The translations under genes were made by a program, and so were the position numbers. DNA of 64,000 bases from Squalus acanthias (lineage: Eukaryota). Positions within the stretch are counted from its first letter, which is position 1. Every line of letters begins with the position of its first letter. Under the pieces are notes generated by a model. It was not told the origin of the DNA. It saw nothing but the letters and a program-made list of their open reading frames with translations, and did no database searches. The stretch lies in the NCBI GenBank assembly GCA_030390025.1, contig CM059431.1, forward strand, positions 109,494,001 through 109,558,000. The letters run 5' to 3'. Shown here piece by piece: positions 1 through 64,000 of this stretch.

Positions 1-558
1 CCTGTGAACAGGTAGTTAACAGGCAGAAAATAGGATTATCCCCTTTTTGCCCTCACAAGTGCGGGCTTCCTGAAGGCTCCAAAACACGCCAGCTCAGCTC
101 AGCGATTACTGGGTCTGCAGGGGTCGGGGGGATGCAGAAGTGTGGTGTGAAGGTAAGTAATGGGTGCAAGAGTGTAGAGGTGAGTATCTGAGGTAAGTGC
201 AAAGTGTTTTTAAAAGTGTACTTACTTTTGTTTCTTCCTGCAGGAGATTCTCGGACCTCCGTGTTGCAGATGAGAGATGGCCGTTGCATTCTCATATGCA
301 ACAACCATCTCATTTCTGTAAAAGAAAGAAGGTTGATGAGGTCTTGTACGCAAGACCTCATCAAACTGCAGAGAATGTCACTGTTTGACAGCTTCACAGA
401 GCTTTCCCTTGATTGGCCTGCTAAGCCCACTAGGCGGGCTTAACAAGGTCAATCAAGGGAAAATAGCATGGGTTGGCCACAAATCGATGGAGGCGGGACA
501 TTGATCTGACAAGCAGCAGTCCCGCCTCCAACGCGCCCCCATTCACAAAATCGCCCCC
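1..558 (+). mobile_element. Non-autonomous PIF/Harbinger-like element, family X (partial, starts before the window)
   Basis: Homologous to 29554-30388. Ends in the TIR CAAAATCGCCCCC. The internal palindrome region is largely deleted. Confidence 0.8.
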
Positions 559-1619
559 TTGGTCTAAGGCACAATGGGCTGAGCGGCCTCCTTCTGCGTT
601 ATATGTTTCAATGATTGCCACCCCAAAGCAGCCAGTAAGAGTTACAAGATTGGCCCAGGAATGTTTCAAATTTTTCCGTCTTCCGTGAAGAAGCACCTGA
701 CCTCAAATTAGTTCTTGTAGCTCAGACCGAGTATTCGGCAGCATGGAGGATTGCTGGTGCAAGTTATCATCCTCCCACTCTATAGCGTCTCACATAAGTG
801 TTCCAACACAGGGTAGTCCTGAGCCACCTAACTACTAATGGCTTCAGCTAGTGCATGCTTGCCCCAGGATCACAGAACTGACTATAACAATGTAATATTG
901 TTGTTGATCATTACTGCAAGTTGCATTTATGAAGTTTAGCTATATCACCTTTACAACATGAAGTGTGGGCAAGCCTCCTAATAAGGCTCCTTGGAGGTGA
1001 TTAATCAACCAAATCTCGATCCTGGTTTCCCTGTGCACCTCACGTGCAGCTAGGGGGAAAGACACCAAGATAAGTGGGGATGGAAAAATTAAAAGGGTTC
1101 GCCACAGGAAGGGCTGGAAAGTGCCTCAAGCAGCTAATGATGGAGCTGATCAGTGGAGGCTTGTTGGCAACTGGACTGGCCACTCGTTCTGCCAAAAGGC
1201 AGAAGAAAATGAATACTTTGAAATTCACAAACAATGTTCAAGATGAGGCAAATGCGCCATGTGGTCTGAGATGAGGACCACTCCAGGTTCAATGCCTAGT
1301 CTGCATTGGGGTGGTAACCAATGTTTTTCCCTTTAAGCTGCCATGGCTGTGTAGCTCTCTGGACCTCCCACACAGTTGGCTCGCCGGCTTTCCGATGAGG
1401 AAAACTGCGCAAGCGCGCTGTTTTGAATGGGCCGCGCAGCCCCTTAAAGGGGCCACGCACCCAAAACAAACTTAACGGGGACATTGGTGGCAACAGAGAT
1501 GTTACAGTTGACCTCAGTGATGACGAATTAGGGAGGAGAAAAATCAGCCAGGTTTTCTCCACAATTACTATCCAGTGTTGGAAAGTAAAACATGTGGATG
1601 TTGGAGAAGGAGAGAATCA

Positions 1620-1850
1620 GAAATAACAACAGAAAACGTTGGAAAAACTCAGCAGGCCAGGCAACATCCGTGGAGAGAGAAACAGAATTAATGTTTCAGG
1701 TCGAAGACCCTTCGTCAGAGTTCTGACGAAGGGCCTTCGACCTGAAACGTTAACTCTGTTTCTCTCTCCACGGATGTTGCCTGGCCTGCTGAGTTTTTCC
1801 AGCGTTTTCTGTTGTTATTTCAGTTTTCCAGCATCCGCAGTATTTTGCTA
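1620..1850. mobile_element. Penelope-like terminal repeat in inverted (palindromic) arrangement
   Basis: 1620-1821 is a near-perfect palindrome centred near 1720. The arms are homologous to the end of the Penelope element at 21068-21160. Confidence 0.8.
1723..1765 (+). ncRNA. Putative minimal hammerhead ribozyme core (mirror copy on the minus strand at about 1676-1718)
   Basis: CTGACGA-AGGGCCTTCGACCT-GAAAC-GTTAAC gives CUGANGA, stem II, GAAAC and a short palindrome, as known for Penelope-associated hammerheads. The NUH triplet and stem I cannot be assigned confidently. Confidence 0.5.
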
Positions 1851-2063
1851 TTGTAAGGAGAGAATCAGGTTCAGTTGTAATTCCAGTCATGGTCAGAATG
1901 ACCTGTTGACATTCTGTCTAGGCCCTCACATGAATAATAACACTTAGCAATATACTGTACACCATTATTTACTTCTTGTTAATGTTGTATGTGTTTGTTA
2001 TTAAATAAAGAGAAATATTTGTGTATATTTTCTGATAGGTCTAAACTGCACCAAATACAAAAT

Positions 2064-2772
2064 GGGCCGGATTTTCCGATCGGAGGCTTTCTGCGGGCGG
2101 ATGCCTCCGATCGGAAAAAATCTATGCACTTACCTGCTGGCTCCGTGGGTCCCGAGGCTTGCGATCCTGGGCCTCTCCTTTACGAAATGCGCAGAGGCCC
2201 AGGTATCCCAGGGGCGCATGCGGTTCGTGAACGTCCCTGGGGTCACGTGGGCCATGGGGAACCAATCAAAGAAGGGAATCCCACTTTTGACAGGTATCTA
2301 CGCACAGAACTGTCAAAAGTATGAATGGGGATCAATTAAAAACACAGTTAAACATTAAATATTTTTTTTTTAAATCACATTTAAAATTAGTTAAAATTAC
2401 ATTAAATTAAATATTTTAAACAAAAATTAAATTTTTTGAAAAAAATAATTAAAGTTTTTTACAGGGTTAAAAATACACTTACCTTTTTTAAATGTATTTT
2501 TAAATTATAAATGAGTGGAAAAAAAATTATTTTTTAAAACTCTTATGCTGGTAAAAGCAGGCCTTATGCCTGCTTTTACCAGGCGTAAGATTTTTAAATG
2601 CTTTCAGCGGGCGGAGGTTCTGCAGAAAGCGGAATTCTCCACCCGCAGAGGCCCTTCTCCCGGGCAGGCGGATGATCTGTTTTAGCGCATATGCCTGAAA
2701 CCGGCACTTGCGAGGCCCCTACAGGTGTGTACACACCTCGTACGCACCCGTGGAGGTCGGAATATCCGGCCC
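2064..2772. mobile_element. Harbinger-type MITE (709 bp)
   Basis: TIRs GGGCCGGATTTTCCGA / TCGGAATATCCGGCCC, AAT TSD, AT-rich core. Confidence 0.85.
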
Positions 2773-4770
2773 AATGTCATTATCAAGGAACTGCAAACCA
2801 GATACCGCAGGCTGAGTAGAGCAGAAAAAACAATCACGATCTGGTTTCTTTTCACTTATATCCGTTCACACAAAAGACTGCTTGTGGGCTAGAATACCTG
2901 GTTTTGGTATGTTCATTAGCGAAAAATGAAAAATAATATGCATTTCCACAAGATGTTAATGCAAATTGGAAAAAAAAATCAACATATAGGATGAATTGAA
3001 CACGATTTACAGCTTGAACATACTCTATCTCTGTCATTTCCCGTGTAACTGGAGGTTTGTTTCATTCCATTATATGTAAATTAATGGAACATTTTATAAC
3101 TCGAAATAGTTTCAGTATAAATGAGTTCATATTCACTTCTAATGTATTATAGAAACCTAGTATAAGTTATTGTAAATTTGGAATGACTATAATGAGTCTT
3201 AATTCAGTTATAGACAAACTGTTATCTTACAATAAAAATCTGAACATTATTATTCCATTTCTGAGCCCATAAAGAGTAGTAAAATGCATCTCATAGATCA
3301 ATGAAATTTGATGCACCCAAACGTAAAGTGCCTAGACTTTACCTGCAGACTGAATGAATCCCTTATGCCGCCCTTTCCGATATTGTGGGGGCCCAGAGCC
3401 CGGTTGGTTGCCCCGGGGAACTATTTTTATGCCCACTGCCCATCTCAAAATGGACCCGATCTCCCGCCAGCACTAATCGAGAGGCTGGCCGGCCACTCCA
3501 AAACCGCACGGAGGGAAAATCTACCCCGATTGTTTTTTTTGAATGAGGTGACTTTGATGAATTGCTCTAACAATGCCTGCTACCACCTGAACCCTTTGAT
3601 AAATTATTGCTTTATAAGACGCCTCAATCTACGTGTCATTTATATGTTACGCCAATTTTAAAGGGTGGTTTTATTCATTCTGGTTGTGTTTCTGTCCGAC
3701 CAGGATTTCTCAGTGTGAAGGCCAACAACTAGTGCACTCCATGTCGTTGATGCATGAGGATGTTCCAATTATCTAGTCATTGCAAGTTTATCAAAAAAAT
3801 AATTGGGAGTTGATTTACTGGGAAAATTCCACCAACAGCACATGTTATAACAACGTAGTTTGAATGCTTGGAAAAAATGGCACTTGCAATCTGTCGACTT
3901 TGACTCTGCAAAGTCACCTGTCACTCGCAGATGATGATACACTGTGGTGGCATCAATGGTTGGGATGCATCACGATCATAGTAATAATTTCAGGCAGCAG
4001 TATCTTTGGTCCATCTAGCCTGCCCATTCAATTTCCCACAAGAATATCTTGACGCATTTCTGAAGCTAATGACCCTGAACTCTATTTGCTGATAGGAACT
4101 AGCCTAGGCCGTTTTTTAAATTGGAAAAAAAAGGCATGAATCATAATGAAACATGTAAACAGAAGAAAAAGTTAGATTATCCTGAAATAATGGATACTTA
4201 AAAAAAGATACGTTGTGGTTTCGTGTGCCCCAATGTTTTGCCAATAGTCTGAGAATCACTTTCTTTGACTTCCAAACAAAATAGATCAGTTTAATATAAT
4301 TTTGGAACTATTGTGGTCACTTATATTATGAATTCTGAATTAATGCAGCTCCCACTCTCAGTCATATTATACATTGTTGTAACATCTGTTAATTGATCCA
4401 TAACTTCATGCATGTTTTGAAGCCCATTACATATAAGGGAATAACTTAGCCATCGGGTTTTATAATATAATTTGTTTTTAGATCTGCCTGATAAGTAGAA
4501 CTGAAGCAATAAGTGACATTCAGATTTTCAATCATTGACAGGGGTAACACCACAAAACTGGTCGAATATCTACAAGTTGCAATGCAATATCCATTTTCCT
4601 AAGGTTTTGTTCTGAAATCATCTGTATTGTTTTTATTTCAGGATCCCTTTTATTACGCAGGTGAAAGTGGTTCCTTTTTGCGTTCGATTGGTGTAGGTAA
4701 TGTAATGCTTATTAAGAGAAAGAATGTCAATGCTGAGGAATGGGACATGCGGAGTTCCTGCTGCTGTAAG

Positions 4771-5213
4771 GAAGACTTGCATTTACATAGCGCCTTTCAT
4801 GACCACCGGGCGTCTCAAAGATCTTTACAGCCAATGAAGTACTTTTGAAGTGTAGTCACTGTTGTAATGTAGGAAACGTGGCAGCCAATTTGCACACAGC
4901 AAGCTCAAACAGCAATGTGAAAATGACCAGATAATCTGTTTTTGTTATGTTGATTGAGGGATAAATATTGGCCAGGACACCAGGGATAACTCCCCTGCTC
5001 TTCTTTGAAATAGTGCCACCTGAGGGAGCAGACGGGGCCTCGGTTTAACATCTCCTCCGAAAGATGGCAGCTCTGACAGTGCAGCACTCCCTCAGTACTG
5101 CACTGGAGTCTCAGCCTAGCTTTATGTGCTCAAGTCTCTGGAGTGGGACTTAGAACCCACAACCTTCTGACTCAGAGGCAAGTGTGCTACCAACTGAGGC
5201 CACAGCTGACACT
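4771..5213 (-). mobile_element. DeuSINE/SacSINE1-like tRNA-derived SINE, near full length
   Basis: Minus-strand tRNA-like head (TCAGTTGGTAGCAC...GGTTCTAAGTCCCA). The tail GGCGCTATGTAAATGCAAGT is shared with the L2 fragment. Family name is from recall. Confidence 0.78.
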
Positions 5214-5355
5214 GTGACACAAGAAGAGACTTTTGTGCGATTAAGTTGAGCTAGGTTCAAATCTAGGCCCCGGAGGAAAAAAATTAATGTTCCAAACCCC
5301 TGCTCCACTCAGTACTCACAATCGACAAAGATTCCAGAAACTTTAGTAAAACAAT

Positions 5356-7112
5356 AGCAGGAATTTTGCGGGGGTGGGGGTGCGGGGGGGGGGGAGTCAG
5401 TGGGCGCGATCGGAGGTGGGTCGGGTGGAAAAGTGTTTGTTTTTCCCCCAGCGAGTCGGGACCCCACTGTCAACCCGCTACCAGTGCCTGTCCACGATGT
5501 CGGGCCTGTCAGCGCTGAGCAGACCCGACACGCAGCGGCGGGGGACCTAATTCAGGTAATTAGTGGCTTGTTTAGAGCCACTTAAGAATAATTTCAGCTC
5601 ACTTTTGCATTTGACAGCTCGTCCATGGGGTCTACGCTGGTCGTGGACCACGTCTGTCAAGCTGAGGCAGGAGTTCAGTGGCCATTGAATCAGCTGTTGA
5701 GTTGACAGCTTCAAATGTAAAGTAAAAGCTCCCACCTTACAGAGATATCTTGCCTCAGTCACAAGTATTTCTCACTGCATTTCCACAACAGATTTACCAT
5801 GCTGCAAGTCTTTACACAAGTCTCCATCCAGTCTGACCTCATTACCTCTCTCACCATTGACAGATCGCTTCTGTCATCTCTACTTCACCTGCCATCTATT
5901 CCATCAACATGGGTGCCCTTTATACTCTCTCACCTTGGTCCTCAGAATCCCACCATGATCAGCCCCAACACCAGCAGCACCAACAACACCACCAACCTTC
6001 TCCGCAATCAACTGATGCTGCACAGGACAGAGGGCATCAGCACCTGACCACAGTGCTGCCAGAGAGTCCAGGGATGGCCTCACCATGGCCAGATTTACTT
6101 CACTTGACGTTGTGATGCCACATCACATGCCAGGTTGGCACCACCCCACACCAACACCATAAAGCATGCCCAAGCCATTCCATTCACACTCACCACCATT
6201 GTGGGGGGTACCGTTATGTCTCATCATTCACTGCAACTCACTAAGCCACTTCCAAAGGTGCACACAAATCTGTCTAAGAATGCAAAGTGTTGAAAATAAA
6301 GGTTTCAATGTTTGACAGCACATTCACATAAACTTTACATGAACATCGGCTAAAACACCCAAGTGCCTACCCTTGTGTATTGTTAGTTGGTATGATTGGA
6401 CTAGGATGAAGGTGAGTGTGAGGGGTGGCTAGTGAGATGGAGATGTGATAATATAGATAGAGAGGGATTGGTGGAGGTCCAAGTTAAGTTGGTGTGAGTA
6501 AGAATGTGTAGGAGTAGGGTAGGGAAGGCAGAGTGATGGGGATGTGATGAGAGGCACAGCAGGATGAGGTTGAGTGTGGCTTTGTACTAACGTTTTGTGA
6601 TCTACTGAGATCATTGTAACATTTGCGCCACTGCACCCAGGTCCTCCTGACCACATCCCTGCTTGTGCCCTCCTCTGCAATGTGCAATCAGGCTGCGTTG
6701 ATGTCCTCGGGAGGTCTCTTCCGCCCATGGGAAGGGAAGAGGACCTCCCTGCGTGCTGTGACTCCCTCTATATGCTTATGGAGGGAGTCATGGGAGAGCC
6801 TGGGGGCACACCCTGCACCTTTGTGCAGTGATTGTCAGTGTTTGCAGCACTTCAATGCTGTAGAACACTGACAGCACAAACATCAAAATAAATTTGGCCA
6901 TGGTCCCTTTAAGGAAACCAGCTGATGATGCGTCATCAAATGACATCACCACACCCGCTTCCTCTAATTGGCCGGGCAACGCGCTGGGCAGGCTTAACAA
7001 GCCCAATCAAGGGAAATTCATTTCAGAGGCCAGGAAGGAGACAGCCTCAGGGTCGGGACCCGCCACCGACATCGCCCGCCACGGGCCCGCCGAGGTGAGC
7101 AAAATCGCAGCC
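5356..7112. mobile_element. Harbinger deletion derivative, family Y (about 1.75 kb), with a Myb/SANT remnant on the minus strand
   Basis: Imperfect TIRs and an AAT TSD. Minus-strand HIAEEGTSRDVVRRTWVQWRKCYNDLSRS resembles the Harbinger Myb/SANT protein. Homologous to 30632-32362. Confidence 0.82.
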
Positions 7113-7548
7113 AATACTACAGAAAAAAGTTGCAGAAATTTACAGCTTAACTTGAGCGAAAGCACACATTCTCCGTCTACGTTTGTCTAAATGATTTTTT
7201 TTAAATGAACTGAACAGTGTTAATTTAGGCCCACAGCTCACAATATAATATTTTGTTCAGTATATGAGGAAGGTGCACATTATGCAGCATTTTCTATTTT
7301 CACCTATAAGCTAAATGTATGGTAATAAAACATTGGGGGTGAAATTGGTCTTGGGCAGCAGCGCAAAAAGGGCGTTATCTCATCGGCCGCGTGTTTTAGA
7401 CCCGCCTGATTTTCGCCTCCACTGAAGTCAATGGAGAGGAAAATTGGGCCGAGTGCAAAACGGGCTGTTTTGCCCTCCTGCTCGGGTCGCCAGCTCTGGC
7501 TGAACGTATTCCTGGAGGTTTCATTGCATGACCTCCCGCCTCCAACCC

Positions 7549-9570
7549 AGAGAGGCCAGAACTAGGGGCCATAAATATAAGATAGTCACTAATAAATCCA
7601 ACAGGGAATTCAGAAGAAACTTCTTTACCCAGAGAGTGGTGAGAATGTGGAACTCACTACCACAGGGAGTGGTTGAGGCGACTAGCATAGATGCATTTAA
7701 GGGGAAGCTAGATAAACATATGAAGGTGTAAAGTTTCGCAATTATCGCGATTCGAAATAACAAGATAGAAGCAGATTCGTTTGATCAGTTTATTTAAACG
7801 AAATGCTGTCATGATATAAAGGACACAGAAGCCTGTAAAATGGCTGCCGCGCATCGTGGCAGAAGCTTCCAGAAGTACAGTGGGCAGACAAGATGGCATT
7901 CGAATAAACATTTTCAATATAAGACGGGATCATACTCGATAAGCACTGATAAAGACAGGATGCAACCTGTTTGCATTTGTGACAATAGCAAAAGATATAA
8001 GTGCTGGAATCGTTTTCCATGCACAAGTAAGGACCATTGTACTGGGCAATCGAAGGCCCATCCAGACACATCAATACACAAATACCCCCACGGCTCTACA
8101 ATGAGAGAACCATTCTCGGGTGATTAAAGAAGTATTCGGGGGCCCCCAAAACCAGTCAGGGAGACGATTCATACGATCCTGGCTGGGCCAACAATGGGGA
8201 AAACATTAACGGGTAGTTGGCCAGTCTCAGGTGCTACCGAAACCCGTTAAAGACAAGAATCACCCCATGCTGGGAGTTTTGAGCGCCAATATTTCACAAA
8301 GGACAAACATTAAGATTTGGGCGGGAGATAAGGGAACACAGCACTATAACTATAGTGAACAAATGTTCATCGCTCTCTTATCTCTGCGGACTCTTGACTC
8401 GGGCTGAACTTTTATTCTCCTATTCTGATCCTCGGGTATCGCTCTGCTGGACGAGCAGCCTTCTGTGTTTTCTCTGGACTCTGTTGACTCTGGACGTTAG
8501 CCGCACTGGACGGTTATTCGAATGTTGGGTGGGGCTCAATTGGAACGAGTCGCCTCGACGAAGGCCGGTGACCGGGTGCACCATCTCGAGAGTCGGTAAA
8601 CGGTGTTTGGACCCGAAGGCCCAACAAGACAAGACGAAATGACAAGAGAAGAAGAAGAATCCATGTGCCGCCGCGGTCAGCAAACCCCGACCGCGCCCGA
8701 AAATATACGACCCATTTCTTGAACTCTACAGGTTACTGCACGAACCAATCAAAGACTCTTCTTTGAATTCTACCGACAACTGGTGTCTGTCCAGGAAGAC
8801 TTTTCTTTGAGTTCTACAGCCGGGCCCGAGTTCTGTCGAGTTCTTCATGACAACGGGGAGCCCAGCCTGCTTGCCGCAGCAGCGAAGATAAACAAGTGGG
8901 GTACAGAGACCCCTCCAAACACGTGACAGTCAGGCGCTGCAGCGAAACGAGCCGAGTGCCTCACTTTAAAATTCTCCAAAGTATCACGAGTGGTGAGTAT
9001 GTTTCCCGATCCTACGAATCTAGATGTAGTGTAGGTATTGATAGGGGAGGGTGGTTTTATTAAGGATAAAGTATAATGTGTTCCCCTTTTTACGATGTGC
9101 CGTGCGTTCTTCATTACCATAGACCAAGCTTTATGAATGTATGTATACTTGTACTCTCGTTAATTTGCGCCTATGACATGTACTTCATGATTTTGGACGC
9201 TATGCAATAAAAATTTCCATTTCGTACTATTCAACCGGGTCTATTTGAGTTTTTCTCCGCATTACTGCTCTCGCACCTAAGTCCAGTGTTAGAACCGTAA
9301 GGGCGAGTGGGTCGAACCACTCACAGGTGCTTATTGCAACAAGGCTGGCCGGAGACCAGAGCAAGCAATAGTATTAGGCAACGAAGGCCTAACCCCGCAC
9401 TAGCACCATCTGTGATATAAGCACGTCAAAAGGAGAAAGGAATAGAAGGATATGTTGATGAGGTTAGATGAAGTAGGGTGGGAGGAGGCTCGTGTGAAAC
9501 ACAAGCACTGGCATAGACCTGTTGGGCTGAATGTCCCGTTTCTGTGCTGTAAGTACTGTGTAATACTTTG
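7549..9570 (+). mobile_element. CR1 3' end split by solo-LTR A
   Basis: TRGHKYKI...FFTQRVV...LDKHMK continues as EKGIEGY after 9433. Confidence 0.85.
7727..9429 (+). mobile_element. Long solo LTR-like element, copy A (about 1.7 kb), inserted in a CR1 3' end
   Basis: Starts TGTAAAG and ends ...GTCA(A). AAGG is duplicated at 7723-7726 and 9430-9433 (or a 5-bp GAAGG/AAAGG with one mismatch). CR1 sequence is contiguous across it. Homologous to 10820-12173. Orientation is inferred from the order TATA, splice donor, AATAAA. Confidence 0.85.
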
Positions 9571-9574
9571 TAAA

Positions 9575-10150
9575 GTAGGTTTTTCCCTCGGGTTGGTTTT
9601 CTCACCACCTGCCGCAAGCCCAGTCTGGCAGCTGTGTCATTCAGGTTTCAGCCAGCCCAGTCAGTAGTGGTGCTACCCAGAGTACATTCTGTGCCCTTGC
9701 TACCCTCAGTGCTTCTTCCAAGTGGTGTTCAACATGGAGGAGTACTGATTCATCAGCTGAGAGAGGGTGGTAGGTGGTAATCAGCAGGTGGTTTCCTTGC
9801 CCATGTTTGAGCTGATGCCATGAGACTTCATAAAGTCTGGAGTCAATGTTGAAGACTCCCAGGGCCACTCCATCTTGACTGCATACCACTGTGCCGCCAC
9901 CTCTGGTGGGTCTGTCCTGTCGGTGGGACAGGATATACCCAGGGATGGTGATGGAGGAAAGTGGGACGTTGGCTGATAGGTGCAATTCTGTGAGTATGAC
10001 TATGTCAGGCTATTGCTTGACTAGTCTGTGGGACAGCTCTCCCAACTTTGGCTCAAGTCCCCAGATGTTAGTGAGGAGGACTTTGCAGGGTCGACTGGGC
10101 TGAGTGTGCATTTGTCGTATCCGAATCCGATGCCTAGGTCGAAGTCGAGT
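9575..10150 (-). mobile_element. Second CR1-clade LINE family, endonuclease-region fragment
   Basis: IPGYILSHRQDRPTRGGGTVV is an APE-type endonuclease motif. Confidence 0.75.
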
Positions 10151-10407
10151 GGTCCGTCTGCAGAACATCTACAGGCAATTTTACGTTTACACTTGTTTAG
10201 GTTGGATTGCCGGATAGCAGTGGTATTCTGTAATCTATAGCTCAGTCATATTTACTAACCTAACACTGGATCCCATCTCCTGATGGCAGAATGGTAGATG
10301 CATCTCTTGCAGCGTTACAATTCTGCTGTTGTGATAAGGACACTAGATGTAACAATTTAAGTATGACGAGCCAGCACACGGACACTGTTCCTGTGATCCA
10401 AATTAAT

Positions 10408-12292
10408 CAGGTGTGCAGTTCTGGTCGCCACACTATAGGAAGGATGTGATTGCATTGGAGAGGATGCAGAGGAGATTCGCCAGGATGTTACCTGGGCTGG
10501 AGCGCTTCAGCTATGAAGGCTGGGGTTGTTTTCCTTAGACCAGAGAAGGCTGAGGGGGGACCTGATTGAGATGTACAAAATTATGAGGGGCATATATAGG
10601 GTAGATAGAAAGGAACTTTTCCCCTTAGTAGAGGGGTCAATAACCAGGGGGCATAGTTTCAAGGTAAGGGGCAGGAGGTTTAGAGGGGATTTGAGGAAAA
10701 ACTTGTTCACCCAGAGGGTGGTTGGAATCTGGAACTCACTGCCTGAAAGGGTGATAGAGACAGAAACCCTCACAACATTCAAGAAGCATTTAGATGAGCA
10801 CTTGAAACGCCATAGCATATGTAGAATTCGCAATATATCGCGATTTTATAAATAAGGAGAAAACACATAGTTTCGTTCAAACAGCTTTATTTCAGCAGAA
10901 TGCTGTCAGGTTTTCAAAGTGGACACAGAAGTCTGTAAAATGGCCGCCAAGCATCGTGGCAGAAGCTTCCAGAATACAGTGGGCAGACAAGATGGCGTTC
11001 GAATAAACATTTCAGTATCAGATTGGTTAATACGCAGCAAACACTGATAAAGACAGGATGCAACCTGTCTGCATTTGACACAATAGCAAAGATATAAGTG
11101 CTGGAATAATTTTCCATGCACAAGTAAGGACCATTGTAATGGGCAATCGAAGGCCCATCCAGACACAGCAATACACATATCAGTATTCGAGAAGGCCCCA
11201 AACCCAGTCAGGGAGACTCCTAGCCAGCTCGACAATGGGGAAAACATTAACGGCTACTTGGCCAGTTTAAGGTGCTACCGAAACCCATTAAAGGAAAGAA
11301 TCGCCCCATGCTGGGAGTTTTGTGCACCAGCATTTCACAAAGGACAAACATTAAGATTTGAGCGGGAGATAAGGGAACACAGCACTATAACTATAGTGAA
11401 CAAATGTCCATCAAGGGCTTATTCTCTGGATTCGACTCATATCTCTGCTGACTCTTGACTCGGGCTGGACTCTTGACTGATTGATCTCGCTGATGACTGC
11501 TGAACTTTTATTCTCCTATTCTGATCCTCGGGTATCGCTCTGCTGGACGAGCAGCCTTCTGTTTTTCTCTGGACTCTGTTGACTACGAGACGAGACGAGA
11601 AGAAGAAGAGGAGAAGAATCCACGTACCGCCACGGTCAGTAAACCCCGACCGCGCCCGAAAATACAAGAAAGAACTGCAGCGAAACGAGCCGAGTGCCTT
11701 ACTTTAAAATTCTCCGAAGTATCACGAGTGGTGAGCATGTTTCCTCGATCCTACAAATCTAGATTAGTGTAGGTATTAATAGGGGAGGGTGGTTTTATTA
11801 AGGATAAATATAATGTGTTCCCCTTTTTACAATGTGCCGTGCGTTCCTCGTTTCCCTAAACCTAGTTTTATAAATGTATGTAAGATTGTACTGTCATTAA
11901 TCTGTGCTTATGACATGTATTTCGTAATTCTGAATAATATGCAATAAAGATTTTCCATTTCGTACCATTCAACCGGGTCTACCTGAGTTTTCTCTCCATT
12001 ACTGCTCTCGCATCTAAGTCCAGTGTCAGAACCGTAAGGGCGAGTGGGTCGAACCACTCACAGGTGTCTAGTGCTCCCAGACTGGCTGGAGACCAGAACA
12101 GGCAACAAGGCCTAATCTCGCACTAGCACCCAGGCTGAGCACAGAGCCACACACAGGTCCAGAAACCCTTACACATACAAGGCTACGGACCAAGTGCTGG
12201 AAAATGGGATTAGAATAGACAGGGCTTGATGGCCGGCGTGGACACGATGGGCCAAAAGGCCTCTTTCTGCGCTGTATAACTCTATGACTCTA
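10408..12292 (+). mobile_element. CR1 3' end split by solo-LTR B
   Basis: RLRGDLIE...LDEHLKRHSI continues as QGYG after 12177. Confidence 0.88.
10820..12173 (+). mobile_element. Long solo LTR-like element, copy B (1354 bp), inserted in a CR1 3' end
   Basis: TGTAG...TTACA termini with a perfect CATA TSD (10816-10819, 12174-12177). CR1 resumes with CAAGGCTACGG. Homologous to copy A. Confidence 0.88.
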
Positions 12293-12617
12293 GGTACCAA
12301 TGGAAAAGCACTTTACAACAATTAATTTGCTCACCAACAACTTAAGATGTTACTTTTAGTATTTGAAAAACCTGTTCTTTTCAACAGTACAATGCGAAGC
12401 CTACTGAATCGCTCTAATTGTGATTATATTAAGCATTGGTTTCCAGTTTGATAGGTCACTTGGCTGTACAGATGGATAAGCTGCTTTCTGTCTTACAACT
12501 ATTTTTGTTTTATCCAGAACTCTCTTCAAATGGAGCGACAAATGAGGATCAGGGGCTGCTCTCAGGGGGTTGTGCTAGAGACTACCGGAACCCTCACTAC
12601 ACAAACTAAATTGTCAA

Positions 12618-14650
12618 ATCATAGAACCATAGACTCATAGAATGGTTACAGCACGGAAGGAGGCCATTCAGCCCGTCGAGCACATGCTGGCTCTCTGCAA
12701 GAGCACTTCAGCTAGTCCCACTCCCCCGCCCTTTCCCCGTTGCCCTGCAAATTTTTTTCTTTCAAATACTTATCCAACTCCCTTTTCAAAGCCGTGACTG
12801 AGTCTGACTCCACCATCCTTTCAGGCAGTGCATTCCAGATCCTAACCACTCGCTGCGTAAAAAAGGTTTTCCTTATGTCGCCTTTTGTTCTTTTGTCAAT
12901 CACCTTGAATCTGTGTCCTCTGGTTCTCGACCCTTCTGCCAATGGGAACAGTTTCTCTCTATCTACTCTGTCTAGACCCCTCATGATTTTGAATACCTCT
13001 ATCAAATCTCCTCTCAATCTTCTCTGCTCTAAGGAGAACAACCTCAGCTTCTCTAGTCTATCCACGTAACTGAAGTCCCTCATCCCTGGAATCATTCATG
13101 TAAATCTTTACTGCACCCTCTCTAGGGCCTTCACGTCCTTCCTAAAATGTGGTGCCCAGAATTAGACACAATACTCCAGTTGAGGCCAAACCAGTGTTAT
13201 ATACAGGTTCATCATAATTTCCATGCTTTTGTACTCTAAGGGGGTGATTTTGCAAATGGGGGCACGTTAGAGGCGGGACTGCTGCTTGTCGGGTTTTAGT
13301 CCCGCCTCCATCGACTTGTGGCCGACCCACGCTATTTTCCCTTGATTGACCTTGTTAAGCCCGCCCAGCGGGCTTAGCAGGCCAATTAAGGGGAAGCCGG
13401 TTACAGAAAACATCAACGTATGACGTTTCATCTGTCAAAAATTTTGTCATCGTTTGACAGCTCTGTGAAGCTGTCAAACACTGACATTCTCTCTTGTTTG
13501 ATGAGTCCTTGTATTCAAGGCTCATCAAACCTCTTTTGTGAGCAGAAATTAGATGGTTGTTGCATCGGAGAATGCAGCAGCCATCTGTCATCTCTGCCGG
13601 TGAGATGCGAGAGTCTCCGCATCCCCAACTGTTGAAGCCTGCAGGAAGAAACAAAGAAAAGTAAACATTTTCTATCACTTTCCACTTACCTCACATACTT
13701 CACCTCTCCACACTTGCACCCATCACTCACCTCCACAGCGCACTTTTGCACCCCTCCGACCCCCGCAGACCCATTGCTCGCCTCGGTGACCCTGGCGGGG
13801 TTTCCCGACGTCGGGAAGCCCGCACCTCTGGTGGAAAAATGGGGATAATCCTCTTAACTGCCTGTTAACTACCTGTTAACAGGCAGTTAAGTGGCTGTAA
13901 TCCCCTTCCCGCCTCCAGGAGACGTGACCCGGCGCAGGTCGGCTACCCGCCTCCTGGGAAGATTGCACGGAGGTGGGTTGGGGGCGGGATGGGTACCCGC
14001 CCCCAGATTCTGCCATTTTCCCGGCAGTCCCACCTCCATACCCGCCTCCCCAGGGCTGGCAAAATCCAGCCCTTTGCCTCTATTCATGAAGCCCAGGATC
14101 CCATAAGCTTTTTTAACTGCTTTCTCAACCTACCCTGCAACGATTTGTGCAGATATACCCCTCGGGCTCTCTGTTCATGCAGCCCTTTGGGATTGTACCC
14201 TTTAGTTATGTTTCCTCTCCTCATTCTTTCTATCAAAATGTATCACTTCACACTTTTCTGTGTTAAATTTCGTCTGCCACGTGTCTGTCCATTCCACCAG
14301 CCTGTCTATGTCCTCTTGAAGTCTATCATTATCCTCTTCACTGTTCACTACACTTCCAAGTTTTGTGTCATCTGTAAATTTTGAAATTGTGCCCTGTATG
14401 CCCACATTAAAGTCATTAATATATATCAAGAAAAGCAGTGGTCCTAGAACCGACCCCTGGGGAACACCGCTGTATAACTTCCTCCAGTCCGAAAAACAAA
14501 TTTTCACCACTAATCTCTGTTTCCTGTCACTTAGCCAATTTCGTATCCATGCTGCCACTGTCCATTTCATTCCATGGGCTTCAACTTTGCTGGCAAGCCT
14601 ATTATCTGGCACTTTGTCGAGCGCCTTTTGGAAATCCATGTACACCACGT
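12618..14650 (-). mobile_element. CR1 LINE fragment split by the Harbinger element at 13240-14072
   Basis: ORFs 12712-13095 and 14202-14648 are consecutive CR1 RT segments. Confidence 0.9.
13240..14072 (-). mobile_element. Harbinger-like family X (about 830 bp) inserted in CR1
   Basis: TIRs GGGGGTGATTTTGC / GCAAAATCCAGCCC. Interrupts a minus-strand CR1. The 3-bp TSD is degenerate. Confidence 0.85.
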
Positions 14651-15052
14651 TAACCGCAGGAAATCATGGGCATTTCAATTGCACAGAGTATACGAGCTCC
14701 AATGTTCTGTGTCACAGAATGTCACAATTTCCTGCTCAGTGACTTATCGAATCTCAGTCATGCCAAGAAATGGAGACCACAGGTGTTTCTTCGGAGGAAG
14801 GGGAGTGGGGGGAACCAGAGGGTGAATTATCCTGGCTTACAGGTGCAGGTATCTCCTAACAACTGACTCAAGAGTGGCATTGAGAGACCCTGGGAGCAAG
14901 TGACTTGACCACCCCCTCAGTTAAGGAATGGCCGGTACAGACACGATGGGCCGAATGGCCTCCTTCTGTTCAGTAAATTTCTATGATTCTATGAATGTGG
15001 CCAAGAGACCTAGAGCAAGGAAAATGGAGAAATTACAAGTAGTAACTTTTCA

Positions 15053-15685
15053 GAACATAAGAACATAAGACGTAGGAGCAAGAGTAGATCATTTGACCCC
15101 TTGACCCTGCTCCGCCATTCAATAAGATCATGACTGATCTGATCTTGGCCTCAACTCCACTTCCCTGCCCGCCCCCCATAACCCTTGACTCCCTTACCTT
15201 TCAAAAATCTGTCTATCTCCACCTTAAATATATTTAATGACCCAGCTGCCACAGCTCTCTGGGGTAGAGAATTCCAAAGGTTCACCACCCTCTGAGAGAA
15301 GAAATTCCATCTCATTTCCGTTTTAAATGGGTGCCCCCTTATTCTGAAATTATGCCCCCTAGTTCTAGATTCCCCCACGAGGGGAAACATTCTCTCTGCA
15401 CCTACCCTGTCAAGCCCCTTCAGAATCTTATATGTTTCAATAAGATCCCCTCTCATTCTTCTAAACTCCAATGAGTATAGGCCCAACCTGCTCAACCTTT
15501 CTTCATAAGACAACCCCTTCAACTCCGGGATCAACCTCGTGAACCTTCTCTGAACTGCCTCCAATGCAAGAACATCCTTCCTTAAATAAGGAGACCAAAA
15601 CTGTACGCAGTGCTCCAGGTGTGGTCTCACCAATACCCTGTACAGGACTTCCCTACTTTTATACTCCATTCCCTTTGCAATAAAC
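15053..15685 (-). mobile_element. CR1 LINE 3' fragment
   Basis: ORF 15151-15831 carries the CR1 C-terminus; (AACATAAG)n tail. Confidence 0.9.
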
Positions 15686-16184
15686 AATATGTAGTTACAA
15701 ATTTTTTCTGAACAAGATTTCCCACACGCCACCTTTTTGAATACTTTGACATTCCCATTGCTCACCATTACATGTGTTCTTTTACTTGTTTCCGAACATG
15801 AGGTGAGAGAGGAGGCAAACATAAATTCCAATTGAACGAGCTCTAAAGAACAACAACCACTTCTACTCGTCCTCTCTAGTTAAGGATAGATACTACTTCT
15901 TTTTAAGAAATCATTTTGTCTCGAAAATACATAATTCATTTTAGATCGTGTTTTTGAAACATGTAATTTATTTATGAAGAAAAAGGTTTAAAATTTAAAA
16001 AAAGTTTAAAAGCCTTAAACATGTTCTTACATCTTCAGAGAGTTGGATGAGCAGTTACGTGGATCAGAATGTAATTCTACCAGGAATCTGCTTCATTTTT
16101 ATCAATTCAAAAAGGCTGTTAAGATCTTGTGCATATCAGAGATTCCACTGAGGCAATAATAACCTAAATACTGCAACAAAGACC

Positions 16185-16275
16185 TAAATATTGCAGATGC
16201 TGGAAATCTGAATCAAAAACGGAAAATGGTGGAAGCGCTTAGCAAGTCAGGCAAAGCATCTGCGGAGGGAAGCAA
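16185..16275 (-). mobile_element. Penelope-like terminal fragment
   Basis: AAATATTGCAGATGCTGGAAATCTGA...CAGGCAAAGCATCTGCGGAG is homologous to the other Penelope ends. Confidence 0.55.
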
Positions 16276-16344
16276 CAGATTTACATATCAGGCATTTCCC
16301 TCCATCACAACCAGGGAGTGAGACCTCAAATGAAGGCAACCAGG

Positions 16345-17305
16345 GTAAAATGTACCGAGTGTAATGTAACCAAGTTTGCAGATGATACAAAGATGGGTGG
16401 GAAAGCAAGTTGTGCAGAGGACTCAAAGAATCTGCAAAGGGATATAGACAGGCTAAGTGAGTGGGCAAACATTTGGCAGATGGTGTATAATGTGGGAAAG
16501 TGCGAGGTTATCCACTTTGGCAGGAAAAATAAAAAAGCAAATTATTATTTAAATGGAGAGAGATTACAAAATGCTACAGTTCAGAGGGACCTGGGAGTCC
16601 TTGTGCATGAAACACAAAAAGTTAGCATGCAGGTACAGTAAGTAATCAAAAAGGCAAATGGAATGTTGGCCTTTATTGCAAGGGGGTTGGAGTATAAAAG
16701 CAGGGAAGTCCTGCTACAACTGTACAGGGTATTGGTGAGACCACACCTTGAGTACTGCATACAGTTTTGGTCTCCTTATTTAAGGAAGAATATACTTGCA
16801 TTGGAGGCAGTTCAGAGACGATTCACTAGGTTAATTCCAGAGATGAGGGGGTTGACTTCTAAAGAAAGGTTGAGCAGGCTGGGCCTATACTCATTGGAAT
16901 TTAGCAGAATGAGAGGTGAACTTATTGAAACATATACGATACTGAGGGGGCTCGACAAGGTAGATGCAGAGAGGATGTTTCCCCTCGTGGGGAAATCTAT
17001 GACTCGGGGGCATAGTATCCGAATAAAGGGTCACCCTTTTAGAACTGAGATGAGGAGGAATTTCTTCTCTCAGAGGGTCGTAAATATGTGGAATTCTCTG
17101 CCCCAGAGAGCCGTGGAGGCTGGGTCATTAAATACATTTAAGGTGGAGATAGACAGATTTTTGCAAGATAAGGGAGTGAAGGGTTATGGGGAGCGGGCAG
17201 GGAAGTGGCTTTGGGCCCAAGATCAGCCATGATCTTATTGAATGGTGGAGCAGGCTCGAGGGGCCATGTGGCCTATTCCTGCTCCTATTTCTTATGTTCT
17301 TATGT
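16345..17305 (+). mobile_element. CR1 LINE 3' fragment
   Basis: KFADDTK...RPHLEYC...FFSQRVV; (TTCTTATG)n tail. Confidence 0.92.
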
Positions 17306-17367
17306 AAAAGAAGCAAATGGAAATCACGTCAAAGAGAGGAGCATCAGTTGGGGTAGATGACTCGCCT

Positions 17368-17392
17368 TGTGAAGGAATAAGCCATATAACCT
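17368..17392 (+). repeat. 5' LTR stub (25 bp) of the foamy provirus
   Basis: TGTGAAGGAATAAGCCATATAACCT is identical to 19646-19670 and is joined directly to RNase H coding sequence. Confidence 0.93.
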
Positions 17393-19260
17393 TTTTATCC
17401 AGAAGAATTACTGTCCATACCCCTTGGCCATAAGACAGCGCAATATGCTGAAGCCGCAGCACTACGGTATGCTTTAGAAAAGGCAGACCCTATTAAACCC
17501 ACATTAATCTGTACGGATAGTGACGATTGTAAAAGAGGATATAACAAAGATCTAGTTTTCTGGGAACAAACAAACTTTACCAATCATAAGGGTAAACCCA
17601 TAAAACATAAGTCATTGTGGGAAAACATTCTCCGTTCGAGAATGGAGAAACAGAATTGTCAAGTGATTCATGTAAACAGGCATACCACTGGGACAGTACA
17701 CTCAAAAGGAAACAGTCTTGCAGACGAACAAGCAAAACGTTCAGTCTGCATGACACCCCTCGAGAGGGGCCTGCCAATATTAGTGTTATCACTAGGGCAG
17801 AATGGGCAGCTAATCAGGATGAGGAACTGATTCAGCTATTAGACCCAACAAAAGAGAATCCACCAGGATATCCATCAAAGTACTTTTACTCGGAAACCCC
17901 TACTGGTATTGTGCTAGTTAAGTTGCCCAAGGGAAAGCGAGAAGTACCCCCAAGACACAAACGAGAACAGTTTGTAAAAGAAGCTCATGAGGGCATAGGT
18001 CAAGCACATTGTGGTGCCAGAACAACATTCTGCAAATTGACTCCCTTATATTGGTGGCTAGGCATGCTTAAGGCCTGTAAAACATGCGTGGCAAATTGTG
18101 AGCCATGCAATGTAACCAATAAGTCAACTCTAATTAAGCCACCACCATTGGCTCCTGTGAAAGCTGATGAGCCAATGGGAAAATTCTTTATTGACTTTAT
18201 TGGACCACTTCCCCCGTCATTGGGATACAGACACATTCCCGTTTGTGTAGATGGATGCACTTCCTTCTGCTGGCTGGTCCCCACAAAAACTGTTTCGGAA
18301 AACGCACTCGCCAATGCTATTACTGACATAATTACTGTAGCTGGTGCACCCAAAATCTTACACTCCGATCAAGGCGGAGCCTTTGTCTCCAAGGTCTTCA
18401 AAGACTACTGCGAACAAAGGGGGATTGGGTTAGAGCATAATACACCACGTCATCCGCAATCAGCGGGGCTGGTGGAATGTAAAAACAAGGAAGTAAAAAA
18501 GCTATTGGTCAAACTGTTTAGAATCAGGGGAAATAAGTGGACCAGTGTCATTCCGGAGGTGCAGCTATCACTTAATAATGTGCCCGCATCTGCATCAGGG
18601 ACAGTGTCCCCTAAAACTCCATATTATCTGATGTATGGGGTTGAGATGCATACGCATACCCATGGTTCTTTTATTGCCTCTACACTCTCTGATTCCTTGA
18701 CCCGACAGCGACAGTTAGATTTAAAAAAAGAAGTAACAGAGGAGATACATCAAATTGATCAGAGGATAAGGGAGACAAATAGGCAGAAAAAATTGACAAA
18801 CAAAGCATGGCAACCCCTAGCAGGAGAATGGGTACAGGAAAAGAAGTTCGAGCAAAAACCTGGTTTAAGATCTAAGTGGAAAAAACCTGTTCAAATACGT
18901 TCTGTTATTAACGAGAGAACTGTTAAAATACATATTAATCAGCCGAATGGCAAGCATATTCTTAAAACTGTCTCCATAGACAATCTCAAAAGATGTCCTG
19001 CGGGATACCGAAATGGAGGAACAATACAAGGTGCAGTCGTACACTGTCTTTCCAGACCCAGCTTGGAGCACGACACAGGAAATGGATGCGATCGAACTAC
19101 TGACGACGGTCAGCCAGACGGTGTCACCGACTCCTCCACACGATGCTTGGCAACGCCTCAGGAATGGGATTTGCAAAAAGCCACAACCAAAACAAGTAAA
19201 GATCAACGAGTTACTTCAACGAAGGAGGAAAACTTTGCGGATGGAGAAGGAATCAACTGA
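17393..19260 (+). pseudogene. pol: Foamy-virus pol, 5'-truncated: RNase H plus integrase, one frameshift near 17745-17765
   Basis: The frame from 17393 reads LSIPLGHKTAQYAEAAAL...ICTDSD...KGKPIKHKSLW...GNSLADEQAK (PFV as recalled: WSIPLGNHTAQMAEIAAV...ITDSF...KKPLKHISKW...GNALADKLAT). ORF 17617-19260 has HHCC (AHEGIGQAH, CEPC), KFFIDFIGPLPPSLGY, LHSDQGGAF, HPQSAGLVECKN and C-terminal KTVSIDNLK, all matching the PFV integrase layout. Confidence 0.95.
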
Positions 19261-19360
19261 GCTCCTGGCAAGGCCTTTACGAAAACAAAAATCTGTCCTC
19301 ACGCTGGATCAATGGAACAGCGTGTCAAGCTTCAGCCAATTCCAAATGACGTCTCCTTGA
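19013..19360 (+). pseudogene. env: Foamy-virus env N-terminus (leader peptide), truncated
   Basis: The ATG lies inside the Pol 'NG' codons (AAT GGA) just after VSIDNLK, the same position as the PFV env start. The ORF contains LTLDQW, resembling PFV MTLQQW. The rest of env is missing. Confidence 0.7.
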
Positions 19361-19635
19361 CTCGTATGAATAACTCACCTCTACGGAACGTACATCTGCC
19401 AATTGGACATTCTAAGTACATGTTGTTTCGCTAATTGCATGACAATGTACCTCTCATCCTTTTAATTTGTGTTCAATTTAAAATAGGGCAAAATATTGCC
19501 CTGGGATGACTCAAAGGAATTTTCATGTAGCACATGATTAGGCTCTTGTGAATCTCGTGAAATTAATGTGTTATTGCAACCTTATTAGTAACATTGAACA
19601 AACTCTGCCCTGATGTTTGAGCTCATTTTTTGGTC

Positions 19636-19645
19636 AAGAGGTAGG
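19636..19645 (+). other. Polypurine tract
   Basis: AAGAGGTAGG lies immediately 5' of the TG that starts the 3' LTR. Confidence 0.8.
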
Positions 19646-20755
19646 TGTGAAGGAATAAGCCATATAACCTATTCAGAAAAATACACCATTCTATGAAAGA
19701 ATTCTAGCCTTATTAAAACATGACAAACTGGGTTTGGAAATCTAGAAACCTAACTATGAAAAAGCTGTGAAAGCATTCTGGCTATAGAGATAAGATAGTT
19801 GTTGACACTGAATCAATAACCTTATTGAAACAGAAGGTTAAAGGCTCCAGTAGTCTGAACCTTTTGGAATCAAACAATGGTTCACCCTGTACAAGGTGTT
19901 ATAATTTACACTTCGTAAAGAAGCACATAAAAGTAAGAAACATCTGCCTTCGTAAAAATTACATCAAGTAAAACGCACCTGCCATTACACCGTTTTTTTA
20001 TGGTAAACTTAGAACACCTAGAGAAGAGACATAATTCGGTAATGCTACCAGCTGAGGTGACCGTAAGAATTGCAGGGGTCAGCAGAAAAATGACTAGAGA
20101 TAATTAGCTTACATCAGCAGAAAACCTTAAAGGAAATACCACTGGAAAAGGGTATAAATATTGAACTCTCAAATGGGATAACAAACTCGCTTTAAAGGGG
20201 CAAAGCGATTCTCTTTGTACCTCGGAGATCAAAGGTGTTTGATTTTGATGGATATCCTGTAGAAAACTAAGAACTGTAAAACTGTAGCGAAGTTAAGATT
20301 TGAGAGTAAGGTTCTCTGATAATAGAATTGTAAGCTTTCTCTTTTTGGAACTGTTAATGTTGCGATTGAATCACCAACTGTAAATTACATGTCGGTTCTT
20401 TAATAAATCTATATATTTTTAGAATTGTCTCACATAAGACTTCTGTATCAAACTCGCGAACTCAATCTCTGTACATTCTTTGGTGAGGAGTTGCAGAATT
20501 CTGGGGGAGTTTTCCGGACCCTCATAATATCCGGAACGTTACAGTCTAGCTAAACTTAATAAAAAGTGCTATCTGGAGGACGATAACATTTTCAGGTTGT
20601 TCCTTTCCTTTAGGGAGAGATAGTCCGGACCTTTAGACCCAATTAAGCGTCTTTAGGATTCGGCTACCTCAAACTTTAGTTGAAAGTGAACGTCTGAGGA
20701 ATATGCCTGACCTGGGATAGCCCTAAAGGGGCTAGGACTAGTAAATATCCCTTCA
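19646..20755 (+). repeat. 3' LTR (1110 bp) of the foamy provirus
   Basis: TG...CA ends with a TGAAGG/CCTTCA inverted repeat. TATAAA at 20153-20158, candidate splice donor GA|GTAAG at about 20304-20310, AATAAA at 20402-20407. Confidence 0.92.
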
Positions 20756-21067
20756 GCCTCATTTTATTTTTGTTGAGCATTTATGAGAGAGTTCAGATGA
20801 GCCAGCTGTAAATTATTAGATGAATACAAAATTAAATTTCTGATTTAATTATTGAATGGAGACAGAAAGCAGATTGATTTAATCTATATGATTTATAATA
20901 TGTAATATAATATCACATGAAAATGTTGCAGATTTCTCTAGTAACAGCTGTGCAACATGAGACTGCCATTCTGTTATATATGTCTACATTTCTGCTTTTG
21001 AAGATTATTAGTCCCACTGAAATACAATAGCATCCTTATTTCTACTTAGTAAGTAAAATTATTATAC

Positions 21068-22505
21068 AAAGAGAAAATGCTGGAAATACTCAGCAGGTCA
21101 GGCAGCATCTGTGGAGCGAGAAACAGGGTTAACGGTTCAGGTCGATGATTTTTCATCAGAATTGGAAAAAGTTGGTGATGTAACAGGTTTTAAGCAAGTG
21201 TAGGGGCAGGGAAAAGGGGGAGGGGAGGAAAGAACAAAAGGGAAGGTCTGTGATAGGGTGGAAAGCAGGAGAGATTAAGAGACAAAAGGGATGATGGTGC
21301 AAGGTGAAAGGAGATGGTAATGGGACAAGTGAAGAAACAAAGGATGGGTCTAGAGGAGGTGTAAATGGGGATATCAGAATCATCAGCAACAGCTGCCGTC
21401 CGAAAAAATGGGGGTAGAATTTATGATCTGAAATTGTTGAACTCAATGTTGAGTCAAGAAGGCTGTGATGTGCCTAATCGAAAGATGAGGTGCTGTTCCT
21501 CGAACTTACATTGAGCTTCATTGGAACAGTGTAGGAAGCTGAGGACACAGAGGTCAGAGTGGGAGTGGAGCAATGAATTTAAATGACAAGCGACCGGAAG
21601 TTCGGGGTCCGCTTGAGGACTGAACGGAGGTGTTCTGCAAAGTGATCACCCAATCTGCGTTTGGTCTCCCCAATGTAGAGGAGACCGCATCGTGAGCAGC
21701 AAATACAATATACTGAATTGAAAGAAGTACAAGTAAATCGCTGTTTCACCTGGAGGGAGTTTTTGGGAACCTGGACGGTGGGAAGGGAGGAGGTAAAAGA
21801 GCAGGTGTTGCATCTCCTGCGCTTGCCAGGGAAGGTGCCGTGGGAAGGGGAGTGGGTGTTGGGGGTGATTAAGGAGTGGACCAGGGTGTTGCAGAGGGAA
21901 TGGTCCCTTCAGAATGCTGAAAGTGGAGGGGGGCAGAAGATGTGTTTGGTAGTGGGATCACGCTGGAGGTGGCGGAAATGACGGAGGATGATCCGTTGAA
22001 TGTGGAGGCTGGTGGGGTGGAAGGTGAAGACAAGGGGAACCCTATCGTGGTTCTGGGAGGGAGGGGAAGGGGTGAAAACAGAAGTGCAGGAAATGGAACG
22101 GACACGGTTGAGGGCCATGTCAACCACGGTGGAGGGGAACCCTCGGTCGAGGAGAAAGGAAGACATATTGGAAGCACTGGTATGGAAGGTGGCATCGTTG
22201 GAACAAATGCAATGGAGAAACTGGGAGAATGGAATAGTGTCCTTACAGGAAGCGGGGTGGGAGGAAATGTAGTCAAGGTAGCTGTGGGAGTCCGTGAGCT
22301 TATAGTGAATATTGGTCGATAGCCTATCCCCAGAAATGGAGACAGAGAAGTCGAGGAAGGGAAGTGTCGGAGATGGATCATGTGAAGGCGATGGAAGGGT
22401 GGAAATTGGAAGTAAAATTGTTAGATGTGTGTACAATAGGTCCAAACAAATATTAGGATTTCTCTGAAATAGAAACAGAAAATGCTGGAAGTACACAGCA
22501 GCTGA
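21068..22505 (-). mobile_element. Penelope-like retroelement 3' fragment (RT C-terminus plus GIY-YIG endonuclease)
   Basis: LPFLDFSVSISGDRLSTNIHYKLTDSHSYLDY...SSHP. Minus-strand VYCICCSRCGLLYIGETKRRLGDHFAEH at about 21630-21715. Terminal repeat pieces at both ends. Confidence 0.88.
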
Positions 22506-23524
22506 TCTACACCCGTCATATCTCAGGTGTGAGCTTAAATTGGCTATATCCCTGCATCAGATTCAGGAAGGGAGTAATTGCAAATCCTGTACCATTTGGC
22601 AGTTCCAGAATCAGCCTTACTGGCACACCAGTAACCACACCCAGTCTGGACAGACTTCACTTTCATGCTCCTTACGAGTGAACATAGCCTTCAAAAAACT
22701 AAATATTAGATTTATACTTAAGGCATGTAATATCATTCCAGATCATCCTGGACTTTTAATCACTGCTCCTACCTTTATATTTCAGAGCGTTCTCTCCTGG
22801 CTGGAATCATGATGCTCAGGATCTGTTTGTCACCTTTCTGCCCTTACCATTGGTCCAGTGCAAAACCTCGGCCATGTTTGAGAGAAGAACCCCAGAGTGG
22901 CAACAACTCCAGAAGGAAAAGCTACATGAAAGATCTTTTGTACATTTTTTAAAAATACATTATCAGCTAAATTGGAAAGGAATCCTGAATCATCTTTATT
23001 ATCTGAGCTTTCATACTGAATCGAGTGATTTAAAAATAGTTTAATCATGCTACTGTTAAGCTGGAACTGGGCACATCTTCTAGACATGTAAAATGACAAC
23101 ATTGTTTTTTAGTTGTATTGCTTGGATTAATATTTAATTCAAATAATCAGTCACAATGAACTTTGAGACTGTTGAAGGCAAATTCCAGTTGCTCCCAGCC
23201 CCAAAGCAAAAGACACCCAATGAAGAAGCTGTAAAAGCCCATTTCCTCTTGACTATGAATCACAGAAATGCCAACTAATAGGAACGAGGCTCAGGTGTTT
23301 AACTAATGTATCTGAATAGCACACGTGAAGGTTTAACACAGACGATACTGTATGACTCTATAAATGTTTAGGGAAAAAGTGAGAATTGCACAAGTTCCAC
23401 TGGCTGTCACCTGGCCCAGTTGAAACCATGACACAACAAATTATAGCAGATAGTAAAATCTGGAACCAGCCAGTTTTCCATTTGCCACTGGGAAGATTGA
23501 ATCCAAACAACTATTTAAATAGCT

Positions 23525-25422
23525 TACGAAAGCAAGCTGGCGGAAAATATAAAAACTAACTCCAAAAGCTTTTATAAGTATATCAAGAGGAAAAGACTGG
23601 TGAAAACCAAAGTTGGTCCATTGCAGTCAGATACGGGGGAATATATAACGGGAAATAAGGTAATGGCAGACCAACTAAATGCATACTTTGGGTCAGTCTT
23701 TACGAAGGAAGACACAAAAAACCTCCCTGGGATATCGGGAAAAATAGGGACATTGGCAAAGGAGGAACTGACGCAAATCAATATCTCTAAGGATATGGTG
23801 TTAAGGAAGCTAAAGGGATTGAAGGCGGACAAATCCCCAGGGCCTGATAACATGCATCCTAGGGTACTGAAGGAGGTGGCCCTAGAGATAGCGGATGCAC
23901 TAAGTATGATTTTTCAGAATTCATTAGACTCGGGAACAGTGCCCATGGATTGGAGGGTAGCTAACGTTACCCCACTATTCAAAAAGGGGGGTAGGGAAAA
24001 AGCAGGTAATTACAGACCTGTAAGCCTTACATCAGTTGTGAGCAAAATGCTGGAGTCCATCATTAAGGATGAAATAGCGGAGCACTTAGCAAATGGGGAC
24101 AGGATAGGACAGAGTCAACATGGATTTACAAAGCGTAAATCGTGCTTGACTAATCTATTGGAATTTTTTGAGGGAGTAACTGGTAAAATAGATGGGGGAG
24201 AGCCAGTAGATGTGGTGTACCTGGACTTCCAAAAGGCCTTCGACAAGGTCCCACATAAAAGATTAGCATGGAAAATTGAAGCTCATGGGATAAAGGGGAA
24301 AGTATTGACGTGGATAGAGAACTGGCTGTCAGATAGAAAACAGAGAGTTGGAATAAACGGCTCATTTTCTGAATGGCAGGCAGTAACAAGTGGGGTACCA
24401 CAGGGATCTGTCCTGGGTCCCCAGCTGTTCACAATTTACATTAATGACCTGGATCAGGGAGTCGGATGCAGCATTTCCAAATTTGCAGACGACACTAAAC
24501 TAGGAGGGGGGGTGGGCTCAGAGGAGGAGACCAGGAAGCTCCAGAGCGATTTGGACAGACTGGGTGATTGGGCGGATAAATGGCAGATGCACTATAATGT
24601 GGACAAGTGCGAAGTTATCCACCTTGGGTGCAGGAACGGGAGGGCAAATTATTATTTAAATGGCAATAAATTGGGAGAGGGGGAAGTACAGAGAGACCTG
24701 GGTGTTCTTGTACACCAGTCACTGAAGGCGAGCATGCAGGTGCAACAGGCGGTCAAGAAGGCAAACGGTATGCTGGCCTTCATAGCAAAAGGGTTGGAAT
24801 ACAGGAACAGGGATACCTTGCTGCAGCTGTACAGGGCACTGGTGAGACCACACCTCGAGTACTGTGTACAGTTTTGGTCGCCTCATCTGAGGAAAGATGT
24901 TCTTGCCATGGAGGGGGTGCAGCGGCGATTCACCAGGCTGATACCAGGAATGGCGGGATTGACCTATGAGGAGAGACTATGTAGTTTAGGGATGTACACA
25001 CTGGAGTTTAGAAGATTGAGAGGGGACCTCATAGAAGTGTATAAAATTCTGACAGGTCTAGACAGACTAGATGCAGAAGGAATGTTTCCCTTGGCGGGTG
25101 AGAACAGAACTAGAGGACATAATTTAAGGATAAGGGCTAAACCATTTAGGACAGAAATGAGGGGGAATTTCTTCACTCAGAGGGTGGTGAACCTGTGGAA
25201 CTCATTGCCACAGAGGGCAGTGTACGCCAGCTCATTAAATATATTTAAGAGGGAATTAGATATATTTCTACAGGCAAAAGGGGTTAAGGGTTACGGAGAG
25301 AAGGCGGGGACGGGATACTGAATTGGAGGATCAGCCATGATCTCATTAAATGGCGGAGCAGGCTCGAAGGGCCGGATGGCCTACTCCTGCTCCTATCTTC
25401 TATGTATCTATGTATCTATGTA
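23525..25422 (+). mobile_element. CR1 LINE, 5'-truncated, with an intact 573-aa RT frame (23600-25321)
   Basis: KSPGPD, NYRPVSLTS, YLDFQKAFD, GVPQGSVLGP, KFADD motifs and a (TATGTATC)n tail. Confidence 0.95.
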
Positions 25423-25519
25423 TCAAATAGTTATGGGTCAATTGACATTGCATGTAAATTTAAGTTCTGGCATCACTTTCAATCAAATATTTCTAGTCAC
25501 AAGGCAGGGTTATTCGTAC

Positions 25520-26600
25520 AATCATAGAATCATAGAATGGTTACAGCACAGAAGGAGGCCATTCAGTCCATCGAGCCCGTGCCAGCTCTCTGCAAGAGCA
25601 CTTCAGCTGGTCCTAATCCCCTGCCCTTTCCCCGTAGCCCTGCAAATTTTTCTCCTTCAGGTACTTATCCAATTCCCTTTTGAAAACTATGCTTGAATCT
25701 GACTCCACCACCCTTTCAGGCAGTGCATTCCAGATCCTAACCACTCGCTGCGTAAAAAAGTTTATTCTCATGTCGCCTTTGGTTCTTTTGCCAATCACCT
25801 TAAATCTGTGTCCTCTGGTTCTCGACCCTTCCACCAATGGGAACAGTTTCTCTCTATCTACTCTGTCTAGACCCCTCATGATTTTGAATACCTCTATCAA
25901 ATCTCCTCTCAATCTTCTCTGCTCTAAGGAGAACAACCCCAGCTTCTCCAGTCTATTCACGTAACTGAAGTCCCTCATCCCTGGAACCATTCTCGTAAAT
26001 CTTTTCTGCACCCTCTCTAAGGCCTTCACATCCTTCCTAAAGTGCGGTGCCCAGAACTGGACACAATACTCCAGTTGAGGCCGAACCATAGATTTATAAA
26101 AGTTCATCATAACTTCCTTGCTTTTGTACTCTATGCCTCTATTTATGAAGCCCAGTATCCCGTGTGATTTTTAACGCTTTCTCAACCTGCCCTGCCACCT
26201 TCAACGATTTGTGCACATATACCCCCAGGTCTCTCTGTTCATGCACCCCCTTTAGAATTGTACCCTTTAGTTTATATTGCCTGTCCTCGTTCTTCCTGCC
26301 AAAATGTATCAACTTGCACTTTTCTGTGTTAAATTTCATCTGCCACGTGTCCGCCCATTTCACCAGTCTGTCTATGTCTTCTTGAAGTCTATCACTATCC
26401 TCCTCACTGTTCACTATACTTCCAAGTTTTGTGTCATCTGCAAATTTTGAAATTGTGCCCTGTACTCCCAAGTCAAAGTCATTAATATATATCAAGAAAA
26501 ACAGTGGTCCTATTACCGACCCCTGGGGAACACCACTGTATACCTTCCTCCAGTCCGAAAAACAACCGTTCACCACTACTCTCTGTTTCCTGTCACTTAG
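25520..26600 (-). mobile_element. CR1 LINE 3' fragment
   Basis: ORFs 25613-26110 and 26139-26576. Confidence 0.92.
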
Positions 26601-27044
26601 GGTTGGGTTAGAAATCCACCTATGCTATTCCAACATAGCATTTGGACTTGATCCAAAACATTTTTTAAAAGAAAAATGTTTTAAAAAATATTTTTAAAAT
26701 TAACAGTTGGGAATGAACAATTAAATTGACAGTTTTTTTTCTGTTATCTGAAACCATCACCGTCATTGTATATACAGACACAGGCTCTGTATATACAAAA
26801 ACAAACCATCCATTACATTGTGTTGTTTTACTGCAACTGTGGGAAACAGTATCTATTATTGTGGTAATGGCTGTTTAACTGTTGGCCTGGGTTATAGAAT
26901 ATTGTAGACCATTGCGGGGATTGGTAGGGACTTCAGTGTTACCGAAGTTTCTAGCTACAATAAAAAGTAGTCTATTATTGCTTTCAGTTAGTTGTATTGT
27001 TAAAGTTCCCCGATAATGTCATTCCTTTCTGTCTCATCAGAGCC

Positions 27045-28050
27045 TGGATGCAGGCATGGATGCAAGAGCTGAATCCTAGAGGAGAGGCGAGAATAATTGC
27101 CCTCGACATCAATACAGCATTCGACTGAGTATAGCATCAAGGAGACCGAGCAAAACGGAGGTCAATGGGAGTCAAAGAAAATACCCTCCAGTGGCTGGAG
27201 TCATACCTAATAGAAAAGAAGATGGTTGTGGTTGTTGGAGACCAATCATCGTAGCTCCAGGACATTACTGCACGAGTTCTTCAGGGAATTGCTCTTGGGC
27301 CAACCATCTTCAACTGCTTCAATGACCTTCCCTCCATTATAAGGTCAGGGATAGAGCTGATCGCTGATGGTTTCACAGTGTTCGGCTCTATTCACAACGC
27401 TTTTGATATTGAAGCAGCCCATGCCAGACTACAGCTGGACCTGGATAATATCCAGGCTTGGGCTGACAAGTAGCAGGTAATATTCATGCAACGTAACTGC
27501 TAGGTACTAACTATCTTGAACAAGAGAAAGTACAGCCATTTTCTCTTGACCTTCAACGTCACCACCTTTACTCAGTCCCCCCCACAATCAGCATCTTGGG
27601 CATCACCATTGACTCAAGGCTTAACTGCACCAGCATATCAACATCATGGCTACAATAGCAGGGAAGAGGCTGGGTGCTCTGCGATGAGTGGCTCAACTCC
27701 TGATCCCTCAAAGCCTCTCCACCATCTACAAGGTTCAAGTCAGGAGTGTGATGGAGTACTCACCACTGCAACTCAGCAAGGTTACTTTGATATCAGTTCC
27801 CTCCCTTGGCATATCTACTCCAGAGAAAGACAAGTAGCAATATCATGGGAATACCAACAATAAACCATCCTGACTTGGACACATACCACCATTCCTTCAT
27901 TGTCACTGGGTCAATATTCTGGAATTCCCTACTTAGCACCATTGTGGGAGCACCATCACCATAAGTAGTTTGAGGAGAAAGACCGCCACCACCTTCTCAG
28001 GGCAATGAAATATGAGCAATAAATATGTCACAGTTGCCCACATCTCAAGA
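27045..28050 (+). mobile_element. Second CR1-clade LINE family, degenerate RT/3' fragment
   Basis: Degenerate ALDI..AFD and VPQG..LGP equivalents; the 3' end is homologous to 37855-38390. Confidence 0.7.
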
Positions 28051-28714
28051 ACAAATAAAAAATGAAGCTTGAAAAGAGTAAAAGACAAATTGAAATAAAT
28101 CAGGCAGTAGTGATTAGGTAACACCAAGTTTGGGTCTGCAAAAAGACAGAGGAAATTCCACAGTTTTGTGGTCCAAGGAAAGAACCCGGTTGTCTGCTTT
28201 AAAAAAAACCAAGTGTTGACTTCCACCACCCTGTACTTGCTAGCATAGTGATGGGACCCAGGAGTGTAACAATGAAACTCCCTTGTGATGTGGACTACAT
28301 CTCTATGGCTTGAACACATGCGTTCCTTTAATCTTTCCAAAGGCGGACAGGGTTAACAGTAGGCAAGGCATCATTGTCCATTCGTTGCTTTATTCCACAG
28401 TAGCCAAAATATGGAGAAGACTGAGTACAATGAAGGTTACCTGGAGCAATTAGTTCATATGCTGTTACGAAAATAAAGAAACAAGTAGAATGTGGAAGCT
28501 ATATCTCCCTCGCAACCTTCCTGCTGCCTCAACTGACTGACCTTTGGTGTTTGTGTTGATTCTTAAAAAGCGCCCCTTTAAAGACAGCAGAGAGCAAAGA
28601 CATTTATCAACACCAAGCTGCTGGATGTCACCTGAATGACCAAATATTTCTAAAGAATGGGCCATTGTTCAGAATCTGTGCAACTCAACTGCACATCTCT
28701 CTTTTGAATCATCT

Positions 28715-29117
28715 CTATTCTCTAGAAAAGAGAAGGCTGAGGGGTGACCTGATAGCAGTCTTCAAGACTATGAAAGGTTTTGACAGGGTAGATGTAGAGA
28801 AGATATTTCCATTTGTGGGGTAGACCACAAATAGGAGCCATAAATATAAGATAGTCACTAATAAATCCAATAGGGAATTTAGGAGAAACTTCTTTACCCA
28901 GAGAGTGGTTAGAATATGGAACTCGCTACCACAAGGAACAGTTCAGGTGAATAGCATAGATGCATTTAAGGGGATATTACATTATTATATGAGGGAGAAA
29001 GGAATATGGTGATAGGGTTAGATGAAATGGGTTGGGAAGAGGCACGTGTGGAGCATAAACACCGGCACGGATCAGTTGGCCGAATAGCCTAATTTATGCT
29101 GTACATTCAATGTAATT
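28715..29117 (+). mobile_element. CR1 3' fragment
   Basis: AGAAGGCTGAGGGGTGACCTGATAG...TTTACCCAGAGAGTGG. Confidence 0.85.
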
Positions 29118-29367
29118 CATGTCTGCCTATGTAGGGTCAACACTGTATGAGGCTGTCTTGGTAAACTATTCCCTTTCAGGCAAGCTTCTGCCCAAAACAC
29201 ATTACAATCACTTATGTTCTCGTGGAAAAAATGGCCACAGAATCCCAAACCATGACAAGGACACAAGAAAAAGCTTTTTATCTGAAGGGCATTCTCTCTC
29301 TCATCTCTAGCCTCTAACCTTTCACTCATCCTTCCCCTTGTCACAGGAAAACGGAGTATGAGATTCT

Positions 29368-30495
29368 ATAAGAACATAAGAACATAAGAATTAGGAGCAG
29401 GAGTAGGCCATACGGCCCCGCGAGCCTGCTCCGCCATTCGATAAGATCATGGCTGATCATCAACCTCAACTCCACTTTCCCGCACGATTCCCATATCCAT
29501 TGATTCCTCCAGAGTCCAAAAATCTATCTATCTCAGCCTTGAATATACTCAATGGGCTTGATTCTCTCAGCCCCGAGGAGGCGGGTATGGAGGCAGGACT
29601 GCCGGGAAAGTTGTAGAATTTGGGGGCGGGTGGCAATCCGATCCCCAACCCGCCTCCGTGCCCTCTTGCCAGGAAGCGGGAAGCCATCCCACCCCGGGTC
29701 CCGTCTCCTTGGAGGCGGGAAGGGATCAAAGCCTATTAACAGGTAGTTAAGAGGCAGAAAATAGGATTATCCCCATTTTTCGTTCCGAAGTGCGAGCTTG
29801 CCGACCTGGGGGAACCCCGCCAGGGTGTAGGAGCTGAGTAGGAGGTCTGCGGGGGTCGGAGGGGTCTGAAAGTGCAATGTAGAGGTGAGTGATGTGTGCA
29901 AGTGTGGAGAGGTAAGTATGTGAGGTGAGTGTAAAGTGTTAGAAAATGTTAACTTACCTTAGTTTCTGCCTACAGCCTTCAGGCGCTGTGGAGCTGGAGT
30001 CCCCAACATCTCCATTGTAGAGATCACAGACTGGCTGTTGCATCCTCCGATCCAACAGCCAGCTGATTTCTACAAAGTAGAAAGGTTTGATGAGTCCTGA
30101 ACACAAGCAATCATCAAACTACACAGAATGTCACTGTCTGACAGCTTCACAGAGCTGTCAAATGCTGACATTTCTTCTTTCAAAAATTCCTGACAGATGA
30201 CACGTCATACGTTGACGTGCTCTGTCACTGACTTCCCCCTAATTGGCCTACTGAGCCCACTGGGCGGGCTTAACAAGGTCAATCAGGGGAAGATCCCGCT
30301 GGTTGGCCAGAGGCTCATGGAGGCGGTACTGAGACCCGGCAAGCAGCAGCCCCGCCTCCAGCACATCTCCATTCACAAAATCCAGCCCAATGACTCAGCA
30401 TCCACAGCCCTTTGGGGTACAGAATTCCAAAGAGTCACCACTCTCTGAGTGAAGAAATTCCTCCTCATCTGTCTTAAAAGGTCGACCCCGTATGT
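29368..30495 (-). mobile_element. CR1 3' end split by a Harbinger element
   Basis: (AACATAAG)n tail; sequence is contiguous across the AAT TSD. Confidence 0.8.
29554..30388 (+). mobile_element. Harbinger-like family X (835 bp) inserted in a CR1 tail
   Basis: TIRs GGGCTTGATTCT / AAAATCCAGCCC with a perfect AAT 3-bp TSD. Confidence 0.9.
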
Positions 30496-30631
30496 TGAGT
30501 CTTAATTTCAGTGAGGATACAAGAAGGAAAAATGAAACATGTAGGACAGCTCGTTTGCAGCTTAGGAGCAACAAGAGTGGAAAACTAAAAGAGTACCAAC
30601 TGTAGCAAAATTGAAAAATAGAGAGAAATAA

Positions 30632-32362
30632 GGGGGGAATTTTTTGGGGGGTCAGCAGGCACGTTTGGTGGTGAGTCGGGTGGGAATTTTTTTTTGTCAG
30701 CGGGTCAGGGAAACCGCTGTTAACTCGCCGCCAAGCGCCTTTCCCAGATGTTGGGTCTGTCAGCGCTGAACAGACCTGACACGCAGCGACGGGGGAGGTA
30801 ATTCAGGTCATTATGACCTTGTTAACAGCCCATTAAGAAGCATTTTGAGCTCACCTTTACATTTTACAAGGGCAACCATGGAGTCCACGCTGCTCGGGGA
30901 TCACGTCAGGTAAACAGGTCAGTAGTTGTATGATCATGGAATTATCTCATTACTTGATAGCTGCAAATGTGCTATAAAAGATCCCATCTCACAGCTGTTT
31001 ACTTCCCAAGTTCAGAAGCTGTTGCTTACTGCATTTGGAAGACAGATTGAGCTTTATGCAGGTTGCAAGTGTTTGGAGTAAACTCTCTATCCAGTGTCAC
31101 CTCATTGGAAAAAACCTCTCTCACCATTGACAGATCGCTTCTGTCATCTCAAGTTCACCTGCCATCTATTACATCAGCATCAGTGCCCTTGAAACTATCT
31201 CACCTTGGTCCTCACGATCAGCCCCAACACCAGTAACACCAGGCACACCAGCAGCACCAACAACGACACCAACCTTCTCTGCAATCACCTGATGCTGCAT
31301 AGGACACAGGGCACAGCACCCGCCCACATGCTGCCCGGGACGCCAGAGATGGCCTCACCATGGCCAGATTTACTTCACTTGATGATGTACAGTTTGGCAC
31401 CACCCCACACCAACACCATAACACATCCCTACAATGCCAATGCCATTCCTTTCACACTCACAACCATTGCAGGGGTTACTGTTATGTCTCACCATTCACT
31501 GCAACTCACTAAGCCACTTCCAAAGGTGCACACAGATCTGTCCAAGAATGCAAAGTGTTGAAAATAAAGGTTTCAATGTTTGACACCACATTAACAGAAA
31601 GTTTACATGAACATTGGCTAAAACACCCAAGTGCCTACCCTTGTGTGTTGTTAGTTGGTATGATTTGACTAGGATGAGGGGGAGTGTGAGGGGTGGCTAG
31701 TGAGATGGGGAAGTGATAATGTAGATAGAGGGATGGGTGGAGGTGCAAGGTAAGTTGGTGTGAGTAAGGATGTGCGGGAATAGGGTAGGGAAGGCAGAGT
31801 GATGGGGATGTGGTGAGTGGCATAGCAGGATGAGGTTGGGTGTGGCTTGGCAGTAACATTTCGTGATCTACTGAGATCATTGAAAGGTTTGCGCCACTGC
31901 AGCCTGGTCCTCCTGATGACATCCCTGCTTGTGTCCTCCTGTGCAATGTGCAACCAGGCTGCGTTGGTCTCCTGGGGAGGTCACTTCCACCCATTGGAAG
32001 GGAAGAGGACCTCCCTGCCTGCTGTGACTTCCTCCATAAGCATATGGGGGGGAGCCATGGGAGAGCCTGGGTGCAGCCGTGCACCTTTGTGCAGTGCTTG
32101 TCAGTGTTTGCAGCACCTCAATGCTGTAGAACACTGACAGCACAACTGTCAAAATCAATTTGCGCATGGTCCCTTTAAGGAAACCGGCTGATGACGCGTT
32201 ATCCAATGATGTCATCAGACCCGCTTCCTTTAATTGGCTGGCAAACGTGCTGGGCGGGCTTAACAAGCTCATTCAGGGGGAAATCATTTTGGACAGTGGG
32301 CTGGAGCCAGCAGCGAGGCCGGGATCCGCCATGGACCCGCCAAGGGAGGGGAAATCGCGGCC
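30632..32362. mobile_element. Harbinger deletion derivative, family Y, second copy
   Basis: Colinear with 5356-7112. Minus-strand HIAQEDTSRDVIRRTRLQWRKPFNDLSRS. Confidence 0.82.
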
Positions 32363-34203
32363 AAGGTTGTAAAGGAAAGAGAAGATTTGGAAGCTGGAGG
32401 TAAAAGAGGCATTGCTATAAAACAAGCTTTCTCTTATATCCCATCCAGCAATGTGAGAAAGGTGCTACAAGATTCTCCCTGTGTATGGTAGCAGCGTTCA
32501 AGGCTTGGGTTATAACTGGGCTTAATATAAAGAATTCAAAGCTGCTGAGAGGAAAGGGCATCATGTCATAAAAGAGGAAACTGAGCTTTTTGGGGAGCAG
32601 CTTCAGTGGAGATGATGTGGGAGATCTGTTTGATATAATAAGAGACAATGAGGGCAAACAAGGCAACAGATGAGGAAGGGTGGACCCATCAGAAAGGTGC
32701 GGCGGCTACCTTTTGTTTTGCCTTGAAAAAAAAATCACGGAGGAACTGTAGCTGGGATTTTTCAGCTTTCAAGAAATCCCAGCCCATCTGCAGCAGGACC
32801 AGACTTGCCACCTGCCAGAGGGATGTACCACTGGCTCTGGTCAATGTTCTACCACCATGGGCATCTGCATTTTTAAGTGGGCTTTCCAGCCTCTACTAGG
32901 AAGGCTGGCTGGAGGGGTAGGACAGAAATTGGCTATGGGATGCCTGTTGTTGTATAGCATAGCTGACAGCCTATACGCTGCCTGTAAAAGATAAAAAGTA
33001 GGTGCCCAAGCATGTGCAATTGATGGACCCCTCACCATCCAATGCAATGTTGGCTGCCAGGGACAAACAGGCCTCCCTCGTGCCAGCAATGCAATGGTGA
33101 AAATGACACAACATAAATTGGATGGCATATTTCTGCCTTTTATCTATCATCACAAGGCACCCACCCATATATGAGCAGGCACGTTCTACATTCCGGTGGG
33201 ATATCCTTCAAGAGGCAGGGGAACAGGCGCGGCAGCCCCTGAAGAAATTTCCGCCTCCATCTGTAACTTGAATGGAAGATCGAGGCCTGTGTCTTTGATG
33301 GATGGAAAGAAACAAAATTTTCAATTCCCCACCAAAAGGCACGAGGAGATCACGAAGTAATAATTCAGCTGCTGACTGTTCCATGTATGCACTGTTTTTT
33401 AATTACGCAAGTGTTCTTTTGCATCAGACCGATTATTGGATGCGGACAAGTGACTGAAACGTAGAAAGTGCATAACCTGTGTGCAGCATTGGAGAATAGA
33501 GCTGAATACTGGAAGCTTTAAGGTTATAGTAAATGTAGCTTTGAACTGGCAGTTCAATAATAAAGCCATTTTGTACTTAATAACCTGTGTTATAGATCTT
33601 GTTGCCCCTGAATCAAACCAGAACCAAAATAATTACAACATTAATGGCAGCTCCTGCCAACAGTTTTGTCAATGCTACTTCTAACGCTACATGGGTTACA
33701 TCTGAAGTGGCAGCAAAAAAGTGAAGGAGCTGGAAACTGTTTAGAAATTAATTTGGTATTTTTTAATTGTTCTTTTTAAAAGAAAGCAATGGATATTCCA
33801 TTCTATTTTCTTTGTCATCCCATGATTTGTCTTTGAAGTGTTCTTGAACCAACATTTTAGTTATTTAAACCCAGAAATTATTGTTTGGGATATTAATGTC
33901 CGAACATTTAATGCATTTGTAAAGCATTCCCCTGTCTGCTTTTTTTTAACCAGAGGTGGTAATCCATTTATTTGAAATAGATTCATGCATTTATTAAAAT
34001 AGTAGACAGAGGAAGGTCATGCAAAAGTATTAAGCATTCATATAGTAATGTTACCAACAGTAATTTCTAGGATTTACTCCAGCCAAGATCTGTTGAACCA
34101 TAGAAGAGGAAGAGGAAGATCCAATTAATTAGAATCATAGAATCATAGATACTTACAGCACAGGAGGAGGCCATTCGGCCCATCGTGCCTGTGCTAGCTC
34201 TTT

Positions 34204-34530
34204 GTGGGTTTCCTCCGGGTGCTCCGGTTTCCTCCCACAGTCCAAAAATGTGCGGGTTAGGTTGATTTGGCTATGATAAATTGACCCTTAGTGTTAGGGG
34301 GGGATTAAATATGTGGGGTTATGGGGATAGGATGGGATATGTTAGGGGGAATTAAATACGTGGGGTTACGGGGGTAGGGTGGGATGTGTACTGTGGGGAT
34401 TAAAGCAGGGACAGGGTACTGGATTTGGATGATCAGCCATGATCATATTGAATGGTGGAGCAGGCTCGACGGGCCGAATGGCCTACTCCTGCTCCTAGAT
34501 TCTATGTTTCTATGTTTCTATGTTTCTATG
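34204..34530 (+). mobile_element. HE1-like V-SINE, 5'-truncated, nested in a minus-strand CR1 tail (about 34130-34765)
   Basis: V-domain and (TTCTATGT)n tail; the flanking CR1 pieces are contiguous. Confidence 0.78.
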
Positions 34531-35709
34531 TTTGAAGGAGCCGTCGTGCTCAGTCCCACATCCCCCCGCTTTTTGTTCATAACCCTGTTAAGTTCCTCAT
34601 CCTCCAGTACCTGTCCAAATCCCTTTAAAATTATTTATGGAATCAGCTTCCACCACCTTTTCAGGTCGAGCGTTCCAGATCCCAACAACTCTTTGAGTGA
34701 AAACATTCCTCCTCATCTCCCCGCCAGATCTTTTGCCAGTGATTTTAAATCTATGACCTCTGGTTAGATGTTACTAAAGCAATCTTAGCTTTAATTAGTG
34801 CTATCTTCTTTATTATATTGTGCATTACCCAGAACAAATACACTGGATTATGGCATTGGAGGGGAGATTTCCCAAATTCACTTCTCCTGGCTTGTGCTGA
34901 AAGTGGAAGATTGCACGAGCCTAGCCCATGATTTTCTGTCTATTAAATTTAATGGGTGGGAAAAGCACAGGTTGTGCAGTTTCCTGATCAGCGTTCCTGG
35001 TGTGCACTGGAAAGCAGAGGCAGAAAATCTCCCCTGATGTCACATACTGAAATAATCACTATGCAGCTAGACGCTGCAAGGTGAGACACTCGGAAGAAAG
35101 AAATCAAATTGCCCATTTTTCATCCAAACCTACATTGTAATCTTGTGATCAATATAACTCTATCCAGTATTGGCTTTATACATTGCCATTGCCACACATA
35201 CTTCATTATGGCCTGTGCGATCAACAAAAATAAAATGCAATGTAATTTTTTTTTTTAACAGTTTTCTCCTTGTTCTTAATCAAATTGATTAACATATTGC
35301 TACAACATTAGCAGGAGAAAAATTGTTCAAATTACAATTCAGCTTGCTGGAATTATTAGAGTGTGTTGAAATACGGATAAATAAATTGCAAGTTACGTTT
35401 CTACTTATTGATTTAATTGTTTTAGATATATCCTGTCCTTGATCAGCAAGGGATGGATAATGTTAATCAATTTCAGTGCAAAATGTTCAGTGGCATTTGG
35501 AATAAATCTGTATCATTTCTGGCATCTGTCAAAGAAAGAAGACTTTAAATTGGAGCACAAAGATTGGGAAAAAGGGAAATTTGCACATTGTGGAGAGGCA
35601 GAATCAGAGCTCAGAATCTAGTCTCCAAAATCTTTGCATCAGCATTTCAAGGACTCCTCAGACAATAAAGCCTTTGCAGTAGCTCCAGTATTTAATATTA
35701 TTGCGACGC

Positions 35710-36380
35710 AGGTCAATAAGGCCGTAACAAAAGCAAACCAAGCACTAAGGTTTATTTCTAGAGGGATAGGTTTGAAAAGTAGAGAAGTTATGGTAAACTT
35801 GTATCGAACTTTGGTTAGACCATACTTGGAGCACTGTGTGCAATTCTGGATGCCATATTATAAAAAGGATATAGAGGCACTGGAGAGGGCACACAAAAGA
35901 TTTACAAGGATGATACCAGAAATGCAAGGTTATATCTATCAGGAAAGGATGAACAGGCTGGGTCTCTTTTTTCTTGAAATGAGAAGGCTGAGGGGTGACC
36001 TAATAGAGGTCTTTAAAATTATGAAAGGTTTTGATAGAGTGGATATAGAGAGAGTGTTTCCACTTGTGCGGAAGAGCATAACTAGAGGCCATCAATATAA
36101 GATAGTCACCAAAAAAACAAATAGGGAATTCAGAAGAAACTTCTTTACCCAGAGAGTGGTGAGAATGTGGAACTCGCTACCACAGGGAGTGGTTGAAGCG
36201 AATAGCATAGATGCATTTAAGGGGAAGCTAGATAAGCACATGAGGGAAAAGGGAATAGAGTTAGATGAGGAAGCATGGGTGGAGGCTCGAGTGGAGCATA
36301 AACGCCGACATGAACTGGTTGGGCTGAATGGCCTGTTTCTGTGCTGGATATTCTATGTAATCCTATGTAATCCTATGTAA
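35710..36380 (+). mobile_element. CR1 3' fragment
   Basis: ORF 35634-36380 carries the CR1 C-terminus; (TAATCCTATG)n tail. Confidence 0.9.
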
Positions 36381-37854
36381 TGGCTTGGTATGTTAGGAAG
36401 GCTTCTGAATTGTATATGCAATACATTAGAAACCTCAAATCTCCAATTGCTCTATTCCATTTCATTGCTGAGATGTGTCTATCCAAGGTCTGTAGCTAAA
36501 CAGGCTTTCATACAATTGTCAAATGGTCTTGTGTCAATACGTTTGATTAAGAATGGGGAGAAAATTGTTAAAAACGACTTTTACTTCTGCATTCCAACAC
36601 ACACCAGGAGCATGGGTCAGGACATTCCTCAACCCCAGCCAGTGATTTCTGGGAGAGGGACAGAGATTTTTTTCTGTCTATAAATATACTGAAAAAGTTG
36701 ATGGGAGTACAAAACAGGAGTTCCCACTTTATGCCCATGCTGACTTTTCCAGTAAAAAAAATCATGAACTAGAGGAATTTCACTCCTCCACAGTAGCTCA
36801 TCTCGATTGTCTGACTTTCAGATTTCCCTGCAAAATCTGTAAGTTGTGTCTTTACATTTAAGACCAGAAATCAAACAGTGAGATATTAACATATGAATGC
36901 TTAACGCATTCATCTGAAATTTTTCTTCCTGCTACTGAAGCAGAAGCATGAATCTATTTGAAATAAATTGGTTAATGGTCCTGTTTAAGGAGTGGAAATT
37001 CTCAAAATATAGCCCCTTCAGACAAGCATGCATACAGTGTAATTTCAGGGCCATTTTAGGGAAGTGATTTCTACACCTAAGTGAATACTGCCAACAGTGG
37101 AGGAAGAAAGCAAGCTTTCCAAAGCGAAGCAGATTCTGATTCAGAAATAAAAAGGTACACTTTTAGATTTTGATTTTGGAGGAAAATACATCTTTATATA
37201 ACAACTTGTGTCTTAAGTTTCTAAACCTAAAAAACGTTTATGTAAGTTTGTACCAAGTAAACTATGCTGGAACTGGCCTGTTCGACTATTGGATTATGAA
37301 GACCCACCAAAAATTGATCAGTTTAAGAAAAATAATAAAGTATAAATGTGGCAATAGTGTGTGGTTGTTGCTCCACCCCCTCTATGGTTTAGAGATCATC
37401 ATACGATATGCTAACGTATAACTTTTATTCTATACCAAAATTTTAAAGTAATACTATTCAATTGATAGTGAACTGTTTTTGATATGTTGTTCATTGCACC
37501 ATACTGTTCTCTCAATAGCGTAGTTAGATATATTCCTTCCCATGTTTTGTAATAGAAACATCCATACCATTAGCTTTACTAGATTCTATTCCTTGTTTGA
37601 TGTTGTCAGATGATTGAGGAAGAAGTACGGAGTGGAGCATGAATCAAGCATGTGCTTGAAGATGATACACAGCTTATTCAAATTGTTTTGAATTGTAAAC
37701 ATGTTCCTTATCTTTTGTTATCAAAATTCTCAAACTGTAACCCCCTACCCAATACAATCCACAGACAGTTTGAAACAGGCAAACAAGTCTCTATATAATA
37801 AAAAGAACATCTGTAAAAACATAACGTGCCAATCAAATGTGTGCTTTTTAAAAA

Positions 37855-38390
37855 ATTCGTTTATGGGATGTGGGCGCCGCTGGCAAGGCCAGCATTTATT
37901 GCCCATCCCTAATTGCCCCTTGAGAAGGTGGTGGTGAGCCGCCGCCTTGAACCGCTGCAGTCCATGCGGTGAAGGTACTCCCACAGTGCTGCTAGGGAGG
38001 GAGTTCCAGGGTTTTGACCCAGCAACAATGAAGGAATGGCGATATATTTCCAAGTCAGGATGGTGTGTAACTTGGAGGGGAACTTGGAGGTGGTGATGTT
38101 CCCATGCGCCTGCTGCCCTTGTCCTTCTTGGTGGAAGAGGTCGCGGGTTTGGGAGGTGCTGCCGAAGAAGCCTTGCTGAGTTGTTGCAGTGCATCTTGTA
38201 GATGGTACACACTGCAGCCACGGTACGCCGGTGGTGGAGGGAGTGAATGTTTAAGTTGGTGGATGGGGTACCAATCAAGCAGGCTGCTTTGTCTTGGATG
38301 GTGTTGAGCTTCTTGAGTGTTGTTGGAGCTGCACTCATCCACGCAAGTGGAGAGTGTTCCATCACACTCCTTACTTGTGCCTTGTAGCTG
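37855..38390 (-). mobile_element. Second CR1-clade LINE family, 3' fragment
   Basis: MEHSPLAWMSAAPTTLKKL...SLHHRRTVAAV...WNSLP. Confidence 0.85.
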
Positions 38391-40460
38391 CAGCTATCAA
38401 ATGATTAAAAGAAGAAGCCAGCTATCAGTTCTCATATTCAAGCACAGACTCAGCAAGTTCAGACATTGCAGTCTTATTACGCCATCTGACTGACAACTAT
38501 TAAAGTACCAGATGCCAAAGCTAACATTGTCACTAAAGGTTCAAAATGTGCAGGATTGGAAAAGTTTAGGAAGTTTCAGCTCTCTGCATTTACTTCTGCT
38601 TGTCTTTATTGTTACTGCAAGATAAAGCACAAGTTGACAATGCCTTGGAACATTGTTTGTATTTCAGCATGTTATCTAATGCGTGCTTGCTTGGCTGGTC
38701 CTTCTCTTGTTGACTGCGGACATTTCACCACCTGCCATTTCCACTAAGATTAGGCTGAACAAAGTTTGCATAAATGAAAGAGATAAGGTAAGTAAACAGA
38801 ATTCTTGCGCTTGTGATTATGAATCGGCAAGTTACTGGAACACAATATTTCAGGAGAATATGAACTCGTCCTTTATCGTCGAACAAAATTGACTAATGTT
38901 TGCCAATTAGACAAAGTAATAGGGTCCACAGTCTCAGAATATGTTGGATCTTTGCTTAAATAGGGGTGCCAAGAGAACCTCAGTGATTAGGTCAAAGTTT
39001 CCTGACAATCTTTACATTTTTTTCCCCGACCTTTTTAAAAGCATTTTCGAATAGTGCTCATCCGTGGGATTTTCTTTTATTCAATGGCCATAAAATTCAA
39101 GGAGCTTATCTTCCATTATTAATCCGTTATCTTCTTTCAACAGAAGAATCATAAAGATATACCAGTCCACTTGATGTGTGATCAGGGAGAACTTTGGCCT
39201 TCCGAAGGTGCATTTCAGCTGCCTCAACAAGTTGATAGCACACTACGATTAGAGATAATTAAAATCAGTTCCCCCGACCCCCCACCCATCCCCTCAGGTG
39301 GTGAATTGGTGAAAAATATCACAATTACTGGTTGAACTTGAAAAGCTGAAATTTCCTACTTTTTTGAACTAAAAGTCAGGTCCAGAGGTGCATGCATATC
39401 GCACCCTTAACATCAGCGTATGTTGCCTGTGGACAGCATGGTGTGATGGGTGTACATGTCTGGACCCAATTTCTTGGTGGAAAAAGCAGCATAAAATTAG
39501 GAGTTCCTTTTCAAAAAGGGGGTTGGTTGTTCTTTAGATCTCAAGGGGAGGACCATAATCTTCATACTGCAGCAAACGTCAGCTTTCCATAACCAGTTAG
39601 TTATGGAGTAAGGACAAACGCAGTTTACACACAGCTAGCCCATTGAGCACAAGAGGTCATCAAGGATCGGCTCCAGTCGCACATCAAGGCGTTGTTTGCT
39701 AAAGCAAGATTGCCACTGTTCCCCGTGTATGATGCGAAGCATTTTGTTATTCCACCACCAAGTGCCTGGAGCCAAACCAAAAAACACAAGCTTTTCAGTT
39801 TAAAAATAAACCTATCTAGGGGCTAAGTGAGAGTCTAGTGGTGAGCCCCATAAAAGTGGCGGCCGTGAATGGTGCAATTAACAATTGGTTGTCATTTAGC
39901 TTGACTGTATCTTTAAGTCCTTTGCTTGTTTTCTTCTCTTTTGGTGATGTTCAAGATAAATATAATGATTTATTTCACATGTTTTTTTCTGATTTTATCC
40001 AGGTTTTTTTGGGGGATCCAATTCCCTCCTGACTGATTTTCCCCAGTTTTTGTTTTCATTTGAGTTTTTTAAAAGGCAATAAAATCTAACTTTAATGATC
40101 CTTAATTGCATCATAATTATCAGTAAGTTTTTTCCCCCACATTCTTCTGGCTTTCTGTGTGTGAATGATTATAAGTTGGAGGAGGAATGATTATGCAGTA
40201 CCCATAATAATGAAATAATAAAGTTTTGGCAAGTCAGCCAAAATAATTTTCAACTGGATAATTCTGAAAATCTAAGGGCCAAACTTACTGATCAGCATTT
40301 TTCATAATTAAAGGGGGAAAAGTTTGTGTGCGCCAACGGAATTGTCGGTGTCACTGGCAACTCGAGTTAACGGCCGCCGAAAATGGCTGCAGCGCTACCG
40401 TTGAAAAATTGGCTCTGGGGGTTGGCGATGTGGAGCGCAGCGCAGCGCTAGCTTACCGTG

Positions 40461-40478
40461 CAGCGCCCTCTTGGTGGC
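40461..40478 (-). promoter_or_regulatory. CTCF-like motif inside the Harbinger element
   Basis: Reverse complement GCCACCAAGAGGGCGCTG resembles the CTCF core consensus. Confidence 0.5.
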
Positions 40479-41964
40479 GTTAATGGAGGCCTCTGACCCA
40501 AAGTTCCCGTCCACAGTCGGTGTTGCAGCTTCTCACAGCCTCTGGGAGCGAGGCTGTGGAGTTCGCAAGGCATTGTGGGCATTTAAAGGGGCAATGAATT
40601 AAAGGGACAAGGCATTCAAAACTAATGAAAATTAAAATTAAGTGAAAAAATGCATTTTTCAGCCCTTACTGCCTTTCAAAAAAAAACATAAACATTAAAA
40701 ATAATTCCCAAATACAGTCTTCAGCTCTTAAAGCTGAATTGTCTTCCGCACCTAAAAAATGGGAAAAGTGCTTCAGCACTAACACAAACGGCTCAGCAAG
40801 CCAGGGAAGGGGCACCCAGGGTCTCGCACGCAGCACTGCAACTTTGTGCAGGGGGTCAACACTGCAAAAGAGGTCCTCTACCCACAGGGGCCAGGAGACC
40901 CTCCAGAAAAAACGATGTGGGACCAGATCACCGAGGCCATCACTGCCAGCAGTGCCGCCCCCATGACCTGGCTCCAGTGCCCAAAGAGGCTTCATGACCT
41001 CAGACCACTAGTCAAGGTCAGTGAAAGCATCTTCAAAAGCCATCTCCCACCAACTGCATCACTAGCCTTACACACTGCTCAAAGCACAATGTCCCCCCCC
41101 CTCCCCACCAATCACTCACCTAACAACAACCTGTATCAATCACGAGGCACATCTCCTATTCCTAGCCTCACTTCACCCCCTTGAGACGGTGCTGACCATT
41201 CTTGGCAGGAGCATGGCTGAACTCTTGGCCAGCGGTGGGGCTCAAAGGATAAAAGATGCTGGTATCCACACACATTATCCTCCTTCTCGCATGCACCTCT
41301 TGCTTTCCCGCCCTCCCCTCACCATAACTGCACCCTTGTGCCTTCCTCATTTCACACACCCAAGAAATGCAGCCTGCCCAGCCAGTGGTTGACCAGGAAG
41401 ACAGAGAGGAGAGTGAAGAAGAAGAAGGTGAAGAAGAAGAAGAAGAAGAAGAAGAAGACGAAGACGAAGAAACACTGTCACTTGATTTGACACTCCCAAC
41501 CACCAGCTCCTCAAGGTCGACCAGCAAGGCCATTTGCAGTTCCCCCACTGAAAGTCAGCAGCCTTCCACCAGCCATGCTGCAGCCACTGGGATAGCACTG
41601 CGTGACGTCACTAGGATAAGCAAAGGCACACACAAGACGATCACTAAGGGAATGCATTAAGGGTGATGAGTTGAATTCTTGATGTCATATTGGATGGATA
41701 GATGAATAAAGTTAGATTGGAATGTTTGCTTCATGGTGGCTTTTGTTTTAGCATTGTGGCCAAGAGGATGCTTTGATGGTCAGTAACAGAGGGAAGATAA
41801 GGTGTGGAACAAGTGTTGAAAGGGGAATTGCAGTTGTGGTCATTGGCACTGCAGGTGGATGATTCCATCCCGGCCAGAAAGGGGCAGCCTGGGTTGCATC
41901 CTTCCTTCTGCTTCCTCCTCTTCGGCTTCTTCCTCTTCTGTGTCTTCCTCGTCCCTCTGCGAGT

Positions 41965-42110
41965 AGATGCTGTAAATCTGAAATGACAGCATAAAATGCT
42001 GGAAAATACTCAGCTGGTCAGGCAGCATTTTGACCTGAGACATGAACTCTGTTTCCCTCTCCACGTATGTTGCCTGACCTGCTGAGTATTTGCAGCATTT
42101 TCTGTCTTCT
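41965..42110. mobile_element. Penelope-like inverted terminal fragment nested in the Harbinger element
   Basis: AAAATGCTGGAAAATACTCAGC...GCTGAGTATTTGCAGCATTTT form inverted arms. Confidence 0.6.
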
Positions 42111-42617
42111 CAGTGGCCTTCCTTTACCATCCAAGGCCTTGCAAGCATCCAGCAGCACTCCCTACACACTTAAAAAAAACTTTTAACATCTATTGCAACA
42201 AGGCACCACTTAAATAAAATTAAAAAAAATGTCCAAAAGCTTGAATCCAAACTTACCTGAAAGATCTGGGTGTCCTTTTAAGAGGTGCTGACATCACCAC
42301 TGTCACCCTGCTTACACACCCGGTTTACCTGGCGTGCTTAGGACCCAGCGCTGAATTCAGCGCTAGGGTTGAACTTCAGAGTGGTGACGCCGACTGAGGT
42401 CACCACGCCGCCTTTTTTTCCAGGGCGGGAGGAAAATGACGGCTGCTGTGGGACCCACCACCAGCTGGCGATAGAGCAGCAGCCGCCATTTTTTCAGCAT
42501 TTCATGGTGCTTCGGAGTGGCGGTAAGTAGATGAATTTCTAGCCCATAGTCTCTTGTAATCTTATTTAAAAGGTGCTCCATTGGGATAATGATATTTTAT
42601 AATGGAAAAATGTAATA

Positions 42618-44148
42618 AGAACATAAGAACATAAGAAATAGGAGCAGGAGTAGGCCAATCGGCCCCTCGAGCCTGCTCTGCCATTCAATAAGATCATGGC
42701 TGATCTGATCCTAACCGCCAATCTACTATCTACTATCACAGAACCATCTCCTGCATCTAACAGAATTGCACACACGAAATAGGAGCAGAATCAGGCTACA
42801 CGGTCCCTGGGCCCGCTCCACTACCCACAGGGCCATGACCGATCCGAACCTAGACTCATGTCCAAATTCCTGCCCGCTCCCCGTAACCCTTAATGCCCTT
42901 TACTTCTAGGAAACTGTCTATTTCTGTTTTAAATTTATTTAATGATGTAGCTTCTACAGCTTTTTGTGGCAGCATATTCCATGGACCTACCACCCTCTGA
43001 GTGAAGTAGTTCCTCCTCATCTCAGTTTTGAAAGAGCAGCCCCTTATTCTAAGACTATGTCCCCTAGTTCTAGTCTCACCCGTCATCGGGAACATCCTCC
43101 CCGCATCCACCCGATCCAACCCCTTCACAATCTTATATGTTTCAATAAGATCGCCTCTCATTCTTCTGAACTCCAATGAGTAGAGTCCCAATCTACCCAA
43201 CCTCTCCTCATATGACCACCCCCTCATCCCCGGGATTAACCGAGTGAACCTTTTTTGCACTGCCTCGAGAGCAAGGATGTCTTTCCTTAAGTAAGGACAC
43301 CAAAACTGTATGCAGTATTCCAGGTGCGGTCTCACCAATACCTTGTACAACTGAAGCAATACCTCCCTATTTTTATATTCTATCCCCCTAGCAATGAAAG
43401 CCAACATTCCATTTGCCTTCTTAATCACTTGCTGCACCTGCATACTAACCTTTTGAGTTTCGTGCACCAGGACCCCCAGATCCCTTTGCACTTCAGTACT
43501 CTCCAGTTTCTTGCCATTAAGATAATAAATTGCTCTAGGATTTTTCCTGCCAAAGTGCATCACCTCACACTTTCCAGTGTTGTATTCCATCTGCCAAATC
43601 TCTGCCCACTTACTTAGCCTGTCTATGTCCCCTTGCAGGTTTTTTATGTCCTCCTCACTCACTACTTTCCCTCCCATCTTTGTATCATCTGCAAATTTTG
43701 ATATGTTACACTTGGTCCCTTCCTCCAAATCGTTAATATAGATTGTAAAGAGTTGGGGACCCAGCACTGACCCCTGTGGAACACCACTAGTTACTGATTG
43801 CCAGTCTGAGAATGAACCATTTATCCCAACTCTTTGCTTTCTGTTAGATAGCCAATCCTCTATCCATGCCAGAATATTACCCCCAATTCTGTGATTTCTT
43901 ACCTTAAGCAATAATCTTTTGTGTGGCACCTTGTCAAATGCCTTTTGGAAGTCTAAATACACTACGTCCACTGGTTCCCCTTTATCCACTCTATATGTTA
44001 CTTCCTCAAAGAACTCCAGCAAATTTGTCAAACATGACTTCCCCTTCGTAAAACCATGCTGACTTTGTCCTATTAAATTATGATTATCCAAATGTCCTGT
44101 TACTGTTTCCTTAATAATGGACTCCAAAATTTTACCTACCACAGATGA
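42618..44148 (-). mobile_element. CR1 LINE, 5'-truncated, with an intact 428-aa RT frame and extended 3' UTR
   Basis: ORF 42856-44142 with FADD; (AACATAAG)n tail. Confidence 0.95.
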
Positions 44149-44151
44149 TTA

Positions 44152-44996
44152 GGGCTAGATTTTGCCAATGGGGGCGTGTTGGGGGCGGGACTGCTGGTTG
44201 TCGGGTTTCAGTCCCTCCCCCAATGACTTCTGGCCAACTCACTCTATTTTCCCTTGATTGACCTTGTTAAGCCCGTCCAGCGGGCTTAGCCGGCCAGTTA
44301 AGGGAAAGCCGGTGACAGAGGACGTCAGCGTATGACATTTCATCTGTCAAAAATTTTTGACAGATGAATTGTCAGCGTTTGACAGCTTAGAGAAGCTGTC
44401 AAACGCTGACAATCTCCGTTCTAAGATGAGGCCTTGCACAAAGACTCACCAAAACCTATTTACTCAGCAGAAATCAGATGGCTGCTGCATCTGAGAATGC
44501 AGCAGCCATTCTGTCATCTCTGCCATTGAGATGAGGCTCCTCCGGATCCCCAAGGGTTGAAGCCTGCAGGAAGAAACAAAGGTAAGTAAACTTTTTCTAA
44601 CACTTTACACTCACCTCTCATACTTACCTCTCCACACTTGCACCCATCACTCACCTCCACAATGGCCTTTTCGATCCCTCTCATCCCCACAGACCCACTG
44701 CTCGCCTCGCTGACCCTGGTGGGGTTTCCCAATGTCGGGAAGCCCGCACTTGGAGGGGTAAAATGGGGATAAGCCTCTTAACTGCCTGTTAACTACCTGT
44801 TAACAGGCAGTTAATTGGCTGTAATCCCCTTTCAGCCTCAAGGAGACGGGTCCCTGCGCGAGTCGGGAACCCACCTCCCGGGAAGATGGCACGGAGGCGG
44901 GTTGGGAGCGGGTTCGGTACCCGCTCCCAGTTTCTGCCATTTTCCCGGCAGTCCTGCCTCCAAACCCGCCTCCCCAGGGCTGGCAAAATTCCCCCC
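44152..44996 (-). mobile_element. Harbinger-like family X (845 bp)
   Basis: TIRs GGGCTAGATTTTGCCA / TGGCAAAATTCCCCCC with a perfect TTA TSD. Confidence 0.9.
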
Positions 44997-46152
44997 TTAG
45001 CTTCTACTAACAATTTCGAAATGGTTTTCAGGGTGCAAGATATGAGTGGGACTAAATGATGCAATCGGCGGAATTTCTATATTTTTCCCCAATGGGAAAG
45101 CACAAAATTGTCCTTAAATTGTCACTAAATTAGAAATCTCACTGAAAGAGGCTTTAAAGATGGTGGAAATGGAAGCATTCATACTGGTGCAATAGAGGTG
45201 TTCCTCTGACATTAGGGTTGCAGCACAGTGTGGGAGCTTTACTCTGAAGCTGGCCGTGTTGTCCTGAATATGGAAGTGTTGTATCCTGGAGCTGGGTACT
45301 TAAAATCGAAAGTGATCTATGCCACAATGTTAACATTCATTGCCTTGATGAGTGCAAAAATCTCACACCCCACCACCCCCCCAACTAAAAATAATCTCAA
45401 CTGCGTTCGTGAAATTCTTGAAACACAATCATTGAAACATAATGGATTCTTTGATCACTTAAAAATATCTCCCCGAAATGTGTTTTTGTAAGAATTCAGC
45501 ACATGTATACTTTCTAATTGCCAATGTAATTAATCACTTCTCTTTTGGTTAAGAGCACTGAACCAAGCACTGTGCATTTTAGATCTATTTACAACTTTAA
45601 TAGCAAATTTGCTTTCTCCTCGATCATTGTAATATTGTCCTTGTCTCAATAAAATCCAAAGATTTTCATAATGGGATTCTTTTTATTTCTAGACTCAGCT
45701 TTACTTCCAGTTTTAGCATTTTACGATACCTCTTCAGTAATTTCTGATTATAAGCCGTACAGAAAAATGATTTTAAGAGGTACAAATGTGCTCAGTGAAA
45801 TCAATAAGAGTTAAGATTACCTGAAACAAATATATTCTTCCTCGTATTATTTTTCCACTGTCCACATTAACTATAGTTGAAACCTACTCGTATGGATAAA
45901 CACCCAAAATATGTTTTTTGTGAAGTTTAAGCCGCAGTTATTAAGGACACTGACACAGACCTGTGACAATGCATTAACAGGGGTGAGAAGTCTTTCACTA
46001 AAGTGGCAGTGAGGTAGTGCCTGTGTTGAATCAGCTAAGCGCAGAACCAGGAGACAGTAATGCTGCAGGGGTGGACTACAGGGGAGAGAGATTGGAGGAG
46101 GATGGAGTGGTTGACGGAGATAGAGAGGATGAGGGAGTCAGTCACACATATT

Positions 46153-46886
46153 GGGCGCGATCTTGCCAGCCCTGGGGAGGCAGGTTTGGAGGCGGGACTG
46201 CCGGGAAAATGGCAGAATCTGGGGGCGGGTGCCCATCCCGCCCCCAACCCGCCTCCGTGCCATCTTCCCGGGAGGCGGGTAGCCGACCCGTGCCGGGTCC
46301 CGTCTCCTGGAGGCGGAAAGGGGATTACAGCCACTTAACTACCGCCAGGGTCACCGAGGCGAGCAGTGGGTCTGCGGGGGTCGGAGGGGTACAAAAGTGC
46401 ACTGTGAAGGTAAGTGATGGGTGCAAGTGTGGAGAGGCGAGTGTGTGAGGTAAGTGGAAAGTGTTAGAAAAAGTTTACTTACCTTTGTTTCTTCCTGCAT
46501 CTCGCATCTCCAAGGCAGAGATGACAGATGGCTGCTGCATTCTCCGATGCAACAACCATCTAATTTCTGCTAAAAAAAGAGGTTTGATGAGTCTTGAATT
46601 CAAGAACTCATCAAACTACAGAGAATGTCAGTGTTTGACAGCTTCACAGAGCTGTCAAATGATGACAATTCATCTGTCAAAAATTTTTTGACAGATGAAA
46701 TGTCATACGCTGACGTTCTCTGTAACCGGCTTCCCTTTAATTGGTCTGCTAAGCCCGCTGGGCGGGCTTAACAAGGTCATTCAAGGGAAAATAGCGTGGG
46801 TTGGCCAGAAGTCGATGGAGGCAGGACTAAAACCCGACAAGTGGGAGTCCCGCCTCCAAAAGCTCCCCATTGGCAAAATCCAGCCC
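46153..46886 (+). mobile_element. Harbinger-like family X, internally deleted
   Basis: TIRs GGGCGCGATCTTGCCA / TGGCAAAATCCAGCCC. Homologous to the other copies with about 100 bp missing. Confidence 0.85.
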
Positions 46887-48109
46887 TATGTTGTTTCTGA
46901 TTTTGATCAGTGTGGTATAACTATAAGTTTAAGAAAAAGAAGAAATAAAGCAACAATTACATTCTATTACACTGCCCGATTGCACTGGTTCATGGAAGAT
47001 TTTATGCTTGTGATTATGCAAATTAATTTTAGCTTAAACTTGATGTGTAATCTAACCAGCACAATTTCTCAGTTGCACCCAAAGTGGAAACTCTACCCCA
47101 AGTACTGTGGGCAGGGCAGAAACCAGATTGGAGGACTTGACTAAGGAGTGCCAAGACATATGCAGGGAAAAATTCGGTATCGACCATTTTGGGGCGCTAA
47201 CATCGCCTGGGCGCAAACTTTAGCGCAGCGCCGGCGACCACGAAATTCAGTTTTAGCGCCCCAAGAGGGAGGTGGAGCACTAAATCAAGACTAAAAACTG
47301 TCCAAGTCAAGATAAATTTTCATTTCATGTTAGCGTAGCTCTGAAGTTAAAAGTATTTAAGTAGAATTAATATAAATGTGAGGGATATTAGTCATTTTAG
47401 AATGTTGTTCTTACTAAACTGCAGTATGTATTAATTTTGGAGGAACTTCAGATTAACATGAATTCTAAACTGTGGCTTAGACACAAGTACAGCACATTAA
47501 TTTAAAAACTAAAATCTGTTTGGGAGAAAAATGAAGAAGTGTTGATCTCATTTGAAACACTGAACCTTAAAAGGGACTTCTTGAGAGTATGAGAAAAAAA
47601 AATAGGACCAACACATAGAATTGAATCATGGCATTTACAAAGTTTGTGTGTATTGATTGGCTTGAATAAGATTAATGTTTAAATTGATTTGGGTTAAAAA
47701 ATAAATAAATGAGCAGCAATGGCTATTCCAGGGACTGACCCTCCTGCGCTAAGCTCCATTAATATTTCCATTTTTTTTTTAATTTAATGCTACTGGGTTT
47801 GTCTATTTGAATTTGGTGGTTTGCAAAACAATCAGTTCACAGCACCACTCCATCATTAGTGGAATGAGGAGCAGTGCTGAGAATTGATCTGTCCAAGTGC
47901 TAGTGGCACTCGAATTCAACCAGGCAAACCCAACAACGTAAAAATAAAATTGGAATTTGAGTCATTCTAAAGATTCAGATGTGGGGAGGGGTGGCGGGGG
48001 GTGTGGGGAGGGGGGGGGGGGGGTGTGCAGTGGTTGCATCATACCTCCAAAATTACACTTGGAGAAACTGTTACTCCCCTAAGTCAGTATCAATGGAGAG
48101 AAGCTATTC

Positions 48110-48720
48110 AAAGTATTACAAAGTGTTTACAGCACAGAAACAGGCCATTCGGCCCAACAGGTCCATGCCGGTGTTTATTCTCTACACGAGCCCCATCAAC
48201 ATATCCTTCTATTCCTTTCTCCCTTATGTGTTTATCCAGCTCTCCCTTGAATGCATCTAAGCTATTCACCTCAACTGCTCCCTGTGGTAGCGAGTTCCAC
48301 GTTCTGGGTAAAGAAGTTTCTCCTGAATTCCCTCAAGGATTTATTAGTGATTATCTTATATTTATGGTCCTTAGTTCTTGTCTCGCCCGCAAGTGGAAAC
48401 ATCTTCTCTTCATCTACCCTATCAAACCCTTTCATAATCTTGAAGACCTCTATCAGGTCACCCCCTTGATCTTCTCTTTTCGAGAGAAAAGAGCCCCAGT
48501 CTGTTCAATCTTTCCTGATAGGTATAACCTCTCAGTTCTGGTATCATTCTGGTAACTCCTTTTTTGCACCTTCTCCAGGGCCTCTGTATCCTATTTATAA
48601 TACGGAGACCTGAACGGTTCACAGTACTCCAAGTGTGGTCGAACCAAGGTTCCATACGAGTTTAACATAACTTCTCTGCTTTTCAATTCTATCCCTCTGG
48701 AAATGAACCCCAGTGCTTTG
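48110..48720 (-). mobile_element. CR1 3' fragment
   Basis: RMIPELRGYTYQERLNRLGLFSLEKRR. Confidence 0.85.
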
Positions 48721-48769
48721 TTCATCTCAACGATCCGCCTGGATTTAAGGCAGCATCCTCGGGATGAAA

Positions 48770-51000
48770 GGGCAGTGTGGTAGCTCAGTGTTCCATGCAG
48801 TTTGCACCATTATTAATTGTTAAACTATTCATGGCAGCTGTACAGACATTGTTTGCCCAACTGCTTAAGTTTACCAGCACCGTTTTAATTTATCGGCGAG
48901 AATCGTCAAATGATTCAAAAGCCAGGATTCTAAATCATGCCAGTTTTCAGACTCCCACAGCACGTGTAAGGTAATATTGGGAAATTGTGCATTGATTTCC
49001 CACTGCGAATATAACTGCACCTTCACACAAGAAATCAATGTGCAGCTGCTGTGGGTGAGGGGAAAAAAAAGAATTCTGACGAAAATAAATACAGTTCTAA
49101 CCTTCTAATAAAATGGAAAAGCATTCATTCACAGCAGTCCTTTCCGTTTTGTTTGGAGTTGCGATGCAGGAAGTTCTGTCAAGAATTGTATAAATGATTA
49201 TCATATCCGAAACAGCTTAGCTATTAGTGAGAAGTCAGCACATGCATTAAACTGCGAATTTGTACCCTAAAGTTTATTCATTAATGGCAGGAGAGGGTGG
49301 GGATGAGGAATGAGATTTCATTTTTTTAAAATATTTGAAGGGATCACATTCCGATTGGGCTACCTCATGCCCTTTCTGGGGTTATCTGGACATAGAGCTT
49401 GAGGCGTACATAACGGACCCATGCTATACTATGATCATGTGTCTCGTTGCAACCAAGTAGCCAGTGTGTCTGCAGTAAACGGAATGAGTGACAGATTTCA
49501 TCCCAATGTGCTATTGTCTAATCTGCAACTCAGTAAACACAGCAAGCATATCCCAACGTACCTCAGCTACTTTTAAAAAACAAGAGGAAAGTTTTAATTG
49601 TTTTAATCAGTATGTGCTTGGTCTTTGTTTTTCCCTTAAGAAAATAATCAGGGCAAAGCAGTTATTGTCTTCCACAGGAAACTTAACTGCACACTCGGCA
49701 CGCTGTGAAATGATTTAGCTTTTGCACCCAAATCTCCCATTGCATATCGGCAGTCTTAAAAAATGGAAATGATATGCCAGCTGGAAATAAACGACTGCAC
49801 TGATGCAATTAAGAATGCTAATAGATTTCAAAAAGTTGACTTGAAGGGTATAAAAAACTGCTGACACGGTTTCAGTGAGGGGCGAGCTCTCTCGCGAGGT
49901 TGCGTCTGTGCAGATCTGAATCCGAGTACTGTTCAAAACACAACAACACAAAGGAAACTCTATAAAATGCATTGACTGGCTTCATGAAAATTAATGACAT
50001 GCACATGCCATAAATCAAAGCGAGTAAAACTTTTATTATATGGCCGATAAATCAGATTTTTATTATATCCAAGTGTATTTGCGTAAACATTGTTGTTTCA
50101 CTTGCTCCAAGTTAATGGTATGCACAGTTTTACAGTCTATAAACAGATCTGCAATACAAGTGGTAAATGTCAAAATTTGCATTTCAAAAAAAAAATAAAA
50201 AAAATATTCTCACTGCATTTCGGAAAAGATCAATCTTAGAACCTTTCAGCATTATGCCAAAACAAATGCTAATGGGACCTGCTGGAATATCAGAGGCTAT
50301 GACAAAGAGATTAAATGCTGTGGCTGCTCAGCACAATCTCTTGCTCATCAGTCCGTTTTACCAGTGTGTTTACTGTGCCCAGATAGGAAGCCAACCTAAA
50401 TTTCGAATTACTGCAGCTTGCTTCAACGTTGTATATCGGGAGCTCTGCTGCCCGCTGTGCTGATCAACTATTCATGCCAGCAGCACACACCAGTCTCCAC
50501 TTCTCATTCATTTTAGTGGGAAGGGCACTGAGGGGAATTTTTAAAAAGCCACTATCAAGCGCTAATGATTTAATTTTCTTTGTTTGTTTGAAGCACAGAC
50601 CAGCCACCAAGAGACACGAGCACGCAAATGATTAGGAAAGCGCTGGAGTTGCCACTTAAATAAAATAAGACATGCGCCATCGGGGCAGTGAGGTAATGAA
50701 TGTTTTCAGAGACTGTCACTTGCCTTCTACCTCAGGATAGATCTGGGGACTGGCCTATTTTAGTCAAAAGGTAGGCATGCATAAAATGCGTTGCTATGTG
50801 GTAACAGAAAGTGGTAGCAGAATACGCCCCCACATTAAGTGCTTCTTTAAAGGTTCCCAGCCCGCCATAAGTGAAAAAAAGATTCGAAAAGAACTGATTT
50901 TTTTTTTAACTTGTCGTCAATGATTCTCTTGCACAGCATTGTACTATTGAAGAATCAGATCGAAAAGGGAGCGGTCATTTTCCAATTCATGCTCCCAGGA
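48770..51000. promoter_or_regulatory. Putative conserved non-coding element / enhancer cluster
   Basis: About 2.2 kb with no recognisable repeat, containing paired TGATTTAT (Hox-Pbx), TTTTATTA, GTAAACA (Fox) and CATTGTT (Sox) motifs. Confidence 0.45.
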
Positions 51001-51155
51001 GGGAGCCTTCCTCACGAGAAATGTACATCCAAAATTTGAGCGTGCGTTGCACGTGATTTGCAACTATTTAAAATAAGGATCAGAAAATGATGTGCCCTGC
51101 CGGCTGAGTTTCCGATTTGGGCTTTCGGAAGGTGAGGCTCCCCACCAGAAATGTG

Positions 51156-52689
51156 GGGCTGGATTTTGCCAATGGGGAGCTTTTGGAGGCGGGACTCCCA
51201 CTTGTCGGATTTTAGTCCCGCCTCCATCGACATCTGACCAACCCACGCTATTTTCCCTTGATTGACCTTGTTAAGCCCGCCCAGCGGGTTTAGCAGGCAA
51301 ATTAAGGGAAAGCCGGTGACAGAGAACATCAGCGTATGACGTTTCATCTGTCAAAAGTTTTTGACAGATGAATTGTCATCGTTTGACAGCTTTGAGAAAC
51401 TGTTAAACACTGACATTCTCTGTTGTTTGGTGAGTCCTTGAGCTGGATTTTGATACTGGGGTGGGTTGGGGTCGTGTCATCCACTTTTCGTGTTATCCAC
51501 CCGACTGCAATTGGATGTGGGAGATTGATGTGATTTTCACCTAATTGGGCAATTGAGTTCCAGCATGTGGGAACCCATGACCCAATTAGTGTTTTCAGTC
51601 TGAAAGTCGCCTCTGATGATGTCATCATTGCTGCTGCATTGAAGGTCTGCAAAGACTGCCTGGCCTTTGCTGTAAGAGGACCTGGATGCAAAATGAGCAG
51701 CAGCAGCCCTAAGTCTGTTCCCAGATATTTTTGCACCACCACTCCCAGATATGTCTCCCATCTACCACCACTCCCAGATATGTCTCCCATCCACTACCAC
51801 TCCCAGATCAGCCAGCCAAATAAATGTGCTCCCGCCAGGTTTCACACTCGTGGTTCAGAACAGGCGTGCTTCACGTAGAAAAAGGGTTAAAATCACAAAG
51901 GCCTTTCAAAATGGCATTATAGAGGCAATTTAGTGCTTGTTAAGGGCCTTAACAGCCTATCCTGCCTCTTAGAGGCAGGACAGAGTCGGGACCAGCAGAC
52001 ACGATTTAATGAAAATTGCGTGGAGGCGGGATAGAGGCGGGCTTGTGCCCGCCTGCCAGTTTTTGCAATTTTAACCCCCCACACGCCTCCAAACCCACCT
52101 CCACGGGTCAATGAAAATCCAGCCCCTTGTATTCAAGACTCATCAAACCTATCTGCTGAGCAGAAATCAGATGGCTGTTGCATTGGAGAATGCAGCAGCC
52201 ATTTTATCATCTCTGCCGTTGAGATGCGAGACTCTCCGCATCCCCAACTGTTGAAGCCTGCAGGAAGAAACAAAGGTAAGTAAATATTTTCTATCACTTT
52301 ACACTCATCTCACATATTTACCTCTCCACACTTGCACCCATCACTCACCTCCACAGCGCACTTTTGGACCCCTCCGACCCCCGCAGACCCACTGCTCGCC
52401 TCGCTGACCCTGGCGGGGTTTCCCGACGTCGGGAAGCCCGCACTTGCAGGGGTAAAATGGGAATAATCCTCTTATATGCCTGTTAACTACCTGTTAACTG
52501 GAAGTTAAGTGGCTGTAATCCCCTTCCCGCCTCGGGGAGGCGGCTCCCAGCGCGGGTCGGGTACCCGCCTCCTGGGAAGATGGCACGGAGGCAGGTTGGG
52601 GGCGGGATGGGCACCCGCCCCAGATTCTGCCATTTTCCCGGCAGTCCCGCCTCCAAACCCACCTCCCCAGGGCTGGCAAAATTCCCCCC
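51156..52689 (-). mobile_element. Harbinger-like family X carrying a nested MITE
   Basis: TIRs GGGCTGGATTTTGCCA / TGGCAAAATTCCCCCC with a GTG TSD. Confidence 0.88.
51440..52125. mobile_element. Nested Harbinger-type MITE (686 bp) with an internal ~29-bp tandem repeat
   Basis: TIRs GAGCTGGATTTT / AAAATCCAGCCC and a CTT TSD. The host sequence GAGTCCTT|GTATTCAAG is contiguous across it. CACTCCCAGATATGTCTCCCATC repeats at about 51720-51810. Confidence 0.82.
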
Positions 52690-52920
52690 GTGAAGTGAGA
52701 AATTGATCCCTTTCACCTGATAATGAATTTAATGCAAATGGAAGTATCACCACTGTAGTGACAGAAGCGAGTAATGGGCGATTTTCCTGCACGAGACTAG
52801 AGGAGAGATTTTCAGCTTTATTGCACCCATGAAATGCACAGTGTAGAGGAAATGGAGGCATAGGCCTTTGAACAGGCCTAAACCAGGAGTAGAAATGGTA
52901 ATGAGATACATCCCCAGCTT

Positions 52921-53246
52921 CACAGAATCACAGAATCACAGAATCCCCACAGTGCAGATAGAGGCCATTTCGGCCCATCGAACCTGCACCGACACATATC
53001 CCACCCTATCCCCGTACCCCCACGTATTTAATCCCCCTAACACTAAGGGTCAATTTATCATAGCCAAATCAACCTAACCCGCACATCTTTGGACTGTGGG
53101 AGGAAACCGGAGCACCCGGAGGAAACCCATGCAGACATGGGGAGAATGTGCAAACTCCACACAGACAGTCACCCGTGGCCGGATTCGAACCCGGGTCCCT
53201 GGCGCTGTGAGGCAACAGTGCTAACCACTATGCCACCGTGTTGCCC
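52921..53246 (-). mobile_element. HE1-like V-SINE, full length
   Basis: tRNA A/B boxes (TGGCATAGTGG, GGTTCGAATCC), V-domain GGGTTTCCTCCGGGTGCTCCGGTTTCCTCCCAC, CR1-type tail. Confidence 0.88.
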
Positions 53247-53490
53247 TAGAGTTATACAGCACGGATAGAGGCCCTTCGGCCCATCGTGTCCTACGCACTT
53301 TCCTCCTCATTGGTCTGCGAGGCATCCAGGTAGAATATTGCCCTCCCCAAAAAACTGGCCTCAGGGCTTGTGTTGCTAACCCTGCAAAAGGTACTTGTTG
53401 AGGGTTTGGGGGGAAGCTGGGACAGCCCAAAGGTAGTTGCAGCAGACAGGTACCTTATTGATGTTAAACACTTCTTATGCTCTTCCCACC

Positions 53491-55020
53491 GGGAACGGTA
53501 GCATAGTGGTTATGTTAACATAAGACATTAGAACATAAGACGTAGGACCAGGAGTAGGTCATTTGGCCCCTCGAGCCTGCTCCGCCATTCAATAAGATCA
53601 TGGCTGATCTGATCTTGGCCTCAACTCCACTTCCCTGCCCACTCCCCTAGTTCTAGATTCCCCCACGAGGTGAAACATCCTCTCTGCATCTACCCTGTCA
53701 AGCCCCTTCAGAATCTTATATGTTTCACTAAGATCCCCTCTCATTCTACTAAACTCCAATGAGTATAGGCCCAACCTGCGCAACCTTTCTTCATAAGACA
53801 ACCCCTTCATCTCCGGAATCAACCTCGTGAACCTTCTCTGAACTGCCTCCAATGCAAGTATATCCTTCCTTAAATAAGGAGACCAAAACTGTACGCAGTA
53901 CTCCAGGTATGGTCTCACCAACGCTCTGTACAGTTGTAACAGGACTTCCCTACTTTTATACTCCATTCCCTTTGCAATAAAGGCCAACACTCCATTTGCC
54001 TTCCTAATTACTTGCTGTACCCGTATGCTAACTTTTTGTGATTCATGTACAAGGACCACCAGATCCCTCTGTACCTCAGCATTTTGTAATCTCTCCCCAT
54101 TTAAATAATAATTAGCTTTTTTATTTTTCCTACCAAAGTGGATAACCTCGCATTTTCCCACATTAAACTCCATCTGCCAGATTTTTGCCCACTCACTTAG
54201 CCTATCTATATCCCTTTGGAGATTCTTTGCGTCCTCCACACAATTTGCTTTCCCACCTATCTTTGTATCATCAGCAAATTTGGCTACATTACACTCAGTC
54301 CCTTCATCCAAGTCATTAATATAGATTGTAAATAGTTGAGGCCCCAGCACTGATCCCTGCGGCACCCCACTAGTTACAGTTTGCCAACCTGAAAATGACC
54401 CATTTATCCCGACTCTCTGTTTTCTATTAGTTAACCAATCCTCTATCCATGCTAATATATTACCCCCAACCCTGTGAGCTCTTATCTTATGTAGTAACCT
54501 TTTATGTGGCACCTTATCGAATGCCTTCTGGAAATCCAAATACATGACATCTACTGGTTCCCCTTTATCCACCCTGCTCGTTACATCCTCAAAGAACTCC
54601 AGCAAATTTGTCAAACATGTTGCTGGACTAGTAATCCAGAGGCCTGGAGACATGAGTTCAAATTCAGTTAATTAAATAAATCTGGAATAATTAAATAAAT
54701 CTGGAATTAAAAAGCTAGTATCAGTAATGGTGACCATGAAACTACCGGATTGTCGTAAAAACCCATCTGGTTCACTAATGTCCTTTAGGGAAGGAAATCT
54801 GCCATTCTTACCTGGTCTGGCCTCCATGTGACTCCAGACCCACAGCAATGTGGTTGACTCTTAGCTGCCCCCTGAAATGGCCCAGCAAGGTACTCAGTTG
54901 TACCAAACCGCTACAAAGAACAACGGTTCAAGAAGGCGGCTCACCACCACCTTCTCAAGGGCAATTAGGGATGGGTGATAAATGCTGGCCTTGCCGGTGA
55001 GGCTCGCATCCCATGAACAA
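53491..55020 (+). mobile_element. tRNA-derived SINE split by a CR1 insertion (53491-53516 plus 54617-55020)
   Basis: A-box TAGCATAGTGG, body CTGGTTCACTAATGTCCTTTAGGGAAGG, and a 3' tail shared with the second CR1-clade family. Confidence 0.75.
53517..54616 (-). mobile_element. CR1 LINE fragment inserted in a SINE, with an internal deletion near the 3' end
   Basis: RT motifs in ORF 53598-54653. ATGTT TSD at 53512-53516 and 54617-54621. Confidence 0.9.
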
Positions 55021-55929
55021 ATAAATTTAAAAAAAACACTCTCCAGTAGCCATATTCTGGCAACCAGGAGTGTTGCTGTGCCCTCCCCTCCCACCTCAGC
55101 ACAAGGGAAACAGAGCACTCCTCTCCCCTCACAGGCACAGCACATTGCAGGTGAACTCTTCCTGTCAAGCGCCCAGTAACAACCCAAACAGGAAAATATA
55201 CCCTCACGAGTTTAATGGCAATTGCAGTGCTGAGCAGGAGGAGAGGGTCTTCTAAGAATGCTGATGGCATAGGATGTGCAAGACCCAAGCAAGTACTACC
55301 CCCCCAGGCAATGGGTCTACTGCGACAAAGTAAGTACATGAGAAGGCTCTGATTCCCCAGGGAGACAGAAACGTACCACATGGTAAACAGTCCACTATCT
55401 GTTCTGCATTACCAGTGGCACTGAGGATGACCATGGCACTCAACTTTTATGGCACAAGGGCTTTATGGCATCCGGGCCATCTCAGGTCACTCACTGCTTG
55501 TTTTGGATAATTGATGCTTTCGTTCCTGTACTATTAAAGAATGACAAATTGCAAGCTGTGTTAAATTTCACGACATTTCTCAAAACCCGTTGTGTATCTG
55601 TTTACTATGTTTTACTCCCACATTTGCCTATTGTGTGTCATGAATTTAATGTTGTCTGACCATGTATCCTACTACAAAGTGCACCCCTAGATGACAAAGT
55701 ACAACTTCTGAATGGCTGCATGGCCAACTGGTGAGGAGCAGGGGTTACAGAAGGCCCACTACAGCGAGTAACGCTGATCTAGCTCCAGTACTTGAGTATA
55801 TCCCTTGCTCTCATTGCTTTCAAAAGCAATGCCTACAGTCACTTCTGTAGGGCTACTTGATATTACAGAACCAGCACCAGCATGAGAGGCAACCAGCTGC
55901 TCCTATGCTAGCCCAAGTAAGAAAGAAAA

Positions 55930-56230
55930 GAAAGACCTTAGGACATCTCAAAGCACTTTACAGCCAATGACATACTTTTAAAGTGTAGTCACTGTTGCAA
56001 TGTAGGAAACGCGGCAGCCAATTTGCGCACAGCAAGCTCCCACAAACAGCAATGTGATAATGACCAGATATTTCGTTTTAGTGATGTTGATTGAGTGATA
56101 AATATTGGCCAGGACACCGGGGATAACTCCCCTGCTCTTCTTCGAGATAGTGCCATGGGATCTTTAACGTCCACCTGAGAGAGCAGACAGAGCCTCGGAT
56201 TAATGTCTCATCCGAAAGATGGCACCTCCA
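55930..56230 (-). mobile_element. DeuSINE-like SINE, headless copy
   Basis: Homologous to 4810-5080. Confidence 0.78.
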
Positions 56231-56394
56231 AGGAATGTCTCCGCTGGAGTGCATCTTGTTATAATGCTCCCTGATCTGTATAAATGTAGAGCAGTGGCTA
56301 TCTGTGAGGACTCAGAATCTTTTCTGAGAATGATTGCATGGAACTGCAAGTTGAAACCAGCCATAGTTTCATCTTTTAAGTTTAGACCCTAAAG

Positions 56395-56718
56395 CTTCCT
56401 CCAGCCCTACAACCCTCTGAGATCTCTGCGCTCCTCCAATTCTGCTCTCTTGAGCATCCCGATTTTCTTCACTCCACCATTGGTGGCCGTGCATTCAGCT
56501 GCCTAAGCCTTAAGCTCTGGAATTCCCTCCTTAAACCTCTCTTTCCTTCTTTAAGACGCTCCTTAAAACCTACCTCTTTGACCCAGCTTTTGGTCACCTG
56601 TCCTAATATCTCCTTATGTGGCTCGGGGTCAAATTTTTGTTCAATAACACTCCTGTGAAGCTCCTTGGGATATTTTACTACTTTAAAAACACTATATAAA
56701 TGCAAGTTGTTGTTGTAA
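56395..56718 (+). mobile_element. L2-clade LINE 3' end
   Basis: LRSS...GGRAFS...LWNSL...FKTLLKTYLF; ends CTATATAAATGCAAG(TTG)n. Confidence 0.78.
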
Positions 56719-57364
56719 GTGCAGTGGGAGCAATTAAAAGATGCTCCTGCTATATCTATGACCTGAAAAATTGAAGTTGCCACTCCAGATGTCACCATGT
56801 TATCAATGGCATCACATCTGGCCTCCAATTGGTGCTAATTATCAACACTACAAAAATCTTTGCCCCACAGGATGTGCTGCTATTATTTGCACCATTATAC
56901 AATTGCTATGTATGGGCATGTCAATGTTAATTATGCAAATTATAGAATATATAATTAATATGGTACGTGCCAATAGTTACACAAAATCCCTCCATGGTCC
57001 CAATGCCTTCCAGACGCTCCTTGCAAAATAAACCAATTATAGTTTCTTCGTATGGTGTCAGGTTATTCATATGATAGGCTCCACTACCTGTTCACAATGT
57101 GCCTTCCTATTATGAATGTAAGAGCATTGGAGATTAAGACAGGGCGATTTCACACATAGCAGTTACTTCCTGTGGTATATTCTCTTTCCCATCCAGCCAT
57201 CCACAATGTCATTTGCATAACGCTGCTAGTTTCATTATTAATGCCTTACAAACCACATTCTTGAAAACATTTCTCTTGACAGTGCAGCATTTTAGCATCT
57301 TTATGTATACTGCCTTCCTCAGCGCTCACATGTCCTGTGCTATTACTGTCTAGTACCATGCACA

Positions 57365-57590
57365 CCTTACCTTTGCACTCTTCTTTTATATTCTTCAGCT
57401 TCTTCTGGACCTCTGCCACAATCCTTCAGGCAGTTGGCACCAGCTGACCATTTCAGTGATCTACTATGCCTCCGCTGCAAAACGCTGGGCTGTCCCTGCC
57501 TTACCAAAACCTGCTCATATTTCTCCAAAAACATAGGTTCCCAGTATATGCAAGGCCTGGTCAGTAAAATGGGTTTTTCTCAATTAATGC
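57365..57590 (-). pseudogene. Very old Myb/SANT (Harbinger/NAIF1-like) remnant
   Basis: Frameshifted minus-strand reading ...HFTDQALHIL...VAEVQKKLKNIKEECK followed by the donor GTAAG. Confidence 0.4.
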
Positions 57591-58884
57591 ACAAAATTTG
57601 GACACTTGTCCAGTTACTTTAACTTTTTGACATTTCAGTGGATTAAGTGGCTCTTCAGCTGCTTGAGAAAAGTTAAAACATCTTTGCAGATTGGTTGGTT
57701 GCTAGATTTTTGGTACAGCTAATTAAATCATATTCTACAGGCCACGTGATTAAACACCATAAATTTTACACAGTTAGTTACCAGGTTATACATTATGATT
57801 AAAAAAGGACATTTCTCCTACTTTAAAAAGATTAGCAAAACCTAGCCTGTAGGATATTTTAATCCCTTTTTGTGAACATTATTCCCAAGATTTGGAATGA
57901 GTGCTTCAAAATTTAGTATTTTTCACTTACACTCAATCACAGAATCAAAAACTCTCCCAAATCAGATTCGTAGCTCTTTCTATACTAGCCCAACAATGCG
58001 CTTCAGCCACAACTTGCCACTGGCATTTTATTTCCGTTAGCTAAAGCTTAAAAGAGGCCTGTTAATTGGTAGCCATTGAGTTATTGGATGTCGCTTGGTC
58101 TAAAGTAATGTTTCTTTTAACCTGTGAAATGGCTGATATTGCAGCCTGTATACAAGGCTGTTGAGTTAATGTTGGTGTCAGGGTGTATGGTGAGTGAATG
58201 TGTTTGAGTGATGATTGAATGGTCTTCTGTCACCATGAGACACCTTGACAATGGGTGTAGACATCAAGTAACTTTTCTGCATTTCAAAGCTCTAACCCTA
58301 AACTCTGGGAGAAATAAGTCGTTGGAATTGCAAGTCATAAAAAACCTAGATTTGGTTTCATTTTAATATTCTCTTTTCACACATCATCTCTCCTTTTATG
58401 ACCTGTCCAATTGAGATTGCTCAATTACTGCTGAATTATGAATAGGATTGTGATAAAGACAGGCATCCATGGGAACTGGACTGAGACTGCCCAAACCCAT
58501 TTCACTATGGATATTAACACATGACATCACTGCTGGTGCCAGTAAAGTTTTATTTGATAGGCAGCTGGGACTTTGACTAGAACAGCGCAAATATTCATCA
58601 TGGCTTTATTTGATCTGTTCTATTACATCCAGTTTACATTTTGGTATGCTGCATTGACTTGATGTAATGTTGCAGATAACCCTTAGCCTGCCAATTATGG
58701 ATTTCTACTCTGTATTTAAATGGATTTACAGCAGGTTTAGGGTTAATGATACTTGAACTTATTTACTGATGTATCAGCTACTTTTATTTTTATACTTGTG
58801 TTCGTTTGTCTTTACTTTGTGAGTGTTGGCAGTATTGAGTGATAAAAACATTCTTTGACTTCCCAACTGGTGACACCATCCTCT

Positions 58885-59185
58885 TTTTTTATTCGTTCCT
58901 GGGATGTGGGCATTGCAGGCAAGGCCAGCATTTATTGCCCATCCCTAATTGTCCTTGAGAAGGTGGTGGTGAGCTGCCTTCTTGAACAGCTGCAGTCCGT
59001 GAGGTGAAGGTACTCCCACAGTGCTGTTAGGGGGGGAGTTCCAGGATTTTGACCCAGCGACGATGAAGGAATGGCCCGATATATTTCCAAGTCAGGATGG
59101 CGTGTGACTTGGAGGGGAACTTGGAGGTGGTGTTGTTCCCATGCGCCTGCTGCCCTTGTCCTTCTAGTGGTAGAGGTCGCGGGTG
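58885..59185 (-). mobile_element. Second CR1-clade LINE family, 3' fragment
   Basis: Near-identical to 37855-38150. Confidence 0.8.
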
Positions 59186-59274
59186 CTGTCAAAGAAGTGC
59201 AATTTCTCTTTTAATGAAAAAGGGGAGAGTTTCATCTTGCCCACACCTCCTTTGTGTGCTGTACAGAATATGCA

Positions 59275-59568
59275 GGATTAGGGGCCATCGTCTAAAAATT
59301 AGAGCCAGGCCTTTCAGGAGTGAAGTTAGAAAACACTTCTACCTGCAAACGGTGGTAGAAGTTTGGAACTCTCTTCTGCAAACAGCAATTGACGCTTGGT
59401 CAATTGTTAATTTTAAATCTGAGATTGATAGATTTTTGTTAACCAAAGGTATTAAGGAATATGGGGTAAAGGCGGGTAGATGGAGTTAGGTCACAGATCA
59501 GCCATGATCTCATTGAATGGCAGAACAGGCTCGAGGGGCTGAATGGCCTACTCCTGTTCCTATGTTCC
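59275..59568 (+). mobile_element. CR1 3' fragment
   Basis: RGHRLKIRARPFRSEVRKHF...WNSL plus a CR1 tail. Confidence 0.82.
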
Positions 59569-60247
59569 TCTGCTTGATGTCATGTGCAATTTTCATTGCA
59601 TGACCCTTATGATAGTCAACAGCACAGCTTCAGTGCAATAGCTCTGTCCAGGTAACATGGGGTTTTCATTCCTCTTGCATTCCATACTGATGGGCTTGCC
59701 GAAAGAGTTTGCCAAAAATTATTATTTTGCATTTTATATATTTCCTACATGCAAAGTCAGGATTTTTCCCAAGTTGGAATCATTAATCAGCGGTAAATCC
59801 AACAAAATATCTGTTTCAGTGTTAGAACTACAAGTTGGAGAGTATTGGGTTGATTATTCCATTAGCCAAAATATGAACTCCCTGCCCTCTGTTTCGCAGG
59901 GAGCTGGGGAAGGTATGCCAAGGATAACAGGCGTATTGACCTCAAAGGTTGAAAGTGGCTCCATAATTTTTGTAACACCCTCCCCCCCACAAACCTGGAA
60001 GAGAGGCCAAATTTCCCAGCAGCCTGAGTCAAACAGGCATCCAAGAATTGCCCAAAGGTGCAGGCACCTGGCACACCCACATAACTTTGTTTTTTCTTTT
60101 TGCGATGCATTGCAATTTTGGGAAACCAGCCACCTGGTAGAAGTGTTGCGCCCTCTCACATTGTTCACTCCTTTCCATGAAGACGGTAACAAATATTTTC
60201 GTCTGATGAACCAGGCTGTAGAGATGTGCCTAATGCATGGGGGTACA

Positions 60248-60364
60248 GTCATCCTGGGTCCCGTCCTTGCTCCTGGGCCTCGTCCTCTCTCCTGGGTCCC
60301 ATCCTCGCTCCTGGGCTTCGTCCTCACTCCTGGGTCCCGTCTTCGCTCCTGGGCCTCGACCTTG
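60248..60364. repeat. Minisatellite, 18-bp unit (CTCCTGGGTCCCGTCCTC-like), about 6 copies
   Basis: Units alternate GGGTCCC and GGGCCTC/GGGCTTC, giving a 36-bp higher-order period. Confidence 0.8.
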
Positions 60365-62301
60365 CTAACGTCGTGGTTGTCGGCTAGCTGCTGGATCTCC
60401 TGCGCTTTCTCCACCAGCCATCTGTTCTTTAGGTCGCGGGTTTTTTGTTGGACCTCGGCCTTCAGGCGTCTGTAGAGCTGCTTTCTTGCTCTCGAGTTCT
60501 GTTGAAGTTTCCAGATCAGGAAAGCCTTGCGCTTGTGGCTTATTAACTCCTGGATCTCCTGGTCGTTCTCGTCGAACCAATCTTGGCGTTTTCTGATCGA
60601 GTGACCGAGAGTCTCTTCATAGGTGCTAATTATGGAGGCCTTGATTTCTCTTATTTGGAAGGAGGAGAGCATGCCAGGGGATCTCAGAGACACCGTAATC
60701 GTGACTATCTTCAAGAAAGGTGATAAGTCCGATTGCGGCAATTACAGAGGAGTCTCCCTGCTGTCTGCCACAGGAAAAGTCATCACAAGAATCCTCCTCA
60801 ATCATCTTCTCCCAGAGGCTGAAGAGCTCCTCCCAGAGTCGCAATGCGGATTCTGCCCACTAAGGGGCACAATGGACATGATCTTCACCGCACATCAATT
60901 ACAAGAGAAATGCAGGGAACAGCACCAACTGCTGTGCATGGCCTTCTTTGACCTCACAAAGGCCTTCGACACTGTCAACCGTGAGGGATTATGGAGTGGC
61001 CTCCTCAAATTCAGCTGCCCTCAAAAGTTTGTCACCATCTCCCGCCTGCTTCACGACGACATGCAAGTCGTGATCCTGACCAACGGATCCACCACAGACC
61101 CAATTCACGTACGGACCAGGGTCAAGCAAGGCTGTGTCATTGCTCCAACGCTCTTCTCGAACTTCCTTGCTGCAATGCTCCATTTCACCCTCAGTAAGCT
61201 CCCCGCTGGAGTGGAGCTAATCTACAGAATAAATGGGAAACTGTTCAACCTCCGTCGCCTCCAGTCCAGATCCAAGGTCATCCCATCCTCTGTCATCGAA
61301 TTACAGTATGCAGACGATGCTTGTGTCTGCGCACACTTGGAGGTCGAACTCCAAACCATCGTCAACATCTTCACCGAAGCATTCGAGAGCATGGGCCTTA
61401 CACTAAACATTCGTAAGACAAAGGTCCTCTACCAATCTGCCCACGCCACACAGTACTGCTCCCCGATTATCAAAATCCATGACGAGGCCTTGGACAACGT
61501 GGACCACTTTCCATACCTCGGGAGCCTACTGTCAGCAAGGGCAGACATCGATGACGAAGTCCAACACCGCCTTCAGTGTGCCAGTGCAGCCTTCGGTCAC
61601 CTGAGGAAGAGAGTGTTTGAAGACCAGGACCTCAAACCCAGCACCAAGCTCATGGTCTACAGAGCAGTAGTGATACCCGCCCTCCTGTATGCTTCAGAGA
61701 CATGGACCATGTACAGCAGGCACCTCAAAGCACTGGAGAGGTACCACCAACGCTGCCTCCGCAAGATCCTGCAAATCCATTGGCAGAATAGGCGCACCAA
61801 CGTCAGTATTCTCGTTCAGGCCAACATCCCCAGCATCGAAGCTTTGACCACGCTCGATCAGCTCCGATGGATGGGCCACATCGTCTGCATGCCTGATACG
61901 AGACTCCCAAAACAAGCGCTCTACTCGGAGCTCCGACACGGCAAGAGAGCCCCAGGTGGGCAGAGGAAATGCTTTAAGGACACCCTCAAAGCCTCCTTGA
62001 AAAAGTGCAACATCCCCACCGATACCTGGGAATCCTTGGCCCAAGACCGCACAAAGTGGAGGAGAAGCATCCGGGAAGGTGCCGAACACCTCGAGTCTCT
62101 TCGCCGGGAGCAAGCGGAAGCCAAGCGCAAACAGCGGAAGGAGCGCACGTCAACCCAAGAACCCCACCCACCCGCCCCTTCAACCACCATCTGCCCCACC
62201 TGTGTCAGAGACTGTATTGGACTCATCAGTCACCTGAAAACTCATTTTTAGTGTGGAAGCAAGTCATCCTCGGTTCCGAGGGACTGCTTAAGAAGAAGAA
62301 G
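60363..62301 (+). mobile_element. RTE/BovB-like LINE, 5'-truncated with a 5' inversion
   Basis: Open RT frame to 62251 (KKGDKSDCGNYRGVSLLS, FFDLTKAFD, LQYADD, FPYLGS, LRWMGH). The inverted upstream piece at about 60363-60648 encodes RKRQDWFDEND. The tail is (AAG)n. Confidence 0.92.
60648..62251 (+). CDS. RTE-clade reverse transcriptase, uninterrupted but 5'-truncated
   Basis: The ORF track gives 60623-62251 (542 aa); the first few codons derive from the inverted segment. Contains YADD and a C-terminal CPTC...H motif. Confidence 0.8.
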
Positions 62302-62500
62302 GTAGTTTGGAATGACCTAGTAGCATAAAGGTTCAACACAGTGTTGACTTTGATTGCAAGGGTACGAACTGTCCCCGTGCTGGATGTAGTTTGCTGATCA
62401 GGCTCCAGTAGACTGCAGTGCTCAGTGACCGCCACCCTGCTGAACCGTAGATGTCGAAGGCAGGTCTCTTCCGACATGCCCAGTAGATGTTGAAGGCTTG
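62302..62500 (-). pseudogene. Harbinger transposase (HARBI1-type) N-terminal remnant interrupted by the RTE element
   Basis: MSEETCLRHLRFSRVAVTEHCSLL...KVNTVLNLYATRSFQ matches the Harbinger nuclease N-terminal motif. A likely continuation, CIRHISTAWFIRRKY, lies at about 60190-60240 on the minus strand. Confidence 0.7.
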
Positions 62501-62774
62501 CCCAAGCGGTTGTGCCTGTGTCGTATCATGTGAGTCCTGAGCTGCCGGAGGTGTCAGCCCACCTCCCTTACCTCCCTCCACAAGGCCTCCTCTTCCTTCG
62601 CCAAATCCAGCAGAGCCATTAGCAGGCTCGATGGAAGGCCCATGCTCAGCACTGCACTTGCATCTACTGGTGGTAGCAAGAATGCTGCTGTTGGAGGTAT
62701 GCACCGAAGAAGCACGGAATTGCAGCAAAACTGCAGTAAAGAGCAGAAAAACTAAAAGCACTAAAAGAAAAAGA

Positions 62775-63138
62775 GAGACTTGCATTTATATAGCGCCTTT
62801 CACGACCTCAGGATGTCCCATAGCGCTTAACAGCCAATGAAGTACTTTTGAAGTGTAGTCACTGTTGTAATGTAGGAAACGCGGCAGCTAATTTGCGCAC
62901 AGCAAGCTCCCACAAACAGCAATGTGATAATGACCAGATAATCTGCTTTAGTAATGTTGATTGAGGGATAAATATTGGCCAGGGCACCAGGGATAACTCC
63001 CCTGCTCTTCTTTGAAATAGTGCCATGGGATTTTTTATGCCCACTTGAGAGAGCAGATGTTGGTTTAATGTCTCATCTGAAAGACGGCACCTCCGACAGT
63101 CCAGCACTCCCTCAGCACTGCACTGGAGTGTCAGCCTA
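62775..63138 (-). mobile_element. DeuSINE-like SINE, headless copy
   Basis: Homologous to 4771-5120. Confidence 0.8.
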
Positions 63139-63147
63139 GCTCTAAGT

Positions 63148-63540
63148 TAGTTTGCCAACTCTTTAGGATTGTCCTGGAGTCTCCTAGGAATTGAAGTTTA
63201 ATCTCCAGGACACAGCTGCGAGCAACCAGGGAGAAAAAGCATAGGGGGCATTAAAATAATTGTCAAATTTTTTCATTTTCTTTGAACGTTTTCATTTATT
63301 AGTTGTATGAATATTGGAGATGGAGGCGGCGGGGGGTGGGGGGAGGAATGTTTGTTTAACTGACAGTCAAGAATAACCCAATTGGGTAACAAAGAACCGG
63401 TTCGCTTTCCAATTGGCCGTGGGAAGGCAGTGCGCCCGGAGAATTGACCAATGGTGGGAACGTGGAGGCGGGACGGTTGGAGGTGGGAGGTCTTGTGATG
63501 GAAGCTCCAGGAATACATCCAATCAGAGTGGGCGACCCTA
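63148..63540. mobile_element. hAT-like MITE (TAGGGTTGCCA-type TIRs); an end fragment also lies at 7482-7546
   Basis: TAGTTTGCCAACTCT ... AGAGTGGGCGACCCTA. No clear 8-bp TSD. Confidence 0.5.
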
Positions 63541-64000
63541 GCCCCAATGCACAGAGTTCTGGTTTGCCAAGTCAATATGCAATTCTTACAGAGGCAGCAA
63601 CCCAGCTTTAAGTGCTGGCCCCAACTTTAGGACATCAGAAGCATATTTTTGCAGGTAGCAACGAGTTCAGTGAAACCGCGGTCCCCACCCGCCACGGTAT
63701 CAGGAGTTCAGTGGTGAATACACAGGGAACTACCCACCTGATTCCATGGGCTCATACAATGATGGCAAGAGACCACCTTCTGAGCATGACATGGGGTATT
63801 GGCCTTTAGTTTCTAACTGTGGCCTAACCAATGGTTTGTATAGGCTTAGCATTACCTCTTTGCTTTTGAACTTTAAAACCTAGGATCCCTTATGCTTTTT
63901 TTTTTACAGCTTTATCAACTTGCTCCTTCCTAAAATGCTGTGAAGCCAGAGAGGGCAAATGATAGATTCTTGAATGACGATCAATTAGATTGACGATAAC

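What the first reader, a model, noticed from the sequence alone, without database searches (positions are those of the whole stretch)
7727..12173. Two related long solo LTRs inserted about 12 nt apart at the homologous site of two different CR1 3' ends
Copy A splits LDKHMK|EKGIEGY and copy B splits LDEHLKRHSI|QGY. That is four codons apart in aligned CR1 C-termini of different subfamilies, and only 1.4 kb apart in the genome. Each has its own 4-bp TSD (AAGG, CATA), large private indels and a different 3' end, so they are independent insertions rather than one provirus or a duplication. This could reflect a retroelement targeting CR1 3' ends, or chance given how abundant CR1 tails are.
Basis: partly seen in the sequence, partly recalled or inferred. 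Interest (0 to 1): 0.7.

Follow-up and report, generated by a model that had tools for sequence, protein, structure and literature searches.

The report
Two solo LTRs nested in CR1s
Two leftover end-repeats of a very common retrovirus-like element landed separately near the same spot of two neighbouring LINE copies, most likely because both element and target are abundant, although true homing to that spot could not be excluded.

Summary
A (7727-9429) and B (10820-12173) are related 1.7 and 1.35 kb inserts (89% identical over aligned columns), each splitting the ORF2 end of a different CR1 subfamily, each with its own 4-bp duplication, 11 nt apart in ORF coordinates and 1.39 kb apart. Public contigs show B's empty site. 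The inserts lack terminal inverted repeats and recognisable coding frames and read as solo LTRs of a family with roughly 700-8,000 copies; no internal genes were found, so the superfamily is unknown. B's 'private' indels are shared by other copies. Targeting is untested: no genome is held and no other copy's flanks could be read. Under a uniform null the positional match has P about 0.0006, so chance needs the multiplicity of a genome-wide scan. Against homing: no shared target motif and no fixed distance to the CR1 tail (80 vs 61 nt). Both sites weakly fit ordinary 4-bp integrase preferences. Best reading: independent insertions into an abundant target with weak bias (0.57); real hot zone 0.25; dedicated homing 0.12. 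The scan holds no look-alike sequence; it noted a comparable ERV hot spot in a satellite of this genome.

The parts
7552..7726 (+). Host CR1 A, 5'-truncated, ORF2 codons about 528-586; ends with first copy of the 4-bp duplication (7723-7726)
   Evidence: tblastn; translation; 92% to an uninterrupted relative at 36077-36246
7727..9429 (+). Insert A, 1703 bp solo-LTR-like element; TG start, diverged right end (CAA). Plus-strand TATAA 8345, splice-donor-like GGTGAG 8992, AATAAA 9206; orientation inferred, not shown
9430..9575 (+). Second copy of duplication (9430-9433), rest of host CR1 A ORF2 and 3' tail; conserved tail motif at 9510
9576..10410 (.). Spacer, single copy in the window; holds a 122-codon minus-strand frame (9641-10009) that looks like a LINE endonuclease fragment (recalled resemblance; no Pfam hit)
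10411..10819 (+). Host CR1 B, 5'-truncated, ORF2 codons about 450-589, different subfamily; first copy of the 4-bp duplication at 10816-10819
10820..12173 (+). Insert B, 1354 bp solo-LTR-like element, TG...CA. Plus-strand TATAA 11386, GGTGAG 11730, AATAAA 11943; both ends at similar high depth in public contigs
12174..12292 (+). Second copy of duplication (12174-12177), rest of host CR1 B ORF2 and 3' tail; conserved tail motif at 12235

Best explanation
A and B are solo LTRs of two subfamilies of one high-copy LTR retroelement family. Each came from its own integrase-catalysed insertion (4-bp staggered cut) into an older, 5'-truncated CR1, and each later lost its interior by LTR-LTR recombination. 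They sit at similar CR1 positions because truncated CR1 copies pile up at their 3' ends and are everywhere, helped at most by the weak base preference common to 4-bp integrases. No homing to CR1 is needed. Shown: boundaries, duplications, different hosts, high copy number, CR1 density. Inferred: LTR identity, solo formation, absence of homing.
For: Own duplications and in-frame hosts of 62% identity. Empty site in 3 of 4 runs. No terminal inverted or direct repeats; 0 of 8 insert frames reach a Pfam cut-off. Median insert depth is 13-28% of the host CR1 subfamily in the two best runs, roughly 700-8,000 copies on my assumptions (the tool warns depth is no copy number). CR1 ORF2 covers 18% of the window with 14 copies at codon 586. 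The hosts are only 317 and 524 bp; given these hosts a match within 11 nt has P = 0.042. An unrelated MITE-like family splits CR1 ORF2 at 2 of its 6 loci here, near codons 425 and 572. The two targets share no motif and lie 80 and 61 nt from the tail motif. Both fit the human ERV1 flank rule (T at -6/-7, A at +6/+7; PMC2836564 passages), P = 0.047, tested post hoc.
Against: Uniform null: P = 0.00057 that two random inserts fall within 11 nt of homologous CR1 ORF2 positions, 0.0049 given the first. With 1,000-3,000 copies in an assumed 3-4.5 Gb genome, only 0.001-0.007 such pairs are expected within 3.1 kb for this family (0.01-0.14 within one window). Chance therefore needs many families, other host repeats, regional clustering and a wide scan; I could not measure these. 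Both inserts also have the same orientation relative to CR1. The full PFV consensus fits only 7 of 10 positions at each site (P = 0.13) and B's central step is the disfavoured RY type.
Confidence: 0.57

Rival explanations
1. Real but ordinary hot zone: the integrase's sequence, bendability or nucleosome preference meets a conserved feature of the CR1 ORF2 end, giving a 5-20-fold local enrichment while most copies lie elsewhere.
For: Such hot spots are common in nested human elements (82% of clustered insertion types non-uniform, MaLR included; PMC2836564 passages) and HIV has one near the Alu 3' end (about 1 in 175 sites; PMC10547254 section 7). Flanks fit the PFV KWK/MWM pattern at 10 of 12 positions, P = 0.025, post hoc subset. 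Low uniform-null probability.
Against: Published hot spots of this type are single positions; here the sites differ by 11 nt in hosts only 62% alike. n = 2.
Confidence: 0.25
2. Dedicated homing: the family's integrase is tethered to something bound at CR1 3' ends, so most copies sit within tens of bases of the ORF2 stop in any CR1 subfamily.
For: 2 of 2 copies in the window are there, same orientation; the likelihood ratio over the uniform null is several hundred.
Against: No fixed register to the ORF (11 nt) or the tail (19 nt) and no shared motif. No such vertebrate LTR family among the listings. None of the 15 of 134 joints shown links the insert to another CR1 position; this is weak, because shifts of a few bases would be scored as hidden small indels. 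Homing would not explain the 1.4-kb proximity.
Confidence: 0.12
3. Co-mobilisation: an LTR sitting just inside a CR1 tail is copied along by CR1 reverse transcriptase, so LTR-in-CR1-end composites multiply without any targeting.
For: Both hosts are short 5'-truncated copies with the insert within 150 bp of the tail; B's structure is shared by other copies.
Against: Two separate founder insertions are still needed. Contigs not carrying the majority letter at host-B position 10479 sum to about 2,300-2,700 in depth against 30,000-880,000 for most insert bins, so a long B composite can be only a small share of the family; contigs drop rare variants, so this is a soft bound.
Confidence: 0.04
4. One provirus, a local duplication or an assembly artefact.
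For: Same orientation and short spacing; no listed contig bridges the junctions.
Against: Different duplications, hosts continuous across each insert, hosts 62% alike, inserts 11% diverged, no LTR-element genes in the spacer.
Confidence: 0.02

Closest known systems
Insertion hot spots of LTR elements (MaLR, ERV1) within older human elements (Levy et al., PMC2836564; passages read)
   Same: LTR elements nested in LINEs; 4-bp duplication; both sites fit the ERV1 flank rule.
   Different: There the enrichment was measured on hundreds of thousands of events; here n = 2, different host subfamilies, no enrichment shown.
HIV-1 hot spot near the Alu 3' end (Miklik et al., PMC10547254; abstract and section 7 read)
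   Same: Weak integrase preference meeting an abundant repeat near its 3' end.
   Different: One exact position and motif; here an 11-nt offset and no common motif.
Foamy-like ERVs of fish and sharks (PMC5210030 section 3.4 and passages; PMC5512871 passages)
   Same: Long LTR and 4-nt duplication; a foamy-type remnant lies 5 kb away.
   Different: No link to pol, PBS or PPT; no similarity to the neighbouring foamy-type LTR (best E 0.15). Gypsy or epsilon/gamma-type origin is equally open.
Region-biased nesting of plant LTR retrotransposons (PMC6911290; abstract and outline only)
   Same: Non-random nesting near the 3' part of host elements.
   Different: Plants, LTR-into-LTR, broad regions.
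Tethered site-specific LTR elements such as yeast Ty3 or Ty5 (recalled, no call)
   Same: What the homing reading would resemble: position set by a bound protein, not by sequence.
   Different: No integrase is available here and no register to a fixed landmark was found.

Membership tests
Solo LTR of an LTR retroelement | TG...CA termini | tested here: inconclusive
   Met for B and for A's left end; A's right end reads CAA and is diverged from B's.
Solo LTR of an LTR retroelement | 4-6 bp target duplication | tested here: met
   AAGG and CATA; empty site skips 1354 + 4.
Solo LTR of an LTR retroelement | Dispersed repeat with both ends at similar abundance | tested here: met
   First and last bins 660k/540k, 645k/453k, 16k/15k in 3 of 4 runs; 96/29 in the fourth.
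Solo LTR of an LTR retroelement | No internal genes, no internal terminal repeats; promoter and poly(A) signals | tested here: met
   TATAA and AATAAA conserved in both copies, orientation unresolved.
Solo LTR of an LTR retroelement | Same sequence flanks an internal region (PBS, PPT, pol) in some copy | not testable with these tools
   No genome; no hits.
Foamy-like ERV | Long LTR and 4-nt duplication (shared, not exclusive) | tested here: met
   1.35-1.7 kb, 4 bp; features from PMC5210030.
Foamy-like ERV | GGGTG at the PPT-LTR border and foamy-type pol | not testable with these tools
   Only solo copies seen; no similarity to the local foamy-type LTR.
MITE / DNA transposon | Terminal inverted repeats | tested here: not met
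   None of 11 nt or more at the ends; only 4 bp in B.
Target-specific retroelement | Fixed position or shared motif at the target | tested here: not met
   Offsets 11 nt (ORF) and 19 nt (tail); no common motif; n = 2.
Target-specific retroelement | Most copies in the same target | not testable with these tools
   No flanks of other copies obtained.

The most novel reading that the evidence does not exclude
A high-copy LTR retroelement or endogenous retrovirus family of a cartilaginous fish that homes to the end of CR1 ORF2 across CR1 subfamilies, independent of exact sequence, using the genome's most abundant LINE as a safe landing site.
Probability: 0.12. Interest if true: 0.75.

Novelty: new member of a known kind. 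Interest (0 to 1): 0.3.

Why it matters
On the best reading it is ordinary nesting of repeats. If enrichment were real it would add a vertebrate LTR family with a hot zone in a LINE; if it were homing, it would be an integrase directed to another mobile element's 3' end, which bears on how integrases choose safe sites. One cheap genome-wide count decides between these.

Tried and rejected
Own genome: not held. Pattern scans for other copies: 0 hits in metagenome contigs (2 of 2 scans) and viral contigs (1 scan). Contig laying (4 of 20 listed runs) gave no flanks: loose ends at the insert's edges are absent from the 24 of 1743 rows shown, but so are loose ends at the CR1 3' end in three runs, so the absence says nothing. 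Junction-crossing reading frames as a route to other flanks: no candidates. The 95-codon Cys-rich frame in A (7840-8124): no Pfam, Atlas or protein hit, broken by three 1-bp gaps in B; treated as chance. Rfam: 0 matches. tRNAs: 0 in the window. Relation to the neighbouring foamy-type LTR: none. Earlier findings by sequence or place: 0. The 11- and 19-nt offsets are near one and two helical turns; rejected as evidence. One search used the wrong strand for the CR1 reference and was replaced. In one search one of 21 tblastn hits (23% identity, not CR1) was dropped and hits reaching codon 581 were extended to the stop.

Full report
Observation. The window reads as repeat-rich cartilaginous-fish DNA (my inference from the CR1 types; earlier notes on this genome also say shark). 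Two related inserts lie at 7727-9429 (A) and 10820-12173 (B) and have no other match in the window. Each splits a CR1 ORF2 end: the flanks of A translate ...LDKHMK and KEKGIEGY, those of B ...LDEHLKRHSI and IQGY, with AAGG and CATA duplicated. The sites are 11 nt apart in ORF coordinates, the spacer is 1390 bp, and the hosts are 62% identical over 165 shared bases, 317 and 524 bp long. A and B are 89.4% identical over 1255 aligned columns with ten gaps of 11-174 bp. Contigs of 3 of 4 public runs laid on B and its host show the empty site, a skip of 1358 bases, in 22, 32 and 9 contigs. So these are two independent insertions into older CR1 copies. CpG observed/expected is 0.92 and 0.73 in the inserts against 0.13 and 0.19 in the left host arms, in line with younger inserts.

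Two corrections. B's extra blocks are not private: a 128-base contig spanning both has no difference and depth 1546 where the lowest listed contigs have about 15-47, so A and B are best seen as two subfamilies. A's right end is diverged and ends CAA; a 4-bp duplication with one extra A or a 5-bp duplication with one mismatch both fit. B's right end is the abundant form in the runs.

What the inserts are. They have no terminal inverted repeats and no internal terminal direct repeats, no Rfam match, and none of 8 frames tested reaches a Pfam cut-off; two protein searches and one Atlas search found nothing. Both carry plus-strand TATAA, GGTGAG and AATAAA at matching places, the last about 225 bp from the right end; a minus-strand AATAAA about 70 bp from the other end leaves orientation open. 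With TG...CA ends and a 4-bp duplication this is the anatomy of a solo LTR. The superfamily is unknown: long LTRs and 4-nt duplications fit foamy-like ERVs but are not exclusive to them (PMC5210030, passages and section 3.4), and the inserts do not resemble the foamy-type LTR at 19646-20543. The family is abundant: median depth is 28% and 13% of the host CR1 subfamily in the two best runs, 5% and 0.2% in two other organisms. Dividing by a single-copy depth of 15-30 and an overlap factor of 2-10, both my assumptions, gives about 700-8,000 copies.

Is the shared position more than chance? CR1 ORF2 covers 18% of the window, with 14 copies at codon 586, the two hosts included (20 of 21 tblastn hits kept). 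Two random inserts fall within 11 nt of homologous positions with P = 0.00057; given the first, 0.0049; given these two short hosts, 0.042. For 1,000-3,000 copies in an assumed 3-4.5 Gb genome this yields 0.001-0.007 pairs within 3.1 kb and 0.01-0.14 within a window; for 10,000 copies 0.06-0.08 and 1-1.6. Taken for this family alone the coincidence is unlikely. It becomes expected only when one allows for other LTR families, other host repeats, regional clustering and a scan that covers at least 16 pieces of this genome; I could not measure these factors. Nesting in CR1 is common locally: a MITE-like family splits CR1 ORF2 at 2 of 6 loci, one about 45 nt from A's position.

Target sequence. 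The two sites share no motif, and their distances to the conserved CR1 tail motif are 80 and 61 nt, so there is no fixed register. The PFV consensus (PMC4422553, passages) fits 7 of 10 positions at each site (P = 0.13); its flanks alone fit 10 of 12 (P = 0.025, subset chosen afterwards). Both sites fit the human ERV1 flank rule (PMC2836564, passages) with P = 0.047. B's central step is of the disfavoured type. This is weak support for ordinary integrase preference and none for sequence-specific targeting.

The decisive test could not be run. No genome is held; pattern scans found no copies; the contig tables show 15 of 134 joints and 24 of 1743 loose ends, none giving another copy's flank, and they also omit the loose ends expected at the CR1 tail, so their silence is not evidence.

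Mechanism and odds. Most likely (0.57): two integrations of an abundant LTR family into the most abundant part of an abundant LINE, with weak base preference, then reduction to solo LTRs. A real hot zone of the kind known for human LTR elements and for HIV in Alu gets 0.25. Dedicated homing gets 0.12: the likelihood ratio favours it by several hundred, but I found no vertebrate precedent in the listings and there is no fixed register. Co-mobilisation by CR1 gets 0.04; a single provirus, duplication or artefact 0.02. These odds are judgements.

Earlier notes (unchecked AI notes, leads only): one reports a foamy-like ERV hot spot in a satellite of this genome and ascribes it to weak integrase preference (e1-7939369), which prompted my motif tests; none matches these inserts by sequence.

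Verdict. Real observation, ordinary parts, unproven twist. New member of a known kind; interest 0.3.

Noticed in passing
window 17368-20543 (+): Internally deleted foamy-type provirus remnant: about 24 bp of 5' LTR joined to an RNase H-like stretch, a 549-codon open frame with PFV-like integrase (E 2.5e-78), a short env-like start, and an 897-bp 3' LTR; flanks GCCT/GTCT. Unrelated in sequence to A and B.
   Followed up: partly
window 13239-14071, 29555-30388, 44150-44996, 46153-46890, 51141-52689, 1-560: About 850-bp MITE-like family rich in internal palindromes, 6 loci; two split CR1 ORF2 near codons 425 and 572.
   Followed up: partly
window 8339-8354 and 11380-11395: The putative TATA region of both inserts is a short perfect inverted repeat (7-bp arms, 2-bp loop), identical in A and B (alignment).
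   Followed up: no
window 6131-7065 and 31390-32331: A 940-bp repeat just upstream of host A has an 87% copy elsewhere in the window.
   Followed up: no
window 23519-25321 (+) and 60623-62251 (+): Long open LINE frames: 600-codon CR1 ORF2 and a 542-codon frame of a different, RTE-like LINE (label recalled).
   Followed up: no
run X18 laid on window 10380-12330: In this other organism the insert family is far rarer relative to the host CR1 (ratio 0.002 against 0.13-0.28) yet some pieces are about 98% alike, which hints at lineage-specific amplification; the run's kind is not on record.
   Followed up: no
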